Assembly (NCBI GenBank): GCA_964544145.1
Contig: CAZJAT010000003.1
Coordinates: 7,804-71,803, forward strand
DNA from: an uncultured Bacteroidales bacterium
Lineage (GTDB): Bacteria > Hydrothermota > 32-111
Reading direction: 5' to 3'
Length of the DNA stretch: 64,000 bases
Below the pieces are notes generated by a model, which did no database searches, was not told the origin of the DNA, and saw only the letters and a program-made list of their open reading frames with translations. The position numbers were made by a program, and so were the translations under genes. Shown here one piece after another: positions 1 through 64,000 of this stretch. Positions within the stretch are counted from its first letter, which is position 1, and the number at the start of each line of letters is the position of its first letter.

Positions 1-219
1 TACTGCTGAATGCAGCGTTTGCAGTCCATCCCTATTTCTCTTTCTGAACTCAATTTCATTTATGCTGAAAGGTTCAAGATGGGAATTAAACATTGATTTT
101 TTTCTGTAGAATCCCCTTACTGCAAAATCCATGATACCTTCTGGTGTGAGCACTTTTATTAATGCACTTGTTTCTCTGAAACGCTGCTTTCTTATTACAA
201 TACATTTTATCTTTTTCAA

Positions 220-1089
220 TTATCTCCTTGGAAATCCATTGCCCAAAACCTCATATACATTCTGAACTACGATAAATGCTTTTGTATCTACATTTTTGAC
301 TGTTTCAGTCAATCTGCTCAATTCTCTTCTTGAAACAACTACATATAGAATGTCCCTGTCATTTCCTGTATACATACCCTTACCTCTGAATCCGGAAATA
401 CCTCTGTTCATTGTTTCCATAATCTTCTGTGATACTGCCTCCGGTTCATCAGTGAAAATAAAAACACCTCTCGCATAATCCTGTCCCTCAAGTATCATAT
501 CAATCGCCTTACTGGATAAAAAAAGCGTAATAAAGGAATATAAAATTAATTCATAATTTCTGAATATCAGGCTGCTGCCTATAATTATAACTGCATCTAT
601 AATCATTATTGAATATCCTACTGAAAGATTGAAATATTTGTTCATTATCCTGCCAACGATATCACTCCCCCCCGTACTGCCTCTCCCCTTAAAAATAAGT
701 CCCAATCCTATACCAAGCAACGCACCGCCGTAAACTGCTGATAGAAGCAAATTCCCATTATCAAAAATCAGGGGTTTGAGAAGATATGCGAATAAATCTG
801 TGACTATTGAGATAAGGATTGTTGCTGTAATTGTCCTTACTCCGAATGTCTTTCCGAATAGTTTAATACCTATGAATAACAACGGTATATTTATAATAAG
901 CATTACAGCCCCAAATGGTGTCTTGAAAAGATGATGCAATATAATGGAAATACCGGAAATTCCTCCCGGAATAATCTTGGCAGGTACTATAAAAAAAGCA
1001 TAGGCAGCTGATGTAATAAGAACACCTGCACTGATATATAAAACATCTTTACTGATTCGCATTATTTTTCTTCCTTTGTTCAATTTCAA
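220..1089 (-). CDS. YitT-family integral membrane protein (DUF161 N-domain, DUF2179 C-domain)
   Basis: 289-aa ORF with multiple TM helices and a Gly-rich membrane core, followed by a soluble C-terminal domain typical of YitT/DUF2179. Confidence 0.7.
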   Translation of the reverse strand: MKLNKGRKIMRISKDVLYISAGVLITSAAYAFFIVPAKIIPGGISGISIILHHLFKTPFGAVMLIINIPLLFIGIKLFGKTFGVRTITATILISIVTDLFAYLLKPLIFDNGNLLLSAVYGGALLGIGLGLIFKGRGSTGGSDIVGRIMNKYFNLSVGYSIMIIDAVIIIGSSLIFRNYELILYSFITLFLSSKAIDMILEGQDYARGVFIFTDEPEAVSQKIMETMNRGISGFRGKGMYTGNDRDILYVVVSRRELSRLTETVKNVDTKAFIVVQNVYEVLGNGFPRR

Positions 1090-2299
1090 CTGTCTCTATT
1101 CTATTCTCTATCATCCGCATTATACGGAGAGATGTATTTTCATCAATATTGATAATATCACCTTCATCGGGTATACGCCCCAATTTGTACATAACATACC
1201 CGGATACAGTTTCATAATAATTACTCTCCTGCAGGAATACAAAACCTCTCTCATTTATATCCTCTATCTTTCTGTCGCCATCAATAATCATCTTTCCTTT
1301 TCTCCAGTCAATACCATCATCCTTGTCATATTCATCCGATATGTCACCAATCAATTCCTCAATGATATCCTCTAATGTCACTATGCCGGATAATTGACCA
1401 TATTCATCAACAATAACAGTCATATGAATGTTCTTACTCTTCATCTCTACAAGCAGATTGCCAAGGGAAACTGTTTCAGGAGCAAAATGAGGTTTTTCCA
1501 TTATATCCCTGACCTTTCCAGATTGCAGCATTATCAAATCATTTATATTTACAATACCTATGACTGTATCAGGATTTTCGTGGTAAACAGGCAGCCTTGT
1601 GAATATTTTCTTCTCTTCCATTAAATGCGCTTTAGCTGATACAAAGTCATCATCTGACCTGAGCATAACAATATCAGTACGGGGTATCAGTACATCGCCC
1701 GCATTTTTATCATTAAAATCAAATATACCTGATATAAGCTTATTTTCATGCACAGAAATATTTTCACCCTCAAATCCGCCTTTAACAAAGAATTCAAGAT
1801 CACTTTTGCTCAATGTGAGTCTCCTGATGCCCTTTGATTTAATATTGGTGAGAATCAATATCAGCTCAGAGAATGCTGTACTTAAAAGTATCATAGGATA
1901 AAAAATATAATAGAAAAACTTGATAAGGGGTGCATAGATTACAGCATAGCGTTCCGGGGATTCCTTTGTAATTGTTTTTGGAATAATCTCACCCACAATT
2001 AGTATAATGATTGAAAGAAGTAAAGAGAAATACAGTGATGCTCCCACCTCATTCCCGGGAAATATAAGTTCCTCACTCAATGTAGTCATAGCGGCAATAG
2101 CTAGATTTGTTCCTACCAATACAGAATATAGATATATCTCCGGCTTTATCAAGAGCCTGTATAATACCTTGTATTTATTGTCTTTCTGGGATCTAACCAG
2201 AACGAACAGCTTGTTGGAAGCAATAAATGCCATCTCACTTGCTGTAAAGAGAAGTGTAAATCCCATCAATATGATAACAATAATGATATCCATTATCAT
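1049..2299 (-). CDS. CNNM/DUF21-CBS-CorC_HlyC hemolysin-family transporter (CorC/TlyC-like)
   Basis: 416 aa with an N-terminal 4-TM DUF21 domain, tandem CBS region and a C-terminal CorC_HlyC-type domain. It lies in the classic ybeZ-ybeY-ybeX(corC) neighbourhood. Confidence 0.8.
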   Translation of the reverse strand: MIMDIIIVIILMGFTLLFTASEMAFIASNKLFVLVRSQKDNKYKVLYRLLIKPEIYLYSVLVGTNLAIAAMTTLSEELIFPGNEVGASLYFSLLLSIIILIVGEIIPKTITKESPERYAVIYAPLIKFFYYIFYPMILLSTAFSELILILTNIKSKGIRRLTLSKSDLEFFVKGGFEGENISVHENKLISGIFDFNDKNAGDVLIPRTDIVMLRSDDDFVSAKAHLMEEKKIFTRLPVYHENPDTVIGIVNINDLIMLQSGKVRDIMEKPHFAPETVSLGNLLVEMKSKNIHMTVIVDEYGQLSGIVTLEDIIEELIGDISDEYDKDDGIDWRKGKMIIDGDRKIEDINERGFVFLQESNYYETVSGYVMYKLGRIPDEGDIINIDENTSLRIMRMIENRIETVEIEQRKKNNANQ

Positions 2300-3270
2300 A
2301 GTTCTTCTCCCCTGTCATCCGGAAGCGGTCCCAATAATCTTTCCATTATATCATTCAATGTGACCAGACCTTCAGTATTGCCATCAGTATTCTGAATGAT
2401 TGCAAAATGGTTTTTGGTCTTGAGAAACCAGCTAAGCAGCTTAAAAACTGGTGTCTGATTGCTGATAAAACTAACATTCCTTATTATACCTTTTATTGTT
2501 GCATTGCGCTCAACATAAATCATATCCTTGAAATAGATGATACCGGATATGCGTTCCCTGTCTTTGCTATATACGGGCATTCGTGAAAACCTGTGCTTTA
2601 AAAACAATTCACTTGCCTCGCTGAATGAGGATTCCCTGCTTATTGAAACTATCTTGGGTTTTTTCACACATATATCAGTTACTTTCATTTCGCGTAAAGC
2701 CAGATAATTGTTTACTAATTCAACCTCATCTCGATTATCCTTATAGTTCTTACTGATATATGAAAGCATATCCTTGAGTTCCATATAGTCAATCTTCTCA
2801 CGTTCCTTATCGCTGCTTTTACCGAGTATAAGAGCAATAAGCCAGGAAAGAGGATACACCATCAGATGGAAAACATAAGTAAATGGCAGTAAATTGATAA
2901 ATACCCTTGACCTGTACACAGATATTATTTTGGGTGTAATTTCTCCGCATATGAGCAGTATGAATGTGACAAGGAGAATACTTACTAATTTATTCTGTGT
3001 TAAAGTTGAAAATGCCCGGTTAAATACTGTGACAAAGAATACATTGACAAATGTATTAAGGAAAAGTAATGATATAAGGAATTCCGTCCTTCTCTTATTC
3101 ACCTTTCTCAACGCATCTACATAATATGCTGATTTACTGCAGAATTTTCTGATATCCGATTCTGTAAGTGAAAAGAATGCAGTCTCAGTACCTGAAAAGA
3201 TAAATGAGAATATGAGCAATAATGCAAGTAAAATTATATTAATTGTCATTGTCATTATAAAATGCTTCAA
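2296..3270 (-). CDS. DUF21/CNNM-CBS domain membrane protein (second CorC-like paralog without the C-terminal domain)
   Basis: 324 aa with an N-terminal TM DUF21-like region and a CBS-pair region. It is adjacent to and overlaps the previous paralog. Confidence 0.65.
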   Translation of the reverse strand: MKHFIMTMTINIILLALLLIFSFIFSGTETAFFSLTESDIRKFCSKSAYYVDALRKVNKRRTEFLISLLFLNTFVNVFFVTVFNRAFSTLTQNKLVSILLVTFILLICGEITPKIISVYRSRVFINLLPFTYVFHLMVYPLSWLIALILGKSSDKEREKIDYMELKDMLSYISKNYKDNRDEVELVNNYLALREMKVTDICVKKPKIVSISRESSFSEASELFLKHRFSRMPVYSKDRERISGIIYFKDMIYVERNATIKGIIRNVSFISNQTPVFKLLSWFLKTKNHFAIIQNTDGNTEGLVTLNDIMERLLGPLPDDRGEEL

Positions 3271-3667
3271 GCATTGAATTTTCCATTTCTATAAATTGAT
3301 CATAATCCGCATCAGTATTATGAGTGAATTCCATAATATGCAGCAGACCATGGAATACCCTTCTCATTATTTCATATTCACTATTGGGTTTTATAAAATC
3401 GGCATATATATAAATATCACCAAGCATATCACCCGAAAATTCTGAGAATTCACCTTCATTCATACTGAATGTTATAACATCAGTGGGCATATTCTTCTTT
3501 CTATACTGATTATTGATTGATATCATTTTTTCTTCATTTATAAAGATAATATTGAGACTTTTTTCATTAATGTCCTGGGATTTAAGATATGATGAAATAA
3601 ATGCCTTTAAGAATTTATCTGTATCCTTGCTGAAGCATGAATTTACAATTGCTATTTTATTTTTCAT
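3239..3667 (-). CDS. ybeY: rRNA maturation endoribonuclease YbeY
   Basis: About 140 aa with a C-terminal metal-binding 'HGLLHIMEFTH' segment (YbeY H..H..H zinc site) in the phoH-ybeY-corC context. The ORF track starts at 3724; the internal Met (MKNKIAIV) is the more plausible start. Confidence 0.75.
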   Translation of the reverse strand: MKNKIAIVNSCFSKDTDKFLKAFISSYLKSQDINEKSLNIIFINEEKMISINNQYRKKNMPTDVITFSMNEGEFSEFSGDMLGDIYIYADFIKPNSEYEIMRRVFHGLLHIMEFTHNTDADYDQFIEMENSMLEAFYNDNDN

Positions 3668-5795
3668 GGTATTTATACTCCACACGCATATGGTATATAC
3701 TGATAAGTATGGATGTAAATTCATCCTTTATTGCATTGATCTCATTTACACTCAATTCTGCCTGGTCCATCTGTCCTTCATTCAGTTTTTTAGAGAAGAT
3801 AAATTCAATCATCTTTCTGATGTCTTTTTCCTCTCTCGTCTTCAAACTGCGTACAGCAGCTTCCACAGAATCAGCAAGCATCACAATTGCATTCTCCTTG
3901 CTGACTGGTAATGGGCCTGTATATTTGAATTTTTCAATATCTATATCATCCTTGCGTTCTCTTGCTTTATTAATAAAGTAATCAATCCCCGATGTGCCAT
4001 GATGAGAGATAATAAATGATATAATCTCATTCGGCAATTTATTTTCTCTTGCTAATTCTGCTCCATTGCTTACATGGTCCTTAATAATCTCAGCAGATAA
4101 CTCGGGAGGAAGAGATTCGTGAGGATTAAATCCCGTTGTTTGATTTTCAATAAAATACTCTGGTTTCAATAATTTTCCTATATCATGATAATATGCTCCC
4201 ACTCTTGTAAGCAGTTCATTCGCACCGATTCTCTTTGCCGCCTTTTCCGCCAAATTACTTACAGTGAGTGAATGATGGAATGTCCCTGTTGCTTCTTCAG
4301 CCTCCATTCTAAGGAGCTTGTTATTGAGATCAGAGAGATCAAGCAATGTAATATTAGTGATTCTACTGAGCAGTCTTTCTATAAAAGGTAATAACAGAAT
4401 TACCAGCAGAATGGATATTAAAATATTAACAAAACCCGATAACATGCTGAGAAGTATATCAGTAAATGCAGATTCCTTAAAAATCTCAACACAGAAAGCT
4501 ACCAATACGGCAATTGCAGAGACCTTAAGAATTATGCCAACAAAGTGAGTTCGCTTTTCTATACGCTTTACAAGGTATATACAGTAAATTGCTGAGACAA
4601 ATAGTGCAAGAAGACCCTGAATCCGCAAACCTGAATATATAACAATAATACTTATAAGGAATACAATACTGATCAATGCGAATGTTCGGCTATAGAGCAG
4701 AGATAAAACCGCTGATGTTATTATTATAGGAATCAGATATTCGATATAGGCAAATTGATAGAAAAGACCATATACAATCAGATTGACTGCAAACAAAAAT
4801 ACAATAAGAATTTTATCCTTTAATTTAATACGCAGTTTTATGAATTGTGTATTTATAAATACAAAGTATAATATTAAAATTATAATCATTATTAGGTTTT
4901 TAACCAAGAATCTGGTAAAATCAGATAATGGCGAATTGTTCTGGGAACGATGATGTCTCAATGACCTCATCTTATCCGCAGCAGGCTGAGAAACAATGTC
5001 ATGGGCTCGGACAATAATTTCTCCTTTAAGCACCATCCCTGCTGCTTGAGATATCTCATTCCTTGCCTTTTCTCTGCGCATATTGGTTTCTTCAATATCT
5101 ATCGTTATATTCGGCTTAACAAAATGCTGTATTAATTCTATACCGTATTTCAATAAAAAAGAATTTGATGAAAATGATTTGATAATATTTTCTTTGGTTT
5201 TGCTTATCACTTCATTATTGTCCAGTATATCATTGCTGGTAATCTGCTTCTCTTCACCTTCTGAAATGATTGTGATTGTATTATCCTTACCATATGGTAT
5301 AGCACTCTTATCAGCAATAATACCTTTTTTCAGCAATGCAGTCATTATTTTATACGAATTGTCCAATAAATATCTGCGTTTATCAGAGATTAACAGATTG
5401 TGCATTTCAGCTGAAAACTCCGGGTAATTCTCTGCAAGATATGTCCTTTTCTGTTCAACTGACATCATTGATTTTGCAAGAGAGTCAATCCTCAGCATAA
5501 AACCCTTGAAATCATTATCCATTCTTGATGTTTTGGCATCATCAAATTTAAGTACAGGTGAAATACTGTTATATGCTGACTGGCGTTCCTTTTCCAATAC
5601 CGTTTCATTTTTCAGAATTTGGAATGAGAATGGAGCTACAACATCCTTTGGAGCAATGTCTCCTTTCTTTAAATCAGGTAAAGAAGATATTGCATAGGGA
5701 AAAAATATATTGAATACTGTAACAAGCAGTATTAACAGAATTATATCTGTTATATGTTCAAGAATTTTGTTCAGAGCTGCTTTTATCATATGCAT
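3657..5795 (-). CDS. 7TM-receptor HD-hydrolase membrane protein (7TMR-HDED + HD/HDIG domain, PgpH/YqfF-like)
   Basis: 712 aa with an N-terminal extracytoplasmic region, about 7 TM helices, and a C-terminal HD domain ('HHSLTVSNLA...YYHDIGK'). The phoH neighbourhood is typical of yqfF/pgpH. Confidence 0.75.
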   Translation of the reverse strand: MHMIKAALNKILEHITDIILLILLVTVFNIFFPYAISSLPDLKKGDIAPKDVVAPFSFQILKNETVLEKERQSAYNSISPVLKFDDAKTSRMDNDFKGFMLRIDSLAKSMMSVEQKRTYLAENYPEFSAEMHNLLISDKRRYLLDNSYKIMTALLKKGIIADKSAIPYGKDNTITIISEGEEKQITSNDILDNNEVISKTKENIIKSFSSNSFLLKYGIELIQHFVKPNITIDIEETNMRREKARNEISQAAGMVLKGEIIVRAHDIVSQPAADKMRSLRHHRSQNNSPLSDFTRFLVKNLIMIIILILYFVFINTQFIKLRIKLKDKILIVFLFAVNLIVYGLFYQFAYIEYLIPIIITSAVLSLLYSRTFALISIVFLISIIVIYSGLRIQGLLALFVSAIYCIYLVKRIEKRTHFVGIILKVSAIAVLVAFCVEIFKESAFTDILLSMLSGFVNILISILLVILLLPFIERLLSRITNITLLDLSDLNNKLLRMEAEEATGTFHHSLTVSNLAEKAAKRIGANELLTRVGAYYHDIGKLLKPEYFIENQTTGFNPHESLPPELSAEIIKDHVSNGAELARENKLPNEIISFIISHHGTSGIDYFINKARERKDDIDIEKFKYTGPLPVSKENAIVMLADSVEAAVRSLKTREEKDIRKMIEFIFSKKLNEGQMDQAELSVNEINAIKDEFTSILISIYHMRVEYKYHEK

Positions 5796-6693
5796 TGATT
5801 ATTTCCTTTACTAGAGGATGACGTATTATGTCCCTCGGTTTCAATTTTATTGATTCAATTCCAATTATCTCTTGAGTTAATTTATTCAACTCTATTAATC
5901 CGCTTTTCTGATTCCTATCCAGATCAGTCTGTGTAATATCACCCGTTATGATTACCTTTGAATTCATTCCCATTCGTGTGATAAACATCTTCATTTGCTT
6001 TGATGTAGTATTCTGTGCTTCATCCAGAATAAGATAACAATTAGACAATGTCCTTCCTCTCATATATGCCAGCGGGGCAATTTCAATAATCTCCTCATTA
6101 ATAAATCTCTCTACTCTGTCTCGTTCAAGCATTGAATGGAGAGCATCATACAATGGTCTTAAATATGGGTCAATCTTATCTTTCAAATCACCGGGCAGGA
6201 ATCCGAGTTTTTCTCCTGCTTCTACAGCAGGCCTGGTCAATATAATCTTCTTTATATTCCTGTTTAGCAACTCATTTAATGCCTTTGCTACAGCAAGAAA
6301 TGTCTTTCCTGTTCCGGCAGGTCCTATGGCAATAACGATTTCATTACTCATTAGGGCTTTCATATACTCTTTCTGCCCTTCAGTCCTCGGTTTTATAATA
6401 CGTTTAGGGAAATGGAAAACCAATTCATTGTTTACAGATCTGTTTTTTATCTTTGAAATAATACTTATAACATCACTTCTCTCAATAAATCCCCTATTGA
6501 GTTCAATGTCATTCAATTCATTTATAATGGAACATATTTCTTCATTTGCTAAAATATAATCAGTATCTGCATCCTTGATAATCTTACCTTCAACATTGGA
6601 TAATATTAATTCAGTAAAATCATTGTGTTTGCTAATAAATGAAATAATTAATTCTTTCTGTTTCATAATAAAAAAATAATGATTTTGGAGCAA
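5758..6693 (-). CDS. phoH: PhoH-like ATPase (YbeZ)
   Basis: 311 aa with a Walker A motif 'GPAGTGKTFLAV' and an overall PhoH-family sequence. Confidence 0.85.
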   Translation of the reverse strand: MLQNHYFFIMKQKELIISFISKHNDFTELILSNVEGKIIKDADTDYILANEEICSIINELNDIELNRGFIERSDVISIISKIKNRSVNNELVFHFPKRIIKPRTEGQKEYMKALMSNEIVIAIGPAGTGKTFLAVAKALNELLNRNIKKIILTRPAVEAGEKLGFLPGDLKDKIDPYLRPLYDALHSMLERDRVERFINEEIIEIAPLAYMRGRTLSNCYLILDEAQNTTSKQMKMFITRMGMNSKVIITGDITQTDLDRNQKSGLIELNKLTQEIIGIESIKLKPRDIIRHPLVKEIINAYDKSSSEQNS

Positions 6694-6742
6694 AAATGCT
6701 CCAAAATCATTATTATTTGCATTGTTTGACTATTTACGCTGC

Positions 6743-7165
6743 TTAAGGTCTCGGAATGACTAACTTCCACTTAGGATATATTAAGTTAGGATCCTTGATG
6801 AGTTTCTTGTTAGCTTTGTAAATTTCAGGCCATCTGCGCCAATTACCCTTTCCATAAACATCAGGATATTCAGCGAGCTTGCTCAGCCAGTCACCGGATT
6901 TCACTTCATAGAAACCTCTTGTTGCTTTGAGTGTTTCCAACTCTTCAATAAGAGCTTCCTTCTCAGCAAGAAGATTTTCATATGTTGCTTCCAGTTCTTC
7001 CATCACAGGTGTGCATTCGTCAAGTTTTGCCTGAGCTGCCAAAAGTCTTGCTTTCTCCATTTCAATCATCTCAAGTGCATCTTCCTCTTTGATTACATCT
7101 TCTGCAAATACGATTACAGATGCAAGGATGATTAGTATTGAGATAATAAGAGCTTTTGTCTTCAT
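6743..7165 (-). CDS. secreted coiled-coil protein with C-terminal LysM-like domain
   Basis: Signal peptide, an Ala/Glu/Leu-rich coiled coil, and a C-terminal 'YEVKSGDWLSKLAEY...LVIP' LysM-like motif. The start is taken at the internal Met; the ORF track extends to 7192. Confidence 0.5.
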   Translation of the reverse strand: MKTKALIISILIILASVIVFAEDVIKEEDALEMIEMEKARLLAAQAKLDECTPVMEELEATYENLLAEKEALIEELETLKATRGFYEVKSGDWLSKLAEYPDVYGKGNWRRWPEIYKANKKLIKDPNLIYPKWKLVIPRP

Positions 7166-7175
7166 TACCAACTCC

Positions 7176-7421
7176 TTATTTGTACTTTTCAATTTCCATC
7201 TTGAGTTCTTCGATCTCTGCTTCCAGGTCTTTTATCTTCATTTGAAGATCATCAACCCTTACAGCACAGTCTTTTGCACTCATCTCTGCATCATCTGCTG
7301 CCATTCTCAATTCATCGAGTTCAGCAAGCATCTCATCTGAAGCCTTCTTGGGTCCGCAACTTGATAAAATCAAGGCAGAAGCCAACATCAAGAGGATGAA
7401 GACAGTTAAATACTTTTTCAT
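7176..7421 (-). CDS. small coiled-coil lipoprotein
   Basis: Lipoprotein signal 'LILSSCGPKK' followed by a heptad-rich E/K/L coiled coil. The start is taken at the internal MKKYL. Confidence 0.4.
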   Translation of the reverse strand: MKKYLTVFILLMLASALILSSCGPKKASDEMLAELDELRMAADDAEMSAKDCAVRVDDLQMKIKDLEAEIEELKMEIEKYK

Positions 7422-7544
7422 TAGATTCACCTCCATTGTTTTTCTGTATTATAGAGTTAAGTTATATATTTGTCAATATATATATTTATTTTATATATTA
7501 TATATGGACAATTACATTCTGTAAAGAACCGTTTCGCAGAAAAG

Positions 7545-7616
7545 AGCGGGCAACGGGAATCGAACCCGCAGCATTCAGCTTGGGAAGCTGACACTCTACC
7601 GTTGAGTTATACCCGC
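7545..7616 (-). tRNA. tRNA-Gly(CCC)
   Basis: The reverse complement reads GCGGGTATAACTCAACGGTAGAGTGTCAGCTTCCCAAGCTGAATGCTGCGGGTTCGATTCCCGTTGCCCGCT. The cloverleaf has a 7-bp acceptor stem, a GTTCGATTC T-loop, and an anticodon loop TTCCCAA. Confidence 0.85.
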
Positions 7617-7617
7617 A

Positions 7618-8337
7618 TTACATCAGATTTTTATACTCACTCAACTGAGGGTAAAATAAGGTGTCAGGCATGCTGTCCATTGGTAATATATCAATAATTC
7701 TTATCTCTTCAGTAACAATTGTTTCATTATATTCTGTTTTTGTAACAATATTTCTGGGTAATTTTTCCACATAACCGTAAAATACTGTTTGTAATACGAG
7801 TTTTTGCTCATTATTGTAAGCTTCCATCATCTCTATTTCACCAATGCTGTTTATAAGTATTACTATGTCAGATATTGTAGTACCATTATCATCTAATATA
7901 TATCTGATCTGTTTCTTACCATCCCTGTCAATCATCTCGGTGTGCTCTTTATTTTCATGTAGATAATCAAGTATTCGCAGGGATTCAAAAATATCCGTAT
8001 TAAACATATCAATAATATTTGCTGAATTATCTGTTTGATATGCATATTCCTTGACCATTGGATTTATAAGTATAAGTGAGTCATTCCTGGATATAAATAT
8101 ATTTCTCATTTCAATGGTATTGACTTCAATTCGTCTCATTCCCTTGTCTGCATTTTCAAAGATCCTGTAATATAGGGTATTGATATCATCACCACTATTT
8201 ACAGTAGTAATATACGATATACTGTAATTTCGCAATCCAATTAATTGTTCAGAGATACCGGAGAATGAAAAATCTGCCGGTTCTTCTCCCCCTATCAATA
8301 AAGGGAGCAGAAAAACCAGCAGAATAATTTTATTCAT
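7618..8337 (-). CDS. hypothetical secreted protein
   Basis: 239 aa with an N-terminal signal peptide (MNKIILLVFLLPLLIGG) and no recognisable motif. Confidence 0.4.
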   Translation of the reverse strand: MNKIILLVFLLPLLIGGEEPADFSFSGISEQLIGLRNYSISYITTVNSGDDINTLYYRIFENADKGMRRIEVNTIEMRNIFISRNDSLILINPMVKEYAYQTDNSANIIDMFNTDIFESLRILDYLHENKEHTEMIDRDGKKQIRYILDDNGTTISDIVILINSIGEIEMMEAYNNEQKLVLQTVFYGYVEKLPRNIVTKTEYNETIVTEEIRIIDILPMDSMPDTLFYPQLSEYKNLM

Positions 8338-8536
8338 TCAAAAGGATATTCATTGATGTAGCATAGGGAGCTACATTAACTGTTTTGCCTTGCTGCGCTA
8401 ATGAACCGGATGTCAATTTTGCTGCATAATAATCTACACAACAGCATTGTGCTGTTGAGAAAGCAATGCTGACTGATGCTGCTAATACTGTGAGAGCAAA
8501 AATAACAACAATGATTACTGTGGTCAATTTTTTCAT
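8330..8536 (-). CDS. small secreted Cys-cluster protein (hypothetical)
   Basis: 68 aa with a signal peptide and a CCC motif. Its start overlaps the downstream gene (ATGA-type coupling). Confidence 0.3.
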   Translation of the reverse strand: MKKLTTVIIVVIFALTVLAASVSIAFSTAQCCCVDYYAAKLTSGSLAQQGKTVNVAPYATSMNILLNE

Positions 8537-8575
8537 GAAACCTCCAAATCGTTATTTATATTGTTATATATTATA

Positions 8576-9428
<853 letters not shown>

Positions 9429-9512
9429 TTAATAATTTACAATATAATGATTTGTATTTTTCTGTCAAGACCAATTGCTCTATTATTAATTAAAATCACA
9501 TAATCTAAATCA

Positions 9513-12083
9513 TTAATTAAAAATCATTGTCTTTTTGTTTATAATACTGTTTCCTGCTGTTATACGTATAAATAAAATACCGCTGTGATATATCCCTATA
9601 TCCTTACTGTTCAGTTCATATTCACCCTGCTCAAGAATACCGTTAACAGGTATACCTATAACCCTTCCAGTAATATCAAGTAATTCGATTTTTACATGCT
9701 TTTTATCAGATACTGTATATGAGAAAATGCCTCCATTTCCCATTACAGCGGGTACATGACATGATATACCTGAATTATAAGTATCCATATCAATAATTGA
9801 CGATAGATCTGTCTTGTAGCCCACTAACCAATATGATGTTGAATCAATATTCGCTGTAATAGCAATAGTATCGATAACAGGATTGACCCTCAGGATATTG
9901 TTTATGTCATCATTCCTTATATTATCTGAACCTGTTGTTTCATATACTGAAATACTGCCTCTGTATATACCGGAATTATGTTCCGTTTCCAAAAGAGTCA
10001 CTGCAATGCCCTGTGTATAAATATTAGAACTAATAATAGAAACAGCAACTTCTCTCATATCAGGAAAAACATTCTGTCCATATAGAGAGATATACAGAGT
10101 ACCGGGATTATATAATGTATCAATGACAAATGCATATGAAGTATCCGCATATGTTCTGACAGAATCAACCATAACGGGCTCTCTCTGTGCACCTGATATG
10201 AAATCAGATGAAAATGGTGTAAAATCTATATAACCATTTACTGTGCCTGAAATATCAATGGAATCGGTGTGAAACCAATAATTATTTTCACAATTCAATG
10301 TGTCATTTGTCAAATTGATAATCTCTGTATCTGCCTGGAATGTATTGTAATAGATATTACTTGCCGCAATAGATACAGATATACCGGGACCTGAATTAGC
10401 TGAAATATGTGCAAATCCTGATTGAGTATTCCCTGTACTTCCATTATCTGTGATAAAACTGGAATCAATGATTATCTGTGCATTTAAGGTATCATATATT
10501 GCTCCTCCAATGCCTGCTGAATTATTTGCGATGATACATTGACTGATACTAATATTAACATCATCACAACCTACCAATGCTCCGCCTCCATTAGCCGCAG
10601 AATTACCGTAAATAAGATTAGCTGTCAGTGCTGCTGATGCATCACTATAAACAAAAATACCGCCTCCGCCAATTCTGGATGTATTATTCATGATTTCATT
10701 ATTATTTAATATTGGAGCAGAATAATCATATATGAATAATCCCCCTCCATATCGCAGACATGAATTACCTTTTATTATATTATTCTCAATTATCGGATCA
10801 GAGTAGAATTGTGCATGAATGGCGCCGCCATATAATGCAGTTGAATTATTCATGAAAGAATTGCCTTTTATCAGAGGATCGCAGTGGTCATCCATAAATA
10901 TCCCCCCTCCGAATTGATTCACAGAATTACTGTGAATAATATTGTCTTCAATTGAGGGGGAACAGTTTATATACAATCCTATGCCCCCGCCTGCATCAGA
11001 AGCAATATTGTCAATTATACTATTTTTGCTGATAATAGGTGATGACTCATTGACTGCCATTATACCTCCGCCTGCAGAAGCCGAATTATTTGATATTGTA
11101 TTACTGTCAATAATTGTATTAGATGAATCTGCAAGACCTATACCTGCACCGAATTCTGCAATATTATTGGATATGGTATTCCCGTAAAACAGCGATAAAT
11201 TATCATGTATAATGCATATACCCCCTCCCGCGCTGTCTGCAAAATTCTGTGATATATCGGAAAAATTGACATTTATTTGCGAGTTCTCTATATGAAGCCC
11301 GCCGCCATTACCGCTTGATGCCGAATTGAAATTGATTGAGCAGCTGTCAATAATGATATTGCTGCTGTTCAATACCGCAATTCCTCCAACATCCGGCGCA
11401 TTATTATTGAGAATATTATTGTTAATTATACTTGCCTGCGAATTGGAAATTGCCATTCCGCCTGCTGCAAGAGATGAGCTGTCAAACACAACTGTATTGT
11501 ATCTTATAACAGGATTAGAGAGAGAATCAACACATATACCGGCTCCGATTATAGCTTTATTGCCTGATATATAATTACCCGTGATTTCCGGTTCTGCTCC
11601 ATTCCATATCATTATGCCTCCTCCATAATTGCTTGTTATATTGTCAGCAATAATGCAGGAATCAATAAATGGATTAGAATTACTGATAAATACACCGGCT
11701 CCAGGTTCTGATGTATTTGCCCCGGTGATTGTAAGATATTTCAATCCGCTGTAGCAGTCACCCAGATTCCAGAATGATACTACATGATTGGCAGAATTAG
11801 TCATACCTTGGTCCATTGCTGTCAATGTACATTGTAGTGCACTTATACCTATTAATATAACAGAATCTCTCATCACAAGACCCGAATCACCATTTATGAA
11901 TAAATGATATGTGCCTGGCATAAGTATTATTGTATCCGGATTAAACAGAGGAAATCCTGCAGCAGCATCAATATAATGCTGTAATGAATCACCCTCATCA
12001 CCCGTTGTGTCAATCACGGCTACTGCAGCTGAAATAAATGTGAACATTAATATTAGAATTAATAATAGGACAGTATTTTTCAT
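9513..12083 (-). CDS. secreted right-handed parallel beta-helix repeat protein with T9SS C-terminal sorting domain
   Basis: 856 aa with a signal peptide and many Gly/Asn/Ser-rich PbH1-like repeats (NxxGGGI/ANNxA). The C-terminus 'VKIELLDITGRVI...GEYELN...GIYHSGILFIRITAGN..KK' matches the Por/T9SS CTD pattern. Confidence 0.7.
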   Translation of the reverse strand: MKNTVLLLILILMFTFISAAVAVIDTTGDEGDSLQHYIDAAAGFPLFNPDTIILMPGTYHLFINGDSGLVMRDSVILIGISALQCTLTAMDQGMTNSANHVVSFWNLGDCYSGLKYLTITGANTSEPGAGVFISNSNPFIDSCIIADNITSNYGGGIMIWNGAEPEITGNYISGNKAIIGAGICVDSLSNPVIRYNTVVFDSSSLAAGGMAISNSQASIINNNILNNNAPDVGGIAVLNSSNIIIDSCSINFNSASSGNGGGLHIENSQINVNFSDISQNFADSAGGGICIIHDNLSLFYGNTISNNIAEFGAGIGLADSSNTIIDSNTISNNSASAGGGIMAVNESSPIISKNSIIDNIASDAGGGIGLYINCSPSIEDNIIHSNSVNQFGGGIFMDDHCDPLIKGNSFMNNSTALYGGAIHAQFYSDPIIENNIIKGNSCLRYGGGLFIYDYSAPILNNNEIMNNTSRIGGGGIFVYSDASAALTANLIYGNSAANGGGALVGCDDVNISISQCIIANNSAGIGGAIYDTLNAQIIIDSSFITDNGSTGNTQSGFAHISANSGPGISVSIAASNIYYNTFQADTEIINLTNDTLNCENNYWFHTDSIDISGTVNGYIDFTPFSSDFISGAQREPVMVDSVRTYADTSYAFVIDTLYNPGTLYISLYGQNVFPDMREVAVSIISSNIYTQGIAVTLLETEHNSGIYRGSISVYETTGSDNIRNDDINNILRVNPVIDTIAITANIDSTSYWLVGYKTDLSSIIDMDTYNSGISCHVPAVMGNGGIFSYTVSDKKHVKIELLDITGRVIGIPVNGILEQGEYELNSKDIGIYHSGILFIRITAGNSIINKKTMIFN

Positions 12084-12151
12084 GCAACCTCCCGAATTTG
12101 TTATTTCTGATTTTATCCAATTAATAATTCACTGTCAACACATCTTTGTAT

Positions 12152-12432
12152 AGGGCCGGGTGTCTATTTTTGTAACCTTTTATTACGTTTATTGCATTAT
12201 TGCGATTGAGTCATTTTAAGTTAAGTTATTACATTAGTTCGTAATGTAATAAATTTTAAAAATTTAATTATAATAATATTGGAAATATTTTTTTTTGCAA
12301 ATCTGCAAATAAATTAAATCTTCTTAAGCAATCTATTAGAATGATTTACGGTATTGAAATATATATTTGATTGCTTTTATATTTGAAAATTTGCTAAATG
12401 CGAAAAGGTTACAAAAATAGACACCCGGCCCT
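12152..12432. mobile_element. miniature non-coding element bounded by perfect 30-bp inverted repeats (MITE-like/REP-doublet derivative of the RAYT element at 40445..41377)
   Basis: 12152-12181 reads AGGGCCGGGTGTCTATTTTTGTAACCTTTT and its exact reverse complement lies at 12403-12432. The 221 bp between them are AT-rich with no ORF. The repeats differ at only 3 positions from the repeats flanking the transposase gene at 40.4-41.4 kb. Confidence 0.6.
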
Positions 12433-12480
12433 GTTAGGTATTGACATATATTTCTATTGTGGTATATTAATAATCAATAT

Positions 12481-12555
12481 CGCGGGGTGGAGCAGTGGTA
12501 GCTCATTGGGCTCATAACCCAAAGGCCGTAGGTTCAAATCCTACCCCCGCTACCA
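12481..12555 (+). tRNA. initiator tRNA-fMet (CAT)
   Basis: CGCGGGGTGGAGCAGTGGTAGCTCATTGGGCTCATAACCCAAAGGCCGTAGGTTCAAATCCTACCCCCGCTACCA. It has the three consecutive G-C pairs in the anticodon stem, an unpaired C1, and near-identity to the canonical bacterial tRNA-fMet. Confidence 0.85.
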
Positions 12556-13595
12556 ATTCCCAATATATTATTAATTTCTGCAAGACGCTGTGAATTTATT
12601 ACATATTTCATTGCCCTATTATATGCAGCATCAGCTTCCCTGTCATATATTTCCCTGTTTATGCAGAGTTTTATAATATGATTTATCAGCATTTGCTCAT
12701 CACCCTCATCTGCCATAATAGTACTGAATTCAAGGGATTCATTGAGTCCTCCCGATGCATATCCAATTGCCGGTTTATGGAATAATCCTGCCTCCTGCAC
12801 AACTATTCCAAAACCCTCTATATGGTTTTTATCAGACACTGATGGCATAACAAGCAAATCAATATCATTGTAAAACCTGGAACGTGATTGATTGTCAGGG
12901 CAATCCCTGAATTCTACCATATGTTCAATATGGCTATCAGCAACAAATTGTCTGCACAGCTTTAACTCATCTCCCCTGCCTGCTATGATGTAATGTAATC
13001 TGAAATTATCTCTCTTTAATAATGCTTCGATTTTGGTTAGTTTTTTTAGTATTGCCATAATATTCTTATGTTTCTCAATACGTCCTATAGACCCGATTGT
13101 GAATATATCCTTACTCCTTTTCCTGATCTGAGGTTCATAATCATCCATATCCAACAGAGGTGGAAATACAATACTATCCTGCTTGATCAGTGATGATGTA
13201 TAATGCGAAATACTTATAATAAGATCAGCATTATTTAATACAGAATTAACTGTAGGCCTGGGCTTGAGGTAATTTCTGGAGATAATTTCCTGTCCATAAA
13301 TAAATAACACCTTCTTTGCATTGGGTTTCAATATATTAACCATCCATGCAAGAGGAAATATTGTTCTTAAAATAATTATATCATATTCTTTTTTAAAAAT
13401 ATTTTTCAGCACTGAAAGATAATTGATTTTTGAAACAGCATGATAATGAATGCCATCACATTGAGCTTTAACTCCAAACACATGCACTTCCACATTATGC
13501 TTATCCTTTATTAATTTATAAAAATTGAATGAATCAGTAGCGACCCCTCCCATTAAGGGATAAAAATCACTACTCAGTATGAGTATGTTTGCCAT
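12534..13595 (-). CDS. glycosyltransferase family 4 (GT-B)
   Basis: 353 aa with a C-terminal 'E(x7)E'-type GT4 motif (VQEAGLFHKPAIGYASGGLNESL). The last 7 codons lie inside the 3' end of tRNA-fMet on the opposite strand. Confidence 0.7.
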   Translation of the reverse strand: MANILILSSDFYPLMGGVATDSFNFYKLIKDKHNVEVHVFGVKAQCDGIHYHAVSKINYLSVLKNIFKKEYDIIILRTIFPLAWMVNILKPNAKKVLFIYGQEIISRNYLKPRPTVNSVLNNADLIISISHYTSSLIKQDSIVFPPLLDMDDYEPQIRKRSKDIFTIGSIGRIEKHKNIMAILKKLTKIEALLKRDNFRLHYIIAGRGDELKLCRQFVADSHIEHMVEFRDCPDNQSRSRFYNDIDLLVMPSVSDKNHIEGFGIVVQEAGLFHKPAIGYASGGLNESLEFSTIMADEGDEQMLINHIIKLCINREIYDREADAAYNRAMKYVINSQRLAEINNILGIGSGGRI

Positions 13596-14338
13596 TTGAC
13601 AGGTCTCAGGATTCTATTGAAACGAATAAATTCCCAGATCTTCCAAATTGGTTTTTCCTTATCAAATGAGAAATAGTAGAAGAAGGGAGTGCCTATAACA
13701 TATTCCCTCTTTAATGGTCCCCAGAAACGTGAGTCATCACTGTTATCCCTATTATCACCCATCATGAAATATGAACCTTCAGGTACAATAACAGGACCAA
13801 AATTATCTCTTGCAGCAATACTTATTTGTCTATTATTATAGAATTCACCTGATTCCCATATCCTCTGATAATCCTCAGCAGATATCTCATAAGGCAGTAT
13901 CTCTTGAAGTGATGGGTATTCACGCATATCCGAATGTATTGCAAAAGGTTCTTCAAAAGTTTTACCATTAATGTAAAGAATCTTATTCCTGACTTCAATT
14001 GTATCACCCGGGACACCAACACATCGTTTTACAAAAGGTCTTCCATCAATGGGAAATTTGAAAACAACAATATCACCCTTTACGGGATTCCTGTAACGCA
14101 GGATTTCTTCAGACGAGAATGGTATGTTTGATGAGTATTTTAAACGATTGACAAACATCAAATCATTGATTAGTAATGTGTTTTTCATTGAACCGGAAAA
14201 AACCATATATGATTGAACAAAAAATGATTTTATGAGAAATACAGCAACAGCTGCAAATAATATTGCTTCCATCCAGTCAAACATTCTGTCTTTCTTTGTT
14301 TTATCTGTTTTATCCTTGAGGTTTCTCCGAAAAAGCAT
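13574..14338 (-). CDS. lepB: signal peptidase I
   Basis: N-terminal TM, 'SGSMKNTL' Ser box, 'KRCVGVPGD' and 'GDNRDNSDDSRFWG' (S26 box E). Confidence 0.85.
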   Translation of the reverse strand: MLFRRNLKDKTDKTKKDRMFDWMEAILFAAVAVFLIKSFFVQSYMVFSGSMKNTLLINDLMFVNRLKYSSNIPFSSEEILRYRNPVKGDIVVFKFPIDGRPFVKRCVGVPGDTIEVRNKILYINGKTFEEPFAIHSDMREYPSLQEILPYEISAEDYQRIWESGEFYNNRQISIAARDNFGPVIVPEGSYFMMGDNRDNSDDSRFWGPLKREYVIGTPFFYYFSFDKEKPIWKIWEFIRFNRILRPVKWQTYSY

Positions 14339-14669
14339 ATTAGCTCCAATGATATAATTAAAAAATAAGTATAATTAACTATAATTTAATGTCAAGTGAA
14401 TTTGAGGTATCTATCATAACATTTTATTTAATAGTGCAAAGTACAATTCCGGTGATTAAGACACTTTTATTGAATATTATTGGTTATTAGAATTCATATA
14501 ATCATGTATTATTTGTTAGTTTATTATAGAATAACCATAATGTTTTATTATTTAGTATTTAAATTTTCTAAATATTTAGAAAATTATGTATTTATATTAA
14601 TTCTAAATTATAATACATTGACAAATTAATAGAATTAAAGTAAACTATTAAATTGTAAAAGGAGGAGAA

Positions 14670-17600
14670 ATGCTTGATTTTTTTTCAAAAGATCCTGCTA
14701 AGATAATTGAGAAATGCAATAAATTAAGATTAGAGGGCAAATACGATAAAGCTGAGCAAATTCTCAGAAAAAATATCAAAAACACCCCTGATGATTATCT
14801 TTTTCTGCTTGAGTTGGGTAGAGTACAATTTGAACAGGATAAGTTATTTGAATCAGTTGCTTCATTTAAAAGCGCTTATTATCAGAAAGCAGATGCGATA
14901 AATAACATCATTGATGTTGTTGAGGACATTCATTTCAGAAGTGAAAATAAAGAATACACAGGAAAATTACTGATTGAATTATATATTAAGAAAAAAGATT
15001 CAGACAATATTCATAAAATCATTAAGACCATATCCAAAGAAGCAGTCGAACGTATTAACAATGATACGAAGAAAAAGTACCTCACAATTAAAAAGGATAG
15101 ACCCGCATCGGGTCTCACAAAGAAAGATGTAGATATATTCATTATGACGGGTATGCTGGCTATTGTGACAAAGGACTTTGAAACAGCTGAAAATGCTTTT
15201 TCAGCAGTATTTAAGAATAAACCCATTGAGCGAAATTTTATTTTACAGCAATATATGGAAGCGACACAGTATAATTATTCAGAACCGGAACCTTTCATGA
15301 CTATTGGCGACTTTTATATGATAATGGGAGAAAAAGATAAGGCAATCAATTTCTTTCAGAGAGCAATAAAGCTTAATCCGGATCTTAAAGACATTGTTGC
15401 AACAAAACTTGATGAAATAGTCAGCAATACAGACAATCTGTCTGAGACAGGAAAATTCTCAGCTGCTGATGTATACGTGAACAAAGGCGACCTGGCAAAA
15501 GCAGCAATGATATTAAGCAATCTCATTGATGAAGGCATTACAGATGTTGATGGCGTTATTAAAAGGCTTAGGAATATACTTGCTAAGACTAATAATAATA
15601 TTGAAACAACCAGGATTCTCATAAAAGCAGTAATGGTTAAAAAGGATTTTGAGCAGGTTATTATTCTTCTCAATAGAATATTTGAATCAGACAAAATGCA
15701 GACTGATTATATTCTAGGAGTTATAACTCAAATAGAGGAAAATGATTTCAGTTTAACTGACAAGGATATACTCAAAGCAAGGGTGTTTACAGAAATAGAC
15801 AAAACAGAAGATGCTGCGAAAATTCTTAAATCTATTTACGACACAGATAAGGATTCTGCATATGATATAGAGGATACTGTCAATATAATACTGGATAAAG
15901 AGAATCAGAACATAACTGCACTGACATTACTTATGTCAATATTCATTGATAGAGCTCAATTACCGAAAGCAAAAACTCTACTATCATTTACTGACTCGCT
16001 GGAAGACGAGAAATTCAATGAGTTTTCAAGATATCATTATGAGATACTCAATGAAAAATATCCTGATGATCTTGAATTGAAATTACCTCTTGCAATTGCA
16101 TACATTCGGAAAAACAATATAGAAAAAGCATCCAAACTGATTAATTCAATTATTACTGCCGATCCTGACTTATTCTACGAAATTGCCCCTCATCTATTTG
16201 AACCCTCTTCATCAGACACGGAAATTGCAAAGGGAATCCTTCATATTCTGGAATCAGTCGACCATGATAGCATAGACAAATATCTCTATGAATTTACTAT
16301 TGCTGAGGTTGCTTACCTTGCAGGGGATGTCAAACAATCATTGGATAGGGTTCTCAGACTTTTTGAGGAATATCCCGACAATGAAGAGCAATTGATGGGT
16401 ATTATTGACAGGATGTCGCAAAAATACAGTGATAATCAGGAAATAAAAGAATTTGAGTTTAAATTTTATGTAAATAAGAAGGAATACGACAAAGCATTAA
16501 CTGCGGTAATTGCCCTCTCTTCCAATAAAGAGGTAATGGGTCATGTACTTGATGATTTATATTTACTGCACAAGCATGTCCCCGATAATTATGATGTAAT
16601 GATGAATATTCTCAAAGTACTTGATGATATGGGTATGTATGAGAAAATGATTTCAGAAGCAAAAACATTTGTTGAACGCGTACCTCAAGAAAGATCCGGT
16701 TTGGTAAGATTCTATATAGGGAAATCCTATGCAAAGCGCGGTCAGGTAAATGATGCAGCTACATACATATTCCAGGCAATAACTCTGGAAGATACGATAA
16801 TTGAAGAGGCTATTCTGATATTGGTTGATCTACTCAAAATTGATTATTCATCAATAAAATTGCACTATTCGCTGGCTCATGCTTATCAGAAAAATAATGA
16901 TATTGACAAAGCTATTGATGAATTGATGGAGATTTACCGAATTGATGACAAACAGATTGATATAGTGTTGAGGGATCTTGATATTTTTCATGATACAGTA
17001 AAATCCAATCCCAAATTATTATTTGCAATTGGTCAGCTTAAGATGAAGAAAATTGAATATACAGAGGGTGTTGAAAGGCTGATGGAATCGTATCGGTTGG
17101 ATAATTCATATATGGACCCTGTACTCAATCTATTGAAAACAATGCAGGAAACTGAAAACATTGAAAGCGGAGAGATACTCTTCACTATGGGTACATTATA
17201 TGCAGATAAAGGAATGTATAAGATGGCATCTGATCATTTATACAATGCCATGTCCATTGAGACATCATTAAAAGAACAAGTGATAAACAAATTACAGGTT
17301 ATTATTAATAAACAACCGGAAGAAATCTATGCCAGATACTCATTGACACAGGTTTACAGTGATATGCATAATTATATTCAAGCTATACAATTGTTAAGAC
17401 AAATTGAAACAATAAATCCTTCTGAGAGTGAAAACATTATTGAATATTATAATTCAATGCTTGCCATAGAACCGCAGAACACTTCACTGCTTCTCTCTCT
17501 TGGTGATTCTTATCTTAATACAGGGAATGAATCAGCAGGGATGGATATATACAGCAAAGCAATAGCTGCTGATAAAAATCTTCCCGACACTGTCATAGAG

Positions 17601-18440
17601 AAATTGCTGGATTATGACAATAAAACACTTGAGGTTCAATTTTTTCTTTCTGATCTATACAGGGATAAAAGTGATTATGAATCATCTGTCAATTGGCTCA
17701 ACTCTGTATATCTCACTGATATAAATGAACAAGAAAAAATAAAACAGAAATTAAATACAATTCTAAGTCAGTCACCTGAACAACAGAATGCATTAATGCT
17801 TTTATCAAATATTTATTATAATCAAGAAGATTATGACAGTTTGATTAAACTCTCATTTGATATTTTTGAGAAATCCTCTGTTCAAGAGATGAAATTCCGC
17901 TCTGGTATGCTGCTTTCTCAAGCATATAGAAAAATCAGCAAGCAAGACAAAGCGGATGATATTATATCTAAAATGATTAAAGAAAACAGAATGCTCTATT
18001 ACACTGTTCTCATTCAATTCTATGAACAGGAAAAAAGTTCCAGGGTATTCAAATTACGCAAGCACCTTGACAGTGATCCCGAGAACCAAGAATTGATTGT
18101 CGAGTATGCTGCAAATCTTATTGCACAGAATAACTTTGAATCAGCAAAAAATGTTCTTATATTCAAATCTGAGATCGAAGAAATTGAGTATGAGAGAATA
18201 TATCTGCTTTCAAAGATAAGTGAGGCAAACAATAATCTCATTTTCGCCCTGCAGATAGCAACACGATTAAGATATTCAAGTAATATGAAACATATTTCAT
18301 ATTTAATTAAACTGCTTATGAAAATGGGATATCATGGGGAGATTGACAGTATTCTTAAAGAAAACCCGCAATATACAGTATCAATGAATAAATATAATCT
18401 TTCCAAACATGTTTTCGGTGAATATAAGATTTTAACATAA
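14670..18440 (+). CDS. giant tetratricopeptide-repeat (TPR) protein
   Basis: 1256 aa, cytoplasmic, with repeated 34-aa Ala/Tyr/Leu-patterned TPR-like helices throughout. It is preceded by a GGAGG Shine-Dalgarno site. Confidence 0.65.
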   Translation: MLDFFSKDPAKIIEKCNKLRLEGKYDKAEQILRKNIKNTPDDYLFLLELGRVQFEQDKLFESVASFKSAYYQKADAINNIIDVVEDIHFRSENKEYTGKLLIELYIKKKDSDNIHKIIKTISKEAVERINNDTKKKYLTIKKDRPASGLTKKDVDIFIMTGMLAIVTKDFETAENAFSAVFKNKPIERNFILQQYMEATQYNYSEPEPFMTIGDFYMIMGEKDKAINFFQRAIKLNPDLKDIVATKLDEIVSNTDNLSETGKFSAADVYVNKGDLAKAAMILSNLIDEGITDVDGVIKRLRNILAKTNNNIETTRILIKAVMVKKDFEQVIILLNRIFESDKMQTDYILGVITQIEENDFSLTDKDILKARVFTEIDKTEDAAKILKSIYDTDKDSAYDIEDTVNIILDKENQNITALTLLMSIFIDRAQLPKAKTLLSFTDSLEDEKFNEFSRYHYEILNEKYPDDLELKLPLAIAYIRKNNIEKASKLINSIITADPDLFYEIAPHLFEPSSSDTEIAKGILHILESVDHDSIDKYLYEFTIAEVAYLAGDVKQSLDRVLRLFEEYPDNEEQLMGIIDRMSQKYSDNQEIKEFEFKFYVNKKEYDKALTAVIALSSNKEVMGHVLDDLYLLHKHVPDNYDVMMNILKVLDDMGMYEKMISEAKTFVERVPQERSGLVRFYIGKSYAKRGQVNDAATYIFQAITLEDTIIEEAILILVDLLKIDYSSIKLHYSLAHAYQKNNDIDKAIDELMEIYRIDDKQIDIVLRDLDIFHDTVKSNPKLLFAIGQLKMKKIEYTEGVERLMESYRLDNSYMDPVLNLLKTMQETENIESGEILFTMGTLYADKGMYKMASDHLYNAMSIETSLKEQVINKLQVIINKQPEEIYARYSLTQVYSDMHNYIQAIQLLRQIETINPSESENIIEYYNSMLAIEPQNTSLLLSLGDSYLNTGNESAGMDIYSKAIAADKNLPDTVIEKLLDYDNKTLEVQFFLSDLYRDKSDYESSVNWLNSVYLTDINEQEKIKQKLNTILSQSPEQQNALMLLSNIYYNQEDYDSLIKLSFDIFEKSSVQEMKFRSGMLLSQAYRKISKQDKADDIISKMIKENRMLYYTVLIQFYEQEKSSRVFKLRKHLDSDPENQELIVEYAANLIAQNNFESAKNVLIFKSEIEEIEYERIYLLSKISEANNNLIFALQIATRLRYSSNMKHISYLIKLLMKMGYHGEIDSILKENPQYTVSMNKYNLSKHVFGEYKILT

Positions 18441-18452
18441 AAAGGAGTCGTT

Positions 18453-19616
18453 ATGGATAATTCAAATGACAATAAACCCAATGAAAACAACGCTGAAAAT
18501 TCGACTTCACAGAACAGTACTATGAAAATCGAAGAATTAGGTGATATTAAGAAACAGGTTGAGAAAATATCTGAGCAAATGCACAAGAACAGCGAATCAG
18601 CTGATTTTATTCTCAAATCACTTAAAGACATAGAATCCGGTTTGAAAGATAATTATTCTGATTTGAAGAAAGATATTATTGATGATAATATCACAAAAAT
18701 TAAAGAAATTTTAGTTGACGGTAAATACATAAAAATGACTGAGCATGTTGACATGATACAGGAATCAACTGCAAAGATGAAAGAGGATTATAAAGAAATT
18801 CAGATTCATCTGGATGCAATAACGGAGACACTTTCCATACTTCAGGAAACAAATGAACACATAAAGGGTATCAAAGACGGGATCACTGACATATCACATG
18901 ATTTTCAGTCAAAGATTGATGAAATTGATGAGTCCCTTAAGCAGGGCAATGATAAGATGGAGAAAGCAATAACGGAACAGGCAAAAGCATTTGAAAAGGC
19001 ATTGACTGATAACAGGGATTTCTTTGAAAAAGCTATGGAAAATATGAATAAAACATTTGAGAGTATAAAAGATATAGCTGAACAGACAGAAAAAATTTAC
19101 TCATATGAACAGGAACTGTCTGGAATAAGAGGAAAAGAATTCGCTTTGATGCAGTCAAAACAATTAAATGAGAAAGGATTGGTACTGTTCTACAGAGGAG
19201 TATTCTCTGCAGCTTTGGATAATTTCAATAAAGCACTTGAACTTGACCCTCAATCAGCTGAGATACATAATAATATGGGTTATGCTTATCTAAAGAAAAA
19301 AGAGTATGATAAGGCAGAAGAATTATTCAAAAAAGCTATTGATATCTTCCCTGATTTTTCAGAAGCATTCAATAATCTCGGCTTATTGTATATGGATAAC
19401 AATAATTATGAATTGGCGATTGAAAACATTCAGAAAGCTGTATCCCTATTCCCTGATTTTGCAGATGCGTATTATAATCTAGGCAATGCATTTCAATCAT
19501 CAGACAGAATAGATGATGCAATTGATAATTGGTCAAAAGCTATTGAAATAAATCCTTTCCATGAAGAAGCAAAAGAAAAAATAAAACTTTTTAAGAAGGG
19601 AGATGTCAATGTCTGA
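18453..19616 (+). CDS. coiled-coil N-domain / C-terminal TPR-repeat protein
   Basis: 387 aa. The N-terminal 230 aa are E/K/D-rich coiled coil; the C-terminal part has 4 canonical TPRs (NNMGYAYLKKKEYDKAEELFKKAI...). There is a GGAG Shine-Dalgarno site 12 nt after the previous stop. Confidence 0.6.
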   Translation: MDNSNDNKPNENNAENSTSQNSTMKIEELGDIKKQVEKISEQMHKNSESADFILKSLKDIESGLKDNYSDLKKDIIDDNITKIKEILVDGKYIKMTEHVDMIQESTAKMKEDYKEIQIHLDAITETLSILQETNEHIKGIKDGITDISHDFQSKIDEIDESLKQGNDKMEKAITEQAKAFEKALTDNRDFFEKAMENMNKTFESIKDIAEQTEKIYSYEQELSGIRGKEFALMQSKQLNEKGLVLFYRGVFSAALDNFNKALELDPQSAEIHNNMGYAYLKKKEYDKAEELFKKAIDIFPDFSEAFNNLGLLYMDNNNYELAIENIQKAVSLFPDFADAYYNLGNAFQSSDRIDDAIDNWSKAIEINPFHEEAKEKIKLFKKGDVNV

Positions 19617-20130
19617 TGATTTTTTAAAAAAAATATCAAATAAGGAATCTACTGATAAAAACAATCCTTTCAATCAAATTTTTCAAAAAAAAAGAGACAC
19701 TGTAAGAAAAGAAAACCCTGTAATTGAAAAAAAAGAAGCCGGTCTGGATGGTATTGAAAATCTTGGTAAAACAGGCACGCCAGCAGCTGAAGTTGATTTT
19801 GAAACTGATGTTCCTGCAGATAAGATACCCAGTAAAAAAATAGCAGATGAGAATATTCTGGAGACCCAGAATGAGAACATTGATAAATCTACATCTTCAA
19901 TTCCGACGAAAAATCTAGAAAATTCTGATATATTTAAAGACAACACTGATGATGCTGAAGGTAATCTTATAATAAATACAAGTTCTTCTTATAATAACCT
20001 CGATTTCGGTTCAGAGAACAGTAATCAGAATCCTTTTACACAGGATATCATAAACAAAGTCTCTCAAATGCTCAAGGAAAATAAATGGAAAGATGCAGTA
20101 AAACTCATTGAAGGGACTAAAAATGAGTAA
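19603..20130 (+). CDS. hypothetical low-complexity (disordered) protein
   Basis: 175 aa, rich in polar residues (N/S/E/K) with no motif. Its start overlaps the upstream stop and its stop overlaps the pyrR start. Confidence 0.35.
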   Translation: MSMSDDFLKKISNKESTDKNNPFNQIFQKKRDTVRKENPVIEKKEAGLDGIENLGKTGTPAAEVDFETDVPADKIPSKKIADENILETQNENIDKSTSSIPTKNLENSDIFKDNTDDAEGNLIINTSSSYNNLDFGSENSNQNPFTQDIINKVSQMLKENKWKDAVKLIEGTKNE

Positions 20131-20665
20131 AAGGGATTATATACTTGCTGACAGCAAGGCAGTAAATGAGCTAATTGAAAAAATGTCTGAGTTCATTATT
20201 TCCAAAATGAAAACTACTAATGAATCAGTATTAATCGGCATTATCAAAAGAGGCGACATTATTGCGGGTAGGATTAATAATATAATCAGAGAAAAAACAG
20301 GAAAAGATATTCCTGTAGGTAAAATTGATATCAATCTATATAGGGATGATCTGTCTCTTATTGATTATCACCCCACTATTGAGCATACAGATATACCCTT
20401 TGATATCAATGGTAAGAATATTTTCCTTATTGATGATGTCTTCTTCACAGGCAGAACAATCCGAAGTGCATTAAATGAAATCATCGATTTCGGGAGACCC
20501 AGAAAGATTTTATTCTGCACTCTTGTTGACCGGAACAGTCACGAATTACCTATAAAACCTGATTTTGCAGCAATTGATATCAATATACCGAATAAAAACA
20601 ATGTAAATGTAGAATTAAATGAGTGTGACAGTCATGACCGCATCATGATTATTAAGGAGGATTGA
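20108..20665 (+). CDS. pyrR: bifunctional pyrimidine operon regulator / uracil phosphoribosyltransferase PyrR
   Basis: 185 aa with a PRTase motif 'IFLIDDVFFTGRTIRSAL' and a 'GIIKRGDIIAGRI' segment. Confidence 0.85.
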   Translation: MKGLKMSKRDYILADSKAVNELIEKMSEFIISKMKTTNESVLIGIIKRGDIIAGRINNIIREKTGKDIPVGKIDINLYRDDLSLIDYHPTIEHTDIPFDINGKNIFLIDDVFFTGRTIRSALNEIIDFGRPRKILFCTLVDRNSHELPIKPDFAAIDINIPNKNNVNVELNECDSHDRIMIIKED

Positions 20666-21591
20666 TGAAGTGGACTAAAAAACATCTGCTATCAATTGAA
20701 GATCTTTCTGTTAATGAAATCAATATGATTCTGGACAATGCTTTCCCATTTAAAGATGTATTAAACAGACCAATCAAAAAGGTCCCCGCTTTAAGAGGAA
20801 AAACCGTTGTCAACCTCTTTTTTGAACCAAGTACCAGAACACTTATATCCTTCGCACTTGCTGAAAAGCACCTGTCAGCTGATTCAGTTAATGTAAACGC
20901 GAAAAGCTCATCAGTACTTAAGGGTGAAACATTACTTGATACTGCTAAGAATATTGAATCAATGAAGACAGATATGGTTGTTATACGTCATTCATCACCC
21001 GGAGCTGCTCAGTTCCTGGCAGAACGGATAGATTCTAATGTCATAAATGCCGGAGATGGGATTCATGAACATCCGACTCAGTGCTTACTGGATTTGATGA
21101 CTATTCGTGAAAATTTCAAGCAGTTCAAGGGTTTGAATGTTCTTATACTTGGAGATATAATGCATTCAAGAGTAGCAAGATCATTAATGTGGGCTTTCAA
21201 CAAATTGAATATCAATACAACACTCTGTGCCCCACCCACATTAGTACCTATGTATGCTGAAAATTTTAATGTTAAAATTGAGTATGATATTGATAATGCA
21301 ATAAAGAACAAAGATATTATATATATTTTAAGGGTCCAGCTTGAAAGACAGAAAAGCGGACTATTCCCTTCCATTAGGGAATATGTCAAATATTTTTCCC
21401 TTACAGAGGAACGTTTTGATAAAATACGCCATAAAACTGTGATAATGCACCCCGGTCCAATAAACAGAGGAGTTGAAATGGACGGGACTGTAGCAGACAG
21501 TGATAAATCAGTAATACTTGATCAAGTGACAAACGGAGTAGCTGTTCGTATGTCTATTCTCTACCTGCTAAACGGAGGATCAAATGGCTGA
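20662..21591 (+). CDS. pyrB: aspartate carbamoyltransferase catalytic subunit
   Basis: 'FFEPSTRTLISF' (STRTR motif) and 'HEHPTQCLLDLMTI' (HPxQ). 309 aa. Confidence 0.9.
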   Translation: MMKWTKKHLLSIEDLSVNEINMILDNAFPFKDVLNRPIKKVPALRGKTVVNLFFEPSTRTLISFALAEKHLSADSVNVNAKSSSVLKGETLLDTAKNIESMKTDMVVIRHSSPGAAQFLAERIDSNVINAGDGIHEHPTQCLLDLMTIRENFKQFKGLNVLILGDIMHSRVARSLMWAFNKLNINTTLCAPPTLVPMYAENFNVKIEYDIDNAIKNKDIIYILRVQLERQKSGLFPSIREYVKYFSLTEERFDKIRHKTVIMHPGPINRGVEMDGTVADSDKSVILDQVTNGVAVRMSILYLLNGGSNG

Positions 21592-22852
21592 AAATATTTT
21601 ACGTAACTGTACTGTTTATAATCATGATAAAACGTTAAAGAATGTAGATATTACAATCAAAAACGGCAAGATTGCACAAATTCAGAAAGCACAATCAAAG
21701 AAAGGGCTGGATATGACCGGTATGGCAGTTATGCCCGGTTTAATAGATATGCATGTTCATTTCAGAGAACCAGGCGAAGAACACAAAGAAGACATGTTTT
21801 CAGGTATCGTTGCTGCCGTTAAAGGAGGATTTACAGGTGTATGCACAATGCCAAATACAAACCCGCCTATAGATAATCCGCAATCTATCACATATCTTAG
21901 AAATACAGCTTCCAATATTGGAAAATGTGATGTGTTCCCGTTTGGAGCTATTTCAAAAGGATTAGAAGGACATGAAATCACGGAGATGTATGATATGATT
22001 AAGGCAGGAGCATATGGTTTCACTGATGATGGGGCTGGAACAAAAGATGCAAATATTATGGTAAATGCAATTAAATACGCATCCAGATTTGATATTGCAT
22101 TCACCACTCATTGCGAAGACCATGATTTAACAGAAGATGGACAGATAAATGAATCAAAAATATCGCTCGAAACAGGGCTTAAGGGTATTCCCTCTATTGA
22201 TGAAACTACATCTGTATTCAGGAATCTTTCAATTGCTTCCTATCTGAATGCACCAATGCATATAGCACATATTTCACTTGCCGAAACCCTTTCAATAATC
22301 AAGGACTTTAAAAAGAAAAATAATAGAATTACCTGCGAAGTCACTCCACATCATCTTATATTCAATGAACAGATTCATAAGACATTTAATACGAATTATA
22401 AGGTTAAACCGCCATTAAGATCCATTAGAGATAATAAGGCCTTATTGAAAGGAATAATTGACGGGAGTATTGATGTAATTGCTACAGACCACGCTCCGCA
22501 TCAGCTTTATGAAAAGGAAGTTGAATTTATATTTGCTCCATTCGGCATGATAGGTTTGGAAACAGCATTACCATCATTATATTCATATTTTATAAAAACA
22601 AATAAACTCAGTTTCAATCATTTGGCTAAAACAATGGCTTACAAACCATCTAAGATTCTCCATATTGAAGAACATTCTATTAAAGAGGGAAATCAGGCAA
22701 ATATAACAGTATTCAATCCAAATGTTGAAATATCAGTAGACAGGAAATATATCAAGAGCAAATCAATAAATACACCGTTCTGGAACAAAAAGCTGTCAGG
22801 TGCTGTTGAATATACCATATATAAGGGACGAATTGTATATAAGAGGATTTAG
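21584..22852 (+). CDS. pyrC: dihydroorotase (class I)
   Basis: 'GLIDMHVHFREPG' metal-binding motif and 'ATDHAPH'. 422 aa. Confidence 0.85.
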   Translation: MAENILRNCTVYNHDKTLKNVDITIKNGKIAQIQKAQSKKGLDMTGMAVMPGLIDMHVHFREPGEEHKEDMFSGIVAAVKGGFTGVCTMPNTNPPIDNPQSITYLRNTASNIGKCDVFPFGAISKGLEGHEITEMYDMIKAGAYGFTDDGAGTKDANIMVNAIKYASRFDIAFTTHCEDHDLTEDGQINESKISLETGLKGIPSIDETTSVFRNLSIASYLNAPMHIAHISLAETLSIIKDFKKKNNRITCEVTPHHLIFNEQIHKTFNTNYKVKPPLRSIRDNKALLKGIIDGSIDVIATDHAPHQLYEKEVEFIFAPFGMIGLETALPSLYSYFIKTNKLSFNHLAKTMAYKPSKILHIEEHSIKEGNQANITVFNPNVEISVDRKYIKSKSINTPFWNKKLSGAVEYTIYKGRIVYKRI

Positions 22853-25419
22853 TGAAATACGATTTTAATATTAATGACATAGATGATATTCTGAGCCGCG
22901 AATCAAAATATATAAAAGAACTCAAGAATGAATTTGGCAAACAAGATGAATTTTCTTCCAATATCAGACGCATAGTATCAATCGCAAGAAAGCGAAAGAT
23001 TGACCATGATTGTCTGAACCCATTCAGAGAATCAGTTGATACAGGTATAATATATGTAATCATTGGCTATAAAAACTTTGAAATATTATCGTCAATGTTT
23101 CCTCTTTTACTCAGTGATTCAATTGATAAAACAGATTTAAAAAATACTGTCAGGAATATGTATAAAAAAACAGCTGAAACTGATGGTAAATTGACTCTTA
23201 TATTTGAATTAACTGTAATTAAAGCATTTATCAATTATTACAGGGATAATAAAAAAAATAAGAATAACCGGGAATTTCTAAATGCTATAAACACATTGAG
23301 AGACACATTGATTGAAATCCGAAATGAGATATGTTCATATATAGTTTTCAACAGGGATTTTCACAGAAATATCCTGGATAAAGCACTTATAACGCCTCAG
23401 ATTGCATTCAGTGATTCATGGGATTTGCTGAAAGAAAAGGTATCCTCTTACTATTTCCCCTATGAATTATTTGTAGACCTTGTTGCTTTCTACAATACAT
23501 TAGCATCATTAGATAGAGAAATTGAGATCATTAAGTATTTTGAAGAAAAAACAGTATGGTCTATTGATGATATATCATCACCGCCTCATTCATTTTATCT
23601 GCCATACCTGAGGGATGAAGTAAAGAGCATTATTCTTAAAACAATCGCAAAAAAAAGCAAACAAACAAGGGAATATTTGATTAAGGAAGAGAATGATCTT
23701 AATGCACAGATAAACAGTATTAAAAAAAGCATTAATGATGATTTAAAGGAATTTGACACTGCATTTATTCAAGAACTCTCAGCATCGCTTCACTACCCTG
23801 CTAATATAAATCTGATAAGCAATATCAATTCCTACATTATAGATTTCAACAGAAAGACAATGGGCAATATTATAATGGCAAATAAAATATTGGAAAGATT
23901 CAGCATGCTTAAGAAAAAATTTATTAAAAATGAGCAAATGCGCAATATCACATATGATCAGTTGATGTCCATATTCAAAAAACAAGGTTTCATTGAAAAC
24001 TCTGATATATTCCTTTCAATTGCCGCTTATAGCGATTATCAGAAACATTTTGATGATTTGTTTGAAAAGAATAAAAAATATGTGTTAAAAATAACTAAAA
24101 CATCGTTTAATAAAATGAAGGGAATGTATAAGGAAAACAGCAGTAAAGATATAGAAGAACAGCTGCTTCTAATGAAAAACATTCTGACTTCAAAAACATT
24201 TTCAACAAAATTCAACTATGATTTTGTACGCGATAATTTTCGTGATATAATGAGTTCAATTGAAAATGATATCATTGTATTTCTTCTGCTTAATAATATC
24301 CGTGTCTTCAATATGGAATATTCACAAACACGTGTGAAAGAGAAAAAAGAATATTTTTATATCAATAATTACCTGATTCCACATGGCAAACTTTATTATT
24401 TTGACGGTAAAATACCATGTTCCCGCACAAAACTGAATATCCGTGAAGACAATATCAACACTATTGGCCAAATCTTAAAAAAACATTATTCAAAGGTTGT
24501 ATCATCCTTAGTTTATGATATCAGAGGTTCTTCATTTATGAGTGATAAATTGAATAATGCAGAAAAACAGGTTTATATAATGAGAAAATACCAAGGTATA
24601 ATTAACAATATCATTAAGGTCAATAATGGCTTCCCTATTAAAGAAACCGGCGATGGCGGGATTTCTCTGTTTTTCAGTAAAAGTAAGGAATTATACAGGA
24701 ATCTTTATAAAGAAACAATGTCATCAAGAAATGTGCATATAAGACACTCAATTGCAACCGGTGCGAACCTCAGCCTGAAGGAAGCAGAGTCATCTGCTTC
24801 AGAAGCTATGGATTGCTCAATTAAACTCATAGATGCAACAGAAAAATTCATTAAAGATAATTACATTAATTACAGAGAATGGTTTTTTGATGTACATGAG
24901 AGAAAAGTCATACATGAAGGAATAGAATATGCATTGCTTCCCCCTGAATTCAAATCACTTTTCCGAATTGGAATAGGTATATCATCGGGCATAATCAATA
25001 AAGATTTAAGTCTCAATGTTAATGCATATGGAGATGTGGATGTCTATGGCTCATCAATAAATGAAGCAAAAAATTTTTCAGAAGGTAAAGATCCTTCAAA
25101 ATCAGTAATAATGATTGATCATATCACATTATTCAATCTTATACTCAATAAAGAGTTTTTTATTGATGATATTGATATTGAGAGAGATGATTTTATGAAG
25201 AATTTCCTTAATCTACTTAAAAATGAATCAACACTTACATTGAAACATATTGGAAATTTTGAGATTAATTTACTTGGGACTTATTCAAAATCAAAAAAGG
25301 ATAAGTCAAAGAGAATGCTCTTTGACTCAATCCCTTCTGATTTACAAATTGACGAAAATGGGATTTTGTATTCAGCAAATGAGCCTATTAAACTCATCTA
25401 CCAAATTACATTGAAATAA
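22852..25419 (+). CDS. large uncharacterised protein with C-terminal divergent class-III nucleotidyl cyclase homology domain (CHD)
   Basis: 855 aa with a GTG start overlapping the pyrC TAG stop by 1 nt. The C-terminal ~250 aa carry ordered CHD-like motifs: 'LVYDIRGSSF' (F.DI.GFT-like), 'ETGDGGISLFF' (IGD-like), 'FRIGIGISSGII' (RIGIHTG-like) and 'DVYGSSINEAKNF' (GD.VN.A.R-like). The N-terminal ~550 aa have no recognisable domain. Confidence 0.5.
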   Translation: MKYDFNINDIDDILSRESKYIKELKNEFGKQDEFSSNIRRIVSIARKRKIDHDCLNPFRESVDTGIIYVIIGYKNFEILSSMFPLLLSDSIDKTDLKNTVRNMYKKTAETDGKLTLIFELTVIKAFINYYRDNKKNKNNREFLNAINTLRDTLIEIRNEICSYIVFNRDFHRNILDKALITPQIAFSDSWDLLKEKVSSYYFPYELFVDLVAFYNTLASLDREIEIIKYFEEKTVWSIDDISSPPHSFYLPYLRDEVKSIILKTIAKKSKQTREYLIKEENDLNAQINSIKKSINDDLKEFDTAFIQELSASLHYPANINLISNINSYIIDFNRKTMGNIIMANKILERFSMLKKKFIKNEQMRNITYDQLMSIFKKQGFIENSDIFLSIAAYSDYQKHFDDLFEKNKKYVLKITKTSFNKMKGMYKENSSKDIEEQLLLMKNILTSKTFSTKFNYDFVRDNFRDIMSSIENDIIVFLLLNNIRVFNMEYSQTRVKEKKEYFYINNYLIPHGKLYYFDGKIPCSRTKLNIREDNINTIGQILKKHYSKVVSSLVYDIRGSSFMSDKLNNAEKQVYIMRKYQGIINNIIKVNNGFPIKETGDGGISLFFSKSKELYRNLYKETMSSRNVHIRHSIATGANLSLKEAESSASEAMDCSIKLIDATEKFIKDNYINYREWFFDVHERKVIHEGIEYALLPPEFKSLFRIGIGISSGIINKDLSLNVNAYGDVDVYGSSINEAKNFSEGKDPSKSVIMIDHITLFNLILNKEFFIDDIDIERDDFMKNFLNLLKNESTLTLKHIGNFEINLLGTYSKSKKDKSKRMLFDSIPSDLQIDENGILYSANEPIKLIYQITLK

Positions 25420-25626
25420 TTATTTTCCCTTTTTCTGATACTTTTTAATAAACTTATCAACCCTTCCGGCTGTATCAACAAATTTCTGTTTACCGGTAAA
25501 GAAAGGATGACATTTTGAGCAGATTTCAACCTTTATAAGAGGCTTGGTTGCTTTTGTCTTTATTTCATTACCGCAGGCACATTGAATTGTTGCGTCAACA
25601 TAATTAGGGTGTATTCCTTTTTTCAT
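25420..25626 (-). CDS. rpmE: 50S ribosomal protein L31
   Basis: 68 aa with 'MKKGIHPNY' and 'CxCG...[10 protein letters not shown]'. Confidence 0.9.
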
Positions 25627-25637
25627 TTTTCCTCCTG

Positions 25638-26897
25638 TTACTGCGACATCATGTTTAGAAATTCTTTATTTGTTTTCGTTGTTTCCATTCTGTTTATGAG
25701 AAATTCCATTGCTTCTACAGGGTTCATTTCACTAAGCAGCTTTCTCAATACCCATACACGTGATAGCTCGTTTTCTGAAAGCAATAAATTCTCTTTTCTA
25801 GTACCTGACTTATTAACATCCATTGCCGGGAAAATCCTGCGGTCAGCAAGACGCCTATCTAACACTAACTCCATATTACCTGTACCTTTGAATTCTTCAA
25901 AAATCACTTCATCCATTCTGGAACCGGTTTCAATAAGAGCAGTCGCTATGATTGTCAGTGAACCACCATTTTCAATATTTCGTGCAGCTCCAAAGAATCT
26001 CTTCGGTTTATGCAGTGCATTTGAATCAACACCGCCTGAAAGAGTCCTGCCGCTATGCGGAGTAACCACATTATAAGCCCTTGCTAATCTAGTAATGGAA
26101 TCAAGTAAAATAACCACATCCTTCTTCTGTTCAACCAGACGTTTAGCTCTCTCAATTACGATACTTGCCACCTGAACATGTCTGTCAGCAGGCTCATCAA
26201 ATGTAGAGGATATAACTTCTCCTTTAACTGACCGCTCCATATCTGTTACCTCTTCAGGTCTTTCGTCAATAAGGAGCACTATAAGCATTATCTCCGGATG
26301 ATTAATTGAGATGGCATTTGCTATCTTCTGAAGCAAAATTGTCTTACCTGCTCTTGGAGGAGATACGATAAGAGATCTCTGTCCCTTTCCAATAGGTGAC
26401 AGAAGATTCATCACTCTCAGTGATATGTCTTTTTCATCAATTTCCAAATCTATTTTCTCTTCTGGATATAAAGGTGTCAGATTATCAAAGAGAATTTTCT
26501 TTATTGCATCCTGATATTCCACATAATTGATCTTTTCAATTTTGATTAAGGCAAAATACTTCTCATTATCCTTTGGGGGACGAATATGTCCTGATATTGT
26601 ATCACCTGTTTCCAAACCAAACCTCTTAATTTGAGAAGGAGATACATAAATATCCATTGGACCCGGCAAATATGAATATTCAGGCTGCCTAAGAAATCCA
26701 AATCCCTCTTTTGATATTTCAAGAACACCTTCTCCAAAAATATCACCATTCTTTTCAGCCTGTTTCTCCAAAACTCTGAATATCAGGTCCTGTTTTCTCA
26801 GTGTATTGATATTATCCACTTTTAATTCTTTTGCCATTACTACTAGTTCATCAAAACTTTTTTTCTTCAAATCCTCAATTTTCATACTGTACTTCAC
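25638..26897 (-). CDS. rho: transcription termination factor Rho
   Basis: An N-terminal RNA-binding region, Walker A '[10 protein letters not shown]', the Q- and R-loops, and a C-terminal 'EFLNMM' segment. Confidence 0.9.
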
Positions 26898-26948
26898 TTT
26901 TTGTTAGGGTTAAAAAGACATCATAATATAACGTTTTTCACTTATATG

Positions 26949-28721
26949 TCAAGTATTAGCAATATCCTGCTCTGAATTCTTCAATTTATCTGATTGTGCA
27001 TCAATCTCCTGCACATTGGATAAAATCTCTTGCATTGATGCACTCTGCTCTTCAATTGAAGCTGCAATTTCCTCAGTATTTGTTGATGTGCGTGTTGAGA
27101 GATCTGATATCTCCGAAATTTTATTTATATAGGATTCAATTGATCCCATCTGTTCATGAGAGGCATTGGATATTTCTTTAATCATATTAACTGTAAGCGT
27201 TATTGCTTTTGATATCTGCTCGAACTGATCTTTTGTTTCATTCATAAGCAGTTTACCATCATTAACATTTTTATGCTGGGATACAATAAGTCCCACTGTC
27301 ATTTCAATGTCATCCCTTATCTCCTTGATTAGAGATGCAATTCTCTTTGTTGACTGTGATGATTGTTCTGCCAATTCTCTGATTTCTTCAGCTACAACGG
27401 TAAATCCCTTACCATACTCGCCCACACGTGCTGCTTCAATTGCCGCATTCAATGCAAGCAAATCCGTCTGCTCTGATATTTTTGTAATTATATCCAGTAT
27501 CTCGTTTATTTGATCCGAACGCTGTTGCAGCATTTCTATCTTCTGTTTAGTTTTGTCCACATTAGTTACAATTAAATCATAATTCTTTATAGTTTCAAAC
27601 ACTTTATCCAATCCTTCACTTGATGCATTATTTGCCTTCTTTGAAGCTGTCTGAGACATATTAACCTTTGATGTGACACTTTCGGAAAGACTTTTAATCT
27701 TGCTTATCTCATTGTGTGCCCCTTGAACCATCTCATTCTGGGCATTCATATCAATTGAAATATTTTGAATAGTTGCAGATACCTCTTCAGAGGAAGCTGT
27801 GATTTGTTCACCTGTTGCTGCAAGTTGACCGGTTAATGAGCTGAGTTCCTCACTGAGATTCATCATCAGATTGAGTAATGAGATAATACGGTTGAGAAGT
27901 CCATTAAAACTTGAAGTCATTATGCCCACTTCATCAGATGTAGTAACTGCCAGAGCATCCAGTTCTCTGATATTGCCTAATTGCATTTTCAGCAGATAAT
28001 CATTCATAATTTCAATTGGTTTCACAACAGTCAGAGAAAGTACAATAGTCAATGCAATATTTACTGTTATAAGAATTAAATACAGAAAAATGTTATTGCT
28101 AATCATAAAATTGCAGTAAATTGTAAAAAACATTATAAAATTGATTGTCAGAATAAATTTCCATTTCAATTTTATCTGCCTGATTTTACCTTTTATACTT
28201 TCCATCTCCTTACCTGTAAATTTATACCTATGTAATTGTCTGAAAAATACCATCTGCGTGAGGTAAAAATTAACCATTCCCATGAATATAGCAATAATAA
28301 ACGAATCAGCCATAGCAATAGCAAATGATTTTATTGCAAAACCCTGAATAACCAAAATTAAACCAAGCACAATTGGTGCTATAGAAAAATGCAAGAACAT
28401 ATGTAATGCTGAAGCATATGGACTATTCATCATAAAGAGATATTCTTTTAATTTAATATCCGTTATGTCTTTTCTGTTGACATATTTACGGAATCTATAT
28501 CTCTGGAAAATATCATACTCAACCGCAAGTGCTGGACCTACAATCGCACCGAATATAATAATACTCCTCATATAACCTTCTGCCACTTCAACCGTTGCAG
28601 GGATAAGAAGCAACAGAAGCGGAAGCCCTATGAATAGAGCCGGTAAATTCGTCAATGTAGCAAATAGATTGATATATTTTTTCATAAACACCTCATGTTT
28701 CTTCAATGATTCCTTTTTCAA
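26949..28721 (-). CDS. methyl-accepting chemotaxis protein
   Basis: Two TM helices plus HAMP, and a highly conserved signalling hairpin '[34 protein letters not shown]'. Confidence 0.85.
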
Positions 28722-29043
28722 TTAATCGTCTAAATGCTCTTCTGATATGGGGAATCACAATTGATCCTCCTACAATAAGCGCAATATTAAATACTTCTAT
28801 AAATTCATCCTTATTAACCTTTTCATCCACACATTTTCCAATATGATATGTAATACAATCATCACATCTCATTACCATTGACGATACCAATCCAAGCATT
28901 TCCTTAGTCTTACTGCTAAGCGCTCCACCACGGTAAACATTTGAATCTAAAGCAAAAAACCTTTTCGTGTCAGTATTGCTGTTTTTAAGAAGCAGTTCAT
29001 TTATTTCTTCTCTTTCTTTATGGAATGTATCATTGTTTTCCAT
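28693..29043 (-). CDS. carboxymuconolactone decarboxylase / AhpD-like family protein
   Basis: 116 aa with a 'CDDCITYH' motif (the CxxC...H signature of the AhpD-like fold). Confidence 0.65.
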
Positions 29044-29180
29044 CTATTCTCCGTCTCTGTAACTGTTTGTTTGGAATTTCATAATATTTCGAATTACAAT
29101 CTTTATATCATAATTTAATTTAATCGTCAATACTAATGTGATAATATTGACATGGAATATTTATATGCTATTCTATAACA

Positions 29181-29540
29181 ATGAAAAAGATCTATATTAT
29201 CGAGGATGATGATGATATCATTGACCTCATCAGTATAATCCTTGAAGGAAAATATGAATTAGATTTTTCCAAATCAGTAAGGTTTGTTTTGGATAATCCT
29301 GATGTTGTCCGAAATGCAGATATGATAATTACAGACTTCCTTTCAAATGATTTAACATGTAAATCTCTTATTGACGACCTTCCAGGCCACCGCTATCTTA
29401 TAATAACTGCTTATCCGGAAAATTCTCATCCTATTAAAGAACTGTTAGAGCTGAATAATGTTGAATTTCTTCAAAAACCATTTAATATCAATGATCTTGA
29501 GCAGAAAATATCATTCCTACTGGGAATGTCTCAATCTTGA
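29181..29540 (+). CDS. orphan response-regulator receiver domain protein (CheY-like)
   Basis: 119 aa with 'IIEDDDD' (acidic pocket), the phospho-acceptor Asp in 'MIITDF', 'IITAY' (Thr/Ser) and 'LQKPF' (Lys-Pro). Confidence 0.7.
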   Translation: MKKIYIIEDDDDIIDLISIILEGKYELDFSKSVRFVLDNPDVVRNADMIITDFLSNDLTCKSLIDDLPGHRYLIITAYPENSHPIKELLELNNVEFLQKPFNINDLEQKISFLLGMSQS

Positions 29541-30140
29541 CATAACTTCCTTATATTCACTTCCCTTAAGCATTGAACCAATATGATTTAGAGAAACAAG
29601 CAGATACATTACACCCATTACTGTAGATATACCTATCAATAACGGCGAATAACCGAGCATATATGAATATACGGGCATTATGAGCATGAGAATAAGACCA
29701 AGGAATGCAGGTCTCTTTATTGTAGGTGTTATAATTAGAAATAAAACTGCATATGACACCATGAGCACCGGCATTAATGCTACAAGAGCACCTACTGATG
29801 TTGCCAGTCCGGTCCCTCCTTTAAATCCTATATATATGGGAAATACATGGCCTACAACGGCCAAAACAGCTGCAAATATCATTATAACCTCATGACTGCC
29901 TGTCAGTTGACGCACTATAAGAACAGGTACAGCACCTTTGGCTATATCAAAAACCATTGTAATGATTCCTAAGAATACCCCTCCATTAACAAAAACATTG
30001 GTCGTACCAATATTTTTCCGTAAACCGATTTTTCTAATATCTTTTCCGGTTTTCAATTTATAAAAAATATACCCTGAGGGGAATGCTCCTATAAGATATG
30101 CGATTGTAATTAGTAAAGCGTAATAAATATAAGTTTTCAT
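29517..30140 (-). CDS. plsY: glycerol-3-phosphate acyltransferase PlsY
   Basis: 207 aa multi-TM protein with 'GSGNIGATNV'-like 'IGTTNVFVNGG' and 'FKGGTGLATS' motifs. Confidence 0.85.
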   Translation of the reverse strand: MKTYIYYALLITIAYLIGAFPSGYIFYKLKTGKDIRKIGLRKNIGTTNVFVNGGVFLGIITMVFDIAKGAVPVLIVRQLTGSHEVIMIFAAVLAVVGHVFPIYIGFKGGTGLATSVGALVALMPVLMVSYAVLFLIITPTIKRPAFLGLILMLIMPVYSYMLGYSPLLIGISTVMGVMYLLVSLNHIGSMLKGSEYKEVMSRLRHSQ

Positions 30141-30148
30141 AAGGATTA

Positions 30149-30172
30149 ACGGGGACCCGTTGGGTCCCCGTT
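30149..30172 (-). terminator. GC-rich perfect hairpin between pilQ stop and plsY start
   Basis: ACGGGGACCC-GTT-GGGTCCCCGT, a 9-10 bp stem of perfect complementarity. The U-tract is weak on the minus strand. Confidence 0.35.
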
Positions 30173-30176
30173 TGAT

Positions 30177-31781
30177 TTATTCAATTGTTCTTACAATGTG
30201 CGGGGAGATAAAGATTAATACTTCTTTTGATCTGACAATGGTTTCATCACTCTTAAACAGATGCCCTATAATGGGTATTGATCTTAGAAGAGGAAAACCT
30301 GTCTGTGTTCTTGTTTCCTGATCAAGAACAAATCCACCCATTACTACTGTTTCTCCGTCCTGCACCATTTGAACTGTTTTTGCATTTGTTGTATTTATTG
30401 TAGGTCTTAAACTGGTAGGATCCTGAACTGTTGAAAGTTCTGCTTCAATATCCAATGTGATATCCTTCATTGAGTTAACATGTGGTGTTACATTGAGTAT
30501 GGTTCCAACTGTATACTGTGTATTAACAATATTTCCATTTGCATCAACACTCTGTACAAAGAACTGCTGACCTCCAAGGATATTTGCTTCAGTATTATTT
30601 GTTGCAGTTATACGGGGATTAGACAAAGTTTTTGATTTACCTGAAATCTCCATTGTCTGCAATACAGCATCTATCTGGGCAAAATTTCTTATAGTACCTA
30701 TGCTGACTTCTCCTGATGTGACAGAAACAGGTGTATTAACACCGATGCCGCCTATAACATTTGCCTGGCTCAGACCTATATTGTTTATAGTCCAGTCAAT
30801 ACCCAGACTTCTTGTGATATCATCATTAATCTCAACCACTTTAACTACAATCTCTACCTGAAGATTCTTCTTATCTATCTCGGCAATAATATTCTGAATC
30901 TTTTTATGAACATCATTAATATCCTTCACAACCATTGAATTCGTTCTTTCATCAATAGTTATTACACCTCTTTTAGAGAGTACCGGTTTTAATGAAGCCT
31001 GCATATCTCTGGGAGTTGCATATTCAAGCTTGTACACCTTTGTTAAAAGGGGTAATGATTCCTGCATAGCTGTTTGTTCTGTTGCAAATTCTTTGTAAGT
31101 ACCTACTCTAATCATATTCGGAAATTCTTCATAGGTAAGACCTGCCATTCTGGTTATCAAATCAAACAAATCCTTCCATGGTACATCTTTCACATGAATA
31201 GTCACATTACCTGATACATTATTGGACATTACAAGGTTAATGCCGATATAATCCGCAATACCTCTAAGTAATGTTACAACATCAGCGTTTTCTACATCCA
31301 TTGTAATATTATAATCAGTTTTGAATGTACTGATGTTCTGATCATTTTCTTTTGATGAAGCTGAATGATCTGAAGCAAGCCATGAATCAAATGAACCAGC
31401 TAATGAATTATCCAGCGAAATAACGATATTGTTGCCCTGATATGATTTATTGTATGCATATCTATCACTCAATTCAATCATTATGCGCAGAAAATTTGAT
31501 TCATTATCCTTCATTATTTCTATTGATTTGATTCCTGTTACAGCATCCATTTCATAATACGAACCTGTCAGACCATTGTCTACTGCAATGAGGTCAAACA
31601 CTATGATATCAGGTGCTGTTATGGAAAAATCAGTAAAATTAATGACTTTGTCCATTTCGAGTATTATTTCAGTCTTATTATCTCCTGTAGGAGATACTTT
31701 TATGTCCTGTAGAAGCCCTAATGCTGAAACACTGCTGAATAAAACTATGAGCGTGAGGACAAAGAGTGTTTTCTTTAACAT
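30177..31781 (-). CDS. pilQ: type IV pilus secretin PilQ
   Basis: 534 aa with a signal peptide, N-terminal secretin_N-like domains and a C-terminal secretin domain ('VVMGGFVLDQETRTQTGFPLLRSIPIIGHLFKS...IFISPHIV'). Confidence 0.85.
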   Translation of the reverse strand: MLKKTLFVLTLIVLFSSVSALGLLQDIKVSPTGDNKTEIILEMDKVINFTDFSITAPDIIVFDLIAVDNGLTGSYYEMDAVTGIKSIEIMKDNESNFLRIMIELSDRYAYNKSYQGNNIVISLDNSLAGSFDSWLASDHSASSKENDQNISTFKTDYNITMDVENADVVTLLRGIADYIGINLVMSNNVSGNVTIHVKDVPWKDLFDLITRMAGLTYEEFPNMIRVGTYKEFATEQTAMQESLPLLTKVYKLEYATPRDMQASLKPVLSKRGVITIDERTNSMVVKDINDVHKKIQNIIAEIDKKNLQVEIVVKVVEINDDITRSLGIDWTINNIGLSQANVIGGIGVNTPVSVTSGEVSIGTIRNFAQIDAVLQTMEISGKSKTLSNPRITATNNTEANILGGQQFFVQSVDANGNIVNTQYTVGTILNVTPHVNSMKDITLDIEAELSTVQDPTSLRPTINTTNAKTVQMVQDGETVVMGGFVLDQETRTQTGFPLLRSIPIIGHLFKSDETIVRSKEVLIFISPHIVRTIE

Positions 31782-31799
31782 TTATAACCTCGCTTTTAA

Positions 31800-32369
31800 T
31801 TATTTTTTTGTCGGCGTCTGCAGTCTAATCACCTTGTTCCTGACAACTCCGTATTCCTGCAGTTTGAATATTACTGAATCCTGCTCAATTTTAAGCAAAA
31901 CTCCATTCTTTATTTTCTGACCTTCATAGAAGACATAACCCATTCCTGTTGCATCTTTGAATAATGCCATCCTGCCATTCTTACCTTGAATCATACCATA
32001 ATAGCTGGCAGTTTCTATCTCGATCTGATTAAGACCTTCTCTCTGTAGTTCTAGAACTGAAATGAAAGGGTCTCTTCTGTATTTTGATTTATATGCGTAG
32101 AATTCATTTTTAAAAACTGTGTCTGCTATTGCTTGTGCATTGAATTCCTTAGTTTCTGCATTATCAGAATTTTCTGTAATCTCTTCAGCTGCCTTGTCAT
32201 TTTGAGCAATTAAAGTCATTGATGCAGTTGTTTTATTCGCTTGCACATTATCTTTCTTAACAAATACATTTGTTGTATTCTCCATCATGGCATTAACCGG
32301 ATCTGTATTACAAGAAATAAAAAGCAGCACAACAGTCAAGATAATTAAAATTGTTAATTTATCCTTCAT
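31800..32369 (-). CDS. pilP: pilus assembly lipoprotein PilP
   Basis: 189 aa with lipobox 'LFISCN'. Assigned from its position between pilO and pilQ. Confidence 0.5.
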   Translation of the reverse strand: MKDKLTILIILTVVLLFISCNTDPVNAMMENTTNVFVKKDNVQANKTTASMTLIAQNDKAAEEITENSDNAETKEFNAQAIADTVFKNEFYAYKSKYRRDPFISVLELQREGLNQIEIETASYYGMIQGKNGRMALFKDATGMGYVFYEGQKIKNGVLLKIEQDSVIFKLQEYGVVRNKVIRLQTPTKK

Positions 32370-32944
32370 TTTTTACCGCCTTTTTGGGTATTAGCAGTCC
32401 CTGTGCCCTTAAAGAAGGTTGTAACCCTCATTGATACTGCAATAGAGTATTCACCTTCTGCAGTAGTAGTTGGTTTTATTGATATATCAGAGACTTTATA
32501 GATTCTTGACTGATTGCCCAGTTCCGTTAAATATTGAGCCAGTGAATTAAATGAACCATACAGAGATACATCAAATGCTACAGTTGATGATTCAGCACCC
32601 TTTGATACCGGCAAGGGTGTCAGTTTCTTAATTTTAACTGCATTTCTTTCAGAAAGAATTGTTAATGTATCTATTATTTGTTCAAAGTTCTGTGAATCAG
32701 GCAGCATCTTTTTTGCAATTTCCAGTGTTGCTTCCAATACTCTGAGTTTTTCAATGGTCTCCTGCATTCTACTCGCAACTCTCCTTGCTTCAGCCACCTG
32801 GGTATTGAGTTTATCATATTCGGCATTCATCTCATTTATCTTTGACGCATTCTTAGAATAGTCAAATTTCCAATATAGAAATCCTATTCCGATTATGACA
32901 ACTACTGCTATTATTAAATTTCTTAACAGAGTTTTATCCATCAT
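32366..32944 (-). CDS. pilO: pilus assembly protein PilO
   Basis: 192 aa with a single N-terminal TM followed by a coiled coil. Assigned from operon position. Confidence 0.55.
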   Translation of the reverse strand: MMDKTLLRNLIIAVVVIIGIGFLYWKFDYSKNASKINEMNAEYDKLNTQVAEARRVASRMQETIEKLRVLEATLEIAKKMLPDSQNFEQIIDTLTILSERNAVKIKKLTPLPVSKGAESSTVAFDVSLYGSFNSLAQYLTELGNQSRIYKVSDISIKPTTTAEGEYSIAVSMRVTTFFKGTGTANTQKGGKK

Positions 32945-32953
32945 TACCCCCGA

Positions 32954-33535
32954 TTATTTAAGGAATTTGCAGGATATTGAGAAGCTTATTATATCATAAG
33001 CATCTTCGCGGTTATTAACCATTTCCTTCAAATCCACTGATTCTCCGTCAATAAAGTCATTCATTTTCTTCAACTCAGCGAGGAAATCCGTAATCTTAAG
33101 ATTTGAAAATGATTTGCCTTCAATTATAAGAGAACTTCCTTTAATCGACATGCTTTCCAGCCAGAGATAATCAGGTATATTCTTGCTCAATGTATCAAAG
33201 AATTTGGGAAATGTAAATTTCCCGACAGCCAACTTCTTGATTGTATCAATTTTCTGATTGATTTCTGTCTGCTTAGCTTTCATATTTTCTACTTTCTTCT
33301 TCTCTTCTTGGAGCTTTTTCAGCTCTGAGCGTTTTTCCTCGATTTTAACATCAAGCCGCTTAATAGAACCGGTTTGCGAAAAGTGTACAATAACCATCAC
33401 AATAATTAAAACAACGAATACACCCAAACCGGCATACAGCATCATATTACCCGGCATATTAAATGAGAAAGTCGGCATCGATAGCTCTTTCCTCCGTTTT
33501 TTCTTCTCATCAGGCAATAAATTTATTTCTATCAT
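32954..33535 (-). CDS. pilN: pilus assembly protein PilN
   Basis: 193 aa with the conserved N-terminal 'INLLP' motif, a single TM and a coiled coil. Confidence 0.7.
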   Translation of the reverse strand: MIEINLLPDEKKKRRKELSMPTFSFNMPGNMMLYAGLGVFVVLIIVMVIVHFSQTGSIKRLDVKIEEKRSELKKLQEEKKKVENMKAKQTEINQKIDTIKKLAVGKFTFPKFFDTLSKNIPDYLWLESMSIKGSSLIIEGKSFSNLKITDFLAELKKMNDFIDGESVDLKEMVNNREDAYDIISFSISCKFLK

Positions 33536-33549
33536 TTTTAACCTCTTTG

Positions 33550-34575
33550 TTAAGATCTCATACTAAGGCCGAGTGAAGGAACAAGCAGTGGTGCTACTTT
33601 TTCAATCTCATCAAGTGCAAAAAGGCCTTCTTTGATTTTGATTTTCTTAAAAGCATCTAGCTTTTCAACATCTGTTTCAAATCTATTTTTAAAGAAATCA
33701 ACAATACCTTTTGCATTTGAACCGCCGCCGGAAATAATAATATTATCAATTCTATCCATGTTTGTAAAGGGCAATGCTCTTTCCACATTCACTGCCAATT
33801 CGTCAAAGAATGACTGTAAGCCCTCTTCAATAATCTCCGGTGATAAATCTGCTACCTCTTCGCCTTTAAATATATTATCAATTTGTTCCTTAGTTGCTCC
33901 GGGTATTTTCTGCAGAGTTGATTTAATTGCAGTGGTAACATCCCTTGTAAATAAGTTCTGTTCTCCCTGAATAAAAGAAAGGATTGTGGTTTCATACCCT
34001 ATATGAAGCAGAGCATACATCTTATCAGGTTCTGGTTCATAGTTCATTTCAAAACAATTTTGAATTGTAAATGCGGGTACATCGACAACCACAGGTATAA
34101 GGTCAATTTCTTCAATTAAATCAATGAAAGGCATAAGAATTTCCTTCTTAGCAGCAACAAGCAGTACATCAATCTTGCCTTCTTCATCCGATGGACCCAG
34201 TATTTTGTAGTCAATCTGAACATCCTCAATACCATAAGGAATATTGTTTTCAGCTTCCTGTTTAATCAAAATTGATAATTCGGATTCTTTCATTTTGTCC
34301 ATCTTGATTTTCTTTACAATAACGCCTCTTCCCAATAGAGCAGTGCTCGTTTCCTTGATTTTAACCTCTTTTGACTGAAGCAGATTCTTAACAGTATCAA
34401 CCAATGCCAATCTGTCCATAACCTCACCGTCCGCTATAGATCCATCAGATAATTCGGTTATGCCATAATCTTTAAGCATGGGTTCATTACCGGACAAATC
34501 AAGCATTGAATACTTGATATAGGAACTGCCGATATCCAAACCCATAATCACTTTTTTCCTTTTCTTAACAGCCAT
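33550..34575 (-). CDS. pilM: type IV pilus assembly ATPase-fold protein PilM
   Basis: 341 aa with an actin-like fold. It has the N-terminal 'GLDIGSSYIKY' motif and 'IISGGGS'. Confidence 0.85.
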   Translation of the reverse strand: MAVKKRKKVIMGLDIGSSYIKYSMLDLSGNEPMLKDYGITELSDGSIADGEVMDRLALVDTVKNLLQSKEVKIKETSTALLGRGVIVKKIKMDKMKESELSILIKQEAENNIPYGIEDVQIDYKILGPSDEEGKIDVLLVAAKKEILMPFIDLIEEIDLIPVVVDVPAFTIQNCFEMNYEPEPDKMYALLHIGYETTILSFIQGEQNLFTRDVTTAIKSTLQKIPGATKEQIDNIFKGEEVADLSPEIIEEGLQSFFDELAVNVERALPFTNMDRIDNIIISGGGSNAKGIVDFFKNRFETDVEKLDAFKKIKIKEGLFALDEIEKVAPLLVPSLGLSMRS

Positions 34576-34587
34576 ATAACCGTCCTT

Positions 34588-34785
34588 TTAATTTTCAATA
34601 AACTTTTTGATTTCTCTTCCCTGAATATGCCATCTCCTCCCTATCTTCTTGCCCCGTAACATCATTGTTCTAAGATGCCGGCGCACTGTCTGAGTAGAGA
34701 CATTGAGGATCTGCGATACTTCCTCTACATTGTAGAATTTGGCAGTATCAATTTTCTTTAAAGATATAGCCATTTTGTGCCTCAC
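34588..34785 (-). CDS. small helix-turn-helix DNA-binding protein (excisionase/MerR-like HTH_17 family)
   Basis: 65 aa, 'YNVEEVSQILNVSTQTVRRHLR..G..I..R' pattern. It sits immediately upstream of pilM in the same orientation. Confidence 0.5.
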   Translation of the reverse strand: MRHKMAISLKKIDTAKFYNVEEVSQILNVSTQTVRRHLRTMMLRGKKIGRRWHIQGREIKKFIEN

Positions 34786-34860
34786 GTTATGTTATGTTTA
34801 CTTATATATCAATACATATATTTATATATATTTATACATAATAATGTCTTTTTTGTCAAG

Positions 34861-34901
34861 TAAAAAAATTATAAAGCAAACCCCGCATTTAAGCGGGGTT
34901 T
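34861..34901 (-). terminator. rho-independent terminator downstream of the oxidoreductase operon
   Basis: AAACCCCGC-ATTTAA-GCGGGGTTT hairpin, followed on the minus strand by TTTATAATTTTTTT. Confidence 0.5.
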
Positions 34902-34914
34902 AGTTCATTAATGT

Positions 34915-37900
34915 TTATAAAATATTTATCTTATTAAGTGAATTGGGGAATGATGCCCGTTTCTTGATATTCTCCGGGACATTAATTCTGTCATTTATGA
35001 AATCCCCATTATCAGGGATTTCCTGCTTAAAGAAATCGGTATTTAAATGTTTCATTACACCCTGCAGCATCTCAATATTGCTGAATGCAAGATCATTTAT
35101 AACCTTATTCCTCTTTACAGTCCTGTATTCAGCATTGATTTGAGTACCGGATTCTGCATAAGGTGCATTAATCCGGATATAATCAGAATTGCCATCAGGA
35201 TTCATGAAACTCACAATCATTCCGGTATCCCTGTGAGCAAGATATGAAATTGTCCTTTCAGATATATTATCATTGTCTTCAAGCAGAGCATTCATTGCTG
35301 ATGCATTACTGCCTCTTCCCATGTATAACATCCTTGCATCGATTTTTCCTGCAATTACTCTAATCTTTTCATCGCCACCATTCATCAATGAAGTATATGA
35401 TGCTATTATCACTTTACTGCCATTAAACTTATACTCAGCAATCTCCTTATAATCATCTGTTTCAACATATATATCAGCAATTTTGCTAATATCCTTATTG
35501 GGACTGCCATAATATGATAATGAAGCACCATTTTTCCTTGCTCTGTTTATCATAGGCATAATCATTGGAGTATCCTCAAAGGGATTAATGCCTGCCAGAA
35601 CTATATTGTTGCATAGTTCAATATCTTTGTATGTGATATCACTCTTGAGCACTGACATCCTATTTGCAGGGATTATTTTAACACCTGCTTTATCTGCAAT
35701 TGCTTTTAATAAGTATATCTCTTCTAAAGTAGCTGTTTCCCCTACAATAATATCTGATTTATTCTTTAAAATATAATCAGCCATTAATTTAGCAGTTTTA
35801 TCCAATCCAATTTCACCATGCTTATCCATAATTGCTTTATTTATCTCAATAAAACCGAATCTGCTGCGTTTACAGATATTGCCGAAAAGATTTACTTTTG
35901 AATCCTGTTTGCCTTTTATACCCACAATCTTGTTTCCCATTGTTTTAACTTCAATTTCACATCCAAATGAACAAAAGGGACAAACCGTTTCTTTTGTTTC
36001 CAATTTAAATGGTCCCGGCTTTTTGGTGTATGGTTTTATTACTATCGCGCCTGTGGGACATACATCTGCACATAAGCCACATGATATACAGGATGTTTCG
36101 GTTAATGCCTTGCCCAACGGAGGTTGGACAACAGTTTTATACCCTCTATTGACCAATCCCAGCACAGATAAGCCAACAACCTCTTTACATATGCGCACAC
36201 ATCTTGCGCATGAAATGCATTTATTCGGCTCAAGTGTTATAAATGCATGTCTGTCATCTGGAGTCATATCCTTAAAAGTGCCCCTGTAATTGGTCTGGTC
36301 CACATCATACTTTGCTGCATTATCCTTCAATTCACAGTCAAACACAGATTTACATCCGCATTCCAGACATCTGTCAGCTTCCTTGCAAGCCATGTCTTCA
36401 CTGAACCCTGTTTCAACTTCATTCATACTGCTTATGCGTTCATCCGCTTTCAATTTGGGCATCTCCATTTTCTCTTTCTTTTCAAAGTCAGAATAATCTG
36501 CTTCAATCTGTTGTTTCAGATTATCCTTTTTTGAATAAAAATCTTCAGGGTAAGGAATAATATCACCTGTTGAAATGTATTTATCAATAACCCATGCAGC
36601 TTTCTTACCATCAGCAATTCCGCCAATAACAGTATCTGCTCCGCGCCTGAAATCGCCTCCTGCAAAAATCCCTTCAACATCTGTCATAAATGTTTTTTCA
36701 TCTGTTTCTATTGTCTGCCATCTGGTAAATTTCAACTCATTGTTAATGCTGCTCGGATCATCACTGATGCATTTTATGTCTCCCTTCTGCCCTATAGCAA
36801 AAATTACTGCACTTGCCTGCATCTCATACTCACTGTTTTCCTTAGGTATAGGACGGCGCCTTCCGCTGGCATCAGGTTCACCCAATTCCATCTTAATACA
36901 TTTTAAACCAATCACTTTATTATTGTTATCTGTGATTACCTCAATGGGATTTGACAGGACTTCAATATTAATGCCTTCATCTATTGCATCCTCTATTTCA
37001 GTTTCATGTGCAGGCATTTCTTTGATTGTTCTTCTGTAAACCATAGTAACGTCAGCTCCAAGCCGTTTGGAAATTCGTGCAGCATCTATGGCAGTATTAC
37101 CTCCGCCTACAATGATAACATGTTTACCGATATTTGTGTTTTTATTTGATGCAGCATTATGGAGAAATTCAATTCCTCCAAGCACACCCTCTGCATCTTC
37201 ACCCTTGATACCCATGAATTGGCAGTCATGTGCGCCCAATGCAATATATATTGCGTCATATTTACGTTTTTTCAGTGAATCCAGTGTAAAATCCTCACCC
37301 AATGTCTGATTATAATGTATAGTGGGACCTAGATCAGTAATCTGTTTGATTTCAATATCCAATATTTCATTAGGTAGTCTATATTCAGGTATCCCATATC
37401 TCAGCATTCCGCCCGCTTTATCATATTGCTCGTATAAATCAACATCATAGCCCTTTAATGCAAGATAATAAGCAGCAGAAAGTCCTGAAGGCCCGGCTCC
37501 GACAATACCTACCTTTTTTCCATTTTTGCTAAGTGTTTCAGGTACATAGGTATACTCTGATGCAAGGTCTCTGTCAGAAGCATATCGTTTTAAGAAATCT
37601 ATACCTACCTTTGAATCTACAAGGTTTCTTCTGCATTCATCCTCACAGGGTCTTGTACACACTCTTCCGCATACTGCAGGCATAGGATTGTCTCTTTTGA
37701 TAATTTTTATTGCTTCAGTATAATCACCCTCTGCAATTGCAGCAATATATCCCTGAACATCTACATTGGAAGGACACGTATTGAAACACGGACCTGCACA
37801 ATCAGCATAATGATTGGAAAGCAGAAGTTCTAATGCCATTTTTCTCTGTTTCCATATATTCTCAGTATCCGTTTTTATCTTCATTCCTTCTGCAATCTTT

Positions 37901-38100
37901 GTTCCGCATGCAAGTGAATATCTCTTTTTCGCACCTTCTATTTCAACTGAACAGAGAAAACATGATCCATAAGGTTCAAGCTGTTCATGAAAACATAGTG
38001 TGGGTATGTCAATTCCATTTGCCTTACATATATCCAGAACTGTCATTCCCTTTTCTCCGATATACTCTTTATTATTTATCTGTAATTTAATTTTTTCCAT
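34915..38100 (-). CDS. NuoG-like large subunit fused with a GltD-type NAD(P)H flavin oxidoreductase and a truncated molybdopterin-oxidoreductase-like domain
   Basis: 1061 aa. The N-terminal 2Fe-2S fold is 'C..GSCFLCSV...C'. The GltD/DPD-type Fe-S region is 'MPAVCGRVCTRPCEDEC'. Two Rossmann dinucleotide sites are present ('IVGAGPSGLSAAYYLA', 'IIVGGGNTAIDAA'), followed by 4Fe-4S ferredoxin motifs. Then comes an Fdh/NuoG-type 'CPFCSFGCEIEV...C' cluster and about 350 aa of MopB-like sequence that is too short for a full Mo-bisPGD domain. No H-cluster motifs were found. Confidence 0.7.
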   Translation of the reverse strand: MEKIKLQINNKEYIGEKGMTVLDICKANGIDIPTLCFHEQLEPYGSCFLCSVEIEGAKKRYSLACGTKIAEGMKIKTDTENIWKQRKMALELLLSNHYADCAGPCFNTCPSNVDVQGYIAAIAEGDYTEAIKIIKRDNPMPAVCGRVCTRPCEDECRRNLVDSKVGIDFLKRYASDRDLASEYTYVPETLSKNGKKVGIVGAGPSGLSAAYYLALKGYDVDLYEQYDKAGGMLRYGIPEYRLPNEILDIEIKQITDLGPTIHYNQTLGEDFTLDSLKKRKYDAIYIALGAHDCQFMGIKGEDAEGVLGGIEFLHNAASNKNTNIGKHVIIVGGGNTAIDAARISKRLGADVTMVYRRTIKEMPAHETEIEDAIDEGINIEVLSNPIEVITDNNNKVIGLKCIKMELGEPDASGRRRPIPKENSEYEMQASAVIFAIGQKGDIKCISDDPSSINNELKFTRWQTIETDEKTFMTDVEGIFAGGDFRRGADTVIGGIADGKKAAWVIDKYISTGDIIPYPEDFYSKKDNLKQQIEADYSDFEKKEKMEMPKLKADERISSMNEVETGFSEDMACKEADRCLECGCKSVFDCELKDNAAKYDVDQTNYRGTFKDMTPDDRHAFITLEPNKCISCARCVRICKEVVGLSVLGLVNRGYKTVVQPPLGKALTETSCISCGLCADVCPTGAIVIKPYTKKPGPFKLETKETVCPFCSFGCEIEVKTMGNKIVGIKGKQDSKVNLFGNICKRSRFGFIEINKAIMDKHGEIGLDKTAKLMADYILKNKSDIIVGETATLEEIYLLKAIADKAGVKIIPANRMSVLKSDITYKDIELCNNIVLAGINPFEDTPMIMPMINRARKNGASLSYYGSPNKDISKIADIYVETDDYKEIAEYKFNGSKVIIASYTSLMNGGDEKIRVIAGKIDARMLYMGRGSNASAMNALLEDNDNISERTISYLAHRDTGMIVSFMNPDGNSDYIRINAPYAESGTQINAEYRTVKRNKVINDLAFSNIEMLQGVMKHLNTDFFKQEIPDNGDFINDRINVPENIKKRASFPNSLNKINIL

Positions 38101-38109
38101 TGTATCCTC

Positions 38110-39900
38110 CTACTTGACATCTACAGCATCAAATGGACATACCCGCAGGCAGTTTCCGCATTTGATACATGCATCCTGATTAATTTGATAAGGAGTTTCT
38201 TTGTCTCCGGTTATCACATTGACCGGGCAGTTTTTGGCACATATACCGCATTTTTTACATTTATCTGCATCAATAGTAAACTCAATAAGTTCTTTGCACA
38301 CCTTTGCAGGGCATTTTTTTTCTAATATATGAGCCTCATATTCATCCCTGAAATATTTAATTGTAGTAATTACAGGATTTGGTGCTGTCTGTCCCAAGCC
38401 GCATAATGATGATTCCTTAACCATATCAGCTAATTCCTCTAATTTATCAATATCCTCCATTTTACCTTTACCTTCAACAATTCTTGTCAGTATTTCATGC
38501 ATCCTCTTTGTACCAACCCTGCAGAATGTACATTTACCACATGATTCATTCTGTGTAAAATTAAGAAAATATCTTGCAACCTCTACCATGCAAGAATCCT
38601 CATCCATAATAACCATTCCGCCTGAGCCCATTATTGCACCAGTCGCATTCAGTGAATCATAATCAACAGGTGTATCAATAAGATGCTCTGGAATACATCC
38701 CCCAGATGGTCCGCCAACCTGTATTGCTTTAAATTTTTTACCATTAAGAATGCCTCCTGCTACATCATAGATAATCTCTCTCAAGGTTATACCCATCGGC
38801 ACTTCAGCCAATCCTGTGCGATTAATCTTTCCTGATAATGAGAAAGCTTTGGTCCCCTTTGATTTAGAAGCCCCAATTGAAGCATATTTATTTGCTCCAT
38901 TCCTGATAATCCAGGCAATATTAGCAAAGGTTTCCACATTATTAATATTTGTGGGTTTCCCCCATATTCCGCTTTCAGCAGGGAATGGAGGTCTAATCTT
39001 CGGCATACCTCTCTTTCCTTCTATTGAAGCCATTAATGCTGTTTCTTCACCGCATACAAAAGCACCAGCTCCCTCTTTTACTTTAAGATTGAACGAAAAA
39101 TCAGAATTAAGTATATTATTGCCAAGGTAACCCTTATTGACCGCTTCTTTGATGGCAAGCTTTAATCGTTTAACTGCTAAAGGATATTCTGCTCTGCAGT
39201 ATATGTATCCTTCAGTACATCCTATTGCATAAGCAGCAATAGTCATTCCTTCAATTACATTATAAGGATCTCCCTCTAATATACCCTTGTCCATAAATGC
39301 ACCGGGATCACCCTCATCTGCATTGCACACCAGATATTTCATATCGCCCTTTGACTTGCGGGCAAAATTCCATTTTACACCTGTAGGGAAACCTGCTCCG
39401 CCTCTTCCCCTAAGCCCGGATTCTGTAATTTCCTTTATAACATCCTCAGGTGTCATGGATTTAATGATTTTCTCCAATGCAGCATAGCCATTTGATTCAA
39501 TAAAATCATTAAATGATTCCGGATTTATTACTCCCGTCCTTTCCAAAACAATTCTATACTGCTTTTTAAAAAGATCTTCTTCACTACCCTTTTTGTCGGA
39601 TGATTTGACAATAAGTTTTTCTACAGGATTGCCATTTAGAACATGCTCGTTGAAAATCTTTTCTGCCTTTTTAACATCAACTCCGCCATAAAGCGTTTTT
39701 ATATTATTTTCCATATCCTCAATCTCTACCAATGGCTCCTTATAGCACATACCTATACAACCTGTTTCATCCAGCTTGATATCAATATTTTTCTCTTTCA
39801 ATAATTCATCCAGTTTCTCATATACAGGTTTTGCTCCTGCTGCTATTCCGCAGGAACCCATACCGACTGTTATCCTTATTTTATTCATCAATGCCTCCAC
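38110..39900 (-). CDS. NuoF-like NADH-binding flavoprotein subunit of bifurcating type (N-terminal thioredoxin-like 2Fe-2S domain, C-terminal 2x[4Fe-4S])
   Basis: 596 aa with 'GLRGRGGAGFPTGVKW' (FMN/NADH), 'ESCGKCTFCRVG' (N3 cluster), and C-terminal 'CKKCGICAKNCP' plus 'CIKCGNCLRVCP' motifs. The N-terminal 'GSCG...GCIGMC' domain resembles HydB/HndC. Confidence 0.85.
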   Translation of the reverse strand: MEALMNKIRITVGMGSCGIAAGAKPVYEKLDELLKEKNIDIKLDETGCIGMCYKEPLVEIEDMENNIKTLYGGVDVKKAEKIFNEHVLNGNPVEKLIVKSSDKKGSEEDLFKKQYRIVLERTGVINPESFNDFIESNGYAALEKIIKSMTPEDVIKEITESGLRGRGGAGFPTGVKWNFARKSKGDMKYLVCNADEGDPGAFMDKGILEGDPYNVIEGMTIAAYAIGCTEGYIYCRAEYPLAVKRLKLAIKEAVNKGYLGNNILNSDFSFNLKVKEGAGAFVCGEETALMASIEGKRGMPKIRPPFPAESGIWGKPTNINNVETFANIAWIIRNGANKYASIGASKSKGTKAFSLSGKINRTGLAEVPMGITLREIIYDVAGGILNGKKFKAIQVGGPSGGCIPEHLIDTPVDYDSLNATGAIMGSGGMVIMDEDSCMVEVARYFLNFTQNESCGKCTFCRVGTKRMHEILTRIVEGKGKMEDIDKLEELADMVKESSLCGLGQTAPNPVITTIKYFRDEYEAHILEKKCPAKVCKELIEFTIDADKCKKCGICAKNCPVNVITGDKETPYQINQDACIKCGNCLRVCPFDAVDVK

Positions 39901-40359
39901 TTAATAGGATTTTAGTATACTGCGGATTTTGTCAGGTGTCAGTTTACCATGCACCTCGCCGTCAATCATAATAACTGGGGCAAGAGAACAGCATCCTAAA
40001 CATGCCACTTCTTCAACAGTGAACTTACCATCTGCTGTTGTACCATAATCTTTAAGTTTCAATTCTTCTAAAACAACATCAAGCACTGTATCGGCACCAA
40101 TAACATGACATGCCGTACCTTGACATATTTTAATATTATGCTCACCCGGTTTTTCCATCTTAAATTGAGAATAAAATGTAGTTACACCATAAATATCACT
40201 TTCTGCATATTCTGTATTGCCTGCGATTTCTTCAATGGATTCCTTGGATATATACCGGAACACGTCCTGAACATCCTGTAGAATGGGGATCAAAGCCCCC
40301 TTTTTGTCCTTGTATCTTTCAACAATATCAAGAACTGTTATCTCTTTTTTACCGCTCAT
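39901..40359 (-). CDS. NuoE-like 2Fe-2S thioredoxin-fold subunit
   Basis: 152 aa with 'CQGTACHVIGA' and 'CLGCCSLAPVIMIDG'. Confidence 0.85.
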   Translation of the reverse strand: MSGKKEITVLDIVERYKDKKGALIPILQDVQDVFRYISKESIEEIAGNTEYAESDIYGVTTFYSQFKMEKPGEHNIKICQGTACHVIGADTVLDVVLEELKLKDYGTTADGKFTVEEVACLGCCSLAPVIMIDGEVHGKLTPDKIRSILKSY

Positions 40360-40444
40360 TTTATAACTCCTTAATAATTAAAATATATGAAATTATTAAA
40401 AAAATTACATTAACATAATGCCCCATTCTTGTCAATATATATAT

Positions 40445-41377
40445 AGGGCCGTATGTCTATTTTTGTAACCTTTTTATAATAGAATTAACTGTTTTTCTTG
40501 AAAGTTTCAAAGTAAAAGCAATTTCTGATTGTTTGAATCCTAAATTATATAAAGAAAATATTAGTATATTTCGTTTATCAATAATTCCCCTATTCCATTT
40601 TTTGTTATAAAGTATACTATCATTGATATTTAGCTGCTTACAGAGTGTATTTATAGATATTTGAATATTCTTAGATTTCGTCCTTCTTCTATTAGGATTT
40701 CTTTGTTTATATCTACTATAATTTCTTTTGTTTATTGTCAAATAATCATCTTCAGTCCCCACATAATATTCTTCTTTATTATAATAACTTTCAATTTCTT
40801 TATTTATCTTATTTTCATCTATAAATCTCGTTATTTTTATTTTTGTTGATTTTTTCCGTTTCATTTTATATATATGTGCGCTTGAGTATGCATATTCATA
40901 TGGATATTTTACAATATGCGTTCTTATGGGATTGTCATGTATATAAGCTATAACCGAATTGTAGTAAAACTCTCCTAGGATAATAAATGATTTATATCTT
41001 CCCTGAAACACATGTCCACAAAGTGAATATTTCTCATTAAAATACATTGCATATATCGTATTTATTCTGTGCATGAATCCTGATATATCGAGCGTTTTCC
41101 TTCTAATTAGAAGGTGTACATGATTTCTCATTAAACAATATGCGATTACCTCAACATCATATTGAGTTAAAGCATAATTAGCAATTTCGCAATATTTATC
41201 CATATCATATTTGGAAAAGAATATTGGATTTTTTCTCTGTCCTCTTGAAATTATATGATAAACTGAACCTTCTATTTCCAGTCTCGTATCTCTCGCCATA
41301 TAAACCCCCTTTTGTTATATTTTACTTATTTTTTGACAAAATGCAATAAAAGGTTACAAAAATAGACATACGGCCCT
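40445..41377. mobile_element. RAYT/IS200-family Y1 transposase element bounded by perfect 30-bp terminal inverted repeats
   Basis: 40445-40474 reads AGGGCCGTATGTCTATTTTTGTAACCTTTT and its exact reverse complement lies at 41348-41377. The enclosed single gene encodes an HUH Y1 transposase-like protein. Flanking sequence is TATA-rich on both sides, which may be a target duplication. Confidence 0.7.
40457..41299 (-). CDS. REP-associated tyrosine transposase-like (Y1 HUH, IS200/IS605 Transposase_17 family) with C-terminal HTH extension
   Basis: 280 aa. The N-terminus matches RAYT signatures in order: 'YHIISRGQRKNPIF', 'AYCLMRNHVHLLI' (HUH), 'GHVFQGRYKS' and 'YIHDNPIR' (catalytic Tyr region). The extra ~110-aa basic C-terminus ends in the HTH 'FKQSEIAFTLKLSRKTVNSIIKRL'. 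The stop codon lies inside the left inverted repeat. Confidence 0.75.
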   Translation of the reverse strand: MARDTRLEIEGSVYHIISRGQRKNPIFFSKYDMDKYCEIANYALTQYDVEVIAYCLMRNHVHLLIRRKTLDISGFMHRINTIYAMYFNEKYSLCGHVFQGRYKSFIILGEFYYNSVIAYIHDNPIRTHIVKYPYEYAYSSAHIYKMKRKKSTKIKITRFIDENKINKEIESYYNKEEYYVGTEDDYLTINKRNYSRYKQRNPNRRRTKSKNIQISINTLCKQLNINDSILYNKKWNRGIIDKRNILIFSLYNLGFKQSEIAFTLKLSRKTVNSIIKRLQK

Positions 41378-41518
41378 ATATATTGTAACAAAATATGATA
41401 TAATGCGTATTAATAATCAACGACGGAGGCATTAATCAGAAACGATAAGGAAATTGTACAGGACATTCTTGATGGTAATAAGGGTTCATTTTCATTACTT
41501 ATTGACCGCTATGAGCAT

Positions 41519-41986
41519 TTGTTGAACAGCATCATATATCAGATGGTCGGGAATGTGGACACAACAGAGGATCTTACACAGGAAGCATTTATCAAATGCT
41601 TCAAGAAACTGAACTCATATAATTGCAAATACTCATTCAAATACTGGCTTATTTCTATTGCGAGAAACAATGCAATTGACTATTTGAGAAAACAGAAGTC
41701 AGTTATTGATATTGACAGTGTGAACCCATCCCTTCTGTCATATGAGGATAAAGATAAAGCATTACAGAATGAAACATCCTCTATGATTAATGAGGCAATG
41801 AGTAAACTCAGCGAAGAGGATAGGACAATTTTATTTTTAAAATATCATGAACAGTACAAAAATCCGGAGATTTGTAAAATTATGGATATGGATGATAAAA
41901 ATATCCGCATAAAACTTTACAGGGCAAAAAGTAAATTAAGGGATATAATGAATTCAATGGATTATTTTGCCAAACAAGAGGTGTGA
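41519..41986 (+). CDS. ECF-type RNA polymerase sigma-70 factor (N-terminus probably begins upstream at a non-canonical start)
   Basis: Region 2 'YQMVGNVDTTEDLTQEAFIKCFKKL' and region 4 'EDRTILFLKYHEQYKNPEICKIMDMDDKNIRIKLYRAKSKLR' are present. The in-frame upstream sequence 'ALIRNDKEIVQDILDGNKGSFSLLIDRYEHLL' aligns to region 2.1 of ECF sigmas but contains no ATG/GTG/TTG. A GGAGG at 41425-41429 precedes an ATC at 41435. Confidence 0.7.
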   Translation: MLNSIIYQMVGNVDTTEDLTQEAFIKCFKKLNSYNCKYSFKYWLISIARNNAIDYLRKQKSVIDIDSVNPSLLSYEDKDKALQNETSSMINEAMSKLSEEDRTILFLKYHEQYKNPEICKIMDMDDKNIRIKLYRAKSKLRDIMNSMDYFAKQEV

Positions 41987-42498
41987 TTATGGAAAAAAAA
42001 TGGGAATTGCTTGAAAAATATTTTGATAATGAATTGAGTGAGAAAGAACAGAAGAAGCTCAATCAGTTGATGCAGAATGATGAAGAATTATATAATGAAT
42101 TCATTCAAATGCAGACCATTCACGATGATATCAAGACAATTGTACTTCCAATATTTAATAGTAAGAAAAAAGATATCTTGAATATTGTAGATTATATTCA
42201 ACCTGATAAGAAAAGGAAATTTTTATATGCATTACCAGTTTTATTTAGTTATTCTATTATTACCACACTCTTTATAATAGCTAAATTTAAAGATATAATA
42301 TTTTCATTCACATGGAATAATGCAAAGGGAATAATTGTCACCATAATGGAAATCATGTCAAAAATTTCAATCATATTTGCTGAATTGGATTTTCATACAA
42401 TGTTAATCATGTGTATGATACCTATTATGTCTGTAATTATTACTTTTAGTTCAGGTTATTTCATAAAAAAGGAAATTAATAAAGGAGGAAACAGATGA
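41983..42498 (+). CDS. putative anti-sigma factor (membrane-anchored)
   Basis: 171 aa with an N-terminal cytoplasmic helical domain (MIMEKKWELLEKYFDNELSEKEQKKL...), a TM segment and a short C-terminus. Its start overlaps the sigma stop (ATGA). Confidence 0.5.
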   Translation: MIMEKKWELLEKYFDNELSEKEQKKLNQLMQNDEELYNEFIQMQTIHDDIKTIVLPIFNSKKKDILNIVDYIQPDKKRKFLYALPVLFSYSIITTLFIIAKFKDIIFSFTWNNAKGIIVTIMEIMSKISIIFAELDFHTMLIMCMIPIMSVIITFSSGYFIKKEINKGGNR

Positions 42499-43496
42499 AA
42501 AAATATTTTATTCTGTTAATAAGCATTTTACTAATTCTTGCTTTCAGCATGGTTATCTCTGCTGATGAAATGACATTAGATGAAAGTACCGGTGACTCAG
42601 AGGATTTTTCTTTAAGCATTGACTTAGGCAGTGACTCTATCTATTCTGATGATCTTGTTTCAGTTGGAGGAAACTTAGATGTGAAAGGCACAGTTGATGG
42701 TGATGTAATAGGTATTGGCGCTCTTGTTTATATAAATGGTCATATAACAGGCGACCTTGTTTTAATTGGTTCCAGCGGAGAGATTGATTCAAATACAGTC
42801 GTTGACGGTGAATTCATAACATTAGGTTCATTTATTGATATGGATGAGAATGTTGAATTGAGCGGTCCGGTAACTCATGTCAATCTCGGTCCATTCCAGA
42901 AATTTTTTGGTTTAAAATACAAACCTTCAGCAATTCAAAAGAGTTACGCTGCAGGATCACTTATCAGTTCAATTGCAAAGTTTATTGCAATCTTTCTTCT
43001 CGGCTCTCTGGTACTGCTTTTATTTAAGAAATTCAAGAGAATTGAGGAAACTATAGTTCTTAATCCCCTTAGAGCATTTCTAATAGGATTACTTGCAGAG
43101 ATTCTTATAATACCTGCTATATTAGTTCTGACAATAAGTATAATAGGAATTCCATTCATCCCTGTTTTTATATTAATTATTTTTATCGGAGTTTTTATTG
43201 GCTCTGTTATATTAATACATATGTTAGGATCTTTCATATTCAATGAATTTAAAAAGAATGGTCTTCACTTCACAATGAATCTTCTCCTAGGTTTACTTAT
43301 TTTGTCCCTATTCCCGCTGCTCAGCAAAATAGGCATGTGGTTCAGCATAGATTGGCTTAGCAATTTATTTGGAATCATTTCCTTTATACAATGGTATATC
43401 ATAATAACATATGCTTTTGGTGTTATGGTACTAACTCGATTTGGAACGCGGATATATAATCCGAGATTGCAAATTACATCTGATTCTTCTGATTAA
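42495..43496 (+). CDS. membrane protein with N-terminal extracytoplasmic beta-helical repeat domain (DUF4097/bactofilin-like) and C-terminal multi-TM region
   Basis: 333 aa with a signal peptide and repeated 'G.v.GDv.liGs.GeI' beta-strand motifs, followed by 4-5 TM helices. It is third in the sigma/anti-sigma operon, with a GGAGG Shine-Dalgarno site. Confidence 0.45.
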   Translation: MKKYFILLISILLILAFSMVISADEMTLDESTGDSEDFSLSIDLGSDSIYSDDLVSVGGNLDVKGTVDGDVIGIGALVYINGHITGDLVLIGSSGEIDSNTVVDGEFITLGSFIDMDENVELSGPVTHVNLGPFQKFFGLKYKPSAIQKSYAAGSLISSIAKFIAIFLLGSLVLLLFKKFKRIEETIVLNPLRAFLIGLLAEILIIPAILVLTISIIGIPFIPVFILIIFIGVFIGSVILIHMLGSFIFNEFKKNGLHFTMNLLLGLLILSLFPLLSKIGMWFSIDWLSNLFGIISFIQWYIIITYAFGVMVLTRFGTRIYNPRLQITSDSSD

Positions 43497-43497
43497 A

Positions 43498-43522
43498 GAA
43501 CCGCGAAAGCGGTTCTTTTTTT
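43498..43522 (+). terminator. rho-independent terminator
   Basis: GAACCGC-GAAA-GCGGTTC followed by TTTTTTT, immediately after the stop codon. Confidence 0.65.
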
Positions 43523-43707
43523 GACATAATATACTTCTCATTTTTTTAAAAAAAAGAATAAATGCTATTGCATAATTTATTTATTTGAGTAAAATAAAAT
43601 TATGATTGAGGGACACAGATTGTATCTGACCTTAAACCCAAACCCAAACAGATTTTACACCGTATATGATGATTCACTTTTTTTATTTAATTCTCTAAGG
43701 AGGTCTT

Positions 43708-44154
43708 ATGCCTAAGAAGACTGTTAAGAAAACAGCAGCGAAAAAGCCTGTTAAGAAAACAGCAGCCAAGAAACCGGTCAAGAAGACAGTAAAGAAAGCA
43801 ACTGCCAAAAAAGTCACAAAGAAACCCGCAGTGAAAAAAACAACAAAAAAGAAAGTTGCTAAGAAACCCGCAGTGAAAAAGACAGCCAAAAAGACAACAG
43901 CGAAGAAAGTAGTTAAGAAGACTGCAGTGAAAAAAGCAACAAAAAAGAAAGTTGTGAAAAAAGCAGTGAAAAAAGTTGCTAAGAAAAAAGCTGTGAAAAA
44001 ACCAGCAGTGAAAAAAACTGCAAAGAAGAAAGTTGTGAAAAAAGCAGTGAAAAAAGTTGCTAAGAAAAAAGCTGTGAAAAAACCAGTGAAAAAAGTAGCT
44101 AAGAAAAAAGTCGTGAAAAAAGCTGCAGTGAAAAAAACTGCTAAAAAGAAGTAG
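43708..44154 (+). CDS. histone H1-like Lys/Ala-rich DNA-binding protein
   Basis: 148 aa, about 45% Lys, built from K-K-x-(V/A/T)-(K/A)-K-K repeats (PKKTVKKTAAKKPVKK...). A strong Shine-Dalgarno site TAAGGAGG precedes it and a terminator follows. Confidence 0.7.
   Translation: MPKKTVKKTAAKKPVKKTAAKKPVKKTVKKATAKKVTKKPAVKKTTKKKVAKKPAVKKTAKKTTAKKVVKKTAVKKATKKKVVKKAVKKVAKKKAVKKPAVKKTAKKKVVKKAVKKVAKKKAVKKPVKKVAKKKVVKKAAVKKTAKKK
43948..44151. repeat. internal tandem duplication (~81-bp unit) within the histone-H1-like gene
   Basis: Unit 43948-44028 is repeated from 44029. The first 57 nt are identical, then the copy diverges with a short insertion. Shorter repeats (GTTAAGAAAACAGCAGC x2, AAGAAACCCGCAGTGAAAAA x2) occur earlier in the gene. 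Confidence 0.6.
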
Positions 44155-44164
44155 CAGATTTATA

Positions 44165-44193
44165 AAAACCGGAGTTTTAACTCCGGTTTTTTG
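44165..44193. terminator. bidirectional rho-independent terminator
   Basis: AAAAA-CCGGAGTT-TTAA-CTCCGG-TTTTTT with A/T tracts on both sides. It lies between the convergent histone-like gene and the peptidase gene. Confidence 0.65.
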
Positions 44194-44197
44194 TTTC

Positions 44198-46300
44198 CTA
44201 TTTATCCATATTAAACATTTTTAAAATAAAAGAATACTCAAATGCAATTTCCCTGTAAAAATCATACCTGCCGGAAGCACCACCATGTCCTGCAGTATTC
44301 ATTTTAAGCATTAATTCAGAGGAACCAGTATTCATTACTCTCAATTTCGCTATCCATTTAAGAGGTTCCCAGAAAGCGACTCTAGCATCATTAAGACCGG
44401 CTGTTATAAGTGTATTCGGATAAGACTGCTTAATAATATTATCATAGGGTGAATAAGAAAGCATATATTCAAAATATTCAGGTTGTGAAGGATTTCCCCA
44501 CTCTTCATATTCCGCTGTAGTAAGGGGAATTGTTTCATCTAACATTGTATTCATTAAATCAATAAACGGAACCCCCGCAATTACTGCTTTAAAAAGGTCG
44601 GGTCTCATATTGATTACTGCACCGATAAGCAAGCCGCCTGCTGAACCTCCGGTTCCTATCATTTTTGCAGAAGATGTATAATTTTTATTCACTAAAAAAT
44701 CAGCACAGTCGATAAAATCATAAAAAGTGTTTTTCTTATTAAGCATTTTCCCATCTTCATACCATCTCCTCCCATTTTCACCTCCACCTCTGATGTGAGC
44801 AATAGCATAAACTATACCTCGGTCAAGCAGAGAGAGACGTACGGATGAGAAATACGGATCTGAACTCATTCCATATGCGCCATATCCATTAAGAACAAGA
44901 GGTGTTTTCTCGCTGAATTTCAGTCCCTTTCTATAAACCATAGAAATCGGTATCAATGTACCATCACGTCCAATTGCATTTACTACTTTTGTCTCATATT
45001 TATCCTTATCATATTCACATTCAAGTTTATATTCTTTGAGTATAGTCAATTGTCTCTCTTTCATATTATACTCGTAAACAGTTGCCGGTGTAATAAATGA
45101 TGAGTAAGAAAGCCTGAATCGTTCTGTTTCAAATTCAGGATTTTTTTCATACCAAATTGAAAAACTTCTTTCCGGAAATTCAATATAATGCGAATTTCCT
45201 GTATGTAAATCAAATATTTCAATTGCTTGATTACCTGATTTACGTTCATTAAGTACAATGAAATCCTTAAACATATCCATACTGTTTATAGTTACACCAT
45301 CTCTTTCGATAATAAAATCCTCAATTTCATTCTTTCCTTCATCAATTTTCATTCTTTGGACCTTAAAATTATATGCCTCAAAATTCGTTAGAATATAAAA
45401 ATAACCATTATTATGTGACACATAATACTCAACATTCTGTTTCTTTGGGAATAAGACCGTAAACGTATCATTAACAGAATTGCACTCAAGGAATAACATA
45501 TATGATGTGGTTTTGCTTGATGATCCTGCAAATATATACTTGTTGTCTCTTGACTTATCTATCCAAACCCAGTATTTCTCATCATCATCACGGAACATCT
45601 CAATATCTTCTTCAATATTCCTTCCGACAACATGTTTCATAACCCTGAAAGGTCTTTTTGTAGTATTCTCTACAGTATAAATAATTGTCTTATTATCATC
45701 AGCCCATTCTGCCTGTGATATGTTATTCAAATTTTCCGGACAAATATTATTTAGTTCAATGTCTTTAACATTTAGAGTGTAACTCTCATTACCAGAAGTA
45801 TCTACCAGAAAAAGCAGGAAATTTTCATCAGGAGATATTCTTATATTGGCAATATTATAATACGAATACCCTTGAGCCATTTTATTGATATCCAACACCA
45901 CAATTTCTTCATTACTGTCAATGAGTTTTCTGCAGTAAACAGAATACTGTTCTCCTTCAATTGATTTACTGTAATACTGGTAATTGCCAATTACATAAGG
46001 AACTGACATATCATTTTCTCTGATCCTTCCAATCATCTCATTATATAGAGAATCTTCATCATCCCTAACATCTCTCAATTTCTCGTCAGTGTACGCATTT
46101 TCTGCTTCAATATACTGAAGTACATAGTCATCCAGATTTCGCATATATGCATAATCATCAATTAACACATTATCCATTAGAACAGTTTCCGTATGGATTT
46201 TTTTAGCACTTGGAGGTGTTATTATATGAGCATCTGCAGTCTGCTTGGCGCATCCTCCTGTAAAAATAATCACGATCAGTAGGATAAAATATTTTTTCAT
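44198..46300 (-). CDS. S9-family prolyl oligopeptidase / oligopeptidase B-like serine peptidase (lipoprotein)
   Basis: 700 aa with lipobox 'FTGGCAK', a beta-propeller N-domain and an alpha/beta hydrolase C-domain. It carries 'GGSAGGLLIGAV' (nucleophile Ser) and the Asp/His region. Confidence 0.85.
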   Translation of the reverse strand: MKKYFILLIVIIFTGGCAKQTADAHIITPPSAKKIHTETVLMDNVLIDDYAYMRNLDDYVLQYIEAENAYTDEKLRDVRDDEDSLYNEMIGRIRENDMSVPYVIGNYQYYSKSIEGEQYSVYCRKLIDSNEEIVVLDINKMAQGYSYYNIANIRISPDENFLLFLVDTSGNESYTLNVKDIELNNICPENLNNISQAEWADDNKTIIYTVENTTKRPFRVMKHVVGRNIEEDIEMFRDDDEKYWVWIDKSRDNKYIFAGSSSKTTSYMLFLECNSVNDTFTVLFPKKQNVEYYVSHNNGYFYILTNFEAYNFKVQRMKIDEGKNEIEDFIIERDGVTINSMDMFKDFIVLNERKSGNQAIEIFDLHTGNSHYIEFPERSFSIWYEKNPEFETERFRLSYSSFITPATVYEYNMKERQLTILKEYKLECEYDKDKYETKVVNAIGRDGTLIPISMVYRKGLKFSEKTPLVLNGYGAYGMSSDPYFSSVRLSLLDRGIVYAIAHIRGGGENGRRWYEDGKMLNKKNTFYDFIDCADFLVNKNYTSSAKMIGTGGSAGGLLIGAVINMRPDLFKAVIAGVPFIDLMNTMLDETIPLTTAEYEEWGNPSQPEYFEYMLSYSPYDNIIKQSYPNTLITAGLNDARVAFWEPLKWIAKLRVMNTGSSELMLKMNTAGHGGASGRYDFYREIAFEYSFILKMFNMDK

Positions 46301-46328
46301 TTTTATCTCCTTGGAACTTATCGGTTCC

Positions 46329-47735
46329 TTATATAACTGCTTGTTTAATTTTAATATTGTTTAATGCAGATTTTTTCCATGTTCCTGTTCTATACCAAAT
46401 ATATGCAATAACTGTTATAACAAAATTGCTTATAAACATACTCCAAAAAATACCATCATGTCCCATATTAAGAACTTGGACAAATAAATAGGCAAATGGT
46501 ATACGGAACAACCATAAACGGGATATCTGCAATACAAAAACAGGAATAGTATGACCTGCACCCTGGAAAGCACCATTAAAGATAATCATTATGGAAAAGA
46601 AGAGAACCGAGTATGATGTTATTCGGAACATACTTGCACCAATATTTATAACTTCAGGATCATTAATAAAAAATTTAACAACATATTGGCCCAAAAAGAA
46701 GAGTAGTGTTGTTAGAATAAATAGAAGGACTGTATTCATTAATACAGCTGTCCATACACTCTTTTCCGCCCTTTTAAGATTCCCTGCACCAATATTTTGA
46801 GCTACCATAATACTATTTCCATTTGCTAGTCCCATAGCAGGCATTGTTAACAATGAAATTATCCTGTTACCAATCCCAAATGCAGAAACAACTCCAGACC
46901 CCAAAGTATTAACAAGCCCCATTAGCAGTGTAAATCCAAGTGCAGTCCCGGCTTGTGAGAATGAAACAGGTAATCCAATTTTTAATATACCCTTAACAAT
47001 ACGACCTTGTAATTTTAAATCGGGTAATCTTATCCTTATGCCGTATTTCCCTGTGAACAGAAAATACATGCCTATTAGTGAAGCTATGAATTGACTGATA
47101 ACTGTAGCAATTCCAGCACCCATAACTTCCATACGAGGGATTGGACCAATACCAAAGATAAGTATCGGATCAAGAATAACATTCAGGATAACTGTTAAAG
47201 CATTTACTTTCATGGGAATAACAGTATTGCCATACCCCTGCATTATACCTTGAAAAATGAAATAGCCAAAAACAAAAGGCATACCGGCAAAAGTTATCCG
47301 CATATATTGTAGAGTATATGTAAAAGCATCATCCGGAGTCTTCAATAGTATTAATATTCTATCAGCAAAAATAAAACCCGCAAGAGACAGAATAAATGCA
47401 ATAATGAAGATTATTGTGAACGTATTACCTGCAGATTTACTTACCATATCTTCATCACCGGCACCCTTGAATTGACCGATCATCGTTGTGCCACCCATTG
47501 CTAACCCACTGGCAAGTGCGAGAACTGTAAAAATAACATTAAAGGTTATTGTAGGTGCAGCTAATGCTGTTTTACCCACTTTCCCCAACCAGAAAGCATC
47601 TGTTATATTATACAATGTATGAAATAGGTTTGATATAATTATGGGAACTGACAATAAAAGAAGTGCTTTCCAAATCCTTCCCTTCAGAATATCCGGTTGT
47701 GCATTGATCATAGAATTAAATTTGGCAATCATCAA
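46329..47735 (-). CDS. MATE-family efflux transporter
   Basis: 468 aa with 12 TM helices and an N-terminal 'LLLSVPIIISNLFHTLYNITDAFWLGKVGKTALAA' MATE signature. Confidence 0.85.
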   Translation of the reverse strand: MMIAKFNSMINAQPDILKGRIWKALLLLSVPIIISNLFHTLYNITDAFWLGKVGKTALAAPTITFNVIFTVLALASGLAMGGTTMIGQFKGAGDEDMVSKSAGNTFTIIFIIAFILSLAGFIFADRILILLKTPDDAFTYTLQYMRITFAGMPFVFGYFIFQGIMQGYGNTVIPMKVNALTVILNVILDPILIFGIGPIPRMEVMGAGIATVISQFIASLIGMYFLFTGKYGIRIRLPDLKLQGRIVKGILKIGLPVSFSQAGTALGFTLLMGLVNTLGSGVVSAFGIGNRIISLLTMPAMGLANGNSIMVAQNIGAGNLKRAEKSVWTAVLMNTVLLFILTTLLFFLGQYVVKFFINDPEVINIGASMFRITSYSVLFFSIMIIFNGAFQGAGHTIPVFVLQISRLWLFRIPFAYLFVQVLNMGHDGIFWSMFISNFVITVIAYIWYRTGTWKKSALNNIKIKQAVI

Positions 47736-48421
47736 TGCACCACTAATCCCACTATTAATTCAATAATTAAGATAACCAATAATGATGGCATCATATTCAT
47801 AACCCTTATTTTACGTAGATCCAACAAATCAATCCCTAGAGCAATAAGCATCAAACCTCCAAGTGCCGTGATATCAAGGATCATTGCTTGAGATAGAAAA
47901 ACGGAAATATATGAAGAAAAAAAGGTTAATAGTCCCTGATATATAAGGAGAGGTATAATAGAGAATAGAACTCCCAATCCAAGTCCCGATGACAATACAA
48001 TTGCCGTGAATCCATCCATTACTGATTTTGAATAAAATATAGATGGATAATTTCCTGCGCCTTCTTCGAATGCACCAAGAATCGTCATAGACCCCATACA
48101 GAATATAAGAAAAGCAGTTAAGAGACCTGTAGTAAATCTTCTGTCAGCAGTTTTCCCTTTTAATTTAACGGATTCCATCCATTTATACATTCTGTCTTCC
48201 AATCTCAGCATCTCTCCAATAAGGGATCCTATTATGAATGAAATTATGATAATTAGAATATTGCTGCCTGTAATTGCATTTCTTATACCAATATAAATAG
48301 TAAACACACCAATTACTGAAAAAAACGTATTACTGAAACGTTCACTGATTTTGGATTTTATAGATAAACCTATAATGCTGCCAATAGCAACAAGTAATAC
48401 ATTAAGAATTGTCCCATTCAT
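47732..48421 (-). CDS. DUF554-family membrane protein (YqgA-like)
   Basis: 229 aa with an N-terminal 'MNGTILNVLLVAIGSIIG' segment and about 6 TM helices. Its stop overlaps the start of the MATE gene. Confidence 0.55.
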   Translation of the reverse strand: MNGTILNVLLVAIGSIIGLSIKSKISERFSNTFFSVIGVFTIYIGIRNAITGSNILIIIISFIIGSLIGEMLRLEDRMYKWMESVKLKGKTADRRFTTGLLTAFLIFCMGSMTILGAFEEGAGNYPSIFYSKSVMDGFTAIVLSSGLGLGVLFSIIPLLIYQGLLTFFSSYISVFLSQAMILDITALGGLMLIALGIDLLDLRKIRVMNMMPSLLVILIIELIVGLVVH

Positions 48422-48555
48422 AGTATATTAATATATCGTTTATTCAGTAAAGTGCAATACTTATTATTGAAAATAAAATGTTGCAGTAATAAATCAATAT
48501 AATTATCCAATATAATTTCCTTATAAAATCACTATATCCATTAATATGCTCATTA

Positions 48556-49587
48556 TCAGAACCATTTTTTCTTTTTAAAAAAAATCAGCATTCCAGAAAA
48601 AATTGATATCATTAATATCCAGATTGCAGGATATGACCATCTGTAGCTTAATTCCGGCATATAGACAAAGTTCATTCCATAAATACCTGCAACAAATGTC
48701 AATGGAATAAAAATAGTTGCAATAATGGTAAGAACTTTCATAACTGAATTCATTCTATTACTAATCTGTGTAAGGTACAAATCAAGGAGCCCTGACATTA
48801 CATCTCTAAGTGATTCTATTGTCTCGAGCAGATGAAGAGCATTGTCTGTTAGGTCCCTTATGTATAATAATGTTTTATTATCAAATCTTCTGCTTGAATT
48901 CATCTTGAGTATCATATCCCTTGTGGGCCAGAGTATCTTTTTCATTGCAATTAATTGTCTTTTCATATGATAGATACCATCTACAATATTATCTGCTGTA
49001 TCAGTAATTACCATATTTTCAATTTCTTCAGATTTCTCATCAAGATTCTGTACATATCCATAAAATGAATCAATAATAGTATCCAGAAGAATATAAAAAA
49101 GATAATCCGCTTTTACATCCCTCACTACACCAGTACTGTTACGGATCCGATCTTTCACAGCATTAAAATAATCCAGGTTCCCATCTATTAAAACAATAAC
49201 AACATTATCTTTCAGTATAAGTGATACATTCAACATCTCCGATGATATATTATGTGCGTCCCTCATACCATATGCAGATACATAGAGATATTCATTATAC
49301 TCTTCCATTTTAGCTCTCTGATTAACACTCAATATATCTTCTAGTACAAGACGGTGGATATTGAATTCCTTTCCCAATTTCTCAATAACTCCTGTATTAC
49401 AAACATTTTTCACCTCAATATAAAGCGTTTTCCCGCTATCTGCAATTTTAGACAGTTCCGTAATTTTCACATTCTCGTATTCTTTAATAGTATCTTTATC
49501 ATACTCAATGGCAGATATAATAGTAACTCCCTCCTGTGTTCCAGTGTATTCCAATGTACCGGGCGCTGTAAACACCTTTTTCTTCAT
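48556..49587 (-). CDS. corA: magnesium/cobalt transporter CorA
   Basis: The 'YGMNFVYMPE' GMN motif precedes two C-terminal TM helices. The start is taken at the internal MKKKVF; the ORF track extends to 49653. Confidence 0.85.
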   Translation of the reverse strand: MKKKVFTAPGTLEYTGTQEGVTIISAIEYDKDTIKEYENVKITELSKIADSGKTLYIEVKNVCNTGVIEKLGKEFNIHRLVLEDILSVNQRAKMEEYNEYLYVSAYGMRDAHNISSEMLNVSLILKDNVVIVLIDGNLDYFNAVKDRIRNSTGVVRDVKADYLFYILLDTIIDSFYGYVQNLDEKSEEIENMVITDTADNIVDGIYHMKRQLIAMKKILWPTRDMILKMNSSRRFDNKTLLYIRDLTDNALHLLETIESLRDVMSGLLDLYLTQISNRMNSVMKVLTIIATIFIPLTFVAGIYGMNFVYMPELSYRWSYPAIWILMISIFSGMLIFFKKKKWF

Positions 49588-49610
49588 TCCTTTCTTTTTC
49601 AATTTTCCTC

Positions 49611-50243
49611 CTAATTTCCTGCAAAACAAAGACCGATTATCTCCATATTGCAATTGCTTTCCTTAATACTTTTCATTGCAGATGTAATAGTTTTTCCTGA
49701 TGTCACAACATCATCAATAATAATAATCCTTTTTATATCAATCTTTTTTGAATTAAATCTTATGTTTCGTCTTTTTCTAAGAAATACAGGCATTTTTGCC
49801 TGCGTTATAAAACTGATTTTTTTATAAAGTAGACCATGTACAACATTCATGCCGGTTATTTCTGAAGTGAACTCTGCAAGCATTTGCCCATGATTATAGA
49901 ATCTGTTAAATCTCCTTATTCTGTCAAATGGTATATATGTAATTGATGCATCTTTTCCTATTTGCTCAATACCCGCAGCTAATATAACAGACATAAACAA
50001 ACCTGCTTCAATAAATGAATGATATTTAAAAGATTTAATTAGTAAGCCAGAGATGTCATTATACTTGCACATAAAATATATTTTATATGGCTCATCATTA
50101 TTGAATAACTGCAAATTTGGTCTTAATGCTGATGCGCATTTTCTACATAATGGAATATTATCTGACAATCTTCTATTGCCGCATTTAATGCATTGATCTT
50201 CGAATAATATACCATTAAGTAATGAAATATCACCAATATTCAT
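49611..50243 (-). CDS. comF: ComF-family phosphoribosyltransferase-domain protein
   Basis: N-terminal zinc-finger-like 'CIKCGNRRLSDNIPLCRKCASAL' and a C-terminal PRTase motif 'IIIIDDVVTSGKT'. Confidence 0.7.
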   Translation of the reverse strand: MNIGDISLLNGILFEDQCIKCGNRRLSDNIPLCRKCASALRPNLQLFNNDEPYKIYFMCKYNDISGLLIKSFKYHSFIEAGLFMSVILAAGIEQIGKDASITYIPFDRIRRFNRFYNHGQMLAEFTSEITGMNVVHGLLYKKISFITQAKMPVFLRKRRNIRFNSKKIDIKRIIIIDDVVTSGKTITSAMKSIKESNCNMEIIGLCFAGN

Positions 50244-51402
50244 ATTTGTCCACTAGGATTTTATTTATAATCCCGATTGAAACGAAGAATAGCATTATTG
50301 AGGAAGGATTAAATGAAAAGAGAGGCATTGAACAATCCCAAAAGGGAATCAAGCCTATTGCAAAACTTATATTCATGATAAAATGAATCAGAATCATTGT
50401 ACTGATGCCAATTATAATATACCTTGAATATATAATACGTATCTGCTTGTATATATATATAATCCTTATCAAAATAATCAATATGAGCAGCATCATTATC
50501 ACAAATCCCAAATACCCCGTTTCTTCTGATATAACTGAGAATATGTACATATCATCCTGTCCTGATATCATTTCCAAGCCTTTCTGAGAGCCCATAAATA
50601 ATCCTTTACCAATAAGCCCGCCGGAGCCAACTGCAATCTTTGATTGCAGGAGATTCCACCCGTAACCATGAATATTAACTGAATTTTCCTTTAAATATTC
50701 AATAATATTGGCTGCATTTCCGGTTTCCCAAGCCCAGATAAATATCGATATAATGCCGCTGATTATTGATGAAAAGAGTACTGCAGCTATTTTAATGATA
50801 CCCGTTCTCATGAAATATAATATCAGGATCAAACATATGAGAAAAAAAATCCAAATAATCGGAAAACTAAAGATAAAGATACTGATAAATATGCTTATTA
50901 TAATAATTATATTTTCTGTTTTCATATCAGCAAGATATAACAAAATAATCTCCATAAATACATATAGAAACGCATTCGACGGCTGTTTCAAATAAATGGA
51001 AATACTCACAATAATCAATGTAATGATAGTCAAAGGTGTATATATTCTGAATGAATTTATATTGTCCTTACGATTGGAAATATATCTTGATGCAAACAGA
51101 ATGTATGTTAATTTTAAAAACTGAGATGCAAACTGATGGAGCAGGACATGCTCCGGTCTTAGTATGATTGATATAATTAATACAATTAGATTAACTGAGA
51201 ATAGTATGTATGAAGAGGCAAAATGTATTTTAACAGGAACAAACTGCATGAATATCATTATAACAATACTTATTGCTATCCACATTGAATACTGCAGTAG
51301 ATTACTGTTATATCCATTTAATGAGCTCATAATTATCAATGCAAAAATAGTAAGTATTAATGCAATTACTGCCAGGATTGAATCAATGTTCATTTTTTTC
51401 AT
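50230..51402 (-). CDS. rodA: SEDS-family peptidoglycan glycosyltransferase (RodA/FtsW-like)
   Basis: 390 aa polytopic protein with 'LLQSKIAVGSGGLIGKGLFMGSQ' and 'GQDDMYIFSVISEETGYLG' matching the RodA 'GSGG...TDFIFAV..EE.G' core. It is adjacent to pbp2-mreDCB. Confidence 0.7.
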   Translation of the reverse strand: MKKMNIDSILAVIALILTIFALIIMSSLNGYNSNLLQYSMWIAISIVIMIFMQFVPVKIHFASSYILFSVNLIVLIISIILRPEHVLLHQFASQFLKLTYILFASRYISNRKDNINSFRIYTPLTIITLIIVSISIYLKQPSNAFLYVFMEIILLYLADMKTENIIIIISIFISIFIFSFPIIWIFFLICLILILYFMRTGIIKIAAVLFSSIISGIISIFIWAWETGNAANIIEYLKENSVNIHGYGWNLLQSKIAVGSGGLIGKGLFMGSQKGLEMISGQDDMYIFSVISEETGYLGFVIMMLLILIILIRIIYIYKQIRIIYSRYIIIGISTMILIHFIMNISFAIGLIPFWDCSMPLFSFNPSSIMLFFVSIGIINKILVDKYEYW

Positions 51403-53155
51403 ATAATTCCTTAATACAATAATACATTATTTTTCTTATCAAATGAGGTAAATTAAATCGTGCATTTTCCATACCCTCGATGCTTAAGGTTATAATAATA
51501 TATGGATCTTCAACCGGATAGAACATCAGCATATTATTGATACTGATATTGCGGGATTCAAACTCAGAGTATAAAGCTCCAATAGGATAATTTTCAATTC
51601 TTGCTGCAGGAATAATTGATTTATCTGAATTAACATTTTGATACATTAACATCTTAATATTATTAACAGCATCTTTATTATACATAATCTGTTTTTTAAT
51701 ACTTTCATTCTTGAATACAGTATTTCCCTTACAATCAGCTATGGAATCTATAAGTGTTGGTGTGACTTTAATCCCTCCATTGATAAATGCTGAAGCCAAC
51801 ACTGTCATCTGCAATAGAGTCATTGTAGCATCCTCTTTACCAGACATCATCTTGACAATTTCTGCATTCCCCCATTCCTTTTTCCCGTATCTTGCTGAGA
51901 AAAATTCAATATCTGGTAAAAATCCGTCAGATTCATTAAAAATATCCAATCCAGTTTTCCGATTCATATTCATTTCTTTTATATAACCTGCAAATTCGGA
52001 GAAACCCACTTTAAGAATCAATTGATCAAAGAAAATATCACAATTTTCAAGAAATGCATCGTTCATATTCAATTGCCCGTGTTCATCCCAGCATTTGAAT
52101 TCTTCATTGCCTATCAGAAGATTTCCGGTACAGGGCTGGAAAAGATCATTTGAGTCAACAATAGTTCTATCCATGGTAATATACATAGTAATTAGCCTGA
52201 ATAACAATAGAGGTGCCTTCTGAATGTCAATGCATCTGTTTATAAAAGGTGAGTTATCATTTCTCTGCAGAAAATCCCATATATCCCTCTTTATCCCATA
52301 AATAAAAATATTGGGATTGAATGACGGTTTGGAAACCATTGATAAAATACGTCCTGTTTTCGGTTCCATAATAATCATATCACATACGCTGTACTCATCC
52401 AGCAATGAATCACAGTATTGCTGGATTGTGTGATTTAATGATGTATATAAATTGTTCCCGGGCTCAGGTTTTATCGCATTATCCTCATTGATACTTCCAA
52501 TGATCCGGCCATTGATATCAATTTCATAATACTTTATTCCATTTATTCCTCTCAAATCAGAATCATAGTGTGCTTCAATTCCGGATTTGCCCGTGAAATC
52601 AAAAAAAGCATATCCCCTTTTAATTAATTCTGAATATTCTTCATTGGAAATATTACCGACATAACCTATGGGATGCGTATACAAATCCTTGAATGGATAA
52701 TATCTGAACACAGTACCTTTAATTAAAATACCGGGAAAAAGATTGGAATTTTCTTCAATCACTGAAACTGTTCTCATATCTGTATCACTCTTAAGCAATA
52801 CCTGTGATTGTCCGTATCTCTTTCCATTACTTATCAGCATACTCAGCGAGTCGATGCTCATATCTGCAAGTTCTGCAATTTCCCTTAATACAATATAATC
52901 CGGTTTTACTATGCCAATATCTAAATACAATGAATACAGTTTCCTCACCGATGCTATCTCTACGCTATCAGATGAAAACATTTTTCCTCTAGGTGCCGGT
53001 TCAATAACCATGCGTACCCTATTGCTCTCTGATAATTCCCGGTATCGCGCTCTGTTCATGATTTGATAAACAAATAGTATAACACCTATTGAAACAGTTA
53101 ATATTATCATGAAATAAAGAATGTGTCTTTCTCGGTTATTCCGAAATAATATCAT
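51383..53155 (-). CDS. mrdA: penicillin-binding protein 2 homolog lacking transpeptidase catalytic motifs (predicted pseudo-enzyme)
   Basis: 590 aa. The N-terminal TM and dimerisation domain and the 'ILSMVSKPSFNPNIF' segment align with E. coli PBP2. At the SxxK position the sequence is 'APLLLFRL' (Ser to Leu). At SxN it is 'ENCD' rather than 'ESAD'. No KTG/KSG is present in the C-terminal third. Confidence 0.65.
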   Translation of the reverse strand: MILFRNNRERHILYFMIILTVSIGVILFVYQIMNRARYRELSESNRVRMVIEPAPRGKMFSSDSVEIASVRKLYSLYLDIGIVKPDYIVLREIAELADMSIDSLSMLISNGKRYGQSQVLLKSDTDMRTVSVIEENSNLFPGILIKGTVFRYYPFKDLYTHPIGYVGNISNEEYSELIKRGYAFFDFTGKSGIEAHYDSDLRGINGIKYYEIDINGRIIGSINEDNAIKPEPGNNLYTSLNHTIQQYCDSLLDEYSVCDMIIMEPKTGRILSMVSKPSFNPNIFIYGIKRDIWDFLQRNDNSPFINRCIDIQKAPLLLFRLITMYITMDRTIVDSNDLFQPCTGNLLIGNEEFKCWDEHGQLNMNDAFLENCDIFFDQLILKVGFSEFAGYIKEMNMNRKTGLDIFNESDGFLPDIEFFSARYGKKEWGNAEIVKMMSGKEDATMTLLQMTVLASAFINGGIKVTPTLIDSIADCKGNTVFKNESIKKQIMYNKDAVNNIKMLMYQNVNSDKSIIPAARIENYPIGALYSEFESRNISINNMLMFYPVEDPYIIITLSIEGMENARFNLPHLIRKIMYYCIKELYEKNEH

Positions 53156-53645
53156 AAATATGCTCAGTAAAAATTACCTTCAAGAATCTGAGCAGCAGAT
53201 ATATCAATACTGTCAGCACGGGAGAGATGATAAGATACTTGATGGATATTATAATATCATGGCTGTTCAGAATAAATACGTATTTAAATATACTGTATAG
53301 AAAAGAAACAAAAAATATATAACTAAGTCTCAAAAGAAAATTATTTTTATAGATTATTGATTTAAATCTGATAATCATAACTATAATAATTATGAAAAAC
53401 AGAGAATGTGATCCCATTGGTGAATGAATAAATGAATCCATTATGTAACCGCACAGCATAAAAACCAATAATATATAGTATGGGTTCAGATCCATAGCCA
53501 TTATGACCAGTAAAATAATAAGCAGATATAATTCAATACCCATAAATGACAAAATCGGGGGACATGTTATGGAAAAATATATTGTAAAATAAAGTACAGC
53601 AGTATATAGAATATATATTATCAGATTCTTTTTATTTGATACCAT
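53136..53645 (-). CDS. mreD: rod shape-determining protein MreD
   Basis: 169 aa with 5-6 TM helices. Assigned from its position between mreC and pbp2. Confidence 0.5.
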   Translation of the reverse strand: MVSNKKNLIIYILYTAVLYFTIYFSITCPPILSFMGIELYLLIILLVIMAMDLNPYYILLVFMLCGYIMDSFIHSPMGSHSLFFIIIIVMIIRFKSIIYKNNFLLRLSYIFFVSFLYSIFKYVFILNSHDIIISIKYLIISPVLTVLIYLLLRFLKVIFTEHIYDIISE

Positions 53646-54439
53646 CCGACTTTCCCTATTGTTGATGGATTGTTACCATTCATTTCATTTGAATTATCAT
53701 TTAAATCACTTATTATAAAAACAAAATCAGTATTCAATGATTGGAACATATCAATAATAATAATTTCATTCTGTTCATTGGTCTCAATAGATTTCACTTG
53801 TCCGACTGGAATACTTGCAGGAAACAATTTACCTAGACCAGAAGTAAAAAGTGTATCATTTATTTTAAGGGATTTTATTTCGGCATTATCAATAATCAAT
53901 CCACCTTGTCCATTGCTTCTACCAATAAAAAACATCATTCCATTCTTATCAGTCAAGCTTATTTTGAAGTTAATATTCATATATGTTTCAATCAGTGAAT
54001 TACCCGGGTCAGATTCAATTATTTTTCCAATAATACCGTCTAAGAACATAACACCCATCTGCTTATGCACTCCATGTGCTGTTCCTTTATCAATAATCAG
54101 ATATCCATTATTATCAATCGAATTAGCTAATATCTCCGATGTTATAAGATTGTGAGCTAGATTCATTTTCAATTTTAAAATACGTCTCAATTGCTTATTT
54201 TCATTTTCGAGTGATTGCTGTCTATATAAAGCAATATTGTTATGTCCTCGCTCATTAAGTATTGCATTGAGCAAATGCTTGTTCTCAACAGCATTGGATA
54301 AGAAAGAAACACTTTTCAATATGGGAATCATTGGCATTCTGCCTGCATGTCTCAAACCTGTAAATGCTTTGTCTCCAATTATAGTTATTATAGTGGTCAG
54401 CAATAAAACAATTGTAATAATATATAGATTTCTATTCAT
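53621..54439 (-). CDS. mreC: rod shape-determining protein MreC
   Basis: 272 aa with an N-terminal TM, a coiled coil (QQSLENENKQLRRILKLK) and a C-terminal beta-rich domain with 'VVTSGLGGIFP'-like 'LFTSGLGKLFP'. Confidence 0.75.
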   Translation of the reverse strand: MNRNLYIITIVLLLTTIITIIGDKAFTGLRHAGRMPMIPILKSVSFLSNAVENKHLLNAILNERGHNNIALYRQQSLENENKQLRRILKLKMNLAHNLITSEILANSIDNNGYLIIDKGTAHGVHKQMGVMFLDGIIGKIIESDPGNSLIETYMNINFKISLTDKNGMMFFIGRSNGQGGLIIDNAEIKSLKINDTLFTSGLGKLFPASIPVGQVKSIETNEQNEIIIIDMFQSLNTDFVFIISDLNDNSNEMNGNNPSTIGKVGWYQIKRI

Positions 54440-55479
54440 TATCTGGATAATTGCATGATAATTTTTTCATGTTGTTTAATATTATCTAATATCTTGCCAC
54501 TTCCTCTGACAACACATTCCAAAGGATTTTCTGCTACTCTTACTCTGAGATTGGTTTCCTTCATAAGAAGCTGGTCAAAATTTCTCAACATTGCTCCGCC
54601 TCCTGTCATTACAATGCCGCTTTCAACAATATCAGCTGCTAATTCGGGTGGGGTTTTTTCTAATGCCTGTTTAACTGCTGTAACTATCATTCCAATTGTT
54701 TCCTTAAGAGCATCTCTGATTTCCTCAGAAGTTAATGTAATCGTTTTCGGTATTCCTTCAACAAGATCAAGTCCTCTTATTTCCAGTTTTTTTTCTTCTT
54801 TTAACTTAAAAGCACTTCCGATATCGGTTTTGATGCGCTCAGTTGTTTGTTCTCCAATAAGTAAATTGTAATTTTTCTTTACATACTGATTTATTGCCTC
54901 ATCCATTTCATCACCGCCAATTCTGATGGAATTATTTGAAACAATTCCATTCAATGCCATAACCGCAATTTCACTCGTCCCTCCTCCAATATCAATTATC
55001 ATATTACCTATAGGTTTGTGCACTGGAAGATCTACACCCACAGCAGCAGCAATAGGTTCTGCTACAAGGTAAACTTCCCTCACACCTGCATGCTCGACTG
55101 AATCCCTTACAGCTCTTGTTTCAACAGCTGTAATACCTGAAGGCACACACACAATAACCCTTGGACGCATAAGTGCTCGAGATTTCTGCACTTTAGATAT
55201 ATAGGTTCTCAACATTAATTCTACCACTTCAAAATCCGCTATTACCCCATCTTTCATGGGCCGTATTGCCTTTATCTCCTGAGGAGTTCGCCCAAGCATT
55301 TCTTTTGCCTCCTGGCCAACAGCAATTGGAGTACCCTTTTTGAGGTCAATTGCAACAACTGAAGGTTCATTCAGGACTATACCAATATCCTTCATATATA
55401 TAAGCGTTGTAGCTGTACCCAAATCTATAGCTATATCATTGGAAATAAAACTGTTGAAGAAATTCCTCATATTAAACAT
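54439..55479 (-). CDS. mreB: rod shape-determining actin homolog MreB
   Basis: 'SNDIAIDLGTATTLIY' at the N-terminus, then 'IIDIGGGTSEIAV' and 'IVMTGGGAMLRNFDQLL'. Confidence 0.9.
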   Translation of the reverse strand: MFNMRNFFNSFISNDIAIDLGTATTLIYMKDIGIVLNEPSVVAIDLKKGTPIAVGQEAKEMLGRTPQEIKAIRPMKDGVIADFEVVELMLRTYISKVQKSRALMRPRVIVCVPSGITAVETRAVRDSVEHAGVREVYLVAEPIAAAVGVDLPVHKPIGNMIIDIGGGTSEIAVMALNGIVSNNSIRIGGDEMDEAINQYVKKNYNLLIGEQTTERIKTDIGSAFKLKEEKKLEIRGLDLVEGIPKTITLTSEEIRDALKETIGMIVTAVKQALEKTPPELAADIVESGIVMTGGGAMLRNFDQLLMKETNLRVRVAENPLECVVRGSGKILDNIKQHEKIIMQLSR

Positions 55480-55561
55480 ATATCCTCCATTATACTATAT
55501 TTGGCATTATACAATATATACATGTAAAATCAACAGAATAATGAATGGATAAGATTTAATT

Positions 55562-56401
55562 TTATTGAGAATATGATTTCATCAGCAGCATCATCTCTCT
55601 TGTTAATTTTGCAGCAGCAGCTGATGATATTCCCGATTTATCATGACATGGTGATAATTCTACAATATCGGAACCAATAATATTGCATTTATTGAATTGT
55701 AATAATGTATTCATCAAATCCCTAAAGCTCCATCCGTCTGCTTCCGGTGTTCCTGTTCCAGGTAAAATTGATGGATCTAAAATATCAAGGTCAATAGAAA
55801 TATATATATTTCTGGCATTGTATAATTTCTTTTCAATTATAGTTGGTACAGGAGAATACATCAGAGAATTACCTATATCATTATATTCTTCCTCTGTGAA
55901 TGATCGTTGGCCAAAACAGATAATATTATCCATTCCTAAGTGTTCTGATATTCTTTTCACTACTGAAGCATGTGAATATGGTGTATCACCATATTCCACT
56001 CTTAAATCTGCATGAGCATCAAAGACAATAAACAGTATGTCAGAAAACTTAGTATTCAACGCCTTAATAATCGGAAATGAAATTGAATGTTCACCACCCA
56101 ATGATATTATTCGCGCATTATGATCAAGTAATGTAACTAAATCACTATATATTGCATCATGTACATGCAATGTACTGCCGGGGATAATTTCCATATCTCC
56201 CGCATCTGCATATCTTATAGAGTGTATATCCTGTTTGAAATATGGTGAAAATGTTTCAAGATTCTCAGAAAAAGTCCGAATCGAATCAGGTCCTTCCCTT
56301 GATCCGCCTCTAAAGGAGCTTGTACCATCAAAAGGAATGCCCCTTATAATAATTTCAGCATTTTTTATATCATTGCTTGCTTCAAGGAATACTTTACTCA
56401 T
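55562..56401 (-). CDS. speB: agmatinase (ureohydrolase family)
   Basis: 'GGEHSISF', 'FDAHADLR' and 'SIDLDILDP' Mn-binding motifs. Confidence 0.85.
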   Translation of the reverse strand: MSKVFLEASNDIKNAEIIIRGIPFDGTSSFRGGSREGPDSIRTFSENLETFSPYFKQDIHSIRYADAGDMEIIPGSTLHVHDAIYSDLVTLLDHNARIISLGGEHSISFPIIKALNTKFSDILFIVFDAHADLRVEYGDTPYSHASVVKRISEHLGMDNIICFGQRSFTEEEYNDIGNSLMYSPVPTIIEKKLYNARNIYISIDLDILDPSILPGTGTPEADGWSFRDLMNTLLQFNKCNIIGSDIVELSPCHDKSGISSAAAAKLTREMMLLMKSYSQ

Positions 56402-57266
56402 AGATTTTTCTTACAAAATTTGGTAGCATAAATGCCGCTCTGTGAATATTTTCATTATAATATTTAAGCTTATCTGAAAATGCTGAAATTCTATTATTGT
56501 CAGTTTTATTCACATTATAATCATGATTAAATGCTATCATAAACTGCCACATTCCAGAGGGATATGTCGGTATATAAGCTAAATACGGAAAAACATATTT
56601 GAATGTTTTCTTTAGATTTCTATATATATCTGTGCATGTATTCGGATAATAATAAGGTGATTCTGCTTGAATAGTCAATATGCCTTTTTCAGTCATATGA
56701 TTAGCACAGTGAGTGTAAAATTTCTCATTGAACAAACCTTCAGCCGGACCTATTGGATCAGTCGAATCAACAATAATCAGGTCAAATTCTTCTTGTGAAT
56801 CTTCAATAAACTTGATTCCATCCCCTACTATTACCTTGCCATTTGGTTTCTCAGAGTATAACTCAGGAAAATATTTTCTGGATACATCAATAACTTCTTT
56901 GTCAATCTCAACCATCTTAACTGATTTAATTTCTCTATATTTGGTCAACTCTCTAAGCGTTCCGCAATCTCCTCCTCCTATAATCAAAGCGTTCTGCACT
57001 GAATCAATAATATTTACAGGTATATGAGTAATCATTTCATGGTATATAAATTCATCTTTCTCTGTAAGCATAATCAGATTATCCAATAGAAGCATCTTTC
57101 CGAAATCATAAGTATCCAATACAGTTATTTCCTGATAATCAGATCTGCTGTGATACAATGTCTCTTTAATCCTTAGAGTTACTCCTGAACAGTCAGTATG
57201 ATATTCGGTGAACCAAATTCCACTCGTTGATTTATTCATTTCATTTGTCATGCTTTTTACTCCCAT
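56394..57266 (-). CDS. speE: spermidine synthase
   Basis: 'ALIIGGGDCGTLRELTKY', 'VEIDKEVIDVSRKYFP' and 'DLIIVDSTDPIGPAEGLF' motifs. Confidence 0.85.
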   Translation of the reverse strand: MGVKSMTNEMNKSTSGIWFTEYHTDCSGVTLRIKETLYHSRSDYQEITVLDTYDFGKMLLLDNLIMLTEKDEFIYHEMITHIPVNIIDSVQNALIIGGGDCGTLRELTKYREIKSVKMVEIDKEVIDVSRKYFPELYSEKPNGKVIVGDGIKFIEDSQEEFDLIIVDSTDPIGPAEGLFNEKFYTHCANHMTEKGILTIQAESPYYYPNTCTDIYRNLKKTFKYVFPYLAYIPTYPSGMWQFMIAFNHDYNVNKTDNNRISAFSDKLKYYNENIHRAAFMLPNFVRKIYE

Positions 57267-57724
57267 AATACAACTGCTGAAAAAGCAGTCCCAATATGCT
57301 TGACACGGTGCTCAACTGATGATGATTTCAATGAATAATTCTTAATACCTCTAATTTTCATTGCTTCACTTGCCATGCTTCTTACAATTGATTCCACATC
57401 ACTTTTCCGTCCTCTTGATGAATATTCCATTATTACTCCGGCTTTCTCAATATCCTCAGGAAGAGCAGCGGCAACACCAGCCGCAATAACTTCACCTGTC
57501 ATATCTGAAGTAATAGATGCATAAGCCACAGGAATAAAACTTCCTTCAGGTATTCTTATAAATCTTGACGGTTTACAGAATGGAGGAATAATGGATGAAA
57601 TCTTTATCAGATTCATATTCCCTATTTTTGAATCCAGTAATGCATTGTCAAATGAATTCAATTTAGAGAATCCCTCGGCATGTCCTTTTACAGTGAAAAA
57701 TCTTTTAGGCTTAAATAGATTCAT
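57257..57724 (-). CDS. pdaD: pyruvoyl-dependent arginine decarboxylase
   Basis: 155 aa with the 'NLIKISSIIPP' Ser-Ser serinolysis site, characteristic of PdaD. Confidence 0.7.
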   Translation of the reverse strand: MNLFKPKRFFTVKGHAEGFSKLNSFDNALLDSKIGNMNLIKISSIIPPFCKPSRFIRIPEGSFIPVAYASITSDMTGEVIAAGVAAALPEDIEKAGVIMEYSSRGRKSDVESIVRSMASEAMKIRGIKNYSLKSSSVEHRVKHIGTAFSAVVLWE

Positions 57725-58122
57725 TATACTACCTCTTCGGCATTAATCGGTTTATGAGGCATTTTTTCTTCAGAATCAAATAATCCCCTTTTCATTTCCA
57801 TCATTGATGTCTCTCCAGATTTTAGCATATCCCTGAGATATTTGTATGCTACCCAAGGATCCAGTGTATCTCCACATGTATATATATCAACTGAAGCATA
57901 ACCGTATTCCGGCCATGTATGAATTGCTAAGTGGGATTCTGCGATGACGACTACACCGCTCACTCCAAAGGGATTGAAATGATGAAAGGAACTTGAAATT
58001 ACTGTTGCATTTGCTTTCTCTGCTGCATCTATCATAAGCTGTTCTATTAATGATACATTATTCAATATATCATTATCGCATTTATAAAATTCTGCTAATA
58101 CATGTTTACCTAAGGCTTGCAT
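57724..58122 (-). CDS. speH: S-adenosylmethionine decarboxylase proenzyme (class 1B, SpeH)
   Basis: 132 aa with the 'VVIAESHLAIHTWPEYGYASVDIYTCG' processing site (E-S) and core. Confidence 0.85.
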   Translation of the reverse strand: MQALGKHVLAEFYKCDNDILNNVSLIEQLMIDAAEKANATVISSSFHHFNPFGVSGVVVIAESHLAIHTWPEYGYASVDIYTCGDTLDPWVAYKYLRDMLKSGETSMMEMKRGLFDSEEKMPHKPINAEEVV

Positions 58123-58339
58123 TCTTTCACACCTCCATAGTCATGGGTTAATGGGCTTTTCATAATTTTTTTCATTCCTAAGAAACACATAATTACTCCT
58201 TATTTGTGTGAAAAAAATTATATATATTTCTATGTAAAATGCAATAGGTATCATACTTCATTACAAAGTCACGGGGAATAGTAAACTTACGGATAACTAT
58301 TATCACTATAAAGTACTTTTTGTTTAAAATGGTAATAAA

Positions 58340-58414
58340 TCGGAGCGACTGGATTTGAACCAGCGACCCCCAGCCCCCCATGCTGGTGCGCTACCCGGGC
58401 TGCGCCACGCTCCG
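58340..58414 (-). tRNA. tRNA-Pro(GGG)
   Basis: The reverse complement reads CGGAGCGTGGCGCAGCCCGGGTAGCGCACCAGCATGGGGGGCTGGGGGTCGCTGGTTCAAATCCAGTCGCTCCGA. The anticodon loop is ATGGGGG. Confidence 0.85.
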
Positions 58415-58512
58415 ATTGTGTCAATATTATATATATTTTTAATTATTTTTCAATAGCAAATAAATGTAAATGATTAAAATGGGCTTGAATTTTTGAATTT
58501 ATTCATTATATT

Positions 58513-59259
58513 ATGAATATGATTAAGATAGAAAGACTGACTAATAAAAATATTGGACTTGCATTTTCATGTGCTAAAGATGCTGATATCTGGGGCTCAA
58601 AATACCACGAATATTCAAATCAAGTGCTTATAAATCACCCGGACTCTATTATATCGTATGGTATAACATATGACAATGAACCTGCTGGCCATTCAATAAT
58701 AATAAAAGGCAATTCGCCATTTAACCCGGTCAAAAGCGAAAAAGCCGCATTTATTCACTGTTTTTACATATCAGAAAATTTCAGGAATGAGAATCTCGGC
58801 ACCCTTTTGCTTAATTATATTGAAAAAGACTTACACAATATTGTTAGTGCAATATTTATTATGTCTGTACATTCTGATAATTCATATGAAGAATTTTTCT
58901 ATAAGCATGGTTTTAAAAATATTGGGAAAGATGAATATTCGCCACTGCTTAGCAAATTTTTTTCAAAAACAGAATATTCTGTCAAACCGCCTAACACCTG
59001 TTCAAATAAAAATGATGCATTAGTAGTAAATTATAACCCTCTTTGTCCCATTATGTTCAGTCAATATAAAAATGCTCTTACTGAGATTAGAGAAGCATTA
59101 CCTGAATTGATGATTATTGAACATTTCCCGGATAAAGAAGATGACCTCTGTGATTACGGTTATTTCGGTTTTTTCTTAAGAAACACACCAATCCTTATTA
59201 ATCCAAAAAAAACAGATGAATTGATTAGAATGATTAGAAATCTGCTCTTTATTTCCTGA
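58513..59259 (+). CDS. GNAT-like N-acetyltransferase domain protein
   Basis: 248 aa. The N-terminal ~150 aa have a GNAT-like beta/alpha pattern ('AFIHCFYISENFRNENLGTLLLNYIEK'). The C-terminal part is unknown. Confidence 0.45.
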   Translation: MNMIKIERLTNKNIGLAFSCAKDADIWGSKYHEYSNQVLINHPDSIISYGITYDNEPAGHSIIIKGNSPFNPVKSEKAAFIHCFYISENFRNENLGTLLLNYIEKDLHNIVSAIFIMSVHSDNSYEEFFYKHGFKNIGKDEYSPLLSKFFSKTEYSVKPPNTCSNKNDALVVNYNPLCPIMFSQYKNALTEIREALPELMIIEHFPDKEDDLCDYGYFGFFLRNTPILINPKKTDELIRMIRNLLFIS

Positions 59260-60406
59260 TTACTTTTTTATACTCATTTTCTGTTTTTTCACCAATCAGT
59301 TCCCAAGTGAAATCAGCAGAGAACAATTCCGCATTATCAACAATCTTATTATATAGAGCATTATCATTCATTGCATATTGTATAATATCTGCAGCATGTA
59401 AAGGATCATTTGATATCATTCCGGTTTTTTTATTAAGAATTATCTCAGATGTCCCCCCCGTATCATATGAAATAACAAAAGTTCTGAACATCATTGCCTC
59501 AAGCAGGACAATTCCAAGTCCCTCTGAATAGGTTGGTAAAAAAAAATAATTAAATATTCTGAAATAATCACCAATATGCGCATGTTCTTTTTTGCCTGTA
59601 AGTATAATATCCCTCTCTAATTTCTCCTTTGATAATTTCCTCTCTAATTCGGAATACAAAGGTCCATCACCTATCATTACGCCTTTTATTTTCATTCCCC
59701 GCGTTTTCAGTATTCTAATGGTTTCAATAAAATCATATACGCCCTTTTCTTTTATCAAACGTGAGACAAATCCCAATACAATTTCACCGGGATCAATATT
59801 CAATTCTTTAAAAATATCATTGATTTCTCTAACAGGAGCTATCTCATTCTTATCAATACCATTATAAATAACTATTTTAACAGTTTCTGACGCGGGTATT
59901 TCGTCCAGCACCTTCTTTGAGACTCCGAAATATGTTTTTACGCAATTTTTCAATAATCTAAATGGATTTAAGTACATTGATATAAACCTGTTTATCGCAG
60001 GATGAGAACGAAATATCATTGAGTGTTTTGTTATTAGAAATGGAATAGAATATTTTTTAGCAAGTATCATTGATTGGTACACAAGCAGAGAGAGCATTGA
60101 ATGTCCATGAATAATATCAGGTTGTAGGGAGACAATCAGTTCATTAATAGAATAATATGACCTAATGCTAAGTGAAATATCTGCTCCAAATTTATATAGT
60201 ACAAAACCCGGCAATTTTATCAAAGTATAATACTCTTTCTCACAGTATATTATACCATTACCATTATCCTCTTTTGAATAATGTGTTATAACATATACCC
60301 TGTGACCCATTTTACCAAGCATTGACGATAAATAATGAATATGAGACTCAATGCCGCCAAAAGAAGGAAAAGCGCAGTCTGTTACCATGAATATAGTCAG
60401 TTGTTT
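59249..60406 (-). CDS. glycosyltransferase family 4
   Basis: 'PSFGGIESHIHYLS' at the N-terminus and C-terminal 'PTYSEGLGIVLLEAMMFRTFVISYDTGGTSEII'. The start is taken at the internal MKQLTIF; the ORF track extends to 60481. Confidence 0.75.
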   Translation of the reverse strand, partial: KQLTIFMVTDCAFPSFGGIESHIHYLSSMLGKMGHRVYVITHYSKEDNGNGIIYCEKEYYTLIKLPGFVLYKFGADISLSIRSYYSINELIVSLQPDIIHGHSMLSLLVYQSMILAKKYSIPFLITKHSMIFRSHPAINRFISMYLNPFRLLKNCVKTYFGVSKKVLDEIPASETVKIVIYNGIDKNEIAPVREINDIFKELNIDPGEIVLGFVSRLIKEKGVYDFIETIRILKTRGMKIKGVMIGDGPLYSELERKLSKEKLERDIILTGKKEHAHIGDYFRIFNYFFLPTYSEGLGIVLLEAMMFRTFVISYDTGGTSEIILNKKTGMISNDPLHAADIIQYAMNDNALYNKIVDNAELFSADFTWELIGEKTENEYKKVIRK

Positions 60407-60619
60407 CATATCAGAATATAGTGTAAATAAATGGTGTAACTGCACTATTGGCAAACAAGAACAGCAATGCTGCAACAGCAAGAGTTATTATAATAACCGG
60501 CAATAACCAGTATTTTTTGTGTTTGAATATAAATCTAAAAATACTCTTTACAGTATTAAACCTTTCAACCATGTGTTCATTATACATTAAATTTATCCAT
60601 CTGCAATACCAGATATGTT

Positions 60620-61042
60620 CTAAAATGGTTCATTGATATTATCTTTCCAGGAATTATTAGCTTTAGTATAATATGTTTTAGAGTTTTTATCCATATGCAT
60701 TACAAAGAACCTTTTTCTCAAGAGAAAAACAGTAATTCTTATAATTGGAAATAACAAAAACTGCATAAATATTGTGAATACAAATGTGATTATTATTCTG
60801 AATACATCAATCACACTCATAAGTGCTCTATCAAGGATAATTGCCAATGATGGGATAATAATTCCTGCTATAAGAAGTATCAATGCTATGGAGAAAATAT
60901 ATAAATTCCAGTAATTATATTTTAAGTAAACAAATATTCCAGCTGCCATAATCGGAAGCACCAATTTTATGATTTTCAGTCTATCTTTAATCTTCAATGA
61001 GTTTTTCAATTGCATATTCCTCTTTAATTTTATTATTATCAT
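60620..61042 (-). CDS. hypothetical small membrane protein
   Basis: 140 aa with 3 predicted TM helices. It overlaps the 3' end of the carbamoyltransferase gene. Confidence 0.3.
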   Translation of the reverse strand: MIIIKLKRNMQLKNSLKIKDRLKIIKLVLPIMAAGIFVYLKYNYWNLYIFSIALILLIAGIIIPSLAIILDRALMSVIDVFRIIITFVFTIFMQFLLFPIIRITVFLLRKRFFVMHMDKNSKTYYTKANNSWKDNINEPF

Positions 61043-62777
61043 CCTTTTTTAGAATAAAATTACCTATTATCAAGTAATCCATCTCAGTATTAAGGAAAAC
61101 AGATAGAGCATCTTTTGGACTTTCAACAATAGGCTGGCCTCTCACATTGAATGATGTATTAATAACCAGAGGCACACCTGTTATTTGTCTGAAATAATCT
61201 ATAAGTTTATAATATTTCGGATTTTGTTCTTTATTTACTGTTTGCAGGCGTGAAGTAAAGTCAGCATGGATGACTGCAGGTATCTGGGATATACCTTTTG
61301 ATAATATATTGAAATCATGAGTAATCTGATCCTTCATGATTTTTTTTTCTTCTCTCAATTTAGCAACAGTAAGCATATAAGGTGTATGATAATTACCGAT
61401 AAAGTAATCTGCAGCATAATCTTCCATAACAGAAGGTGCAAAAGGCCTGAATGATTCTCTGAATTTTATTTTCAAATTCATCCTTTTCTGCATCTTCGGA
61501 TCACGGGGATCCCCCAATATGCTTCTCGAACCTAAAGCTCTTGGGCCATATTCCATTCTTCCCTGAAACCAGCCCACAACATTACCTTCTGATATAAGAT
61601 ATGCAGCATCTTTTGATGGATCATCAATTTTACTATATGAGAATCGGTTCATTAAATATGACTCAATCTGATCATCACTGTATTCAGTTCCTAAATATGA
61701 GTAATTTTGTATAGATTGTAACTTGATTTTCTTTATATATTTTGCTGAATAAAGCGCTGCACCCAATGCACCGCCTGCATCCCCTGCAGCTGGCTGTATA
61801 AACACATTCTTATATTGGCAGTTTTCAATAATCTTTGAATTTGCCTTACAATTTAGTGCGACTCCTCCACCCATAACTAAATTCTCAGCTGCGGTTTCTT
61901 TTTGAATATGCTTTGCCATTCTGATAAGAATTATTTCTAGAACTTGCTGAATTGATGCAGCTATATCAGCATACACATATGTTAATTCATCTTCAGGTTT
62001 TCGTATTTGAATACCTAAAAGTCTTTCCATTTCTTCACCGCACATTCTCTGGCCATATTGATAGGAAAAGTATTTCATATTCAGTCTGTATGATCCATCA
62101 TTTTTCAGATCTATCATTTCTGTCATCATTTTCTCGGTATATTGAGGATTTCCATAAGGTGCTAAACCCATTAATTTGTATTCCCCAGAATTCACTCTGA
62201 ATCCGCAAAAATAGGTTAATGCAGAATACATCATACCTAATGAGTGAGGATATTCAATGCTGCCGAGTATATTGATGCCATTGTCATCACATGTCCCAAA
62301 AGTGCTTGTGTCCCATTCTCCAACTCCGTCATTTATCATAAATGCTGCATCAGAGTAACCTGACGGGATAAAAGAGGCAGAAGCGTGTGACACATGATGA
62401 GGAATATATGATATTGAGTAATCTCCTTTTATATACCTTCTAATATGTTCTGATACAAATATTTTCTTGTTTATTGTGAGAGGTATTGAGTCAAGGGCAA
62501 ATTTGAACCCTTTGGGTGATATTGCAATAAGATTTTTCAGAATCCTTTCCATCTTAAGAATGGGTTTGTCGTAAAATACAATATCACTGATATCTTCATT
62601 ATTTAAACCGAAATTCTTATAGAGTTTCTCTAAGGCCTTTAATGGAAAACTGCTGTCATGTTTAATCCTGGAAAACCGTTCTTCCTGCAGACATGCCACT
62701 ACTGTGTTATCATTTATCATACATATTGCTGAATCATGATAGAATGATGATATGCCCAAAATTGTTTTCTTAGTCAT
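60987..62777 (-). CDS. carbamoyltransferase (NodU/CmcH family)
   Basis: 'ILGISSFYHDSA' at the N-terminus, 'HHVSHASASF' and 'GGVALNC' motifs. About 595 aa from the internal Met. Confidence 0.85.
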   Translation of the reverse strand: MTKKTILGISSFYHDSAICMINDNTVVACLQEERFSRIKHDSSFPLKALEKLYKNFGLNNEDISDIVFYDKPILKMERILKNLIAISPKGFKFALDSIPLTINKKIFVSEHIRRYIKGDYSISYIPHHVSHASASFIPSGYSDAAFMINDGVGEWDTSTFGTCDDNGINILGSIEYPHSLGMMYSALTYFCGFRVNSGEYKLMGLAPYGNPQYTEKMMTEMIDLKNDGSYRLNMKYFSYQYGQRMCGEEMERLLGIQIRKPEDELTYVYADIAASIQQVLEIILIRMAKHIQKETAAENLVMGGGVALNCKANSKIIENCQYKNVFIQPAAGDAGGALGAALYSAKYIKKIKLQSIQNYSYLGTEYSDDQIESYLMNRFSYSKIDDPSKDAAYLISEGNVVGWFQGRMEYGPRALGSRSILGDPRDPKMQKRMNLKIKFRESFRPFAPSVMEDYAADYFIGNYHTPYMLTVAKLREEKKIMKDQITHDFNILSKGISQIPAVIHADFTSRLQTVNKEQNPKYYKLIDYFRQITGVPLVINTSFNVRGQPIVESPKDALSVFLNTEMDYLIIGNFILKKDDNNKIKEEYAIEKLIED

Positions 62778-63999
62778 TATGATATGTTGGTATAAATTCA
62801 GAGAGATATTTTCTGATTGATTTTTCACTTGTCTGCTTACTGAAAATATCAATTAATAAATCCCTATTCGGTATAATGTTGCCTGATTTTGCTTTGAATA
62901 TCTTTTCAAATCTTGTATTCTCAGTACCCTCCTCATCCATCACAAGCTCTTCAAATAATTTTTCCCCGGGTCTTATACCCGAATACTCTATGCCAATCTC
63001 ATCAATTTCATACCCATACATTTGAATCATCCTCTCTGCAATATTTTTTATAAGAACAGGTTCACCCATGTCGAGAATAAAAGTTTCTCCACCCTGAGAT
63101 GCACCGCCTGCTTCAAGCACAAGAAGTACTGCTTCGGGAATTGTCATAAAAAACCTTTTCATTTCAGGATGAGTTACTGTAATTGGACCTCCACTTTCAA
63201 TTTGATTCTTGAATATTGGTATAACACTTCCTCTTGAGCCGAGAACATTACCAAACCTGACTGCAGAGTATATTGTTTTGCCACCAGCCGCATTTTTAAC
63301 GAGATACTCGCATATTCTCTTAGTTGCACCCATAACAGAGGATGGATTTACAGCCTTATCGGTTGAGATAAAGATAAACCTTTCTATTCTTCCTTTTGAT
63401 GATTCTATAAGATTATTAGTTCCAAGAATATTAGTTTTAACTGCTTCATACGGGAAATCCTCACATAGAGGTACATGTTTAAGTGCAGCACAGTGGTAAA
63501 CAACATCTATTGTATTGTTGTTAAAGAATTTTTCTATGGTTTCAGTATCCCTGACATCGGCCAAACAGACATCAATGTGCTTATTATATTTTCTCATAAT
63601 ACTGTTGCGTAGATAGAATAACTCTGTTTCATCTATATCAAGCGCAATTATTCTCTTTATATCAAAACGGGCTATTTGATTAACAATTTCTGAACCTATT
63701 GAACCTCCTGCACCTGTTACTAAAACCGTCTTGTTATTTAGATAATTAACAATCACACTGACATCAATATCCACAATCTCACGTCCTATCAAATCCATTA
63801 TATCTACATCTTTCAATGACTTAATAGTAATTTCCTCATTGAGAATCTCTTCTGCAGGCGGCAATATTTTTATTTGTTTAATTCCATTATCAATCATTAT
63901 GTCATAAACATCCCTCAATCGTTCCTTTCCCATTGATGGAATGGCAATTATTACATTTTTTGCATCATTACGCATCATCACTCTGTTGATGTCATACAA
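62770..63999 (-). CDS. polysaccharide biosynthesis protein CapD/PglF-like (UDP-sugar 4,6-dehydratase), 5' end outside the window
   Basis: 'VLVTGAGGSIGSEI' Rossmann motif, 'YHCAALKHVP' and 'STDKAVNPSSVMGATKR' (catalytic YxxxK region). The ORF runs to the window edge and typical homologs have an additional N-terminal TM region. Confidence 0.8.
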   Translation of the reverse strand: MYDINRVMMRNDAKNVIIAIPSMGKERLRDVYDIMIDNGIKQIKILPPAEEILNEEITIKSLKDVDIMDLIGREIVDIDVSVIVNYLNNKTVLVTGAGGSIGSEIVNQIARFDIKRIIALDIDETELFYLRNSIMRKYNKHIDVCLADVRDTETIEKFFNNNTIDVVYHCAALKHVPLCEDFPYEAVKTNILGTNNLIESSKGRIERFIFISTDKAVNPSSVMGATKRICEYLVKNAAGGKTIYSAVRFGNVLGSRGSVIPIFKNQIESGGPITVTHPEMKRFFMTIPEAVLLVLEAGGASQGGETFILDMGEPVLIKNIAERMIQMYGYEIDEIGIEYSGIRPGEKLFEELVMDEEGTENTRFEKIFKAKSGNIIPNRDLLIDIFSKQTSEKSIRKYLSEFIPTYHND

Positions 64000-64000
64000 T

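What the first reader, a model, noticed from the sequence alone, without database searches (positions are those of the whole stretch)
12152..12432. Gene-less miniature copy (MITE/REP-doublet) of the same inverted-repeat pair, inserted beside initiator tRNA-fMet
An exact 30-bp inverted repeat (AGGGCCGGGTGTCTATTTTTGTAACCTTTT / reverse complement) brackets 221 bp of AT-rich non-coding DNA. It differs at 3 positions (GGG vs TAT) from the repeats flanking the RAYT-like gene 28 kb away. This suggests non-autonomous mobilisation in trans by the Y1 enzyme, with the tRNA-fMet 5' flank as the target. The repeats are not self-palindromic, unlike classical REPs.
Basis: seen in the sequence. Interest (0 to 1): 0.6.

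Follow-up and report, generated by a model that had tools for sequence, protein, structure and literature searches.

The report
Gene-less inverted-repeat doublet of a TIRYT element
The 281-bp stretch next to the initiator tRNA gene is a gene-less pair of the same 30-bp inverted repeats that bracket a RAYT-like tyrosine (HUH) transposase gene 28 kb away. It is a new example, in a WOR-3-like bacterium, of the little-studied "TIRtron/TIRYT" class, not a new kind of element.

Summary
An exact 30-bp inverted repeat (12152-12181 / 12403-12432) encloses 221 bp of 20%-GC DNA, and its right tip lies 8 nt upstream of the -35 of an initiator-type tRNA-Met. The arms match 28/30 (two differences, not three) the repeats around a 280-aa Y1/HUH gene at 40457-41299.

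That gene is RAYT-like. Its HUH and YIHxNP motifs are intact, its best structural match is E. coli TnpA_REP (4ER8), and it has a C-terminal HTH. This architecture was published as TIRYT/"TIRtron" (Di Nocera 2013), which is TnpA_REP subclass 2.1 (Quentin 2018). Dimers of the TIRs elsewhere in a genome are part of that description.

New here:
- The gene and its TIRs are syntenic in relatives of only 53-56% protein identity, so they are vertically inherited.
- The two arms of each element change together.
- More distant homologues each carry their own TIR, built as a GC-rich tip plus tandem 8-10-bp subrepeats.
- One relative holds two near-identical gene-less doublets at separate loci.
- All four related lineages examined have a doublet upstream of tRNA-fMet, with three different TIR sequences.

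Trans-mobilisation is inferred, not shown. Genome-wide copy number could not be obtained, and no empty site was found. Verdict: a new member of a known kind, of moderate interest.

The parts
12152..12181 (+). Left (tRNA-distal) arm of the gene-less doublet. It has a GC-rich tip AGGGCCG, variable dinucleotide GG (12159-12160), then two weak 10-bp subrepeats GTCTATTTTT and GTAACCTTTT.
   Evidence: With its inner flank it matches the 5'-side end of the gene-bearing element over 42 nt at 90% (pair I1).
12182..12402 (.). 221-bp interior of the doublet, 19.9% GC. It has no ORF of note, no similarity to the TIRYT gene or protein, and no Rfam family.
   Evidence: RNA fold z-scores are -1.3 (+ strand) and -2.5 (- strand).
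12403..12432 (-). Right (tRNA-proximal) arm, the exact reverse complement of the left arm. The mirrored CC lies at 12424-12425.
   Evidence: As ssDNA the two arms pair into a 30-bp stem, z = -10.
12441..12468 (+). tRNA-fMet promoter-like site (TTGACA-16-TATATT, with TG before the -10). It lies 8 nt from the right tip of the doublet.
   Evidence: The same promoter is conserved in L010, L012 and L011.
12481..12555 (+). Initiator-type tRNA-Met (CAT).
   Evidence: Initiator features were read from the sequence.
12110..12138 (-). Promoter-like site (TTGACA-17-TAAAAT) of the divergent beta-helix protein gene. Its -35 is 13 nt from the left tip.
40445..40474 (+). 3'-side TIR of the gene-bearing element (TIRtron). 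It overlaps the last codons KRLQK and the stop codon of the TIRYT gene. Its outer tip is 9 nt from a TTGACA read as the -35 of the downstream nuoE-like gene.
   Evidence: The position is conserved in L001 and L002.
40457..41299 (-). TIRYT gene, 280 aa. It has an N-terminal Y1/HUH nuclease domain (H60-V-H62, GHVFQGRY, Y119-IHDNP) and a C-terminal helix-turn-helix.
41348..41377 (-). 5'-side TIR of the TIRtron, 48 nt upstream of the TIRYT start codon. Its outer tip abuts the ECF-sigma gene's upstream region (TGTAAC-N16-CGT).
   Evidence: The same arrangement is present in L001.

Best explanation
The 281-bp element is a non-autonomous TIR doublet belonging to the repeat family of the resident TIRYT. 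TIRYT is a RAYT-like Y1/HUH single-strand DNA nuclease fused to a C-terminal HTH domain.

The gene-bearing unit, called a TIRtron, spans 40445-41377. It is a single, vertically inherited locus bracketed by two 30-bp terminal inverted repeats.

Proposed mechanism:
1. The HTH domain recognises the tandem 8-10-bp subrepeats inside each TIR.
2. On single-stranded DNA (the lagging-strand template), the two arms of a doublet pair into a long hairpin.
3. The HUH/Tyr centre nicks at or near the GC-rich tip and transfers the unit to a new intergenic site without a target duplication. This is the mechanism proposed for REPIN/RAYT systems.
4. Pairing of the arms, or copying of one arm from the other, keeps them identical. 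That explains why the variable dinucleotide (GG, TA or CG) is always mirrored in both arms.

Shown here: the shared TIRs; intact catalytic motifs and the HTH; vertical inheritance and strong conservation of the TIRs; dispersal of a whole doublet in a relative; absence of target duplications; recurrence of doublets upstream of tRNA-fMet. Inferred: binding, cleavage, trans-mobilisation and the hairpin intermediate.
For: - The mini arms and the TIRtron arms match 28/30. The mini's left end matches the TIRtron's 5' end over 42 nt at 90%.
- Enzyme: Y1_Tnp E = 1e-15. REP_Tyr_transpos scores 58 bits against 21 bits for IS200. HUH, GHVFQGRY and Y-I-H-x-N-P are invariant in 15 homologues. The AF2 model (pLDDT 82) best matches 4ER8_A TnpA_REP, TM 0.72 normalised to the target. 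The C-terminal HTH hits HTH_23 in 9/15 members, HTH_28 in 3/15 and Bac_DnaA_C in 1/15.
- All six homologue lineages examined have their own 30-40-bp TIR pair at the same positions relative to the gene.
- The orthologous TIRtrons L001 and L002 keep the synteny ECF sigma | TIRYT | nuoE | nuoF, and 25-29 of 30 TIR bases, at 53-56% protein identity.
- TIRYT diverges in step with a housekeeping glycosyltransferase: 56/56, 53/53 and 68/69%.
- Within-element arm mismatches are 0, 0, 0 and 1. Differences between elements are 1-5.
- L011 has two doublets identical in arms and spacer, at different loci, in opposite orientation, with sharp ends.
- No target duplications are seen.
- The literature describes the same class, including TIR dimers elsewhere in genomes (PMC3733652, PMC6006769).
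Against: - Only one doublet was seen in 64 kb, with no solo or degenerate arms at up to 6 mismatches.
- Genome-wide copy number is unknown.
- No empty site was found in the 99.9%-identical strain.
- The 221-bp interior is unrelated to the TIRtron and much longer than the 41-51-nt spacers in L011. The unit of mobility in this genome is therefore unproven.
- Deep conservation of TIRs at fixed loci fits a host-level function at least as well as ongoing selfish mobility. Examples are type A at the TIRtron, and the type-B arm conserved 25/26 between L010 and L012.
- In relative X (L001 and L010, from the same sample) the tRNA-fMet doublet has arms unlike that organism's TIRtron TIRs (about 14/30).
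- No TIRYT has ever been shown biochemically to bind or cut its TIRs. I found no such paper; only two papers in the searched library use the term.
Confidence: 0.6

Rival explanations
1. Domesticated binding-site module. The TIRs are operator-like sites for the TIRYT HTH domain, or for another host factor, placed just upstream of promoters. These include its own promoter and those of the nuoE-like operon, the ECF sigma gene, tRNA-fMet and the beta-helix protein gene. On this view the doublet beside tRNA-fMet is a conserved regulatory or insulating element rather than an actively mobile one.
For: - All four TIR tips in the window lie 5-13 nt from promoter-like -35 elements (my reading of the sequence).
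- The tip-to-(-35) arrangement at the nuoE-like gene is conserved in L001 and L002.
- It is also conserved at tRNA-fMet in L010 and L012.
- In L003, L005 and L007 the TIR subrepeats are TTGAAA/TTGAAT hexamers that appear to serve as the -35 of the TIRYT gene itself.
- TIRs are conserved far beyond neutral expectation at fixed loci.
- TIRYT evolves at the same rate as a housekeeping gene.
- The HTH gives weak LuxR and sigma-70 region 4-like hits.
Against: - A plain operator does not need two perfect inverted copies 221 bp apart, nor an intact HUH/Tyr nuclease centre. That centre is invariant in 15 homologues.
- L011 shows duplication of an entire doublet, including its spacer, which is dispersal rather than site evolution.
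- Short intergenic regions in a compact genome force any tolerated insert to abut promoters.
Confidence: 0.22
2. In-situ relic. The doublet is what remains of a second, once gene-bearing TIRtron copy (variant GG/GG) whose gene was deleted or replaced at this site. It never moved as a miniature element.
For: - The interior is long (221 bp) and unique.
- Both arms carry the same GG variant, distinct from the resident TIRtron's TA.
- The left end keeps about 12 extra nucleotides of the TIRtron's 5' end (pair I1).
Against: - There is no trace of the gene at DNA or protein level.
- TIRYT appears as one syntenic copy in relatives.
- Short gene-less doublets clearly exist and multiply in L011.
- The equivalent site in relatives also holds gene-less doublets.
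Confidence: 0.1
3. A classical DDE-type MITE, or a chance or assembly artefact unrelated to the Y1 gene.
For: The layout is a 30-bp TIR pair with an AT-rich interior, which is MITE-like.
Against: - The expected number of chance matches is 0.00.
- The same sequence is present in an independent assembly.
- There are no target-site duplications.
- The TIR-to-Y1-gene association holds in every lineage examined.
- No DDE transposase carries these TIRs in the window.
Confidence: 0.03

Closest known systems
TIRtron / TIRYT (TIR-associated tyrosine transposase; Di Nocera, De Gregorio & Rocco 2013, PMC3733652), which is TnpA_REP subclass 2.1 of Quentin et al. 2018 (PMC6006769)
   Same: - A RAYT-like Y1/HUH protein longer than classical RAYTs, with a C-terminal HTH of the HTH_23 / HTH_28 / Bac_DnaA_C type.
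- The gene is bracketed by long non-palindromic TIRs, one of which overlaps the gene's 3' end.
- The tips are G-rich.
- Copies of the TIR occur elsewhere as dimers.
- The species lacks GTAG REPs nearby.
   Different: - The tip is AGGGCCG rather than the published GGGGWSAS. L011's GGGGACGG fits that motif at 7 of 8 positions.
- The lineage is WOR-3-like, inferred from source names of homologues. I did not check whether the published surveys included that lineage.
- Several features are documented here that I did not see in the passages I read of those two papers: deep synteny, concerted change of the two arms, tandem -35-like subrepeats, and recurrence at the tRNA-fMet promoter.
REPIN-RAYT systems (Bertels & Rainey 2011, PMC3116915; Nunvar 2010, PMC2817692; E. 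coli TnpA_REP structure 4ER8, PMC3479197)
   Same: - A single-copy, vertically inherited HUH enzyme flanked by its cognate repeats in inverted orientation.
- Gene-less doublets of inverted repeats that can form a hairpin.
- Compensatory or mirrored changes in the two halves.
- The best structural match is TnpA_REP.
   Different: - The repeat unit is not itself a palindrome and carries no conserved GTAG tag.
- The spacer here is 221 nt.
- The protein has an extra HTH domain.
- The protein scores below NCBIfam's REP_Tyr_transpos cut-off (58 vs 80 bits).
- High copy number is not shown.
IS200/IS605 TnpA elements
   Same: The Y1 HUH fold and catalytic motifs. Insertion without target duplication is expected.
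   Different: - IS200/IS605 elements have subterminal hairpins, not TIRs.
- They are multi-copy and horizontally spread.
- Their TnpA is about 130-150 aa without an HTH.
- The NCBIfam IS200 score here is only 20.6 bits against a cut-off of 55.
Bacterial MITEs (for example RUP, NEMIS/Correia, ERIC)
   Same: A short gene-less element with 15-30-bp TIRs, lying in intergenic DNA next to promoters.
   Different: - Those MITEs are tied to DDE transposases and have target-site duplications.
- Here the cognate gene is an HUH enzyme and no duplication is present.

Membership tests
TIRYT / TIRtron (TnpA_REP subclass 2.1) | The protein has a Y1/HUH domain with RAYT-type signatures: HUH, a catalytic Tyr in Y-x-x-x-N-P, and GH-x-FQ-x-RY. 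| tested here: met
   Pfam Y1_Tnp E = 1.1e-15. H60, H62, G95-H96, F98-Q99, R101-Y102, Y119, H121 and P124 are invariant in 15 homologues. Best PDB fold match is 4ER8_A TnpA_REP, E = 2e-7, TM 0.72 normalised to the target.
TIRYT / TIRtron (TnpA_REP subclass 2.1) | The gene is bracketed by long terminal inverted repeats that are not REP hairpins. | tested here: met
   A 30 (36)-bp exact IR lies at 40445-40474 / 41348-41377. The arm has no self-structure. The same holds in L001, L002, L003, L005 and L007.
TIRYT / TIRtron (TnpA_REP subclass 2.1) | A C-terminal extension carries an HTH of the HTH_23 / HTH_28 / Bac_DnaA_C type. | tested here: met
   Across the family: HTH_23 in 9/15, HTH_38 in 8/15, HTH_28 in 3/15 and Bac_DnaA_C in 1/15. 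The window protein itself gives only sub-threshold HTH hits at residues 242-280. Its AF2 model shows a helical C-terminal domain with pLDDT about 90.
TIRYT / TIRtron (TnpA_REP subclass 2.1) | GGGGWSAS motif at the TIR tip. The paper reports it for a subset of TIRtrons only, so it is not strictly defining. | tested here: not met
   The window tip is AGGGCCGT or AGGGCCGG. Tips in relatives are GGGGCCGG (L005), GAGGGACG (L003), GGGGACGG (L011, 7/8) and GGGGCCAG (L010). They are G-rich but do not fit the consensus. [quoted passage not shown]
TIRYT / TIRtron (TnpA_REP subclass 2.1) | The TIRs can form a dispersed repeat family (single, dimeric or grouped copies). | tested here: inconclusive
   One dimer is present in the 64-kb window. 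Two dimers are present in 21 kb of relative L011. A genome-wide count was not possible, because the collection scans returned 0 hits.
Classical REP/REPIN-RAYT | The repeat unit is a short imperfect palindrome (a stem-loop), usually tagged GTAG. | tested here: not met
   The single arm folds with a minimum free energy of 0 kcal/mol. The window arm reads ATAG, not GTAG. L001 and L002 happen to read GTAG at that place.
Classical REP/REPIN-RAYT | Two repeats in inverted orientation form a hairpin-capable doublet, and changes are mirrored between the halves. | tested here: met
   A 30-bp stem forms, ssDNA z-score -10. The variable positions 8-9 read GG/GG, TA/TA, TA/TA and CG/CG in four elements.
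Classical REP/REPIN-RAYT | The enzyme gene is single-copy and vertically inherited. | tested here: met
   Synteny is conserved in L001, L002 and L008. Divergence runs parallel to a glycosyltransferase. Single-copy status in the whole genome was not testable.
Classical REP/REPIN-RAYT | The protein reaches NCBIfam's REP_Tyr_transpos (NF047646) cut-off. | tested here: not met
   58.3 bits against a cut-off of 80.
Classical REP/REPIN-RAYT | Tens to hundreds of repeat copies per genome. | not testable with these tools
   Only 64 kb of this genome is held. Its assembly is not in the searchable collections.
IS200/IS605 | An IS200-type TnpA with subterminal hairpin ends and no TIRs. | tested here: not met
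   NCBIfam transpos_IS200 scores 20.6 bits against a cut-off of 55. The ends are 30-bp TIRs.
DDE-type MITE | Target-site duplication flanking the TIRs. | tested here: not met
   The mini's flanks are TTTGTAT|...|GTTAGGT. L011's flanks are GACAGGC|...|GACCGAG and CTCTAAT|...|GCATATC. No direct repeat is present.

The most novel reading that the evidence does not exclude
The doublets may not be merely selfish passengers. TIR doublets may be specifically targeted to, or retained at, the region just upstream of the initiator-tRNA promoter. All four related lineages examined carry one there, with three unrelated TIR sequences.

The TIRs themselves are arrays of -35-like hexamers: TTGACA x3, TTGAAA x2, TTGAAT x2. 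The TIRYT's sigma-region-4/LuxR-like HTH could bind these.

The system would then be a domesticated HUH-HTH protein plus portable promoter-proximal binding modules. These modules would modulate or insulate the stable-RNA promoter and neighbouring promoters. The two arms would be kept identical by hairpin-templated correction.
Probability: 0.15. Interest if true: 0.7.

Novelty: new member of a known kind. Interest (0 to 1): 0.38.

Why it matters
TIRYT/TIRtron elements are named in only two papers of the searched library, and I found no experimental study of them. Subclass 2.1 of the TnpA_REP superfamily is reported as the largest subclass, yet its function is unknown.

This locus offers a compact, tractable case: one enzyme gene, one cognate doublet, and clear TIR architecture. 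Comparative evidence shows the TIRs are under strong constraint over deep divergence, that their two arms evolve in concert, and that doublets recur next to the initiator-tRNA promoter.

That makes three questions directly testable:
- Does the HTH domain read the subrepeats?
- Does the HUH centre cut at the tip?
- Does the host use these repeats?

As a genome-annotation matter the finding is ordinary. It is a repeat doublet of a known class, not a new system.

Tried and rejected
- **Genome-wide count of the 30-mer.** I ran exact and degenerate patterns: GGCCNNNTGTCTATTTTTGTAACCTT, then GGGCCGNNTGTCTANNNNTGTAACC. They gave 0 hits in genome contigs, metagenome contigs and viral contigs. The lineage is absent from those collections, so no count is possible.
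- **Exact look-up of the TIRYT protein.** It is not on record. A one-residue variant (P0058) led only to a 99.9%-identical assembly of the same population.
- **Empty-site test.** The near-identical strain has the doublet. The relatives are too distant to provide an empty site and instead carry other doublets.
- **sRNA in the interior.** Rfam gives only the tRNA, plus a sub-threshold S774 match (28.6 vs 48 bits, E = 0.23) that I regard as chance. Fold z-scores of the interior are unremarkable.
- **Internal-deletion derivative with gene remnants.** blastn and tblastn of the mini against the TIRtron and its protein found nothing beyond the arms and about 12 nt of the 5' inner flank.
- **Homology of the interior to relatives' doublets.** None was found.
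- **PDB sequence search.** No phmmer hit. A fold search was needed.
- **Other TIR families or solo arms in the window.** None at up to 6 mismatches, and no other exact IR of 20 nt or more.
- **L007's tRNA-Met as a further test of the tRNA association.** By sequence it is an elongator/Ile2-type tRNA, not the initiator, so it is uninformative.
Full report
**1. The observation**

The window contains AGGGCCGGGTGTCTATTTTTGTAACCTTTT at 12152-12181 and its exact reverse complement at 12403-12432, with 221 nt between them. Allowing 3 mismatches, the 30-mer has four matches in the window: these two and 40445-40474 / 41348-41377. Shuffled sequence gave 0.00. An exhaustive scan shows these two pairs are the only exact inverted repeats of 20 nt or more with spacing up to 1.6 kb in 64 kb.

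The mini arms differ from the distant arms at two positions (GG vs TA at arm positions 8-9), not three. The distant pair is really 36 bp, because ATATAT flanks extend it.

The interior is 19.9% GC against 33.6% for the window. A single arm has no self-structure, so "not self-palindromic" is correct.

tRNA-Met(CAT) lies at 12481-12555. Its C1 x U72 mismatch and GGG/CCC anticodon stem are initiator hallmarks; this is my reading of the sequence against textbook knowledge.

The doublet fills the space between two divergent promoter-like sites. One is TTGACA-17-TAAAAT for the beta-helix protein gene, with its -35 13 nt from the left tip. The other is TTGACA-16-TATATT for the tRNA, with its -35 8 nt from the right tip.

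**2. The gene 28 kb away**

ORF 40457-41299 (-) encodes 280 aa.
- It has a Y1_Tnp domain (E = 1e-15).
- NCBIfam ranks REP_Tyr_transpos first (58 bits, below the 80-bit cut-off). IS200 is far behind at 21 bits.
- In an alignment of 15 homologues, the HUH histidines, GHVFQGRY and the Y-I-H-x-N-P tyrosine motif are invariant.
- An AlphaFold model (pLDDT 82) matches E. coli TnpA_REP bound to a REP hairpin (4ER8_A) best, with TM 0.72 normalised to the target. It matches IS608, ISDra2 and IS200 TnpA less well.
- The C-terminal ~45 residues form a helix-turn-helix. Across the family Pfam finds HTH_23 (9/15), HTH_38 (8/15), HTH_28 (3/15) and Bac_DnaA_C (1/15).

The 3'-side repeat overlaps the last codons (KRLQK and the stop codon). 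The 5'-side repeat lies 48 nt upstream of the ATG.

**3. Relatives of the gene-bearing element**

The best-matching non-identical homologues (56% and 53% identity) sit in the same gene order: ECF sigma | Y1 gene | nuoE-like | nuoF-like. They are bracketed at the same positions by the same 30-mer:
- L001: AGGGCCGTATGTCTACTTTTGTAACCTTTT, both arms identical.
- L002: AGGGCCGCGTGTCTACTAATGTAACCTTTT, one arm mismatch.

A housekeeping glycosyltransferase from the same or closely related organisms diverges by the same amounts: 56%, 53%, and 69% between the two relatives, against 68% for the Y1 protein. The element is therefore old and vertically inherited, not a recent insertion. Its non-coding 5' TIR has kept 25-29 of 30 bases, where neutral DNA would be randomised.

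Differences between elements (1-5 per 30) are mirrored in both arms of each element. Within-element mismatches are 0, 0, 0 and 1. That indicates concerted evolution of the arms.

More distant homologues (39-42% identity; L003, L005, L007, the last from a MAG labelled candidate division WOR-3) are in other genomic contexts. Each still has its own 30-40-bp TIR pair at the same relative positions. All share one architecture, a GC-rich tip followed by two or three tandem 8-10-bp subrepeats:
- GGGGCCGGTG-CTTGAAAAA-CTTGAAAAA
- GAGGGACGTTG-GTTGAAAAA-GGTGAAA
- AAAGACCGG-GTCTTGAAT-GTCTTGAAT

The window's GTCTATTTTT-GTAACCTTTT is a weaker version of the same plan. In L003, L005 and L007 a subrepeat appears to double as the -35 of the gene's own promoter (my reading). 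This recalls the autoregulatory layout I know from many insertion sequences.

**4. Relatives of the tRNA-fMet locus**

I used the adjacent glycosyltransferase as an anchor.

- **L010** (same sample as L001) has, 12 nt upstream of the tRNA-fMet -35, an inverted-repeat doublet with a 156-nt spacer. Its arms are GGGGCCAGGTTGACATTTTGACAGTTTTG. The architecture is the same, but the sequence differs from that organism's gene-flanking TIRs.
- **L012** shows the same arm (25/26 identical) at the same place. The contig ends inside it.
- **L011** (GCA_030592285.1, 47% relative) has a doublet of GGGGACGGAGTTTGGAATTTTGGATTTTTT 260 bp upstream of tRNA-fMet. It has a second copy 2.4 kb away.

The two L011 copies are nearly identical across arms and spacer. 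They lie in opposite orientation, and similarity stops exactly at the GGGG tips with no target duplication. That is direct evidence that such gene-less doublets multiply as units.

So all four lineages examined have a doublet upstream of tRNA-fMet, with three different TIR sequence types. Because I chose these loci only for being orthologous to the window's site, this recurrence is unlikely to be chance unless doublets are extremely abundant. It points to a preferred or retained site.

The 99.9%-identical assembly of the same population also carries the doublet, so no empty site was seen.

**5. What it is**

The architecture matches a published class: "TIRtrons" encoding TIRYTs (TIR-associated tyrosine transposases).
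- Di Nocera et al. (PMC3733652) describe RAYT-like genes flanked by long TIRs unrelated to REPs. Some overlap the gene's 3' end, some share a GGGGWSAS tip, and "moderately abundant families of TIRs" are organised as single, dimeric or grouped copies.
- Quentin et al. (PMC6006769) equate TIRYTs with TnpA_REP subclass 2.1. That subclass is characterised by a C-terminal Bac_DnaA_C, HTH_23 or HTH_28 domain and the absence of REPs.

The window's protein family shows exactly these domains. The 281-bp element is therefore a TIR dimer of the resident TIRtron's repeat family.

It is not a classical REP or REPIN: the unit is not palindromic, there is no conserved GTAG, and the protein is below the NCBIfam cut-off. 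It is not IS200/IS605, and it is not a DDE-type MITE because there is no target duplication.

**6. How it most likely works (confidence about 0.6)**

By analogy with RAYT/REPIN and IS200/IS605 chemistry (established for 4ER8 and IS608, but inferred here):
1. The HTH domain docks on the tandem subrepeats.
2. The two arms pair on single-stranded DNA. A 30-bp stem forms, ssDNA z = -10.
3. The HUH/Tyr centre nicks near the GC-rich tip and moves or copies the unit without target duplication.
4. Arm pairing, or templating of one arm by the other, would explain the mirrored dinucleotide.

The recognition helix differs between the type-A group (L-S-R-K-T-V/I) and the others (C-x-K/Y-S-L-I-S-K-I-L) in step with the different subrepeats. 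This is suggestive, but the sample is small.

The mini's left end retains about 12 nt of the TIRtron's 5' inner flank (pair I1). That hints at descent from the gene-bearing unit. The rest of the interior is unrelated.

**7. Rivals**

- **(a) Domesticated binding-site or regulatory module (about 0.22).** All four tips abut promoter elements, TIRs are conserved at fixed loci, and the subrepeats resemble -35 hexamers. Against this: the nuclease centre is strictly conserved, and L011 shows duplication of a whole unit. This rival is not exclusive of the main reading.
- **(b) In-situ relic of a second TIRtron (about 0.1).**
- **(c) DDE MITE, chance or artefact (about 0.03).** Effectively excluded.

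**8. Limits**

- Copy number in this genome, an empty site, and the cognate gene for the type-B and type-C doublets could not be obtained.
- Assigning L001 with L010, and L002 with L012, to the same or sister organisms rests on shared sample (L001/L010 only) and matching divergence. It does not rest on linkage.
- The WOR-3 affiliation rests only on source names of homologues.

**9. Verdict**

This is a new member of a known kind. Some comparative features I did not see in the passages I read of the two papers: deep vertical conservation, concerted arms, -35-like subrepeats, and recurrence at the initiator-tRNA promoter. These give it moderate interest.

Noticed in passing
window 12534-12555 (also L010 2132-2153, L011 11047-11068, L012 1913-1934): The glycosyltransferase ORF on the minus strand ends 22 nt inside the tRNA-fMet gene on the opposite strand. 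The overlap, and the C-terminal peptide LGIGSGGRI, are the same in the window, L010 and L012. The 22-nt overlap is also present in L011. The protein's C-terminus is therefore partly dictated by the tRNA's 3' end.
   Followed up: partly
window 43708-44154 (+): A 148-aa ORF made almost entirely of K/A/V/T repeats (KKTAAKKPVKK...), encoded by degenerate 27-nt tandem repeats. It looks like a histone-H1/Hc1-like basic DNA-binding protein.
   Followed up: no
window 41378-41415; L001 9880-9921: Directly outside the 5'-side TIR, on the strand of the divergent ECF sigma gene, lies TGTAAC-N16-CGT. This resembles an ECF-type promoter (AAC...CGT), is conserved in L001, and starts 5-6 nt from the TIR tip.
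   Followed up: partly
window 40415-40444; L001 10853-10890; L002 931-968: The nuoE-like gene is preceded by a conserved TTGACA-17-TAATGT promoter-like site. Its -35 is 8-9 nt from the 3'-side TIR tip in all three genomes.
   Followed up: partly
L005 10837-11325: In this 42%-identity relative, the TIRtron's 3'-side TIR lies 66 nt upstream of a tRNA cluster (Thr-Tyr-Gly-Thr), with a TTGACA about 20 nt from the tip. This is a second case of a TIR next to a stable-RNA promoter.
   Followed up: partly
L004 (940 nt), L006 (1740 nt), L009 (933 nt), L002 position 1, L012 end: Short Logan contigs end within a few nucleotides of, or exactly at, the TIR outer ends. L009 has the same 933-nt length as the TIRtron. 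This is probably a de Bruijn-graph break caused by the 30-36-bp inverted repeat, assuming an assembly k-mer of about that size. It is not by itself evidence of high copy number.
   Followed up: partly
window 12226-12252: A perfect 11-bp AT-only hairpin (TTATTACATTA-GTTCG-TAATGTAATAA) lies inside the doublet's interior. Its function is unknown, and it is not terminator-like by the scan.
   Followed up: no
window 6671-6718: A 22-nt inverted repeat with a 4-nt loop (95% complementary) is the only other strong local hairpin in the window. It is probably a transcription terminator.
   Followed up: no
window 9513-12083 (-): An 856-aa right-handed beta-helix (NosD/Beta_helix) protein with a signal peptide. 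Relatives' neighbouring genes carry Por_Secre_tail (T9SS) domains. The gene upstream of tRNA-fMet differs in every relative, so this intergenic region is a synteny breakpoint.
   Followed up: partly

What the first reader, a model, noticed from the sequence alone, without database searches (positions are those of the whole stretch)
22852..25419. 855-aa protein whose C-terminus looks like a divergent class-III nucleotidyl cyclase (CHD), translationally coupled to pyrR-pyrB-pyrC
The C-terminus carries four ordered CHD-like motifs (YDIRGSS; TGDGG; FRIGIGISSGII; DVYGSSINEAKNF) with an approximately 100-aa insertion between the metal-binding and substrate-binding halves. The N-terminal ~550 aa have no recognisable domain. 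The gene starts with GTG overlapping the pyrC stop (taGTGaaa), so it is co-expressed with the pyrimidine biosynthesis operon. A cyclase of unknown specificity that is hard-wired to pyrimidine nucleotide supply is reminiscent of pyrimidine-cyclase (cCMP/cUMP) signalling. No effector gene is adjacent: rpmE and rho follow on the other strand.
Basis: inference. Interest (0 to 1): 0.65.

Follow-up and report, generated by a model that had tools for sequence, protein, structure and literature searches.

The report
Divergent nucleotide cyclase ending a pyrimidine operon
The 855-aa gene encodes an undescribed, strongly diverged relative of bacterial adenylyl/guanylyl cyclases, fused to a large helical domain of unknown fold and co-transcribed with pyrimidine-synthesis genes; in most relatives it sits directly before a cAMP-type GAF-diguanylate cyclase, which suggests a cAMP to c-di-GMP signalling relay rather than a cCMP/cUMP system.

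Summary
The ORF at 22852-25419 is real. Its GTG start overlaps the pyrC stop (TAGTG) and follows an AAGAGGA ribosome-binding site, and all four motifs are present.

The C-terminus is a true but very divergent class III cyclase homology domain:
- Pfam, NCBIfam and PADLOC give no hit.
- A family profile reaches bona fide PF00211 proteins (E 1e-5 over 1.8 billion proteins) and PDB cyclases (CyaB, E 3.6e-4).
- hhalign against true cyclase domains gives 97.4% probability (E 1.3e-11).
- The top 50 Foldseek hits of the AF2 model are all class III cyclases.

Both metal-binding Asp (D556, D601) and an adenylyl-type Lys/Asp pair (K597, D730) are invariant in 106 relatives. The canonical transition-state Arg is missing. 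Family-specific basic residues (R631, R675, K701, R705) may replace it.

The N-terminal 530 aa fold confidently (pLDDT 89.5) into an all-helical domain with no PDB relative.

The family is confined to WOR-3, TA06, Cloacimonadota and related candidate phyla. Across 80 species loci:
- pyrR-pyrB-pyrC precedes the gene in 32.
- An Lcd1-like cAMP-type GAF-GGDEF gene directly follows it in 56, though not in this window.

The cCMP/cUMP idea is not supported. Verdict: a new variant of a known kind, of moderate interest.

The parts
22852..25419 (+). Gene X: 855-aa two-domain protein (stop codon included)
   Evidence: ORF list and translation. 11 close homologues at 46-79% identity align end to end.
22841..22854 (+). 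AAGAGGA Shine-Dalgarno-like site, pyrC stop TAG and GTG start sharing one base (TAGTG)
   Evidence: Sequence read directly. Equivalent overlaps or short gaps occur in relatives.
22852..24441 (+). N-terminal all-alpha domain (aa 1-530) with a long helical hairpin (H255-312 and H320-364); fold without a known relative
   Evidence: AF2 pLDDT 89.5, pTM 0.81. Foldseek against PDB finds nothing below E 0.03, TM <= 0.31. No credible Pfam hit: two chance-level matches far below the curated cut-offs (HerA_C 15.0 bits vs 22; DUF7342 15.6 vs 31.6).
24472..25416 (+). C-terminal divergent class III cyclase homology domain (aa about 541-855; core aligned to canonical domains about 541-778)
   Evidence: hhalign 97.4%. 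Top 50 Foldseek PDB hits are all class III cyclases. HMM hits to PF00211 proteins and PDB cyclases.
24514..24534 (+). beta1 motif YDIRGSS; D556 = first metal-binding Asp
   Evidence: Aligned to the D of FTDIKGST / DIRGFT in true cyclases. D556 is conserved in 106/106 relatives.
24640..24660 (+). beta2-beta3 hairpin KETGDGG; K597 = base-specifying Lys, D601 = second metal-binding Asp
   Evidence: Aligned to VKTMGDG / DKFVGD. Both residues are conserved in 106/106 relatives.
24673..24789 (+). Insert 1 (aa 608-646) between beta3 and alpha3, carrying R631-H-S633
   Evidence: Gap in the hhalign alignment. R631 and S633 are conserved in (nearly) all 80 single, pyr-linked and X2 members (R631 80/80, S633 79/80), and the insert is deleted in X1 paralogues. 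Low AF2 confidence here.
24862..24963 (+). Insert 2 and lead-in to beta4 (aa 671-704): YINYREWFF ... LLPPEFKSLF, with R675 and K701
   Evidence: Gap in the hhalign alignment. Y674, W677, F678, P697 and P698 are >= 95% conserved. R675 and K/R701 are invariant except in X1 paralogues.
24961..24990 (+). beta4 motif FRIGIGISSG; R705 = Arg of the canonical RIGIH motif
   Evidence: hhalign mapping. R in all members except Q in the 26 X1 paralogues and K in 2.
25021..25095 (+). beta5-alpha4 segment NAYGDVDVYGSSINEAKNFSEGKDP; D730 = base-specifying Asp, N737 = ribose/transition-state Asn, N741 at the canonical Arg position, K740 and K746 nearby
   Evidence: hhalign mapping to DIYGDAVNVASRFE. D730 is 106/106, N737 is variable, and [KR]746 is about 98%. 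AF2 confidence is low in this stretch.
20108..22852 (+). pyrR (20108-20665), pyrB (20662-21591) and pyrC (21584-22852), each overlapping the next
   Evidence: Pfam. NCBIfam PyrR NF003549 170.8 bits against a cut-off of 138; dihydroorotase TIGR00857 423.9 against 279.
14670..20130 (+). Upstream co-directional genes of the same tightly packed cluster: 1256-aa TPR protein, 387-aa TPR protein, 175-aa protein (gaps <= 12 nt)
   Evidence: ORF coordinates. Pfam TPR hits. Conserved in close relatives only.
25420..26897 (-). Convergent rpmE (25420-25626) and rho (25638-26897); they occupy the position that the GAF-GGDEF gene has in most relatives

Best explanation
Gene X encodes a cytoplasmic signalling enzyme with two domains.

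**Shown.** Residues about 541-855 are a highly diverged class III nucleotidyl cyclase homology domain. Residues 1-530 are an all-helical domain with no detectable relative.

**Inferred: catalysis.**
- Like other class III cyclases that carry all catalytic residues in one chain, the protein should work as a head-to-tail homodimer with two active sites at the interface.
- D556 and D601 would bind two divalent metals.
- K597 and D730 would select adenine, so the most likely reaction is ATP -> 3',5'-cAMP + PPi.
- N737 would contact the ribose.
- The canonical transition-state Arg is absent. Its role and the phosphate contacts are probably taken by the family-specific basic residues R631 (insert 1), R675, K701 and R705.
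- The helical N-terminal domain is the presumed dimerisation and regulatory module. Its ligand is unknown.

**Shown and inferred: expression.** The gene is the last cistron of a gap-free seven-gene cluster ending pyrR-pyrB-pyrC-X. The protein is therefore presumably made together with the first enzymes of pyrimidine synthesis.

**Inferred from relatives: downstream signalling.** The cyclic nucleotide is read by an Lcd1-like cAMP-type GAF-GGDEF diguanylate cyclase, which links this signal to c-di-GMP. In this window's lineage that partner gene is not adjacent and was not found in the 64 kb.
For: **Homology to class III cyclase domains**
- The profile search over 1.84 billion proteins reaches two PF00211 proteins at E 1.0-1.5e-5.
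- The wider family profile hits the PDB cyclases CyaB, Cya2, Ma1120 and Rv1900c first.
- hhalign against true cyclase domains gives 97.4%, E 1.3e-11; against GGDEF it gives 0.8%.
- All 50 top Foldseek hits are class III cyclases, best E 4.7e-6.

**Active-site conservation**
- D556, K597, D601, D730 and the surrounding Gly residues are invariant in 106 sequences from 80 species.
- R631, R675, K/R701 and R705 are (near-)invariant in the 80 single, pyr-linked and X2 copies (R705 is K in 2). They are lost together only in the X1 copy of tandem pairs, which keeps the metal and base residues. That is the pattern expected for an asymmetric heterodimer with one degenerate site.

**Context**
- The gene overlaps the pyrC stop.
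- The pyr linkage is found in 32/80 loci, including members at 28-40% identity whose other neighbours differ.
- A GAF-GGDEF gene follows immediately downstream in 56/80 loci.
- The best PDB match of its GAF domain is the Lcd1 GAF (5W10, E 9e-29), followed by the cNMP-binding GAF domains of PDE5, PDE2, CyaB2 and PDE10.
- Lcd1 is a diguanylate cyclase activated by cAMP through its GAF domain (PMC8846402).

**Established knowledge.** The Lys/Asp pair marks ATP specificity in class III cyclases.
Against: - No enzymatic data exist for any member of the family.
- The canonical transition-state Arg aligns to N741, which is hydrophobic in most relatives. The Asn is not conserved family-wide (N 32, D 14, R 26, S/A 28, H/G 6 of 106).
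- The AF2 model of the cyclase domain is only moderate (pLDDT 62). It is poor exactly over inserts 1 and 2 and over the beta5-alpha4 segment, so the assignments of D730 and N737 rest on the profile alignment alone.
- The Pfam PF00211 model itself does not match.
- In this window's clade the GAF-GGDEF partner is missing from the locus and from the 64 kb, so the relay is extrapolated from relatives.
- No PyrR-binding RNA or leader was found, so pyrimidine-responsive control of expression is not shown.
- The ligand of the N-terminal domain is unknown.
Confidence: 0.55

Rival explanations
1. Catalytically dead pseudo-cyclase. The domain only binds a nucleotide, or merely dimerises, and acts as a regulatory or scaffold subunit, for instance for the pyrimidine enzymes or for the GAF-GGDEF protein.
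For: - The canonical Arg is missing and the Asn varies across the family.
- Two large inserts interrupt the fold.
- The Pfam model does not match.
Against: - Both metal-binding Asp, the Lys/Asp pair and the glycine-rich loops are invariant over 106 sequences that are otherwise only 30-40% identical. Pseudo-enzymes usually lose these residues first.
- Ma1120, deposited and named in the PDB as an adenylyl cyclase, also lacks the Asn at the canonical position: DDLFGRNVAMAAR.
- Only the X1 paralogue shows coordinated loss of basic residues, which implies that the other copies keep them for function.
Confidence: 0.2
2. Pyrimidine cyclase. The enzyme would make cCMP or cUMP from the pyrimidine nucleotides whose synthesis it is co-expressed with.
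For: - Operon linkage to pyrR-pyrB-pyrC in 32/80 loci.
- A uridine-kinase-family gene lies two genes downstream in 19 loci.
- PycC enzymes share the same fold (PMC11224242).
Against: - The base-specifying positions are Lys and Asp, as in adenylyl cyclases. Characterised PycC enzymes use other residues: F100/R142/Q144 in EaPycC and Y50/D94/R97 in BcPycC.
- No PADLOC PycC model matches, even at E <= 1, whereas an ordinary cyclase domain matches eight of them.
- There is no CNB-TIR or TM effector, and the distribution is vertical and housekeeping-like.
- The conserved neighbour is a GAF domain closest to cAMP/cGMP-binding GAFs.
Confidence: 0.07
3. An active enzyme with another product: cGMP, a promiscuous set of cNMPs, or a non-cyclising nucleotidyl transfer.
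For: - The unusual active-site periphery (R631, R675 and K701; no canonical Arg; variable 737/740) leaves the chemistry open.
- The partner GAF domain is about equally similar to cGMP-binding PDE GAFs and to cAMP-binding Lcd1/CyaB2 GAFs.
Against: - The Lys/Asp pair is invariant. Guanylyl cyclases carry Glu plus Cys, Ser or Gly at these positions; for example Cya2 has E where this family has K.
- The best GAF match is the cAMP-dependent Lcd1.
Confidence: 0.12
4. The pyr linkage is inherited gene order with no functional meaning. X is simply a signalling gene parked at the end of an operon.
For: - 48 of 80 loci lack pyr genes.
- On the rough tree the linkage maps to one part of the family and could be a single ancestral event.
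- No PyrR RNA element was found.
Against: - Start/stop overlaps or gaps of at most 21 nt are kept in 27 of the 32 linked loci (gaps -34 to +21 nt; a 28th abuts with a 91-nt gap), although the X proteins have diverged to 28-40% identity and the flanks differ.
- In 19 loci the X-GGDEF pair is bracketed by pyrimidine genes on both sides, pyrRBC upstream and a uridine-kinase-family gene downstream.
Confidence: 0.35

Closest known systems
Class III adenylyl/guanylyl cyclase catalytic domain (Pfam PF00211), e.g. P. aeruginosa CyaB (3R5G), Spirulina CyaC (1WC1), M. avium Ma1120 (4WP9)
   Same: - Same fold.
- Same order of the beta1 DIxG, beta2-3 KxxGD, beta4 RIG and beta5-alpha4 DxxGxxxN motifs.
- Two metal-binding Asp and an adenylyl-type Lys/Asp pair.
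   Different: - Below the detection limit of the Pfam model.
- Two family-specific inserts of about 39 and about 25-30 aa.
- The canonical transition-state Arg is absent.
- Extra conserved basic residues R631, R675 and K701.
- A 530-aa N-terminal domain not seen with other cyclases.
Pycsar pyrimidine cyclases (PycC)
   Same: Class III-type fold with two catalytic Asp (PMC11224242).
   Different: - No PycC HMM match.
- Different specificity residues.
- No adjacent cyclic-pyrimidine receptor or effector.
- Not in a defence context.
Leptospira Lcd1 and the cAMP -> GAF -> GGDEF relay (also cAMP-activated Tlr0485 and Bd1971)
   Same: In 56/80 related loci the next gene is a GAF-GGDEF protein whose GAF domain is most similar to the Lcd1 GAF (5W10). 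This fits a cyclase-to-diguanylate-cyclase relay.
   Different: - In these relatives the presumed cyclase and the GAF-GGDEF gene are translationally coupled neighbours.
- The relay is inferred, not tested.
- The partner gene is absent from this window.
Heterodimeric class III cyclases (mammalian AC C1/C2, soluble guanylyl cyclase alpha/beta)
   Same: In 28/80 related loci the family occurs as a coupled paralogue pair X1-X2 in which one copy has lost a set of active-site basic residues.
   Different: - The window protein is single-copy and keeps every conserved residue, so a homodimer is expected.
- X1 keeps both metal-binding Asp, unlike C2 or sGC alpha/beta complementarity.
E. coli DgcQ: coupling of c-di-GMP synthesis to the pyrimidine pathway (N-carbamoyl-aspartate)
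   Same: A precedent that pyrimidine-pathway status feeds into c-di-GMP signalling (PMC8956108, citing Rossi et al. 2017).
   Different: - No sequence relationship.
- In this locus the link is genomic only (operon structure), and the sensing step is hypothetical.

Membership tests
Class III nucleotidyl cyclase homology domain (PF00211 superfamily) | beta-alpha-beta-beta-alpha-beta palm-like cyclase fold | tested here: met
   AF2 model (pTM 0.70, pLDDT 62). All 50 top Foldseek PDB hits are class III cyclases, 43 of them with E <= 1e-3, and TM normalised to the target is 0.5-0.63.
Class III nucleotidyl cyclase homology domain (PF00211 superfamily) | Match to the curated Pfam model PF00211 at its gathering score | tested here: not met
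   No PF00211 hit even at E <= 1 for the window protein or for ten relatives.
Class III nucleotidyl cyclase homology domain (PF00211 superfamily) | Significant profile-level sequence homology to bona fide members | tested here: met
   hhalign 97.4%, E 1.3e-11, 158 columns. hmmsearch hits to PF00211 proteins at E 1e-5 over 1.84 billion proteins. PDB CyaB at E 3.6e-4. GGDEF control 0.8%.
Class III nucleotidyl cyclase homology domain (PF00211 superfamily) | Two metal-binding aspartates (beta1 and the beta2-beta3 hairpin) | tested here: met
   D556 and D601 align to the canonical Asp residues and are conserved in 106/106 relatives.
Class III nucleotidyl cyclase homology domain (PF00211 superfamily) | Base-specifying pair (Lys/Asp for ATP; Glu/Cys-type for GTP) | tested here: met
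   K597 and D730 sit at the aligned positions and are invariant. This is the adenylyl type.
Class III nucleotidyl cyclase homology domain (PF00211 superfamily) | Transition-state Asn in alpha4 | tested here: inconclusive
   N737 is present in the window protein. Across the family the position is N, D, R, S or A. The named PDB adenylyl cyclase Ma1120 also lacks it at this position.
Class III nucleotidyl cyclase homology domain (PF00211 superfamily) | Transition-state Arg four residues after the Asn | tested here: not met
   The aligned residue is N741, which is L, I or F in most relatives. K740, K746 and R631 are possible substitutes; this is inference only.
Class III nucleotidyl cyclase homology domain (PF00211 superfamily) | Dimeric enzyme that converts NTP to 3',5'-cNMP + PPi | not testable with these tools
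   Requires biochemistry or multimer modelling.
Pycsar pyrimidine cyclase (PycC) | Match to PycC profile models | tested here: not met
   PADLOC returns 0 families at E <= 1 for the full protein and for the C-terminal domain. The control cyclase domain P0056 matches 8 PycC models, down to 6.6e-13.
Pycsar pyrimidine cyclase (PycC) | Adjacent effector with a cyclic-pyrimidine-binding domain (PycTIR or PycTM) | tested here: not met
   The neighbours here are pyrC, rpmE and rho. In relatives the neighbour is a GAF-GGDEF gene.
Pycsar pyrimidine cyclase (PycC) | Pyrimidine-selecting residues in place of the Lys/Asp pair | tested here: not met
   K597 and D730 are retained. The PycC specificity residues reported in PMC11224242 differ.
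GGDEF diguanylate cyclase | Profile similarity and a GG[DE]EF active-site motif | tested here: not met
   hhalign against a GGDEF profile gives Prob 0.8%. No Pfam GGDEF hit. The motif here is TGDGG.

The most novel reading that the evidence does not exclude
The 530-aa helical N-terminal domain would be a new kind of intracellular sensor that reads the state of the pyrimidine pathway, for example N-carbamoyl-aspartate, dihydroorotate or UMP/UTP, or direct contact with PyrB/PyrC. It would gate an atypical class III cyclase that uses insert-borne arginines instead of the canonical transition-state Arg. The family would then be a dedicated 'pyrimidine status -> cAMP -> c-di-GMP' relay in WOR-3, TA06 and Cloacimonadota-type bacteria.
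Probability: 0.15. Interest if true: 0.75.

Novelty: new variant of a known kind. Interest (0 to 1): 0.55.

Why it matters
- **An unannotated cyclase clade.** It would add a deeply diverged clade to the class III cyclases that current annotation misses: Pfam, NCBIfam and PADLOC give no match, and all database copies are 'hypothetical protein'.
- **First second-messenger enzymes for these phyla.** Largely uncultured phyla (WOR-3, TA06, Cloacimonadota, Edwardsbacteria, Stahlbacteria) would gain their first candidate second-messenger synthases.
- **A testable signalling relay.** The recurrent gene order pyrR-pyrB-pyrC / cyclase / cAMP-type GAF-diguanylate cyclase / uridine-kinase-like is a concrete genomic hypothesis for how nucleotide metabolism is wired to cAMP and c-di-GMP signalling.
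- **Active-site variation.** The missing canonical Arg and the co-varying insert residues R631, R675, K701 and R705, together with natural X1/X2 pairs, offer a test of how much the class III active site can be rebuilt.
- **A new fold candidate.** The N-terminal domain is a confident model with no structural relative.

Tried and rejected
- **Direct database scans of the protein found nothing.** This covers Pfam, NCBIfam, PADLOC and PDB phmmer. The narrow 11-sequence profile against PDB gave only chance topoisomerase hits. The cyclase signal appeared only with wider profiles.
- **A second word-indexed homologue search** with the 49-sequence alignment returned no new relatives.
- **PyrR attenuator RNA.** None was found at the Rfam gathering score over the whole window, nor at E <= 1 over 13500-23000.
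- **Promoter and terminator scans** were at background level.
- **GAF-GGDEF partner in the window.** tblastn and a profile hmmsearch over all ORFs found none.
- **GGDEF-like reading of the TGDGG motif.** Rejected by the hhalign control.
- **Literature.** Searches found no description of this family.

Full report
**1. The observation**

The ORF at 22852-25419 (+) encodes 855 aa. The pyrC stop TAG (22850-22852) and the GTG start (22852-22854) share one base, and AAGAGGA lies at 22841-22847. Eleven homologues of 46-79% identity align from residue 1 to the end, which confirms the start.

The neighbours are as stated:
- pyrR, pyrB and pyrC lie upstream, each overlapping the next (Pfam; NCBIfam PyrR and dihydroorotase above their cut-offs).
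- rpmE (25420-25626) and rho lie convergently downstream.

X is in fact the last of seven co-directional genes (14670-25419) with gaps of at most 12 nt.

**2. Is the C-terminus a cyclase domain?**

Direct scans fail. Pfam, NCBIfam, PADLOC and PDB phmmer give nothing. Four independent lines then agree.

(a) An HMM of the family, searched against 1.84 billion representative proteins, finds 49 proteins. Most of them are family members or fragments of them, and two (P0056, P0058) are reached at E 1.0-1.5e-5 over the beta1-beta3 region. Both of those match Pfam PF00211 at 1e-23 and 4e-19.

(b) A 60-sequence profile of the domain places P. aeruginosa CyaB first in the PDB (E 3.6e-4). Other cyclases (a phytochrome-cyclase fusion, Cya2, Ma1120 and Rv1900c) make up most of the remaining matches.

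(c) hhalign of that profile against four true cyclase domains gives 97.4% probability, E 1.3e-11 over 158 columns, from beta1 to alpha5. The same profile against a GGDEF profile gives 0.8%.

(d) The AF2 model of residues 530-855 (pLDDT 62, pTM 0.70) retrieves only class III cyclases among its top 50 Foldseek PDB hits. The best is E 4.7e-6, and 43 hits have E <= 1e-3.

The model is weak over the inserts and over beta5-alpha4. The fold assignment is therefore solid, but atomic detail there is not.

**3. Residue mapping**

| Window residue | Canonical equivalent |
|---|---|
| D556 | first metal-binding Asp |
| K597 | base-specifying Lys |
| D601 | second metal-binding Asp |
| R705 | Arg of the RIGIH motif |
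| D730 | base-specifying Asp |
| N737 | transition-state Asn |
| N741 | position of the canonical transition-state Arg (Arg absent) |

- a 39-aa insert (608-646);
- a 25-30-aa insert (about 672-700);
- four extra residues in the beta4-beta5 hairpin.

**4. The family**

A scan of one genome per GTDB species found 150 relatives, and 80 loci were retrieved. All are MAGs labelled candidate division WOR-3, TA06, Cloacimonadota, Edwardsbacteria, Stahlbacteria or UBP2, or carrying unassigned labels (bacterium, uncultured bacterium; one Acetofilamentum sp.). The closest locus (67% identity) is labelled WOR-3.

In 106 domain sequences from these loci:
- Y555-D556-I-R-G-S, K597, G600-D601-G-G, G707, G709, N724, D730, G733, S751 and D756 are invariant.
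- N737 is variable (N 32, D 14, R 26, S/A 28, H/G 6).
- [KR]746 is about 98% conserved and K847 about 94%.

The inserts are not junk. R631 and R675 are invariant and S633, K/R701 and R705 near-invariant in the 80 single-copy, pyr-linked and X2 sequences (S633 is L in 1; R705 is K in 2).

In 28 loci the gene occurs as a translationally coupled pair X1-X2. X1 forms its own clade. It keeps both Asp, K597 and D730, but has jointly lost insert 1 (with R631 and S633), R675, K701 and R705, and it swaps N737/K740 for R737/N740. This is what an asymmetric heterodimer with one degenerate site looks like. It argues that the lost basic residues are functional active-site elements in the other copies, including the window protein, which has all of them.

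**5. The N-terminal domain**

Residues 1-530 gave a confident AF2 model with a 32-sequence alignment (pLDDT 89.5, pTM 0.81). It is all-helical, with a 58 + 45-residue helical hairpin. Foldseek against the PDB found nothing better than E 0.03 and TM 0.31, and those hits are generic long-helix proteins. Pfam gives only two chance-level matches far below their cut-offs.

This domain evolves much faster than the cyclase domain: 13-17% identity between clades, against 30-42% for the cyclase domain. Its role as a dimerisation or sensor module is inference.

**6. Genomic context across relatives**

Three recurrent arrangements appear in the 80 loci.

*pyrR-pyrB-pyrC upstream.* Present in 32 of 80 loci. 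In 28 the X ORF abuts pyrC, with a gap of -34 to +91 nt. In three loci a PmbA/TldD gene intervenes. A 30%-identical member with otherwise different neighbours (L004) keeps the arrangement.

*GAF-GGDEF downstream.* This is the strongest association and is not visible in the window. In 56 of 80 loci, across all subgroups, the next gene on the same strand starts within -58 to +4 nt of the end of X (one locus +91). It encodes a (weak REC)-GAF-GGDEF protein (GGDEF 1.5e-41, GAF 2.6e-19) with an intact RYGGDEY motif in 48 of 56.
- The best PDB match of its GAF domain is 5W10 (E 9e-29), the GAF domain of Leptospira Lcd1 (identity of the entry from PMC11800159).
- Next come the cNMP-binding GAF domains of PDE5, PDE2, CyaB2, PDE10 and PDE6. 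GAF domains that bind other ligands score only 1e-10 or worse.
- Lcd1 is a diguanylate cyclase activated by cAMP binding to its GAF domain (PMC8846402).

*Uridine-kinase-like gene.* In 19 loci, mostly pyr-linked, a PRK/uridine-kinase-family gene follows the GGDEF gene. The order is then pyrR-pyrB-pyrC-X-GAF/GGDEF-udk-like.

The window's own clade (the 12 nearest GTDB species, plus L001-L003) has rpmE-rho at that position instead (L004/L005, one step further out, have a glycosyltransferase gene there). No GAF-GGDEF homologue exists anywhere in the 64 kb.

**7. Mechanism**

*Shown:*
- homology to class III cyclases;
- strict conservation of the metal-binding and base-binding residues;
- operon position;
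- the conserved partner in relatives.

*Inferred:*
- a homodimeric enzyme making cAMP from ATP, based on the Lys/Asp pair (established knowledge for class III cyclases) and on the Lcd1-like partner;
- R631, R675, K701 and R705 replacing the missing Arg;
- the N-terminal domain as regulator;
- co-expression with pyrimidine synthesis.

No PyrR-binding RNA or leader is detectable. Whether expression responds to pyrimidines is therefore open. A precedent for pyrimidine-pathway input into c-di-GMP signalling exists in E. coli DgcQ (PMC8956108), but it is only an analogy.

**8.

Nothing specific supports it:
- The specificity residues are of the adenylyl type and differ from those reported for PycC enzymes (PMC11224242).
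- No PycC model matches, while a generic cyclase-domain control does.
- No Pycsar-type effector is adjacent.
- The family is vertically inherited in a housekeeping context.

The idea cannot be excluded without an assay; I give it about 7%.

**9. Novelty and verdict**

No curated model or paper covers the family, and database copies are 'hypothetical protein'. It is a new, strongly diverged variant of a known enzyme kind, with three distinguishing traits:
- an unassigned N-terminal fold;
- a rebuilt active-site periphery;
- a notable conserved wiring to a cAMP-type GAF-diguanylate cyclase and, in one large subclade, to pyrimidine genes.

Interest is 0.55: a real and useful find for second-messenger and candidate-phyla biology, but not categorically new, and entirely unsupported by experiment so far.

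Noticed in passing
related loci L034, L038, L044, L055-L085 (e.g. L055:6315-8891 and 8891-11155): In 28 of 80 species the family occurs as translationally coupled tandem paralogues X1-X2. X1 has lost insert 1 and R631, R675, K701 and R705, but keeps both metal-binding Asp and the Lys/Asp pair. This suggests an asymmetric heterodimeric cyclase.
   Followed up: partly
related loci, e.g. L056:9040-10611 and L056:10592-12160: An Lcd1-like (REC)-GAF-GGDEF gene directly follows X in 56/80 loci. A PRK/uridine-kinase-family gene follows that in 19 loci, so the signalling pair is bracketed by pyrimidine genes.
   Followed up: partly
window 14670-20130 (+): pyrR has no leader of its own. It overlaps an upstream 175-aa ORF that follows two TPR proteins (1256 and 387 aa). 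Seven genes run from 14670 to 25419 with gaps of at most 12 nt, and no PyrR-binding RNA is detectable. The usual PyrR attenuation mechanism therefore has no obvious target in this cluster.
   Followed up: partly
window 25302-25329 (-): A terminator-like hairpin with a T-run on the minus strand lies inside the 3' end of gene X, just downstream of the convergent rpmE. The rho-rpmE transcript would terminate within the X coding sequence.
   Followed up: no
window 3660-5798 (-): A 7TM receptor with an intracellular HD hydrolase domain (7TMR-HDED, 7TM-7TMR_HD and HD). From my own knowledge this architecture is that of PgpH-type cyclic-dinucleotide phosphodiesterases. It is another nucleotide-signalling gene in the window.
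   Followed up: no
window 34918-39900 (-): A NuoF-like flavoprotein (596 aa) lies next to a 1064-aa fusion of 2Fe-2S, GltD-like pyridine-nucleotide oxidoreductase and molybdopterin-Fe4S4 domains. The region has a higher G+C content (0.38-0.39 against about 0.33).
   Followed up: no
window 26949-28721 (-) and 30177-34587 (-): A methyl-accepting chemotaxis protein lies next to rho. A type IV pilus block follows, with a secretin (30177-31781) and PilM (33553-34587). This gene order is conserved in L002.
   Followed up: no
window 60990-62852 (-): A carbamoyltransferase (Carbam_trans_N/C, NodU/CmcH type), unrelated to the pyr genes.
   Followed up: no

What the first reader, a model, noticed from the sequence alone, without database searches (positions are those of the whole stretch)
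34915..40359. NuoE-NuoF-(NuoG::GltD::MopB-remnant) oxidoreductase: bifurcating-type flavoprotein module with a large subunit that is neither a hydrogenase nor a complete formate dehydrogenase
The NuoF homolog has the extra N-terminal 2Fe-2S and C-terminal 2x[4Fe-4S] domains that mark flavin-based electron-bifurcating HydB/HndC-type subunits. The 1061-aa partner fuses a NuoG-type 2Fe-2S N-terminus, a complete GltD/SfrB-like NAD(P)H-FAD module (MPAVCGRVCTRPCE, two Rossmann sites), ferredoxin clusters and an Fdh/NuoG-type CxxCxxxC..C cluster. It then has only about 350 aa of MopB-like sequence, and no [FeFe]-hydrogenase H-cluster motifs (TSCCP/MPC) are present. This resembles SfrAB/NfnAB-like NAD(P)H-ferredoxin transhydrogenases attached to a NuoEF module. 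The substrate is unclear.
Basis: partly seen in the sequence, partly recalled or inferred. Interest (0 to 1): 0.55.

Follow-up and report, generated by a model that had tools for sequence, protein, structure and literature searches.

The report
NfnABC/StnABC electron-bifurcating transhydrogenase operon
These three genes encode an ordinary member of an enzyme family that is already characterised and structurally solved (NfnABC, also called StnABC), which balances the cell's NADH, NADPH and ferredoxin pools by flavin-based electron bifurcation; here it sits in an uncultured WOR-3 bacterium.

Summary
Three co-oriented genes on the minus strand (nuoE-like 152 aa, nuoF/HydB-like 592 aa, and a 1061-aa NuoG-like protein with an inserted GltD domain) form a compact operon with ribosome-binding sites and a strong terminator.

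The complex is not an orphan, though.

- **Sequence:** all three subunits hit, as their best PDB matches, the three solved NfnABC/StnABC complexes (C. saccharolyticus 9bov, S. ovata 8oh5, T. sibiricus 9n5u).
- **Fold:** the AlphaFold model of the large subunit superposes on them along the whole chain (query-normalised TM-score 0.74-0.80).
- **Signatures:** every family signature I could test is present. These are the HxxxCxxxCxxxCP and CxxCxCx5C junction motifs, the 3Cys+Lys A7 cluster, the GxGxxA/YRR NADPH site, the FMN/NAD loops, the 3Cys+His B2 site, the B3/B4 ferredoxin domain and the C1 cluster.
- **C-terminal remnant:** the "MopB remnant" is the family's known cofactor-less NuoG/Fdh-like domain. 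Here it is slimmed and fast-evolving, but its length is within the published range (898-1241 aa).

Predicted reaction: 2 NADPH + NAD+ + Fd(ox) <-> 2 NADP+ + NADH + Fd(red).

Verdict: a new member of a known kind, of low interest.

The parts
40407..40435 (-). Candidate promoter upstream of nfnC (TTGACA, 17 nt, TAATGT), followed by an AAGGAG ribosome-binding site at 40367-40372.
   Evidence: Read directly from the sequence. The -10 hexamer is too weak to pass the consensus scan, and promoter-like sites in the region are not above the shuffled background. This part is therefore tentative.
39901..40359 (-). nfnC / stnA (BfuC): a NuoE-like 152-aa subunit with the C1 [2Fe-2S] cluster (C79, C84, C120, C124).
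   Evidence: PF01257, E 1.8e-49. The best PDB hits are 9n5u_C, 9bov_C and 8oh5_A, each about 153 bits.
38110..39888 (-). nfnB / stnB (BfuB): a NuoF/HydB-like 592-aa subunit. Residue numbers below count from the ATG start; add 4 for the GTG-ORF numbering that the tool outputs use.
- N-terminal thioredoxin-like B5 site: C13, C44, C48, E51.
- FMN/NAD loops: GLRGRGGAGFP and TGAIMGSGG.
- B1 [4Fe-4S]: C450, C453, C456, C496.
- B2 site: C433, H520, C526, C531.
- C-terminal B3/B4 2x[4Fe-4S] domain.
   Evidence: PF01512 and PF10589. The best PDB hits are 9n5u_B, 8oh5_B and 9bov_B at 846-852 bits, with residue-level alignments. The GGAGG-N5-ATG start is and the 592-aa gene call.
37813..38100 (-). nfnA / stnC, aa 1-96: NuoG/HydA-type N-terminal [2Fe-2S] domain (A1 cluster; C36, C47, C50, C65).
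   Evidence: PF13510, E 2e-17. The Cys residues are invariant in 35 homologues.
36334..37812 (-). nfnA, aa 97-589: inserted GltD/NfnL-like NADPH-FAD module with the A6 and A7 [4Fe-4S] clusters.
- Junction motifs: H97-x3-C101-x3-C105-x3-C109-P and C578-x2-C581-x-C583-x5-C589.
- A7 ligands: C109, C148, C152, K171.
- FAD motif GAGPSG; NADPH motif GGGNTA plus YRR at 355-357; R234.
   Evidence: PF14691 and PF07992. NF009454 matches aa 1-641 at 678 bits. The motif definitions come from PMC7483475, PMC10482914 and PMC11829005.
35836..36333 (-). nfnA, aa 590-755: NuoG-type Fe-S region. It holds two ferredoxin-like [4Fe-4S] clusters (A2 and A4; C628/631/634/638 and C671/674/677/681) and the Fdh/NuoG-type cluster A5 (C707, C710, C714, C743).
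   Evidence: PF22117 and PF04879. All 12 Cys residues are invariant.
34915..35835 (-). nfnA, aa 756-1061 plus the stop codon: a vestigial, cofactor-less NuoG/Fdh (MopB)-like domain. It is about 180 aa shorter than in the roughly 1250-aa majority class, through scattered deletions.
   Evidence: - No Pfam hit when scanned alone.
- AF2 model of aa 690-1061 has pLDDT 88.
- The best folds are complex I NuoG C-terminal domains, TMq 0.70-0.76.
- This domain is included in the whole-chain match to NfnA/StnC.
- Deletions are mapped.
- Identity to homologues is 46/24/16% here against about 75/66/50% elsewhere in the protein.
34877..34902 (-). Intrinsic terminator closing the operon: a 10-bp stem with 6 GC pairs, followed by a T-rich tail. 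It lies 13 nt after the nfnA stop codon.
   Evidence: the sequence itself is shown.

Best explanation
The locus is an nfnCBA (= stnABC) operon. It encodes a soluble, flavin-based electron-bifurcating NADH-dependent ferredoxin:NADP+ oxidoreductase of the BfuABC family.

**Mechanism, by homology to the solved enzymes**
1. NADPH donates a hydride to the FAD in the GltD/NfnL-like insert of the large subunit.
2. Electrons pass one at a time along A7 (3Cys+Lys), A6, A3, A2 and A1 to the B1 cluster of the NuoF-like subunit.
3. The B1-FMN-C1 'flavobicluster' in the NuoF/NuoE-like core bifurcates them.
4. High-potential electrons reduce NAD+ at the FMN.
5. Low-potential electrons leave through the mobile C1 [2Fe-2S] domain of the NuoE-like subunit to B3/B4, and from there to ferredoxin.

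Overall reaction: 2 NADPH + NAD+ + Fd(ox) <-> 2 NADP+ + NADH + Fd(red).

In a fermentative WOR-3 bacterium the physiological direction is probably the reverse (confurcation), making NADPH for biosynthesis from NADH plus reduced ferredoxin.

The A4-A5 branch and the C-terminal MopB-like domain are a non-catalytic evolutionary remnant with a structural role.

**Shown here:** gene structure, domain architecture, conservation of every cofactor ligand, and whole-chain fold identity with the solved enzymes.

**Inferred:** cofactor occupancy, substrates, direction of the reaction and oligomeric state.
For: 1. **Operon.** Three consecutive genes lie in the order nuoE-like, nuoF-like, GltD::NuoG-like, with GGAGG ribosome-binding sites and a terminator. 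This is the gene order of S. ovata stnABC (PMC7483475).
2. **Sequence matches.** The best PDB matches of each subunit are the three characterised complexes. The large subunit scores 718 bits (9bov_A), 630 (8oh5_C) and 609 (9n5u_A). The B subunit scores 846-852 bits and the C subunit about 153 bits.
3. **Fold.** The AF2 model of the large subunit aligns along more than 1050 columns with 9bov_A (TMq 0.80), 8oh5_C (0.79) and 9n5u_A (TMq 0.74, TMt 0.82). The next hits are GltD/NfnL-only chains.
4. **Family signatures.** These are present and invariant in 35 homologues:
   - HxxxCxxxCxxxCP and CxxCxCx5C junction motifs;
   - A7 ligands C109, C148, C152 and K171, where the Lys is essential in S. ovata and T. 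sibiricus (PMC10482914, PMC12018979);
   - R234;
   - GxGxxA and YRR.
5. **B subunit.** It carries the NAD/FMN loops GLRGRGGAGFP and TGAIMGSGG, identical to Csac NfnB (PMC11829005). It also has the B2 3Cys+His site, whose His marks Bfu-type B subunits (PMC12018979), and the B3/B4 domain.
6. **Conservation.** The three-gene module recurs in a Calditrichia MAG. In a WOR-3 relative the nfnB-nfnA pair is seen with the same downstream genes; that contig starts inside nfnB, so nfnC cannot be assessed there.
Against: - No biochemical data exist for this protein.
- The B subunit alone does not discriminate Nfn-type from hydrogenase-type Bfu cores. It is 61-63% identical to NfnB/StnB and also 61% identical to NiFe-HydB (computed from sequences hand-copied). 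The assignment therefore rests on the large subunit.
- The clade containing this protein differs from the characterised bacterial enzymes at the auxiliary Cys next to A7 (S. ovata C114), which is V or I in all 35 homologues here.
- The same clade has a much reduced and divergent C-terminal domain, the part that mediates tetramerisation in S. ovata and C. saccharolyticus.
- A close archaeal homologue (T. litoralis NsoABC) was originally described as an NADPH:sulfur oxidoreductase.
- No ferredoxin, PFOR or other partner gene lies in the window.
Confidence: 0.87

Rival explanations
1. Nso-type reading. The complex is an NADPH-dependent oxidoreductase that dumps electrons on sulfur, polysulfide or another non-nicotinamide acceptor, as first reported for T. 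litoralis NsoABC, and is not a physiological transhydrogenase.
For: NsoC is one of the closest homologues of StnC/NfnA and, like this protein, has a partial C-terminal domain (PMC10482914; PMC7483475). The dead-end A4-A5 branch is retained with all its Cys residues.
Against: The near-identical T. sibiricus enzyme was shown to be a tightly coupled Nfn (PMC9304861, PMC12018979). The authors of PMC7483475 argue that Nso itself probably works as an Nfn. The full bifurcating BC core (B2 His, B3/B4, mobile C1) is conserved here, which would be unnecessary for a simple NADPH:sulfur reductase.
Confidence: 0.05
2. A Bfu-family complex with a different third substrate or nucleotide specificity. For example, the GltD-like domain might use NADH, or might dock an unknown partner through the slimmed C-terminal domain, so the enzyme is not an NADP-linked transhydrogenase.
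For: The C-terminal domain is highly divergent (16-46% identity against 50-75% elsewhere). The S. ovata C114 equivalent is replaced by V or I across this FCB-type clade. Nucleotide specificity was not tested here.
Against: GxGxxA (GGGNTA) and the YRR motif are invariant, as in the NADPH-specific StnC/NfnA (PMC7483475). No extra subunit gene lies in the operon, which has its own terminator. The low conservation of the C-terminal domain argues for relaxed constraint, not a new function.
Confidence: 0.05
3. An NAD-linked formate dehydrogenase (FdsABG-like) or an [FeFe]-hydrogenase (HydABC-like). Many database entries for homologues are annotated this way ('formate dehydrogenase major subunit').
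For: Homologues carry automatic annotations as formate dehydrogenase. The Fdh-type Fe4S4 domain PF04879 is present.
Against: - No PF00384, PF01568 or PF02906 match.
- No H-cluster motifs, no Cys/Sec-His dyad and no conserved Cys after C743.
- The C-terminal fold matches cofactor-less NuoG domains.
- Pterin is absent from the solved homologue (PMC11829005).
- S. ovata Stn has no formate:MV activity (PMC7483475).
Confidence: 0.01

Closest known systems
NfnABC (Nfn-Bfu) of Caldicellulosiruptor saccharolyticus, PDB 9bov/9bp5 (PMC11829005)
   Same: - Same three subunits.
- The large subunit has A1-A7 cluster ligands, including A4 and the 3Cys+Lys A7.
- The FAD/NADPH insert is the same.
- The B5 site has the 3Cys+Glu motif and the B2 site the 3Cys+His motif.
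- The NAD/FMN loops are identical.
- Best sequence hit (718 bits) and best fold hit (TMq 0.80).
   Different: - This NfnA is 117 aa shorter (1061 against 1178 aa), all of it in the Fdh/NuoG-like C-terminal domain.
- HMMER does not align the C-terminal roughly 300 aa.
- The auxiliary Cys next to A7 is Val115 here.
- The host is an uncultured WOR-3 bacterium, not a thermophilic Firmicute.
- The oligomeric state is unknown.
StnABC of Sporomusa ovata, PDB 8oh5/8oh9 (PMC7483475, PMC10482914)
   Same: Same gene order (nuoE-like, nuoF-like, GltD::NuoG-like), same junction motifs, Lys170/Arg239 equivalents (K171, R234) and GxGxxA. The Fdh-like domain is catalytically inactive and the two Fe-S clusters of the dead-end branch (StnC clusters C1 and C2) are regarded as remnants.
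   Different: The C-terminal domain here is shorter, lacking about 110 aa of the domain that mediates S. ovata's tetramer. C114 is replaced by V115. The operon is not next to Wood-Ljungdahl genes; it lies between an IS200-like transposase gene and the pilMNOPQ genes.
NfnABC of Thermococcus sibiricus, PDB 9n5u/9n5v (and T. litoralis NsoABC)
   Same: The reduced C-terminal domain is a precedent for short NfnA forms. This is the best B-subunit hit (852 bits) and has the longest large-subunit sequence alignment (aa 2-835). TMt is 0.82.
   Different: The T. sibiricus NfnA (955-963 aa) lacks the A4 cluster cysteines, whereas this protein keeps all four (C638, C671, C674, C677). That host is an archaeon; this one is a bacterium.
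Classical NfnAB/NfnSL and SfrAB
   Same: The GltD/NfnL-like NADPH-FAD domain with two [4Fe-4S] clusters is shared (296 bits to 4ylf_B, 292 bits to 5jca_L). SfrB/SfrA share the Fer2_4+GltD and NuoG-like parts.
   Different: - There is no NfnS/NfnA small subunit.
- The FAD-proximal cluster has Lys instead of the Glu ligand.
- In this family bifurcation takes place at the FMN flavobicluster of the NuoEF-like core, not at the FAD.
- SfrAB has no NuoEF module.

Membership tests
Nfn-Bfu / StnABC electron-bifurcating transhydrogenase | Three adjacent genes: NuoE-like, NuoF-like with extra N- and C-terminal domains, and a GltD::NuoG fusion. | tested here: met
   The order is the same as SOV_1c07740-07760 (PMC7483475). 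The triad is conserved in the Calditrichia MAG; the WOR-3 relative's contig shows only nfnB-nfnA because it starts inside nfnB.
Nfn-Bfu / StnABC electron-bifurcating transhydrogenase | NfnL/GltD-like FAD-NADPH module inserted into a NuoG-like protein, flanked by the HxxxCxxxCxxxCP and CxxCxC...C motifs. | tested here: met
   H97/C101/C105/C109-P110 and C578/C581/C583/C589 are all invariant in 35 homologues. NuoG model TIGR01973 is split at aa 103/585.
Nfn-Bfu / StnABC electron-bifurcating transhydrogenase | FAD-proximal [4Fe-4S] cluster (A7) ligated by 3 Cys plus a strictly conserved Lys; conserved Arg near the FAD. | tested here: met
   C109, C148, C152 and K171 align to Csac C108, C147, C151 and K170. 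K171 and R234 are invariant. Actual metal coordination was not tested.
Nfn-Bfu / StnABC electron-bifurcating transhydrogenase | NADP(H)-type second nucleotide motif (GxGxxA). | tested here: met
   GGGNTA at 332-337 and YRR at 355-357 are invariant. That these motifs confer NADPH preference is inferred from PMC7483475 and from what is generally known of GltD-type domains.
Nfn-Bfu / StnABC electron-bifurcating transhydrogenase | Bfu-type BC core: FMN/NAD loops, B1 [4Fe-4S], B2 3Cys+His site, B3/B4 ferredoxin domain, N-terminal thioredoxin-like B5 site, and C1 [2Fe-2S] in the NuoE-like subunit. | tested here: met
   Residue-level alignments to 9n5u_B, 8oh5_B, 9bov_B and to the C chains are; positions are. 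ORF numbering, as in the tool outputs, is used here: B1 C454/457/460/500; B2 C437/H524/C530/C535; B5 C17/C48/C52/E55; C1 C79/84/120/124.
Nfn-Bfu / StnABC electron-bifurcating transhydrogenase | Whole-chain fold of the large subunit equals that of NfnA/StnC, including the cofactor-less Fdh/NuoG-like C-terminal domain. | tested here: met
   Foldseek gives TMq 0.80, 0.79 and 0.74 to 9bov_A, 8oh5_C and 9n5u_A over 1053-1142 columns. The model has pLDDT 76.5 overall and 80-92 in the C-terminal domain.
Nfn-Bfu / StnABC electron-bifurcating transhydrogenase | Catalytic activity: NAD+-dependent reduction of ferredoxin by NADPH, and the reverse reaction. | not testable with these tools
   This needs purified enzyme. 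It is inferred from homology only.
Mo/W-bisPGD formate dehydrogenase (FdhF/FdsA type) | Complete MopB catalytic domains (PF00384 plus PF01568) and a Sec/Cys-His active-site dyad. | tested here: not met
   - No PF00384 or PF01568 hit, even at E<=10 on the isolated C-terminus.
- No in-frame TGA and no Cys-His.
- The only Cys after C743 is non-conserved.
- The fold matches cofactor-less NuoG domains.
[FeFe]-hydrogenase HydABC (FeFe-Bfu) | H-cluster domain (PF02906; motifs TSCCP, MPCxxK, ExMACxxGCxxG). | tested here: not met
   No Pfam hit and none of the motifs is present.
Classical NfnAB / NfnSL | Two-subunit enzyme with an NfnS (FNR-like, FAD + [2Fe-2S]) partner, and a Glu ligand on the FAD-proximal cluster. 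| tested here: not met
   No NfnS-like gene lies in the operon or in the parts of the window that were scanned. The Glu position is Lys171.
Respiratory complex I (NuoEFG module) | Association with the NuoBCDI and membrane subunits; a NuoF without extra Fe-S domains; a NuoG without a flavin insert. | tested here: not met
   The neighbours are a transposase gene and pilMNOPQ. NuoF carries the extra N- and C-terminal domains and NuoG carries a 480-aa GltD insert. Only this 64-kb window could be examined.

The most novel reading that the evidence does not exclude
The WOR-3/FCB-type clade of NfnA might be a functionally distinct subtype. Its features are V or I in place of the A7-adjacent Cys, a pared-down and rapidly evolving C-terminal domain, and retained A4-A5 clusters. 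Such a subtype could be an obligate monomeric heterotrimer whose dead-end A4-A5 branch has become an entry or exit port for an additional, unidentified redox partner. That would add a fourth substrate to a Bfu enzyme.
Probability: 0.05. Interest if true: 0.5.

Novelty: new member of a known kind. Interest (0 to 1): 0.15.

Why it matters
The practical value is in annotation. Homologues in public databases are widely mislabelled 'formate dehydrogenase major subunit', 'FAD-dependent oxidoreductase' or 'molybdopterin-dependent oxidoreductase'. Genome-based metabolic reconstructions of WOR-3 and related candidate phyla could therefore wrongly infer formate metabolism, or miss the NADH/NADPH/ferredoxin coupling step.

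The locus also shows that Nfn-Bfu, described as mainly a Firmicute and Euryarchaeota enzyme (PMC9304861), occurs as a conserved operon in FCB-group candidate phyla. The form found there is a slimmed C-terminal domain that still keeps the A4 and A5 clusters. That is a natural 'deletion series' for asking what the vestigial Fdh-like domain is for.

None of this changes what is known about the mechanism.

Tried and rejected
1. **rnf operon hypothesis.** The sizes of the downstream ORFs (341/193/192/189/534 aa) first suggested rnfDGEAB, which would have made a NuoEF-Rnf hybrid. Pfam shows they are pilM, pilN, pilO, an ORF with no Pfam hit (presumably pilP) and the pilQ secretin. A terminator separates them from nfnA. 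Rejected.
4. **Organism identity.** This was obtained instead from Rho, which is 92% identical to that of a candidate division WOR-3 MAG.
Identities are 61-63% to NfnB/StnB and 61% to NiFe-HydB, and the bit scores are close (846-852 against 820). This test is not decisive; the large subunit decides.
6. **Pfam scan of the isolated C-terminus at E<=10**. It found nothing, so homology had to be shown by fold.
8. **Consensus promoter scan.** Promoter-like sites are not enriched over shuffles (25 found against 28 expected), and the hand-found TTGACA/TAATGT pair is only tentative.
9. **Literature search** for WOR-3 together with Nfn found no paper on this lineage's enzyme.

Full report
**Observation**

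The minus strand between 34915 and 40359 carries three tightly packed ORFs (translations).
- The first (39901-40359, 152 aa) is a NuoE-type thioredoxin-like [2Fe-2S] protein (PF01257, E 1.8e-49).
- The second is a NuoF homologue (PF01512, PF10589). It has a C-terminal 2x[4Fe-4S] ferredoxin domain and a weakly recognisable N-terminal thioredoxin-like domain.
- The third (34915-38100, 1061 aa) combines, in order, PF13510 (2Fe-2S), PF14691 plus PF07992 (the GltD/DPD-type Fe-S and FAD/NAD(P)H module), PF22117 (the Nqo3 ferredoxin-like domain) and PF04879 (the Fdh/NuoG Fe4S4 domain).

NCBIfam splits the NuoG model around a roughly 480-aa insert: aa 4-103 and aa 585-877 match NuoG-type models, and aa 1-641 match PRK12814.

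No H-cluster motif, no in-frame stop and no PF02906, PF00384 or PF01568 hit is found.

Reading the junctions gives the operon boundaries.
- The stop codon of the first gene is followed by GTGGAGGCATTGATG. The GTG 'start' at 39900 is therefore part of the ribosome-binding site, and the real start is the ATG at 39888 (592 aa). This agrees with the ENA gene call.
- The third gene has its own GGAGG site.
- Thirteen nucleotides after the third gene's stop codon lies a 10-bp GC-rich hairpin with a T tail (34877-34902).

The three genes are thus a self-contained operon.

**What it is**

Each subunit was compared with all PDB sequences. In every case the top three hits are the three solved electron-bifurcating transhydrogenases: NfnABC of Caldicellulosiruptor saccharolyticus (9bov), StnABC of Sporomusa ovata (8oh5) and NfnABC of Thermococcus sibiricus (9n5u).

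| Subunit | Bits to the three NfnABC/StnABC complexes | Next-best hits |
|---|---|---|
| Large (A) | 718, 630, 609 | classical NfnL/GltD chains, up to 296 bits, covering only aa 103-516 |
| NuoF-like (B) | 846-852 | NiFe-HydB 820; FeFe-HydB 666-764; non-bifurcating FdsB/Nqo1 414-440 |
| NuoE-like (C) | about 153 | — |

An AlphaFold2 model of the large subunit was built on 35 homologues (mean pLDDT 76.5; C-terminal domain 80-92). Foldseek superposes it on 9bov_A, 8oh5_C and 9n5u_A over 1053-1142 columns, with query-normalised TM-scores of 0.80, 0.79 and 0.74. All further hits are GltD/NfnL/DPD chains that cover only the insert.

**Family signatures**

The literature defines the family by several features, and each was checked.

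1. *Junction motifs.* Kremp et al. [quoted passage not shown] They give two junction motifs, HxxxCxxxCxxxCP and CxxCxC...C, and a GxGxxA NADP(H) motif. Here these are H97/C101/C105/C109-P110, C578/C581/C583/C589 and G332-G-G-N-T-A337. All are invariant in 35 homologues.
2. *The A7 cluster.* The cryo-EM papers show that the FAD-proximal cluster A7 is ligated by three Cys and a Lys. The Lys is essential: K170 in S. ovata and C. saccharolyticus, K165 in T. sibiricus (PMC10482914; PMC11829005; PMC12018979). The alignment puts C109, C148, C152 and K171 at these positions. K171 and the functionally important Arg (R234) are invariant.
3. *The other clusters of the large subunit.* The ligands of A1 (C36/47/50/65), of A2 and A4 (two CxxCxxCxxxC motifs) and of A5 (C707/710/714/743) are all present and invariant. 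This protein is therefore like the bacterial enzymes with seven clusters, not like T. sibiricus NfnA, which lacks A4 (PMC9304861).
4. *The B subunit.* The NAD/FMN loops GLRGRGGAGFP and TGAIMGSGG are letter-for-letter those described for Csac NfnB. The B1 cluster, the B2 3Cys+His site and the B3/B4 motifs are present. [quoted passage not shown]
5. *The B5 site.* The N-terminal site has three Cys plus a Glu. This is the composition that binds Zn in the C. saccharolyticus structure; the site is also Zn in T. sibiricus, but was modelled as [2Fe-2S] in S. ovata.
6. *The C subunit.* It has the four C1 ligands.

**The 'MopB remnant'**

The final roughly 306 aa give no Pfam hit even at E<=10. More distant homologues of about 1130-1250 aa still score on PF00384 (the Pfam lists).

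Relative to those homologues, this protein has lost about 180 aa in scattered deletions. Identity to homologues in this region is 46/24/16% for the closest, intermediate and distant groups. The rest of the protein gives about 75/66/50%. This pattern is that of a domain under relaxed constraint.

The only Cys in the region (C830) occurs in 1 of 35 sequences, and there is no Cys-His or Sec.

Modelled alone (aa 690-1061, pLDDT 88), the domain best matches the cofactor-less C-terminal domain of complex I NuoG/75-kDa subunits (TMq 0.70-0.76). It also matches 9bov_A, and no catalytic formate dehydrogenase appears in the top 50.

The published structures agree with this.
- The pterin site is incomplete and empty in Csac NfnA.
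- The A4-A5 branch (StnC clusters C1 and C2 in S. ovata) is called an evolutionary remnant.
- S. ovata Stn shows no formate:methyl viologen activity.

Published StnC homologues range from 898 to 1241 aa, including 1071-aa forms, so 1061 aa is not unusual.

**Mechanism (by homology)**

NADPH reduces the FAD in the insert. Electrons travel through A7, A6, A3, A2 and A1 to B1. The B1-FMN-C1 flavobicluster bifurcates them: NAD+ is reduced at the FMN, and ferredoxin is reduced through the mobile C1 domain and B3/B4 (PMC11829005, PMC12018979, PMC10482914). The stoichiometry is 2 NADPH + NAD+ + Fd(ox) -> 2 NADP+ + NADH + Fd(red), and the reaction is reversible (PMC7483475). I infer that in this organism it mainly runs towards NADPH formation. 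This was not tested.

**Host and context**

The contig is a metagenome scaffold (ENA ERZ23495300, MUDA16-1 scaffold_32). Its Rho protein is 92% identical to that of a candidate division WOR-3 MAG.

In a WOR-3 MAG (GCA_034189245.1), the closest named NfnA (64% identical) lies in the same arrangement: nfnB-nfnA-HTH-pilMNO-(unknown ORF)-pilQ-plsY. That contig has the same length as the longest one recorded for the 92% Rho hit, so it is probably the same genome. A Calditrichia MAG has the same nuoE-nuoF-nfnA triad in a different neighbourhood.

The rest of the window is housekeeping: Rho, MreB, PBP2, RodA, CorA, MATE, TPR proteins and glycosyltransferases. It holds no ferredoxin, PFOR, hydrogenase or classical nfnAB gene.

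**Differences from the characterised enzymes**

1. The C-terminal domain is slimmed and divergent while A4 and A5 are retained. This is intermediate between the T. sibiricus form and the S. ovata / C. saccharolyticus forms. That domain mediates tetramerisation in the latter two enzymes, so a monomeric heterotrimer is plausible but untested.
2. The Cys next to A7 (S. ovata C114, whose mutation halves activity) is V or I in all 35 homologues sampled.
3. The lineage is different.

These are variations within a family, not a new kind of enzyme.

**Limits**

- The B subunit alone cannot separate Nfn-type from hydrogenase-type Bfu cores. It is 61-63% identical to both (computed from sequences hand-copied).
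- Cofactor occupancy, substrates and the direction of the reaction are inferred.
- The promoter is only tentatively located.
- Only 64 kb of the genome was visible.

**Verdict**

The system is a new member, from an uncultured WOR-3 bacterium, of the already characterised Nfn-Bfu/StnABC transhydrogenase family. Interest is low. The main value is correcting the widespread 'formate dehydrogenase' mis-annotation of its homologues.

Noticed in passing
window 40457-41299 (-): A 280-aa ORF with an IS200-like Y1 transposase domain (PF01797, aa 13-123) lies immediately upstream of the nfn operon. It is about twice the usual length for this family, so it carries a C-terminal extension of unknown nature. 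Whether relatives have it at this position could not be seen, because the relative's contig starts inside nfnB.
   Followed up: partly
window 34588-34773 (-): A small 61-aa HTH_17 (excisionase/MerR-like) gene with its own TTGACA...TATAAA promoter-like site lies between the nfnA terminator and pilM. It is conserved at the same place in the WOR-3 relative (L003 3658-3843), which suggests a regulator of the pil operon.
   Followed up: partly
window 29517-34575 (-): A type IV pilus assembly cluster: pilM, pilN, pilO, a 189-aa ORF with no Pfam hit (probably pilP) and the pilQ secretin (with AMIN domain), followed by plsY. A secretin implies a diderm envelope in this WOR-3 bacterium.
   Followed up: partly
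window 41519-43496 (+): An ECF-type sigma factor (155 aa; Sigma70_r2 and r4_2) is followed by two overlapping ORFs (171 and 333 aa) without any Pfam match. This may be a sigma / anti-sigma / effector module, transcribed divergently from the transposase gene.
   Followed up: no
window 22852-25419 (+) and 14670-18440 (+): An 855-aa ORF has no Pfam match at E<=1e-5. It lies at the end of a plus-strand gene string that begins with a 1256-aa TPR-repeat protein and a 387-aa TPR protein.
   Followed up: no
NfnA residue 115 (window about 37756-37758) and alignment A2: The position equivalent to S. ovata StnC Cys114 is Val or Ile in all 35 homologues sampled from FCB-type and other metagenomic lineages. 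In S. ovata this Cys lies next to the Lys-ligated cluster, and its mutation halves activity.
   Followed up: partly
one search hit list (homologues P0013-P0120): Dozens of NfnA/StnC homologues of about 1250 aa in JGI and NCBI are labelled 'formate dehydrogenase major subunit/subunit alpha' or 'molybdopterin-dependent oxidoreductase'. This looks like a systematic mis-annotation of this family.
   Followed up: no
window 7544-7616 (-), 12481-12555 (+), 58339-58415 (-): Three tRNA genes: Gly-CCC, Met-CAT and Pro-GGG. No other Rfam family reaches its gathering score in the window.
   Followed up: yes
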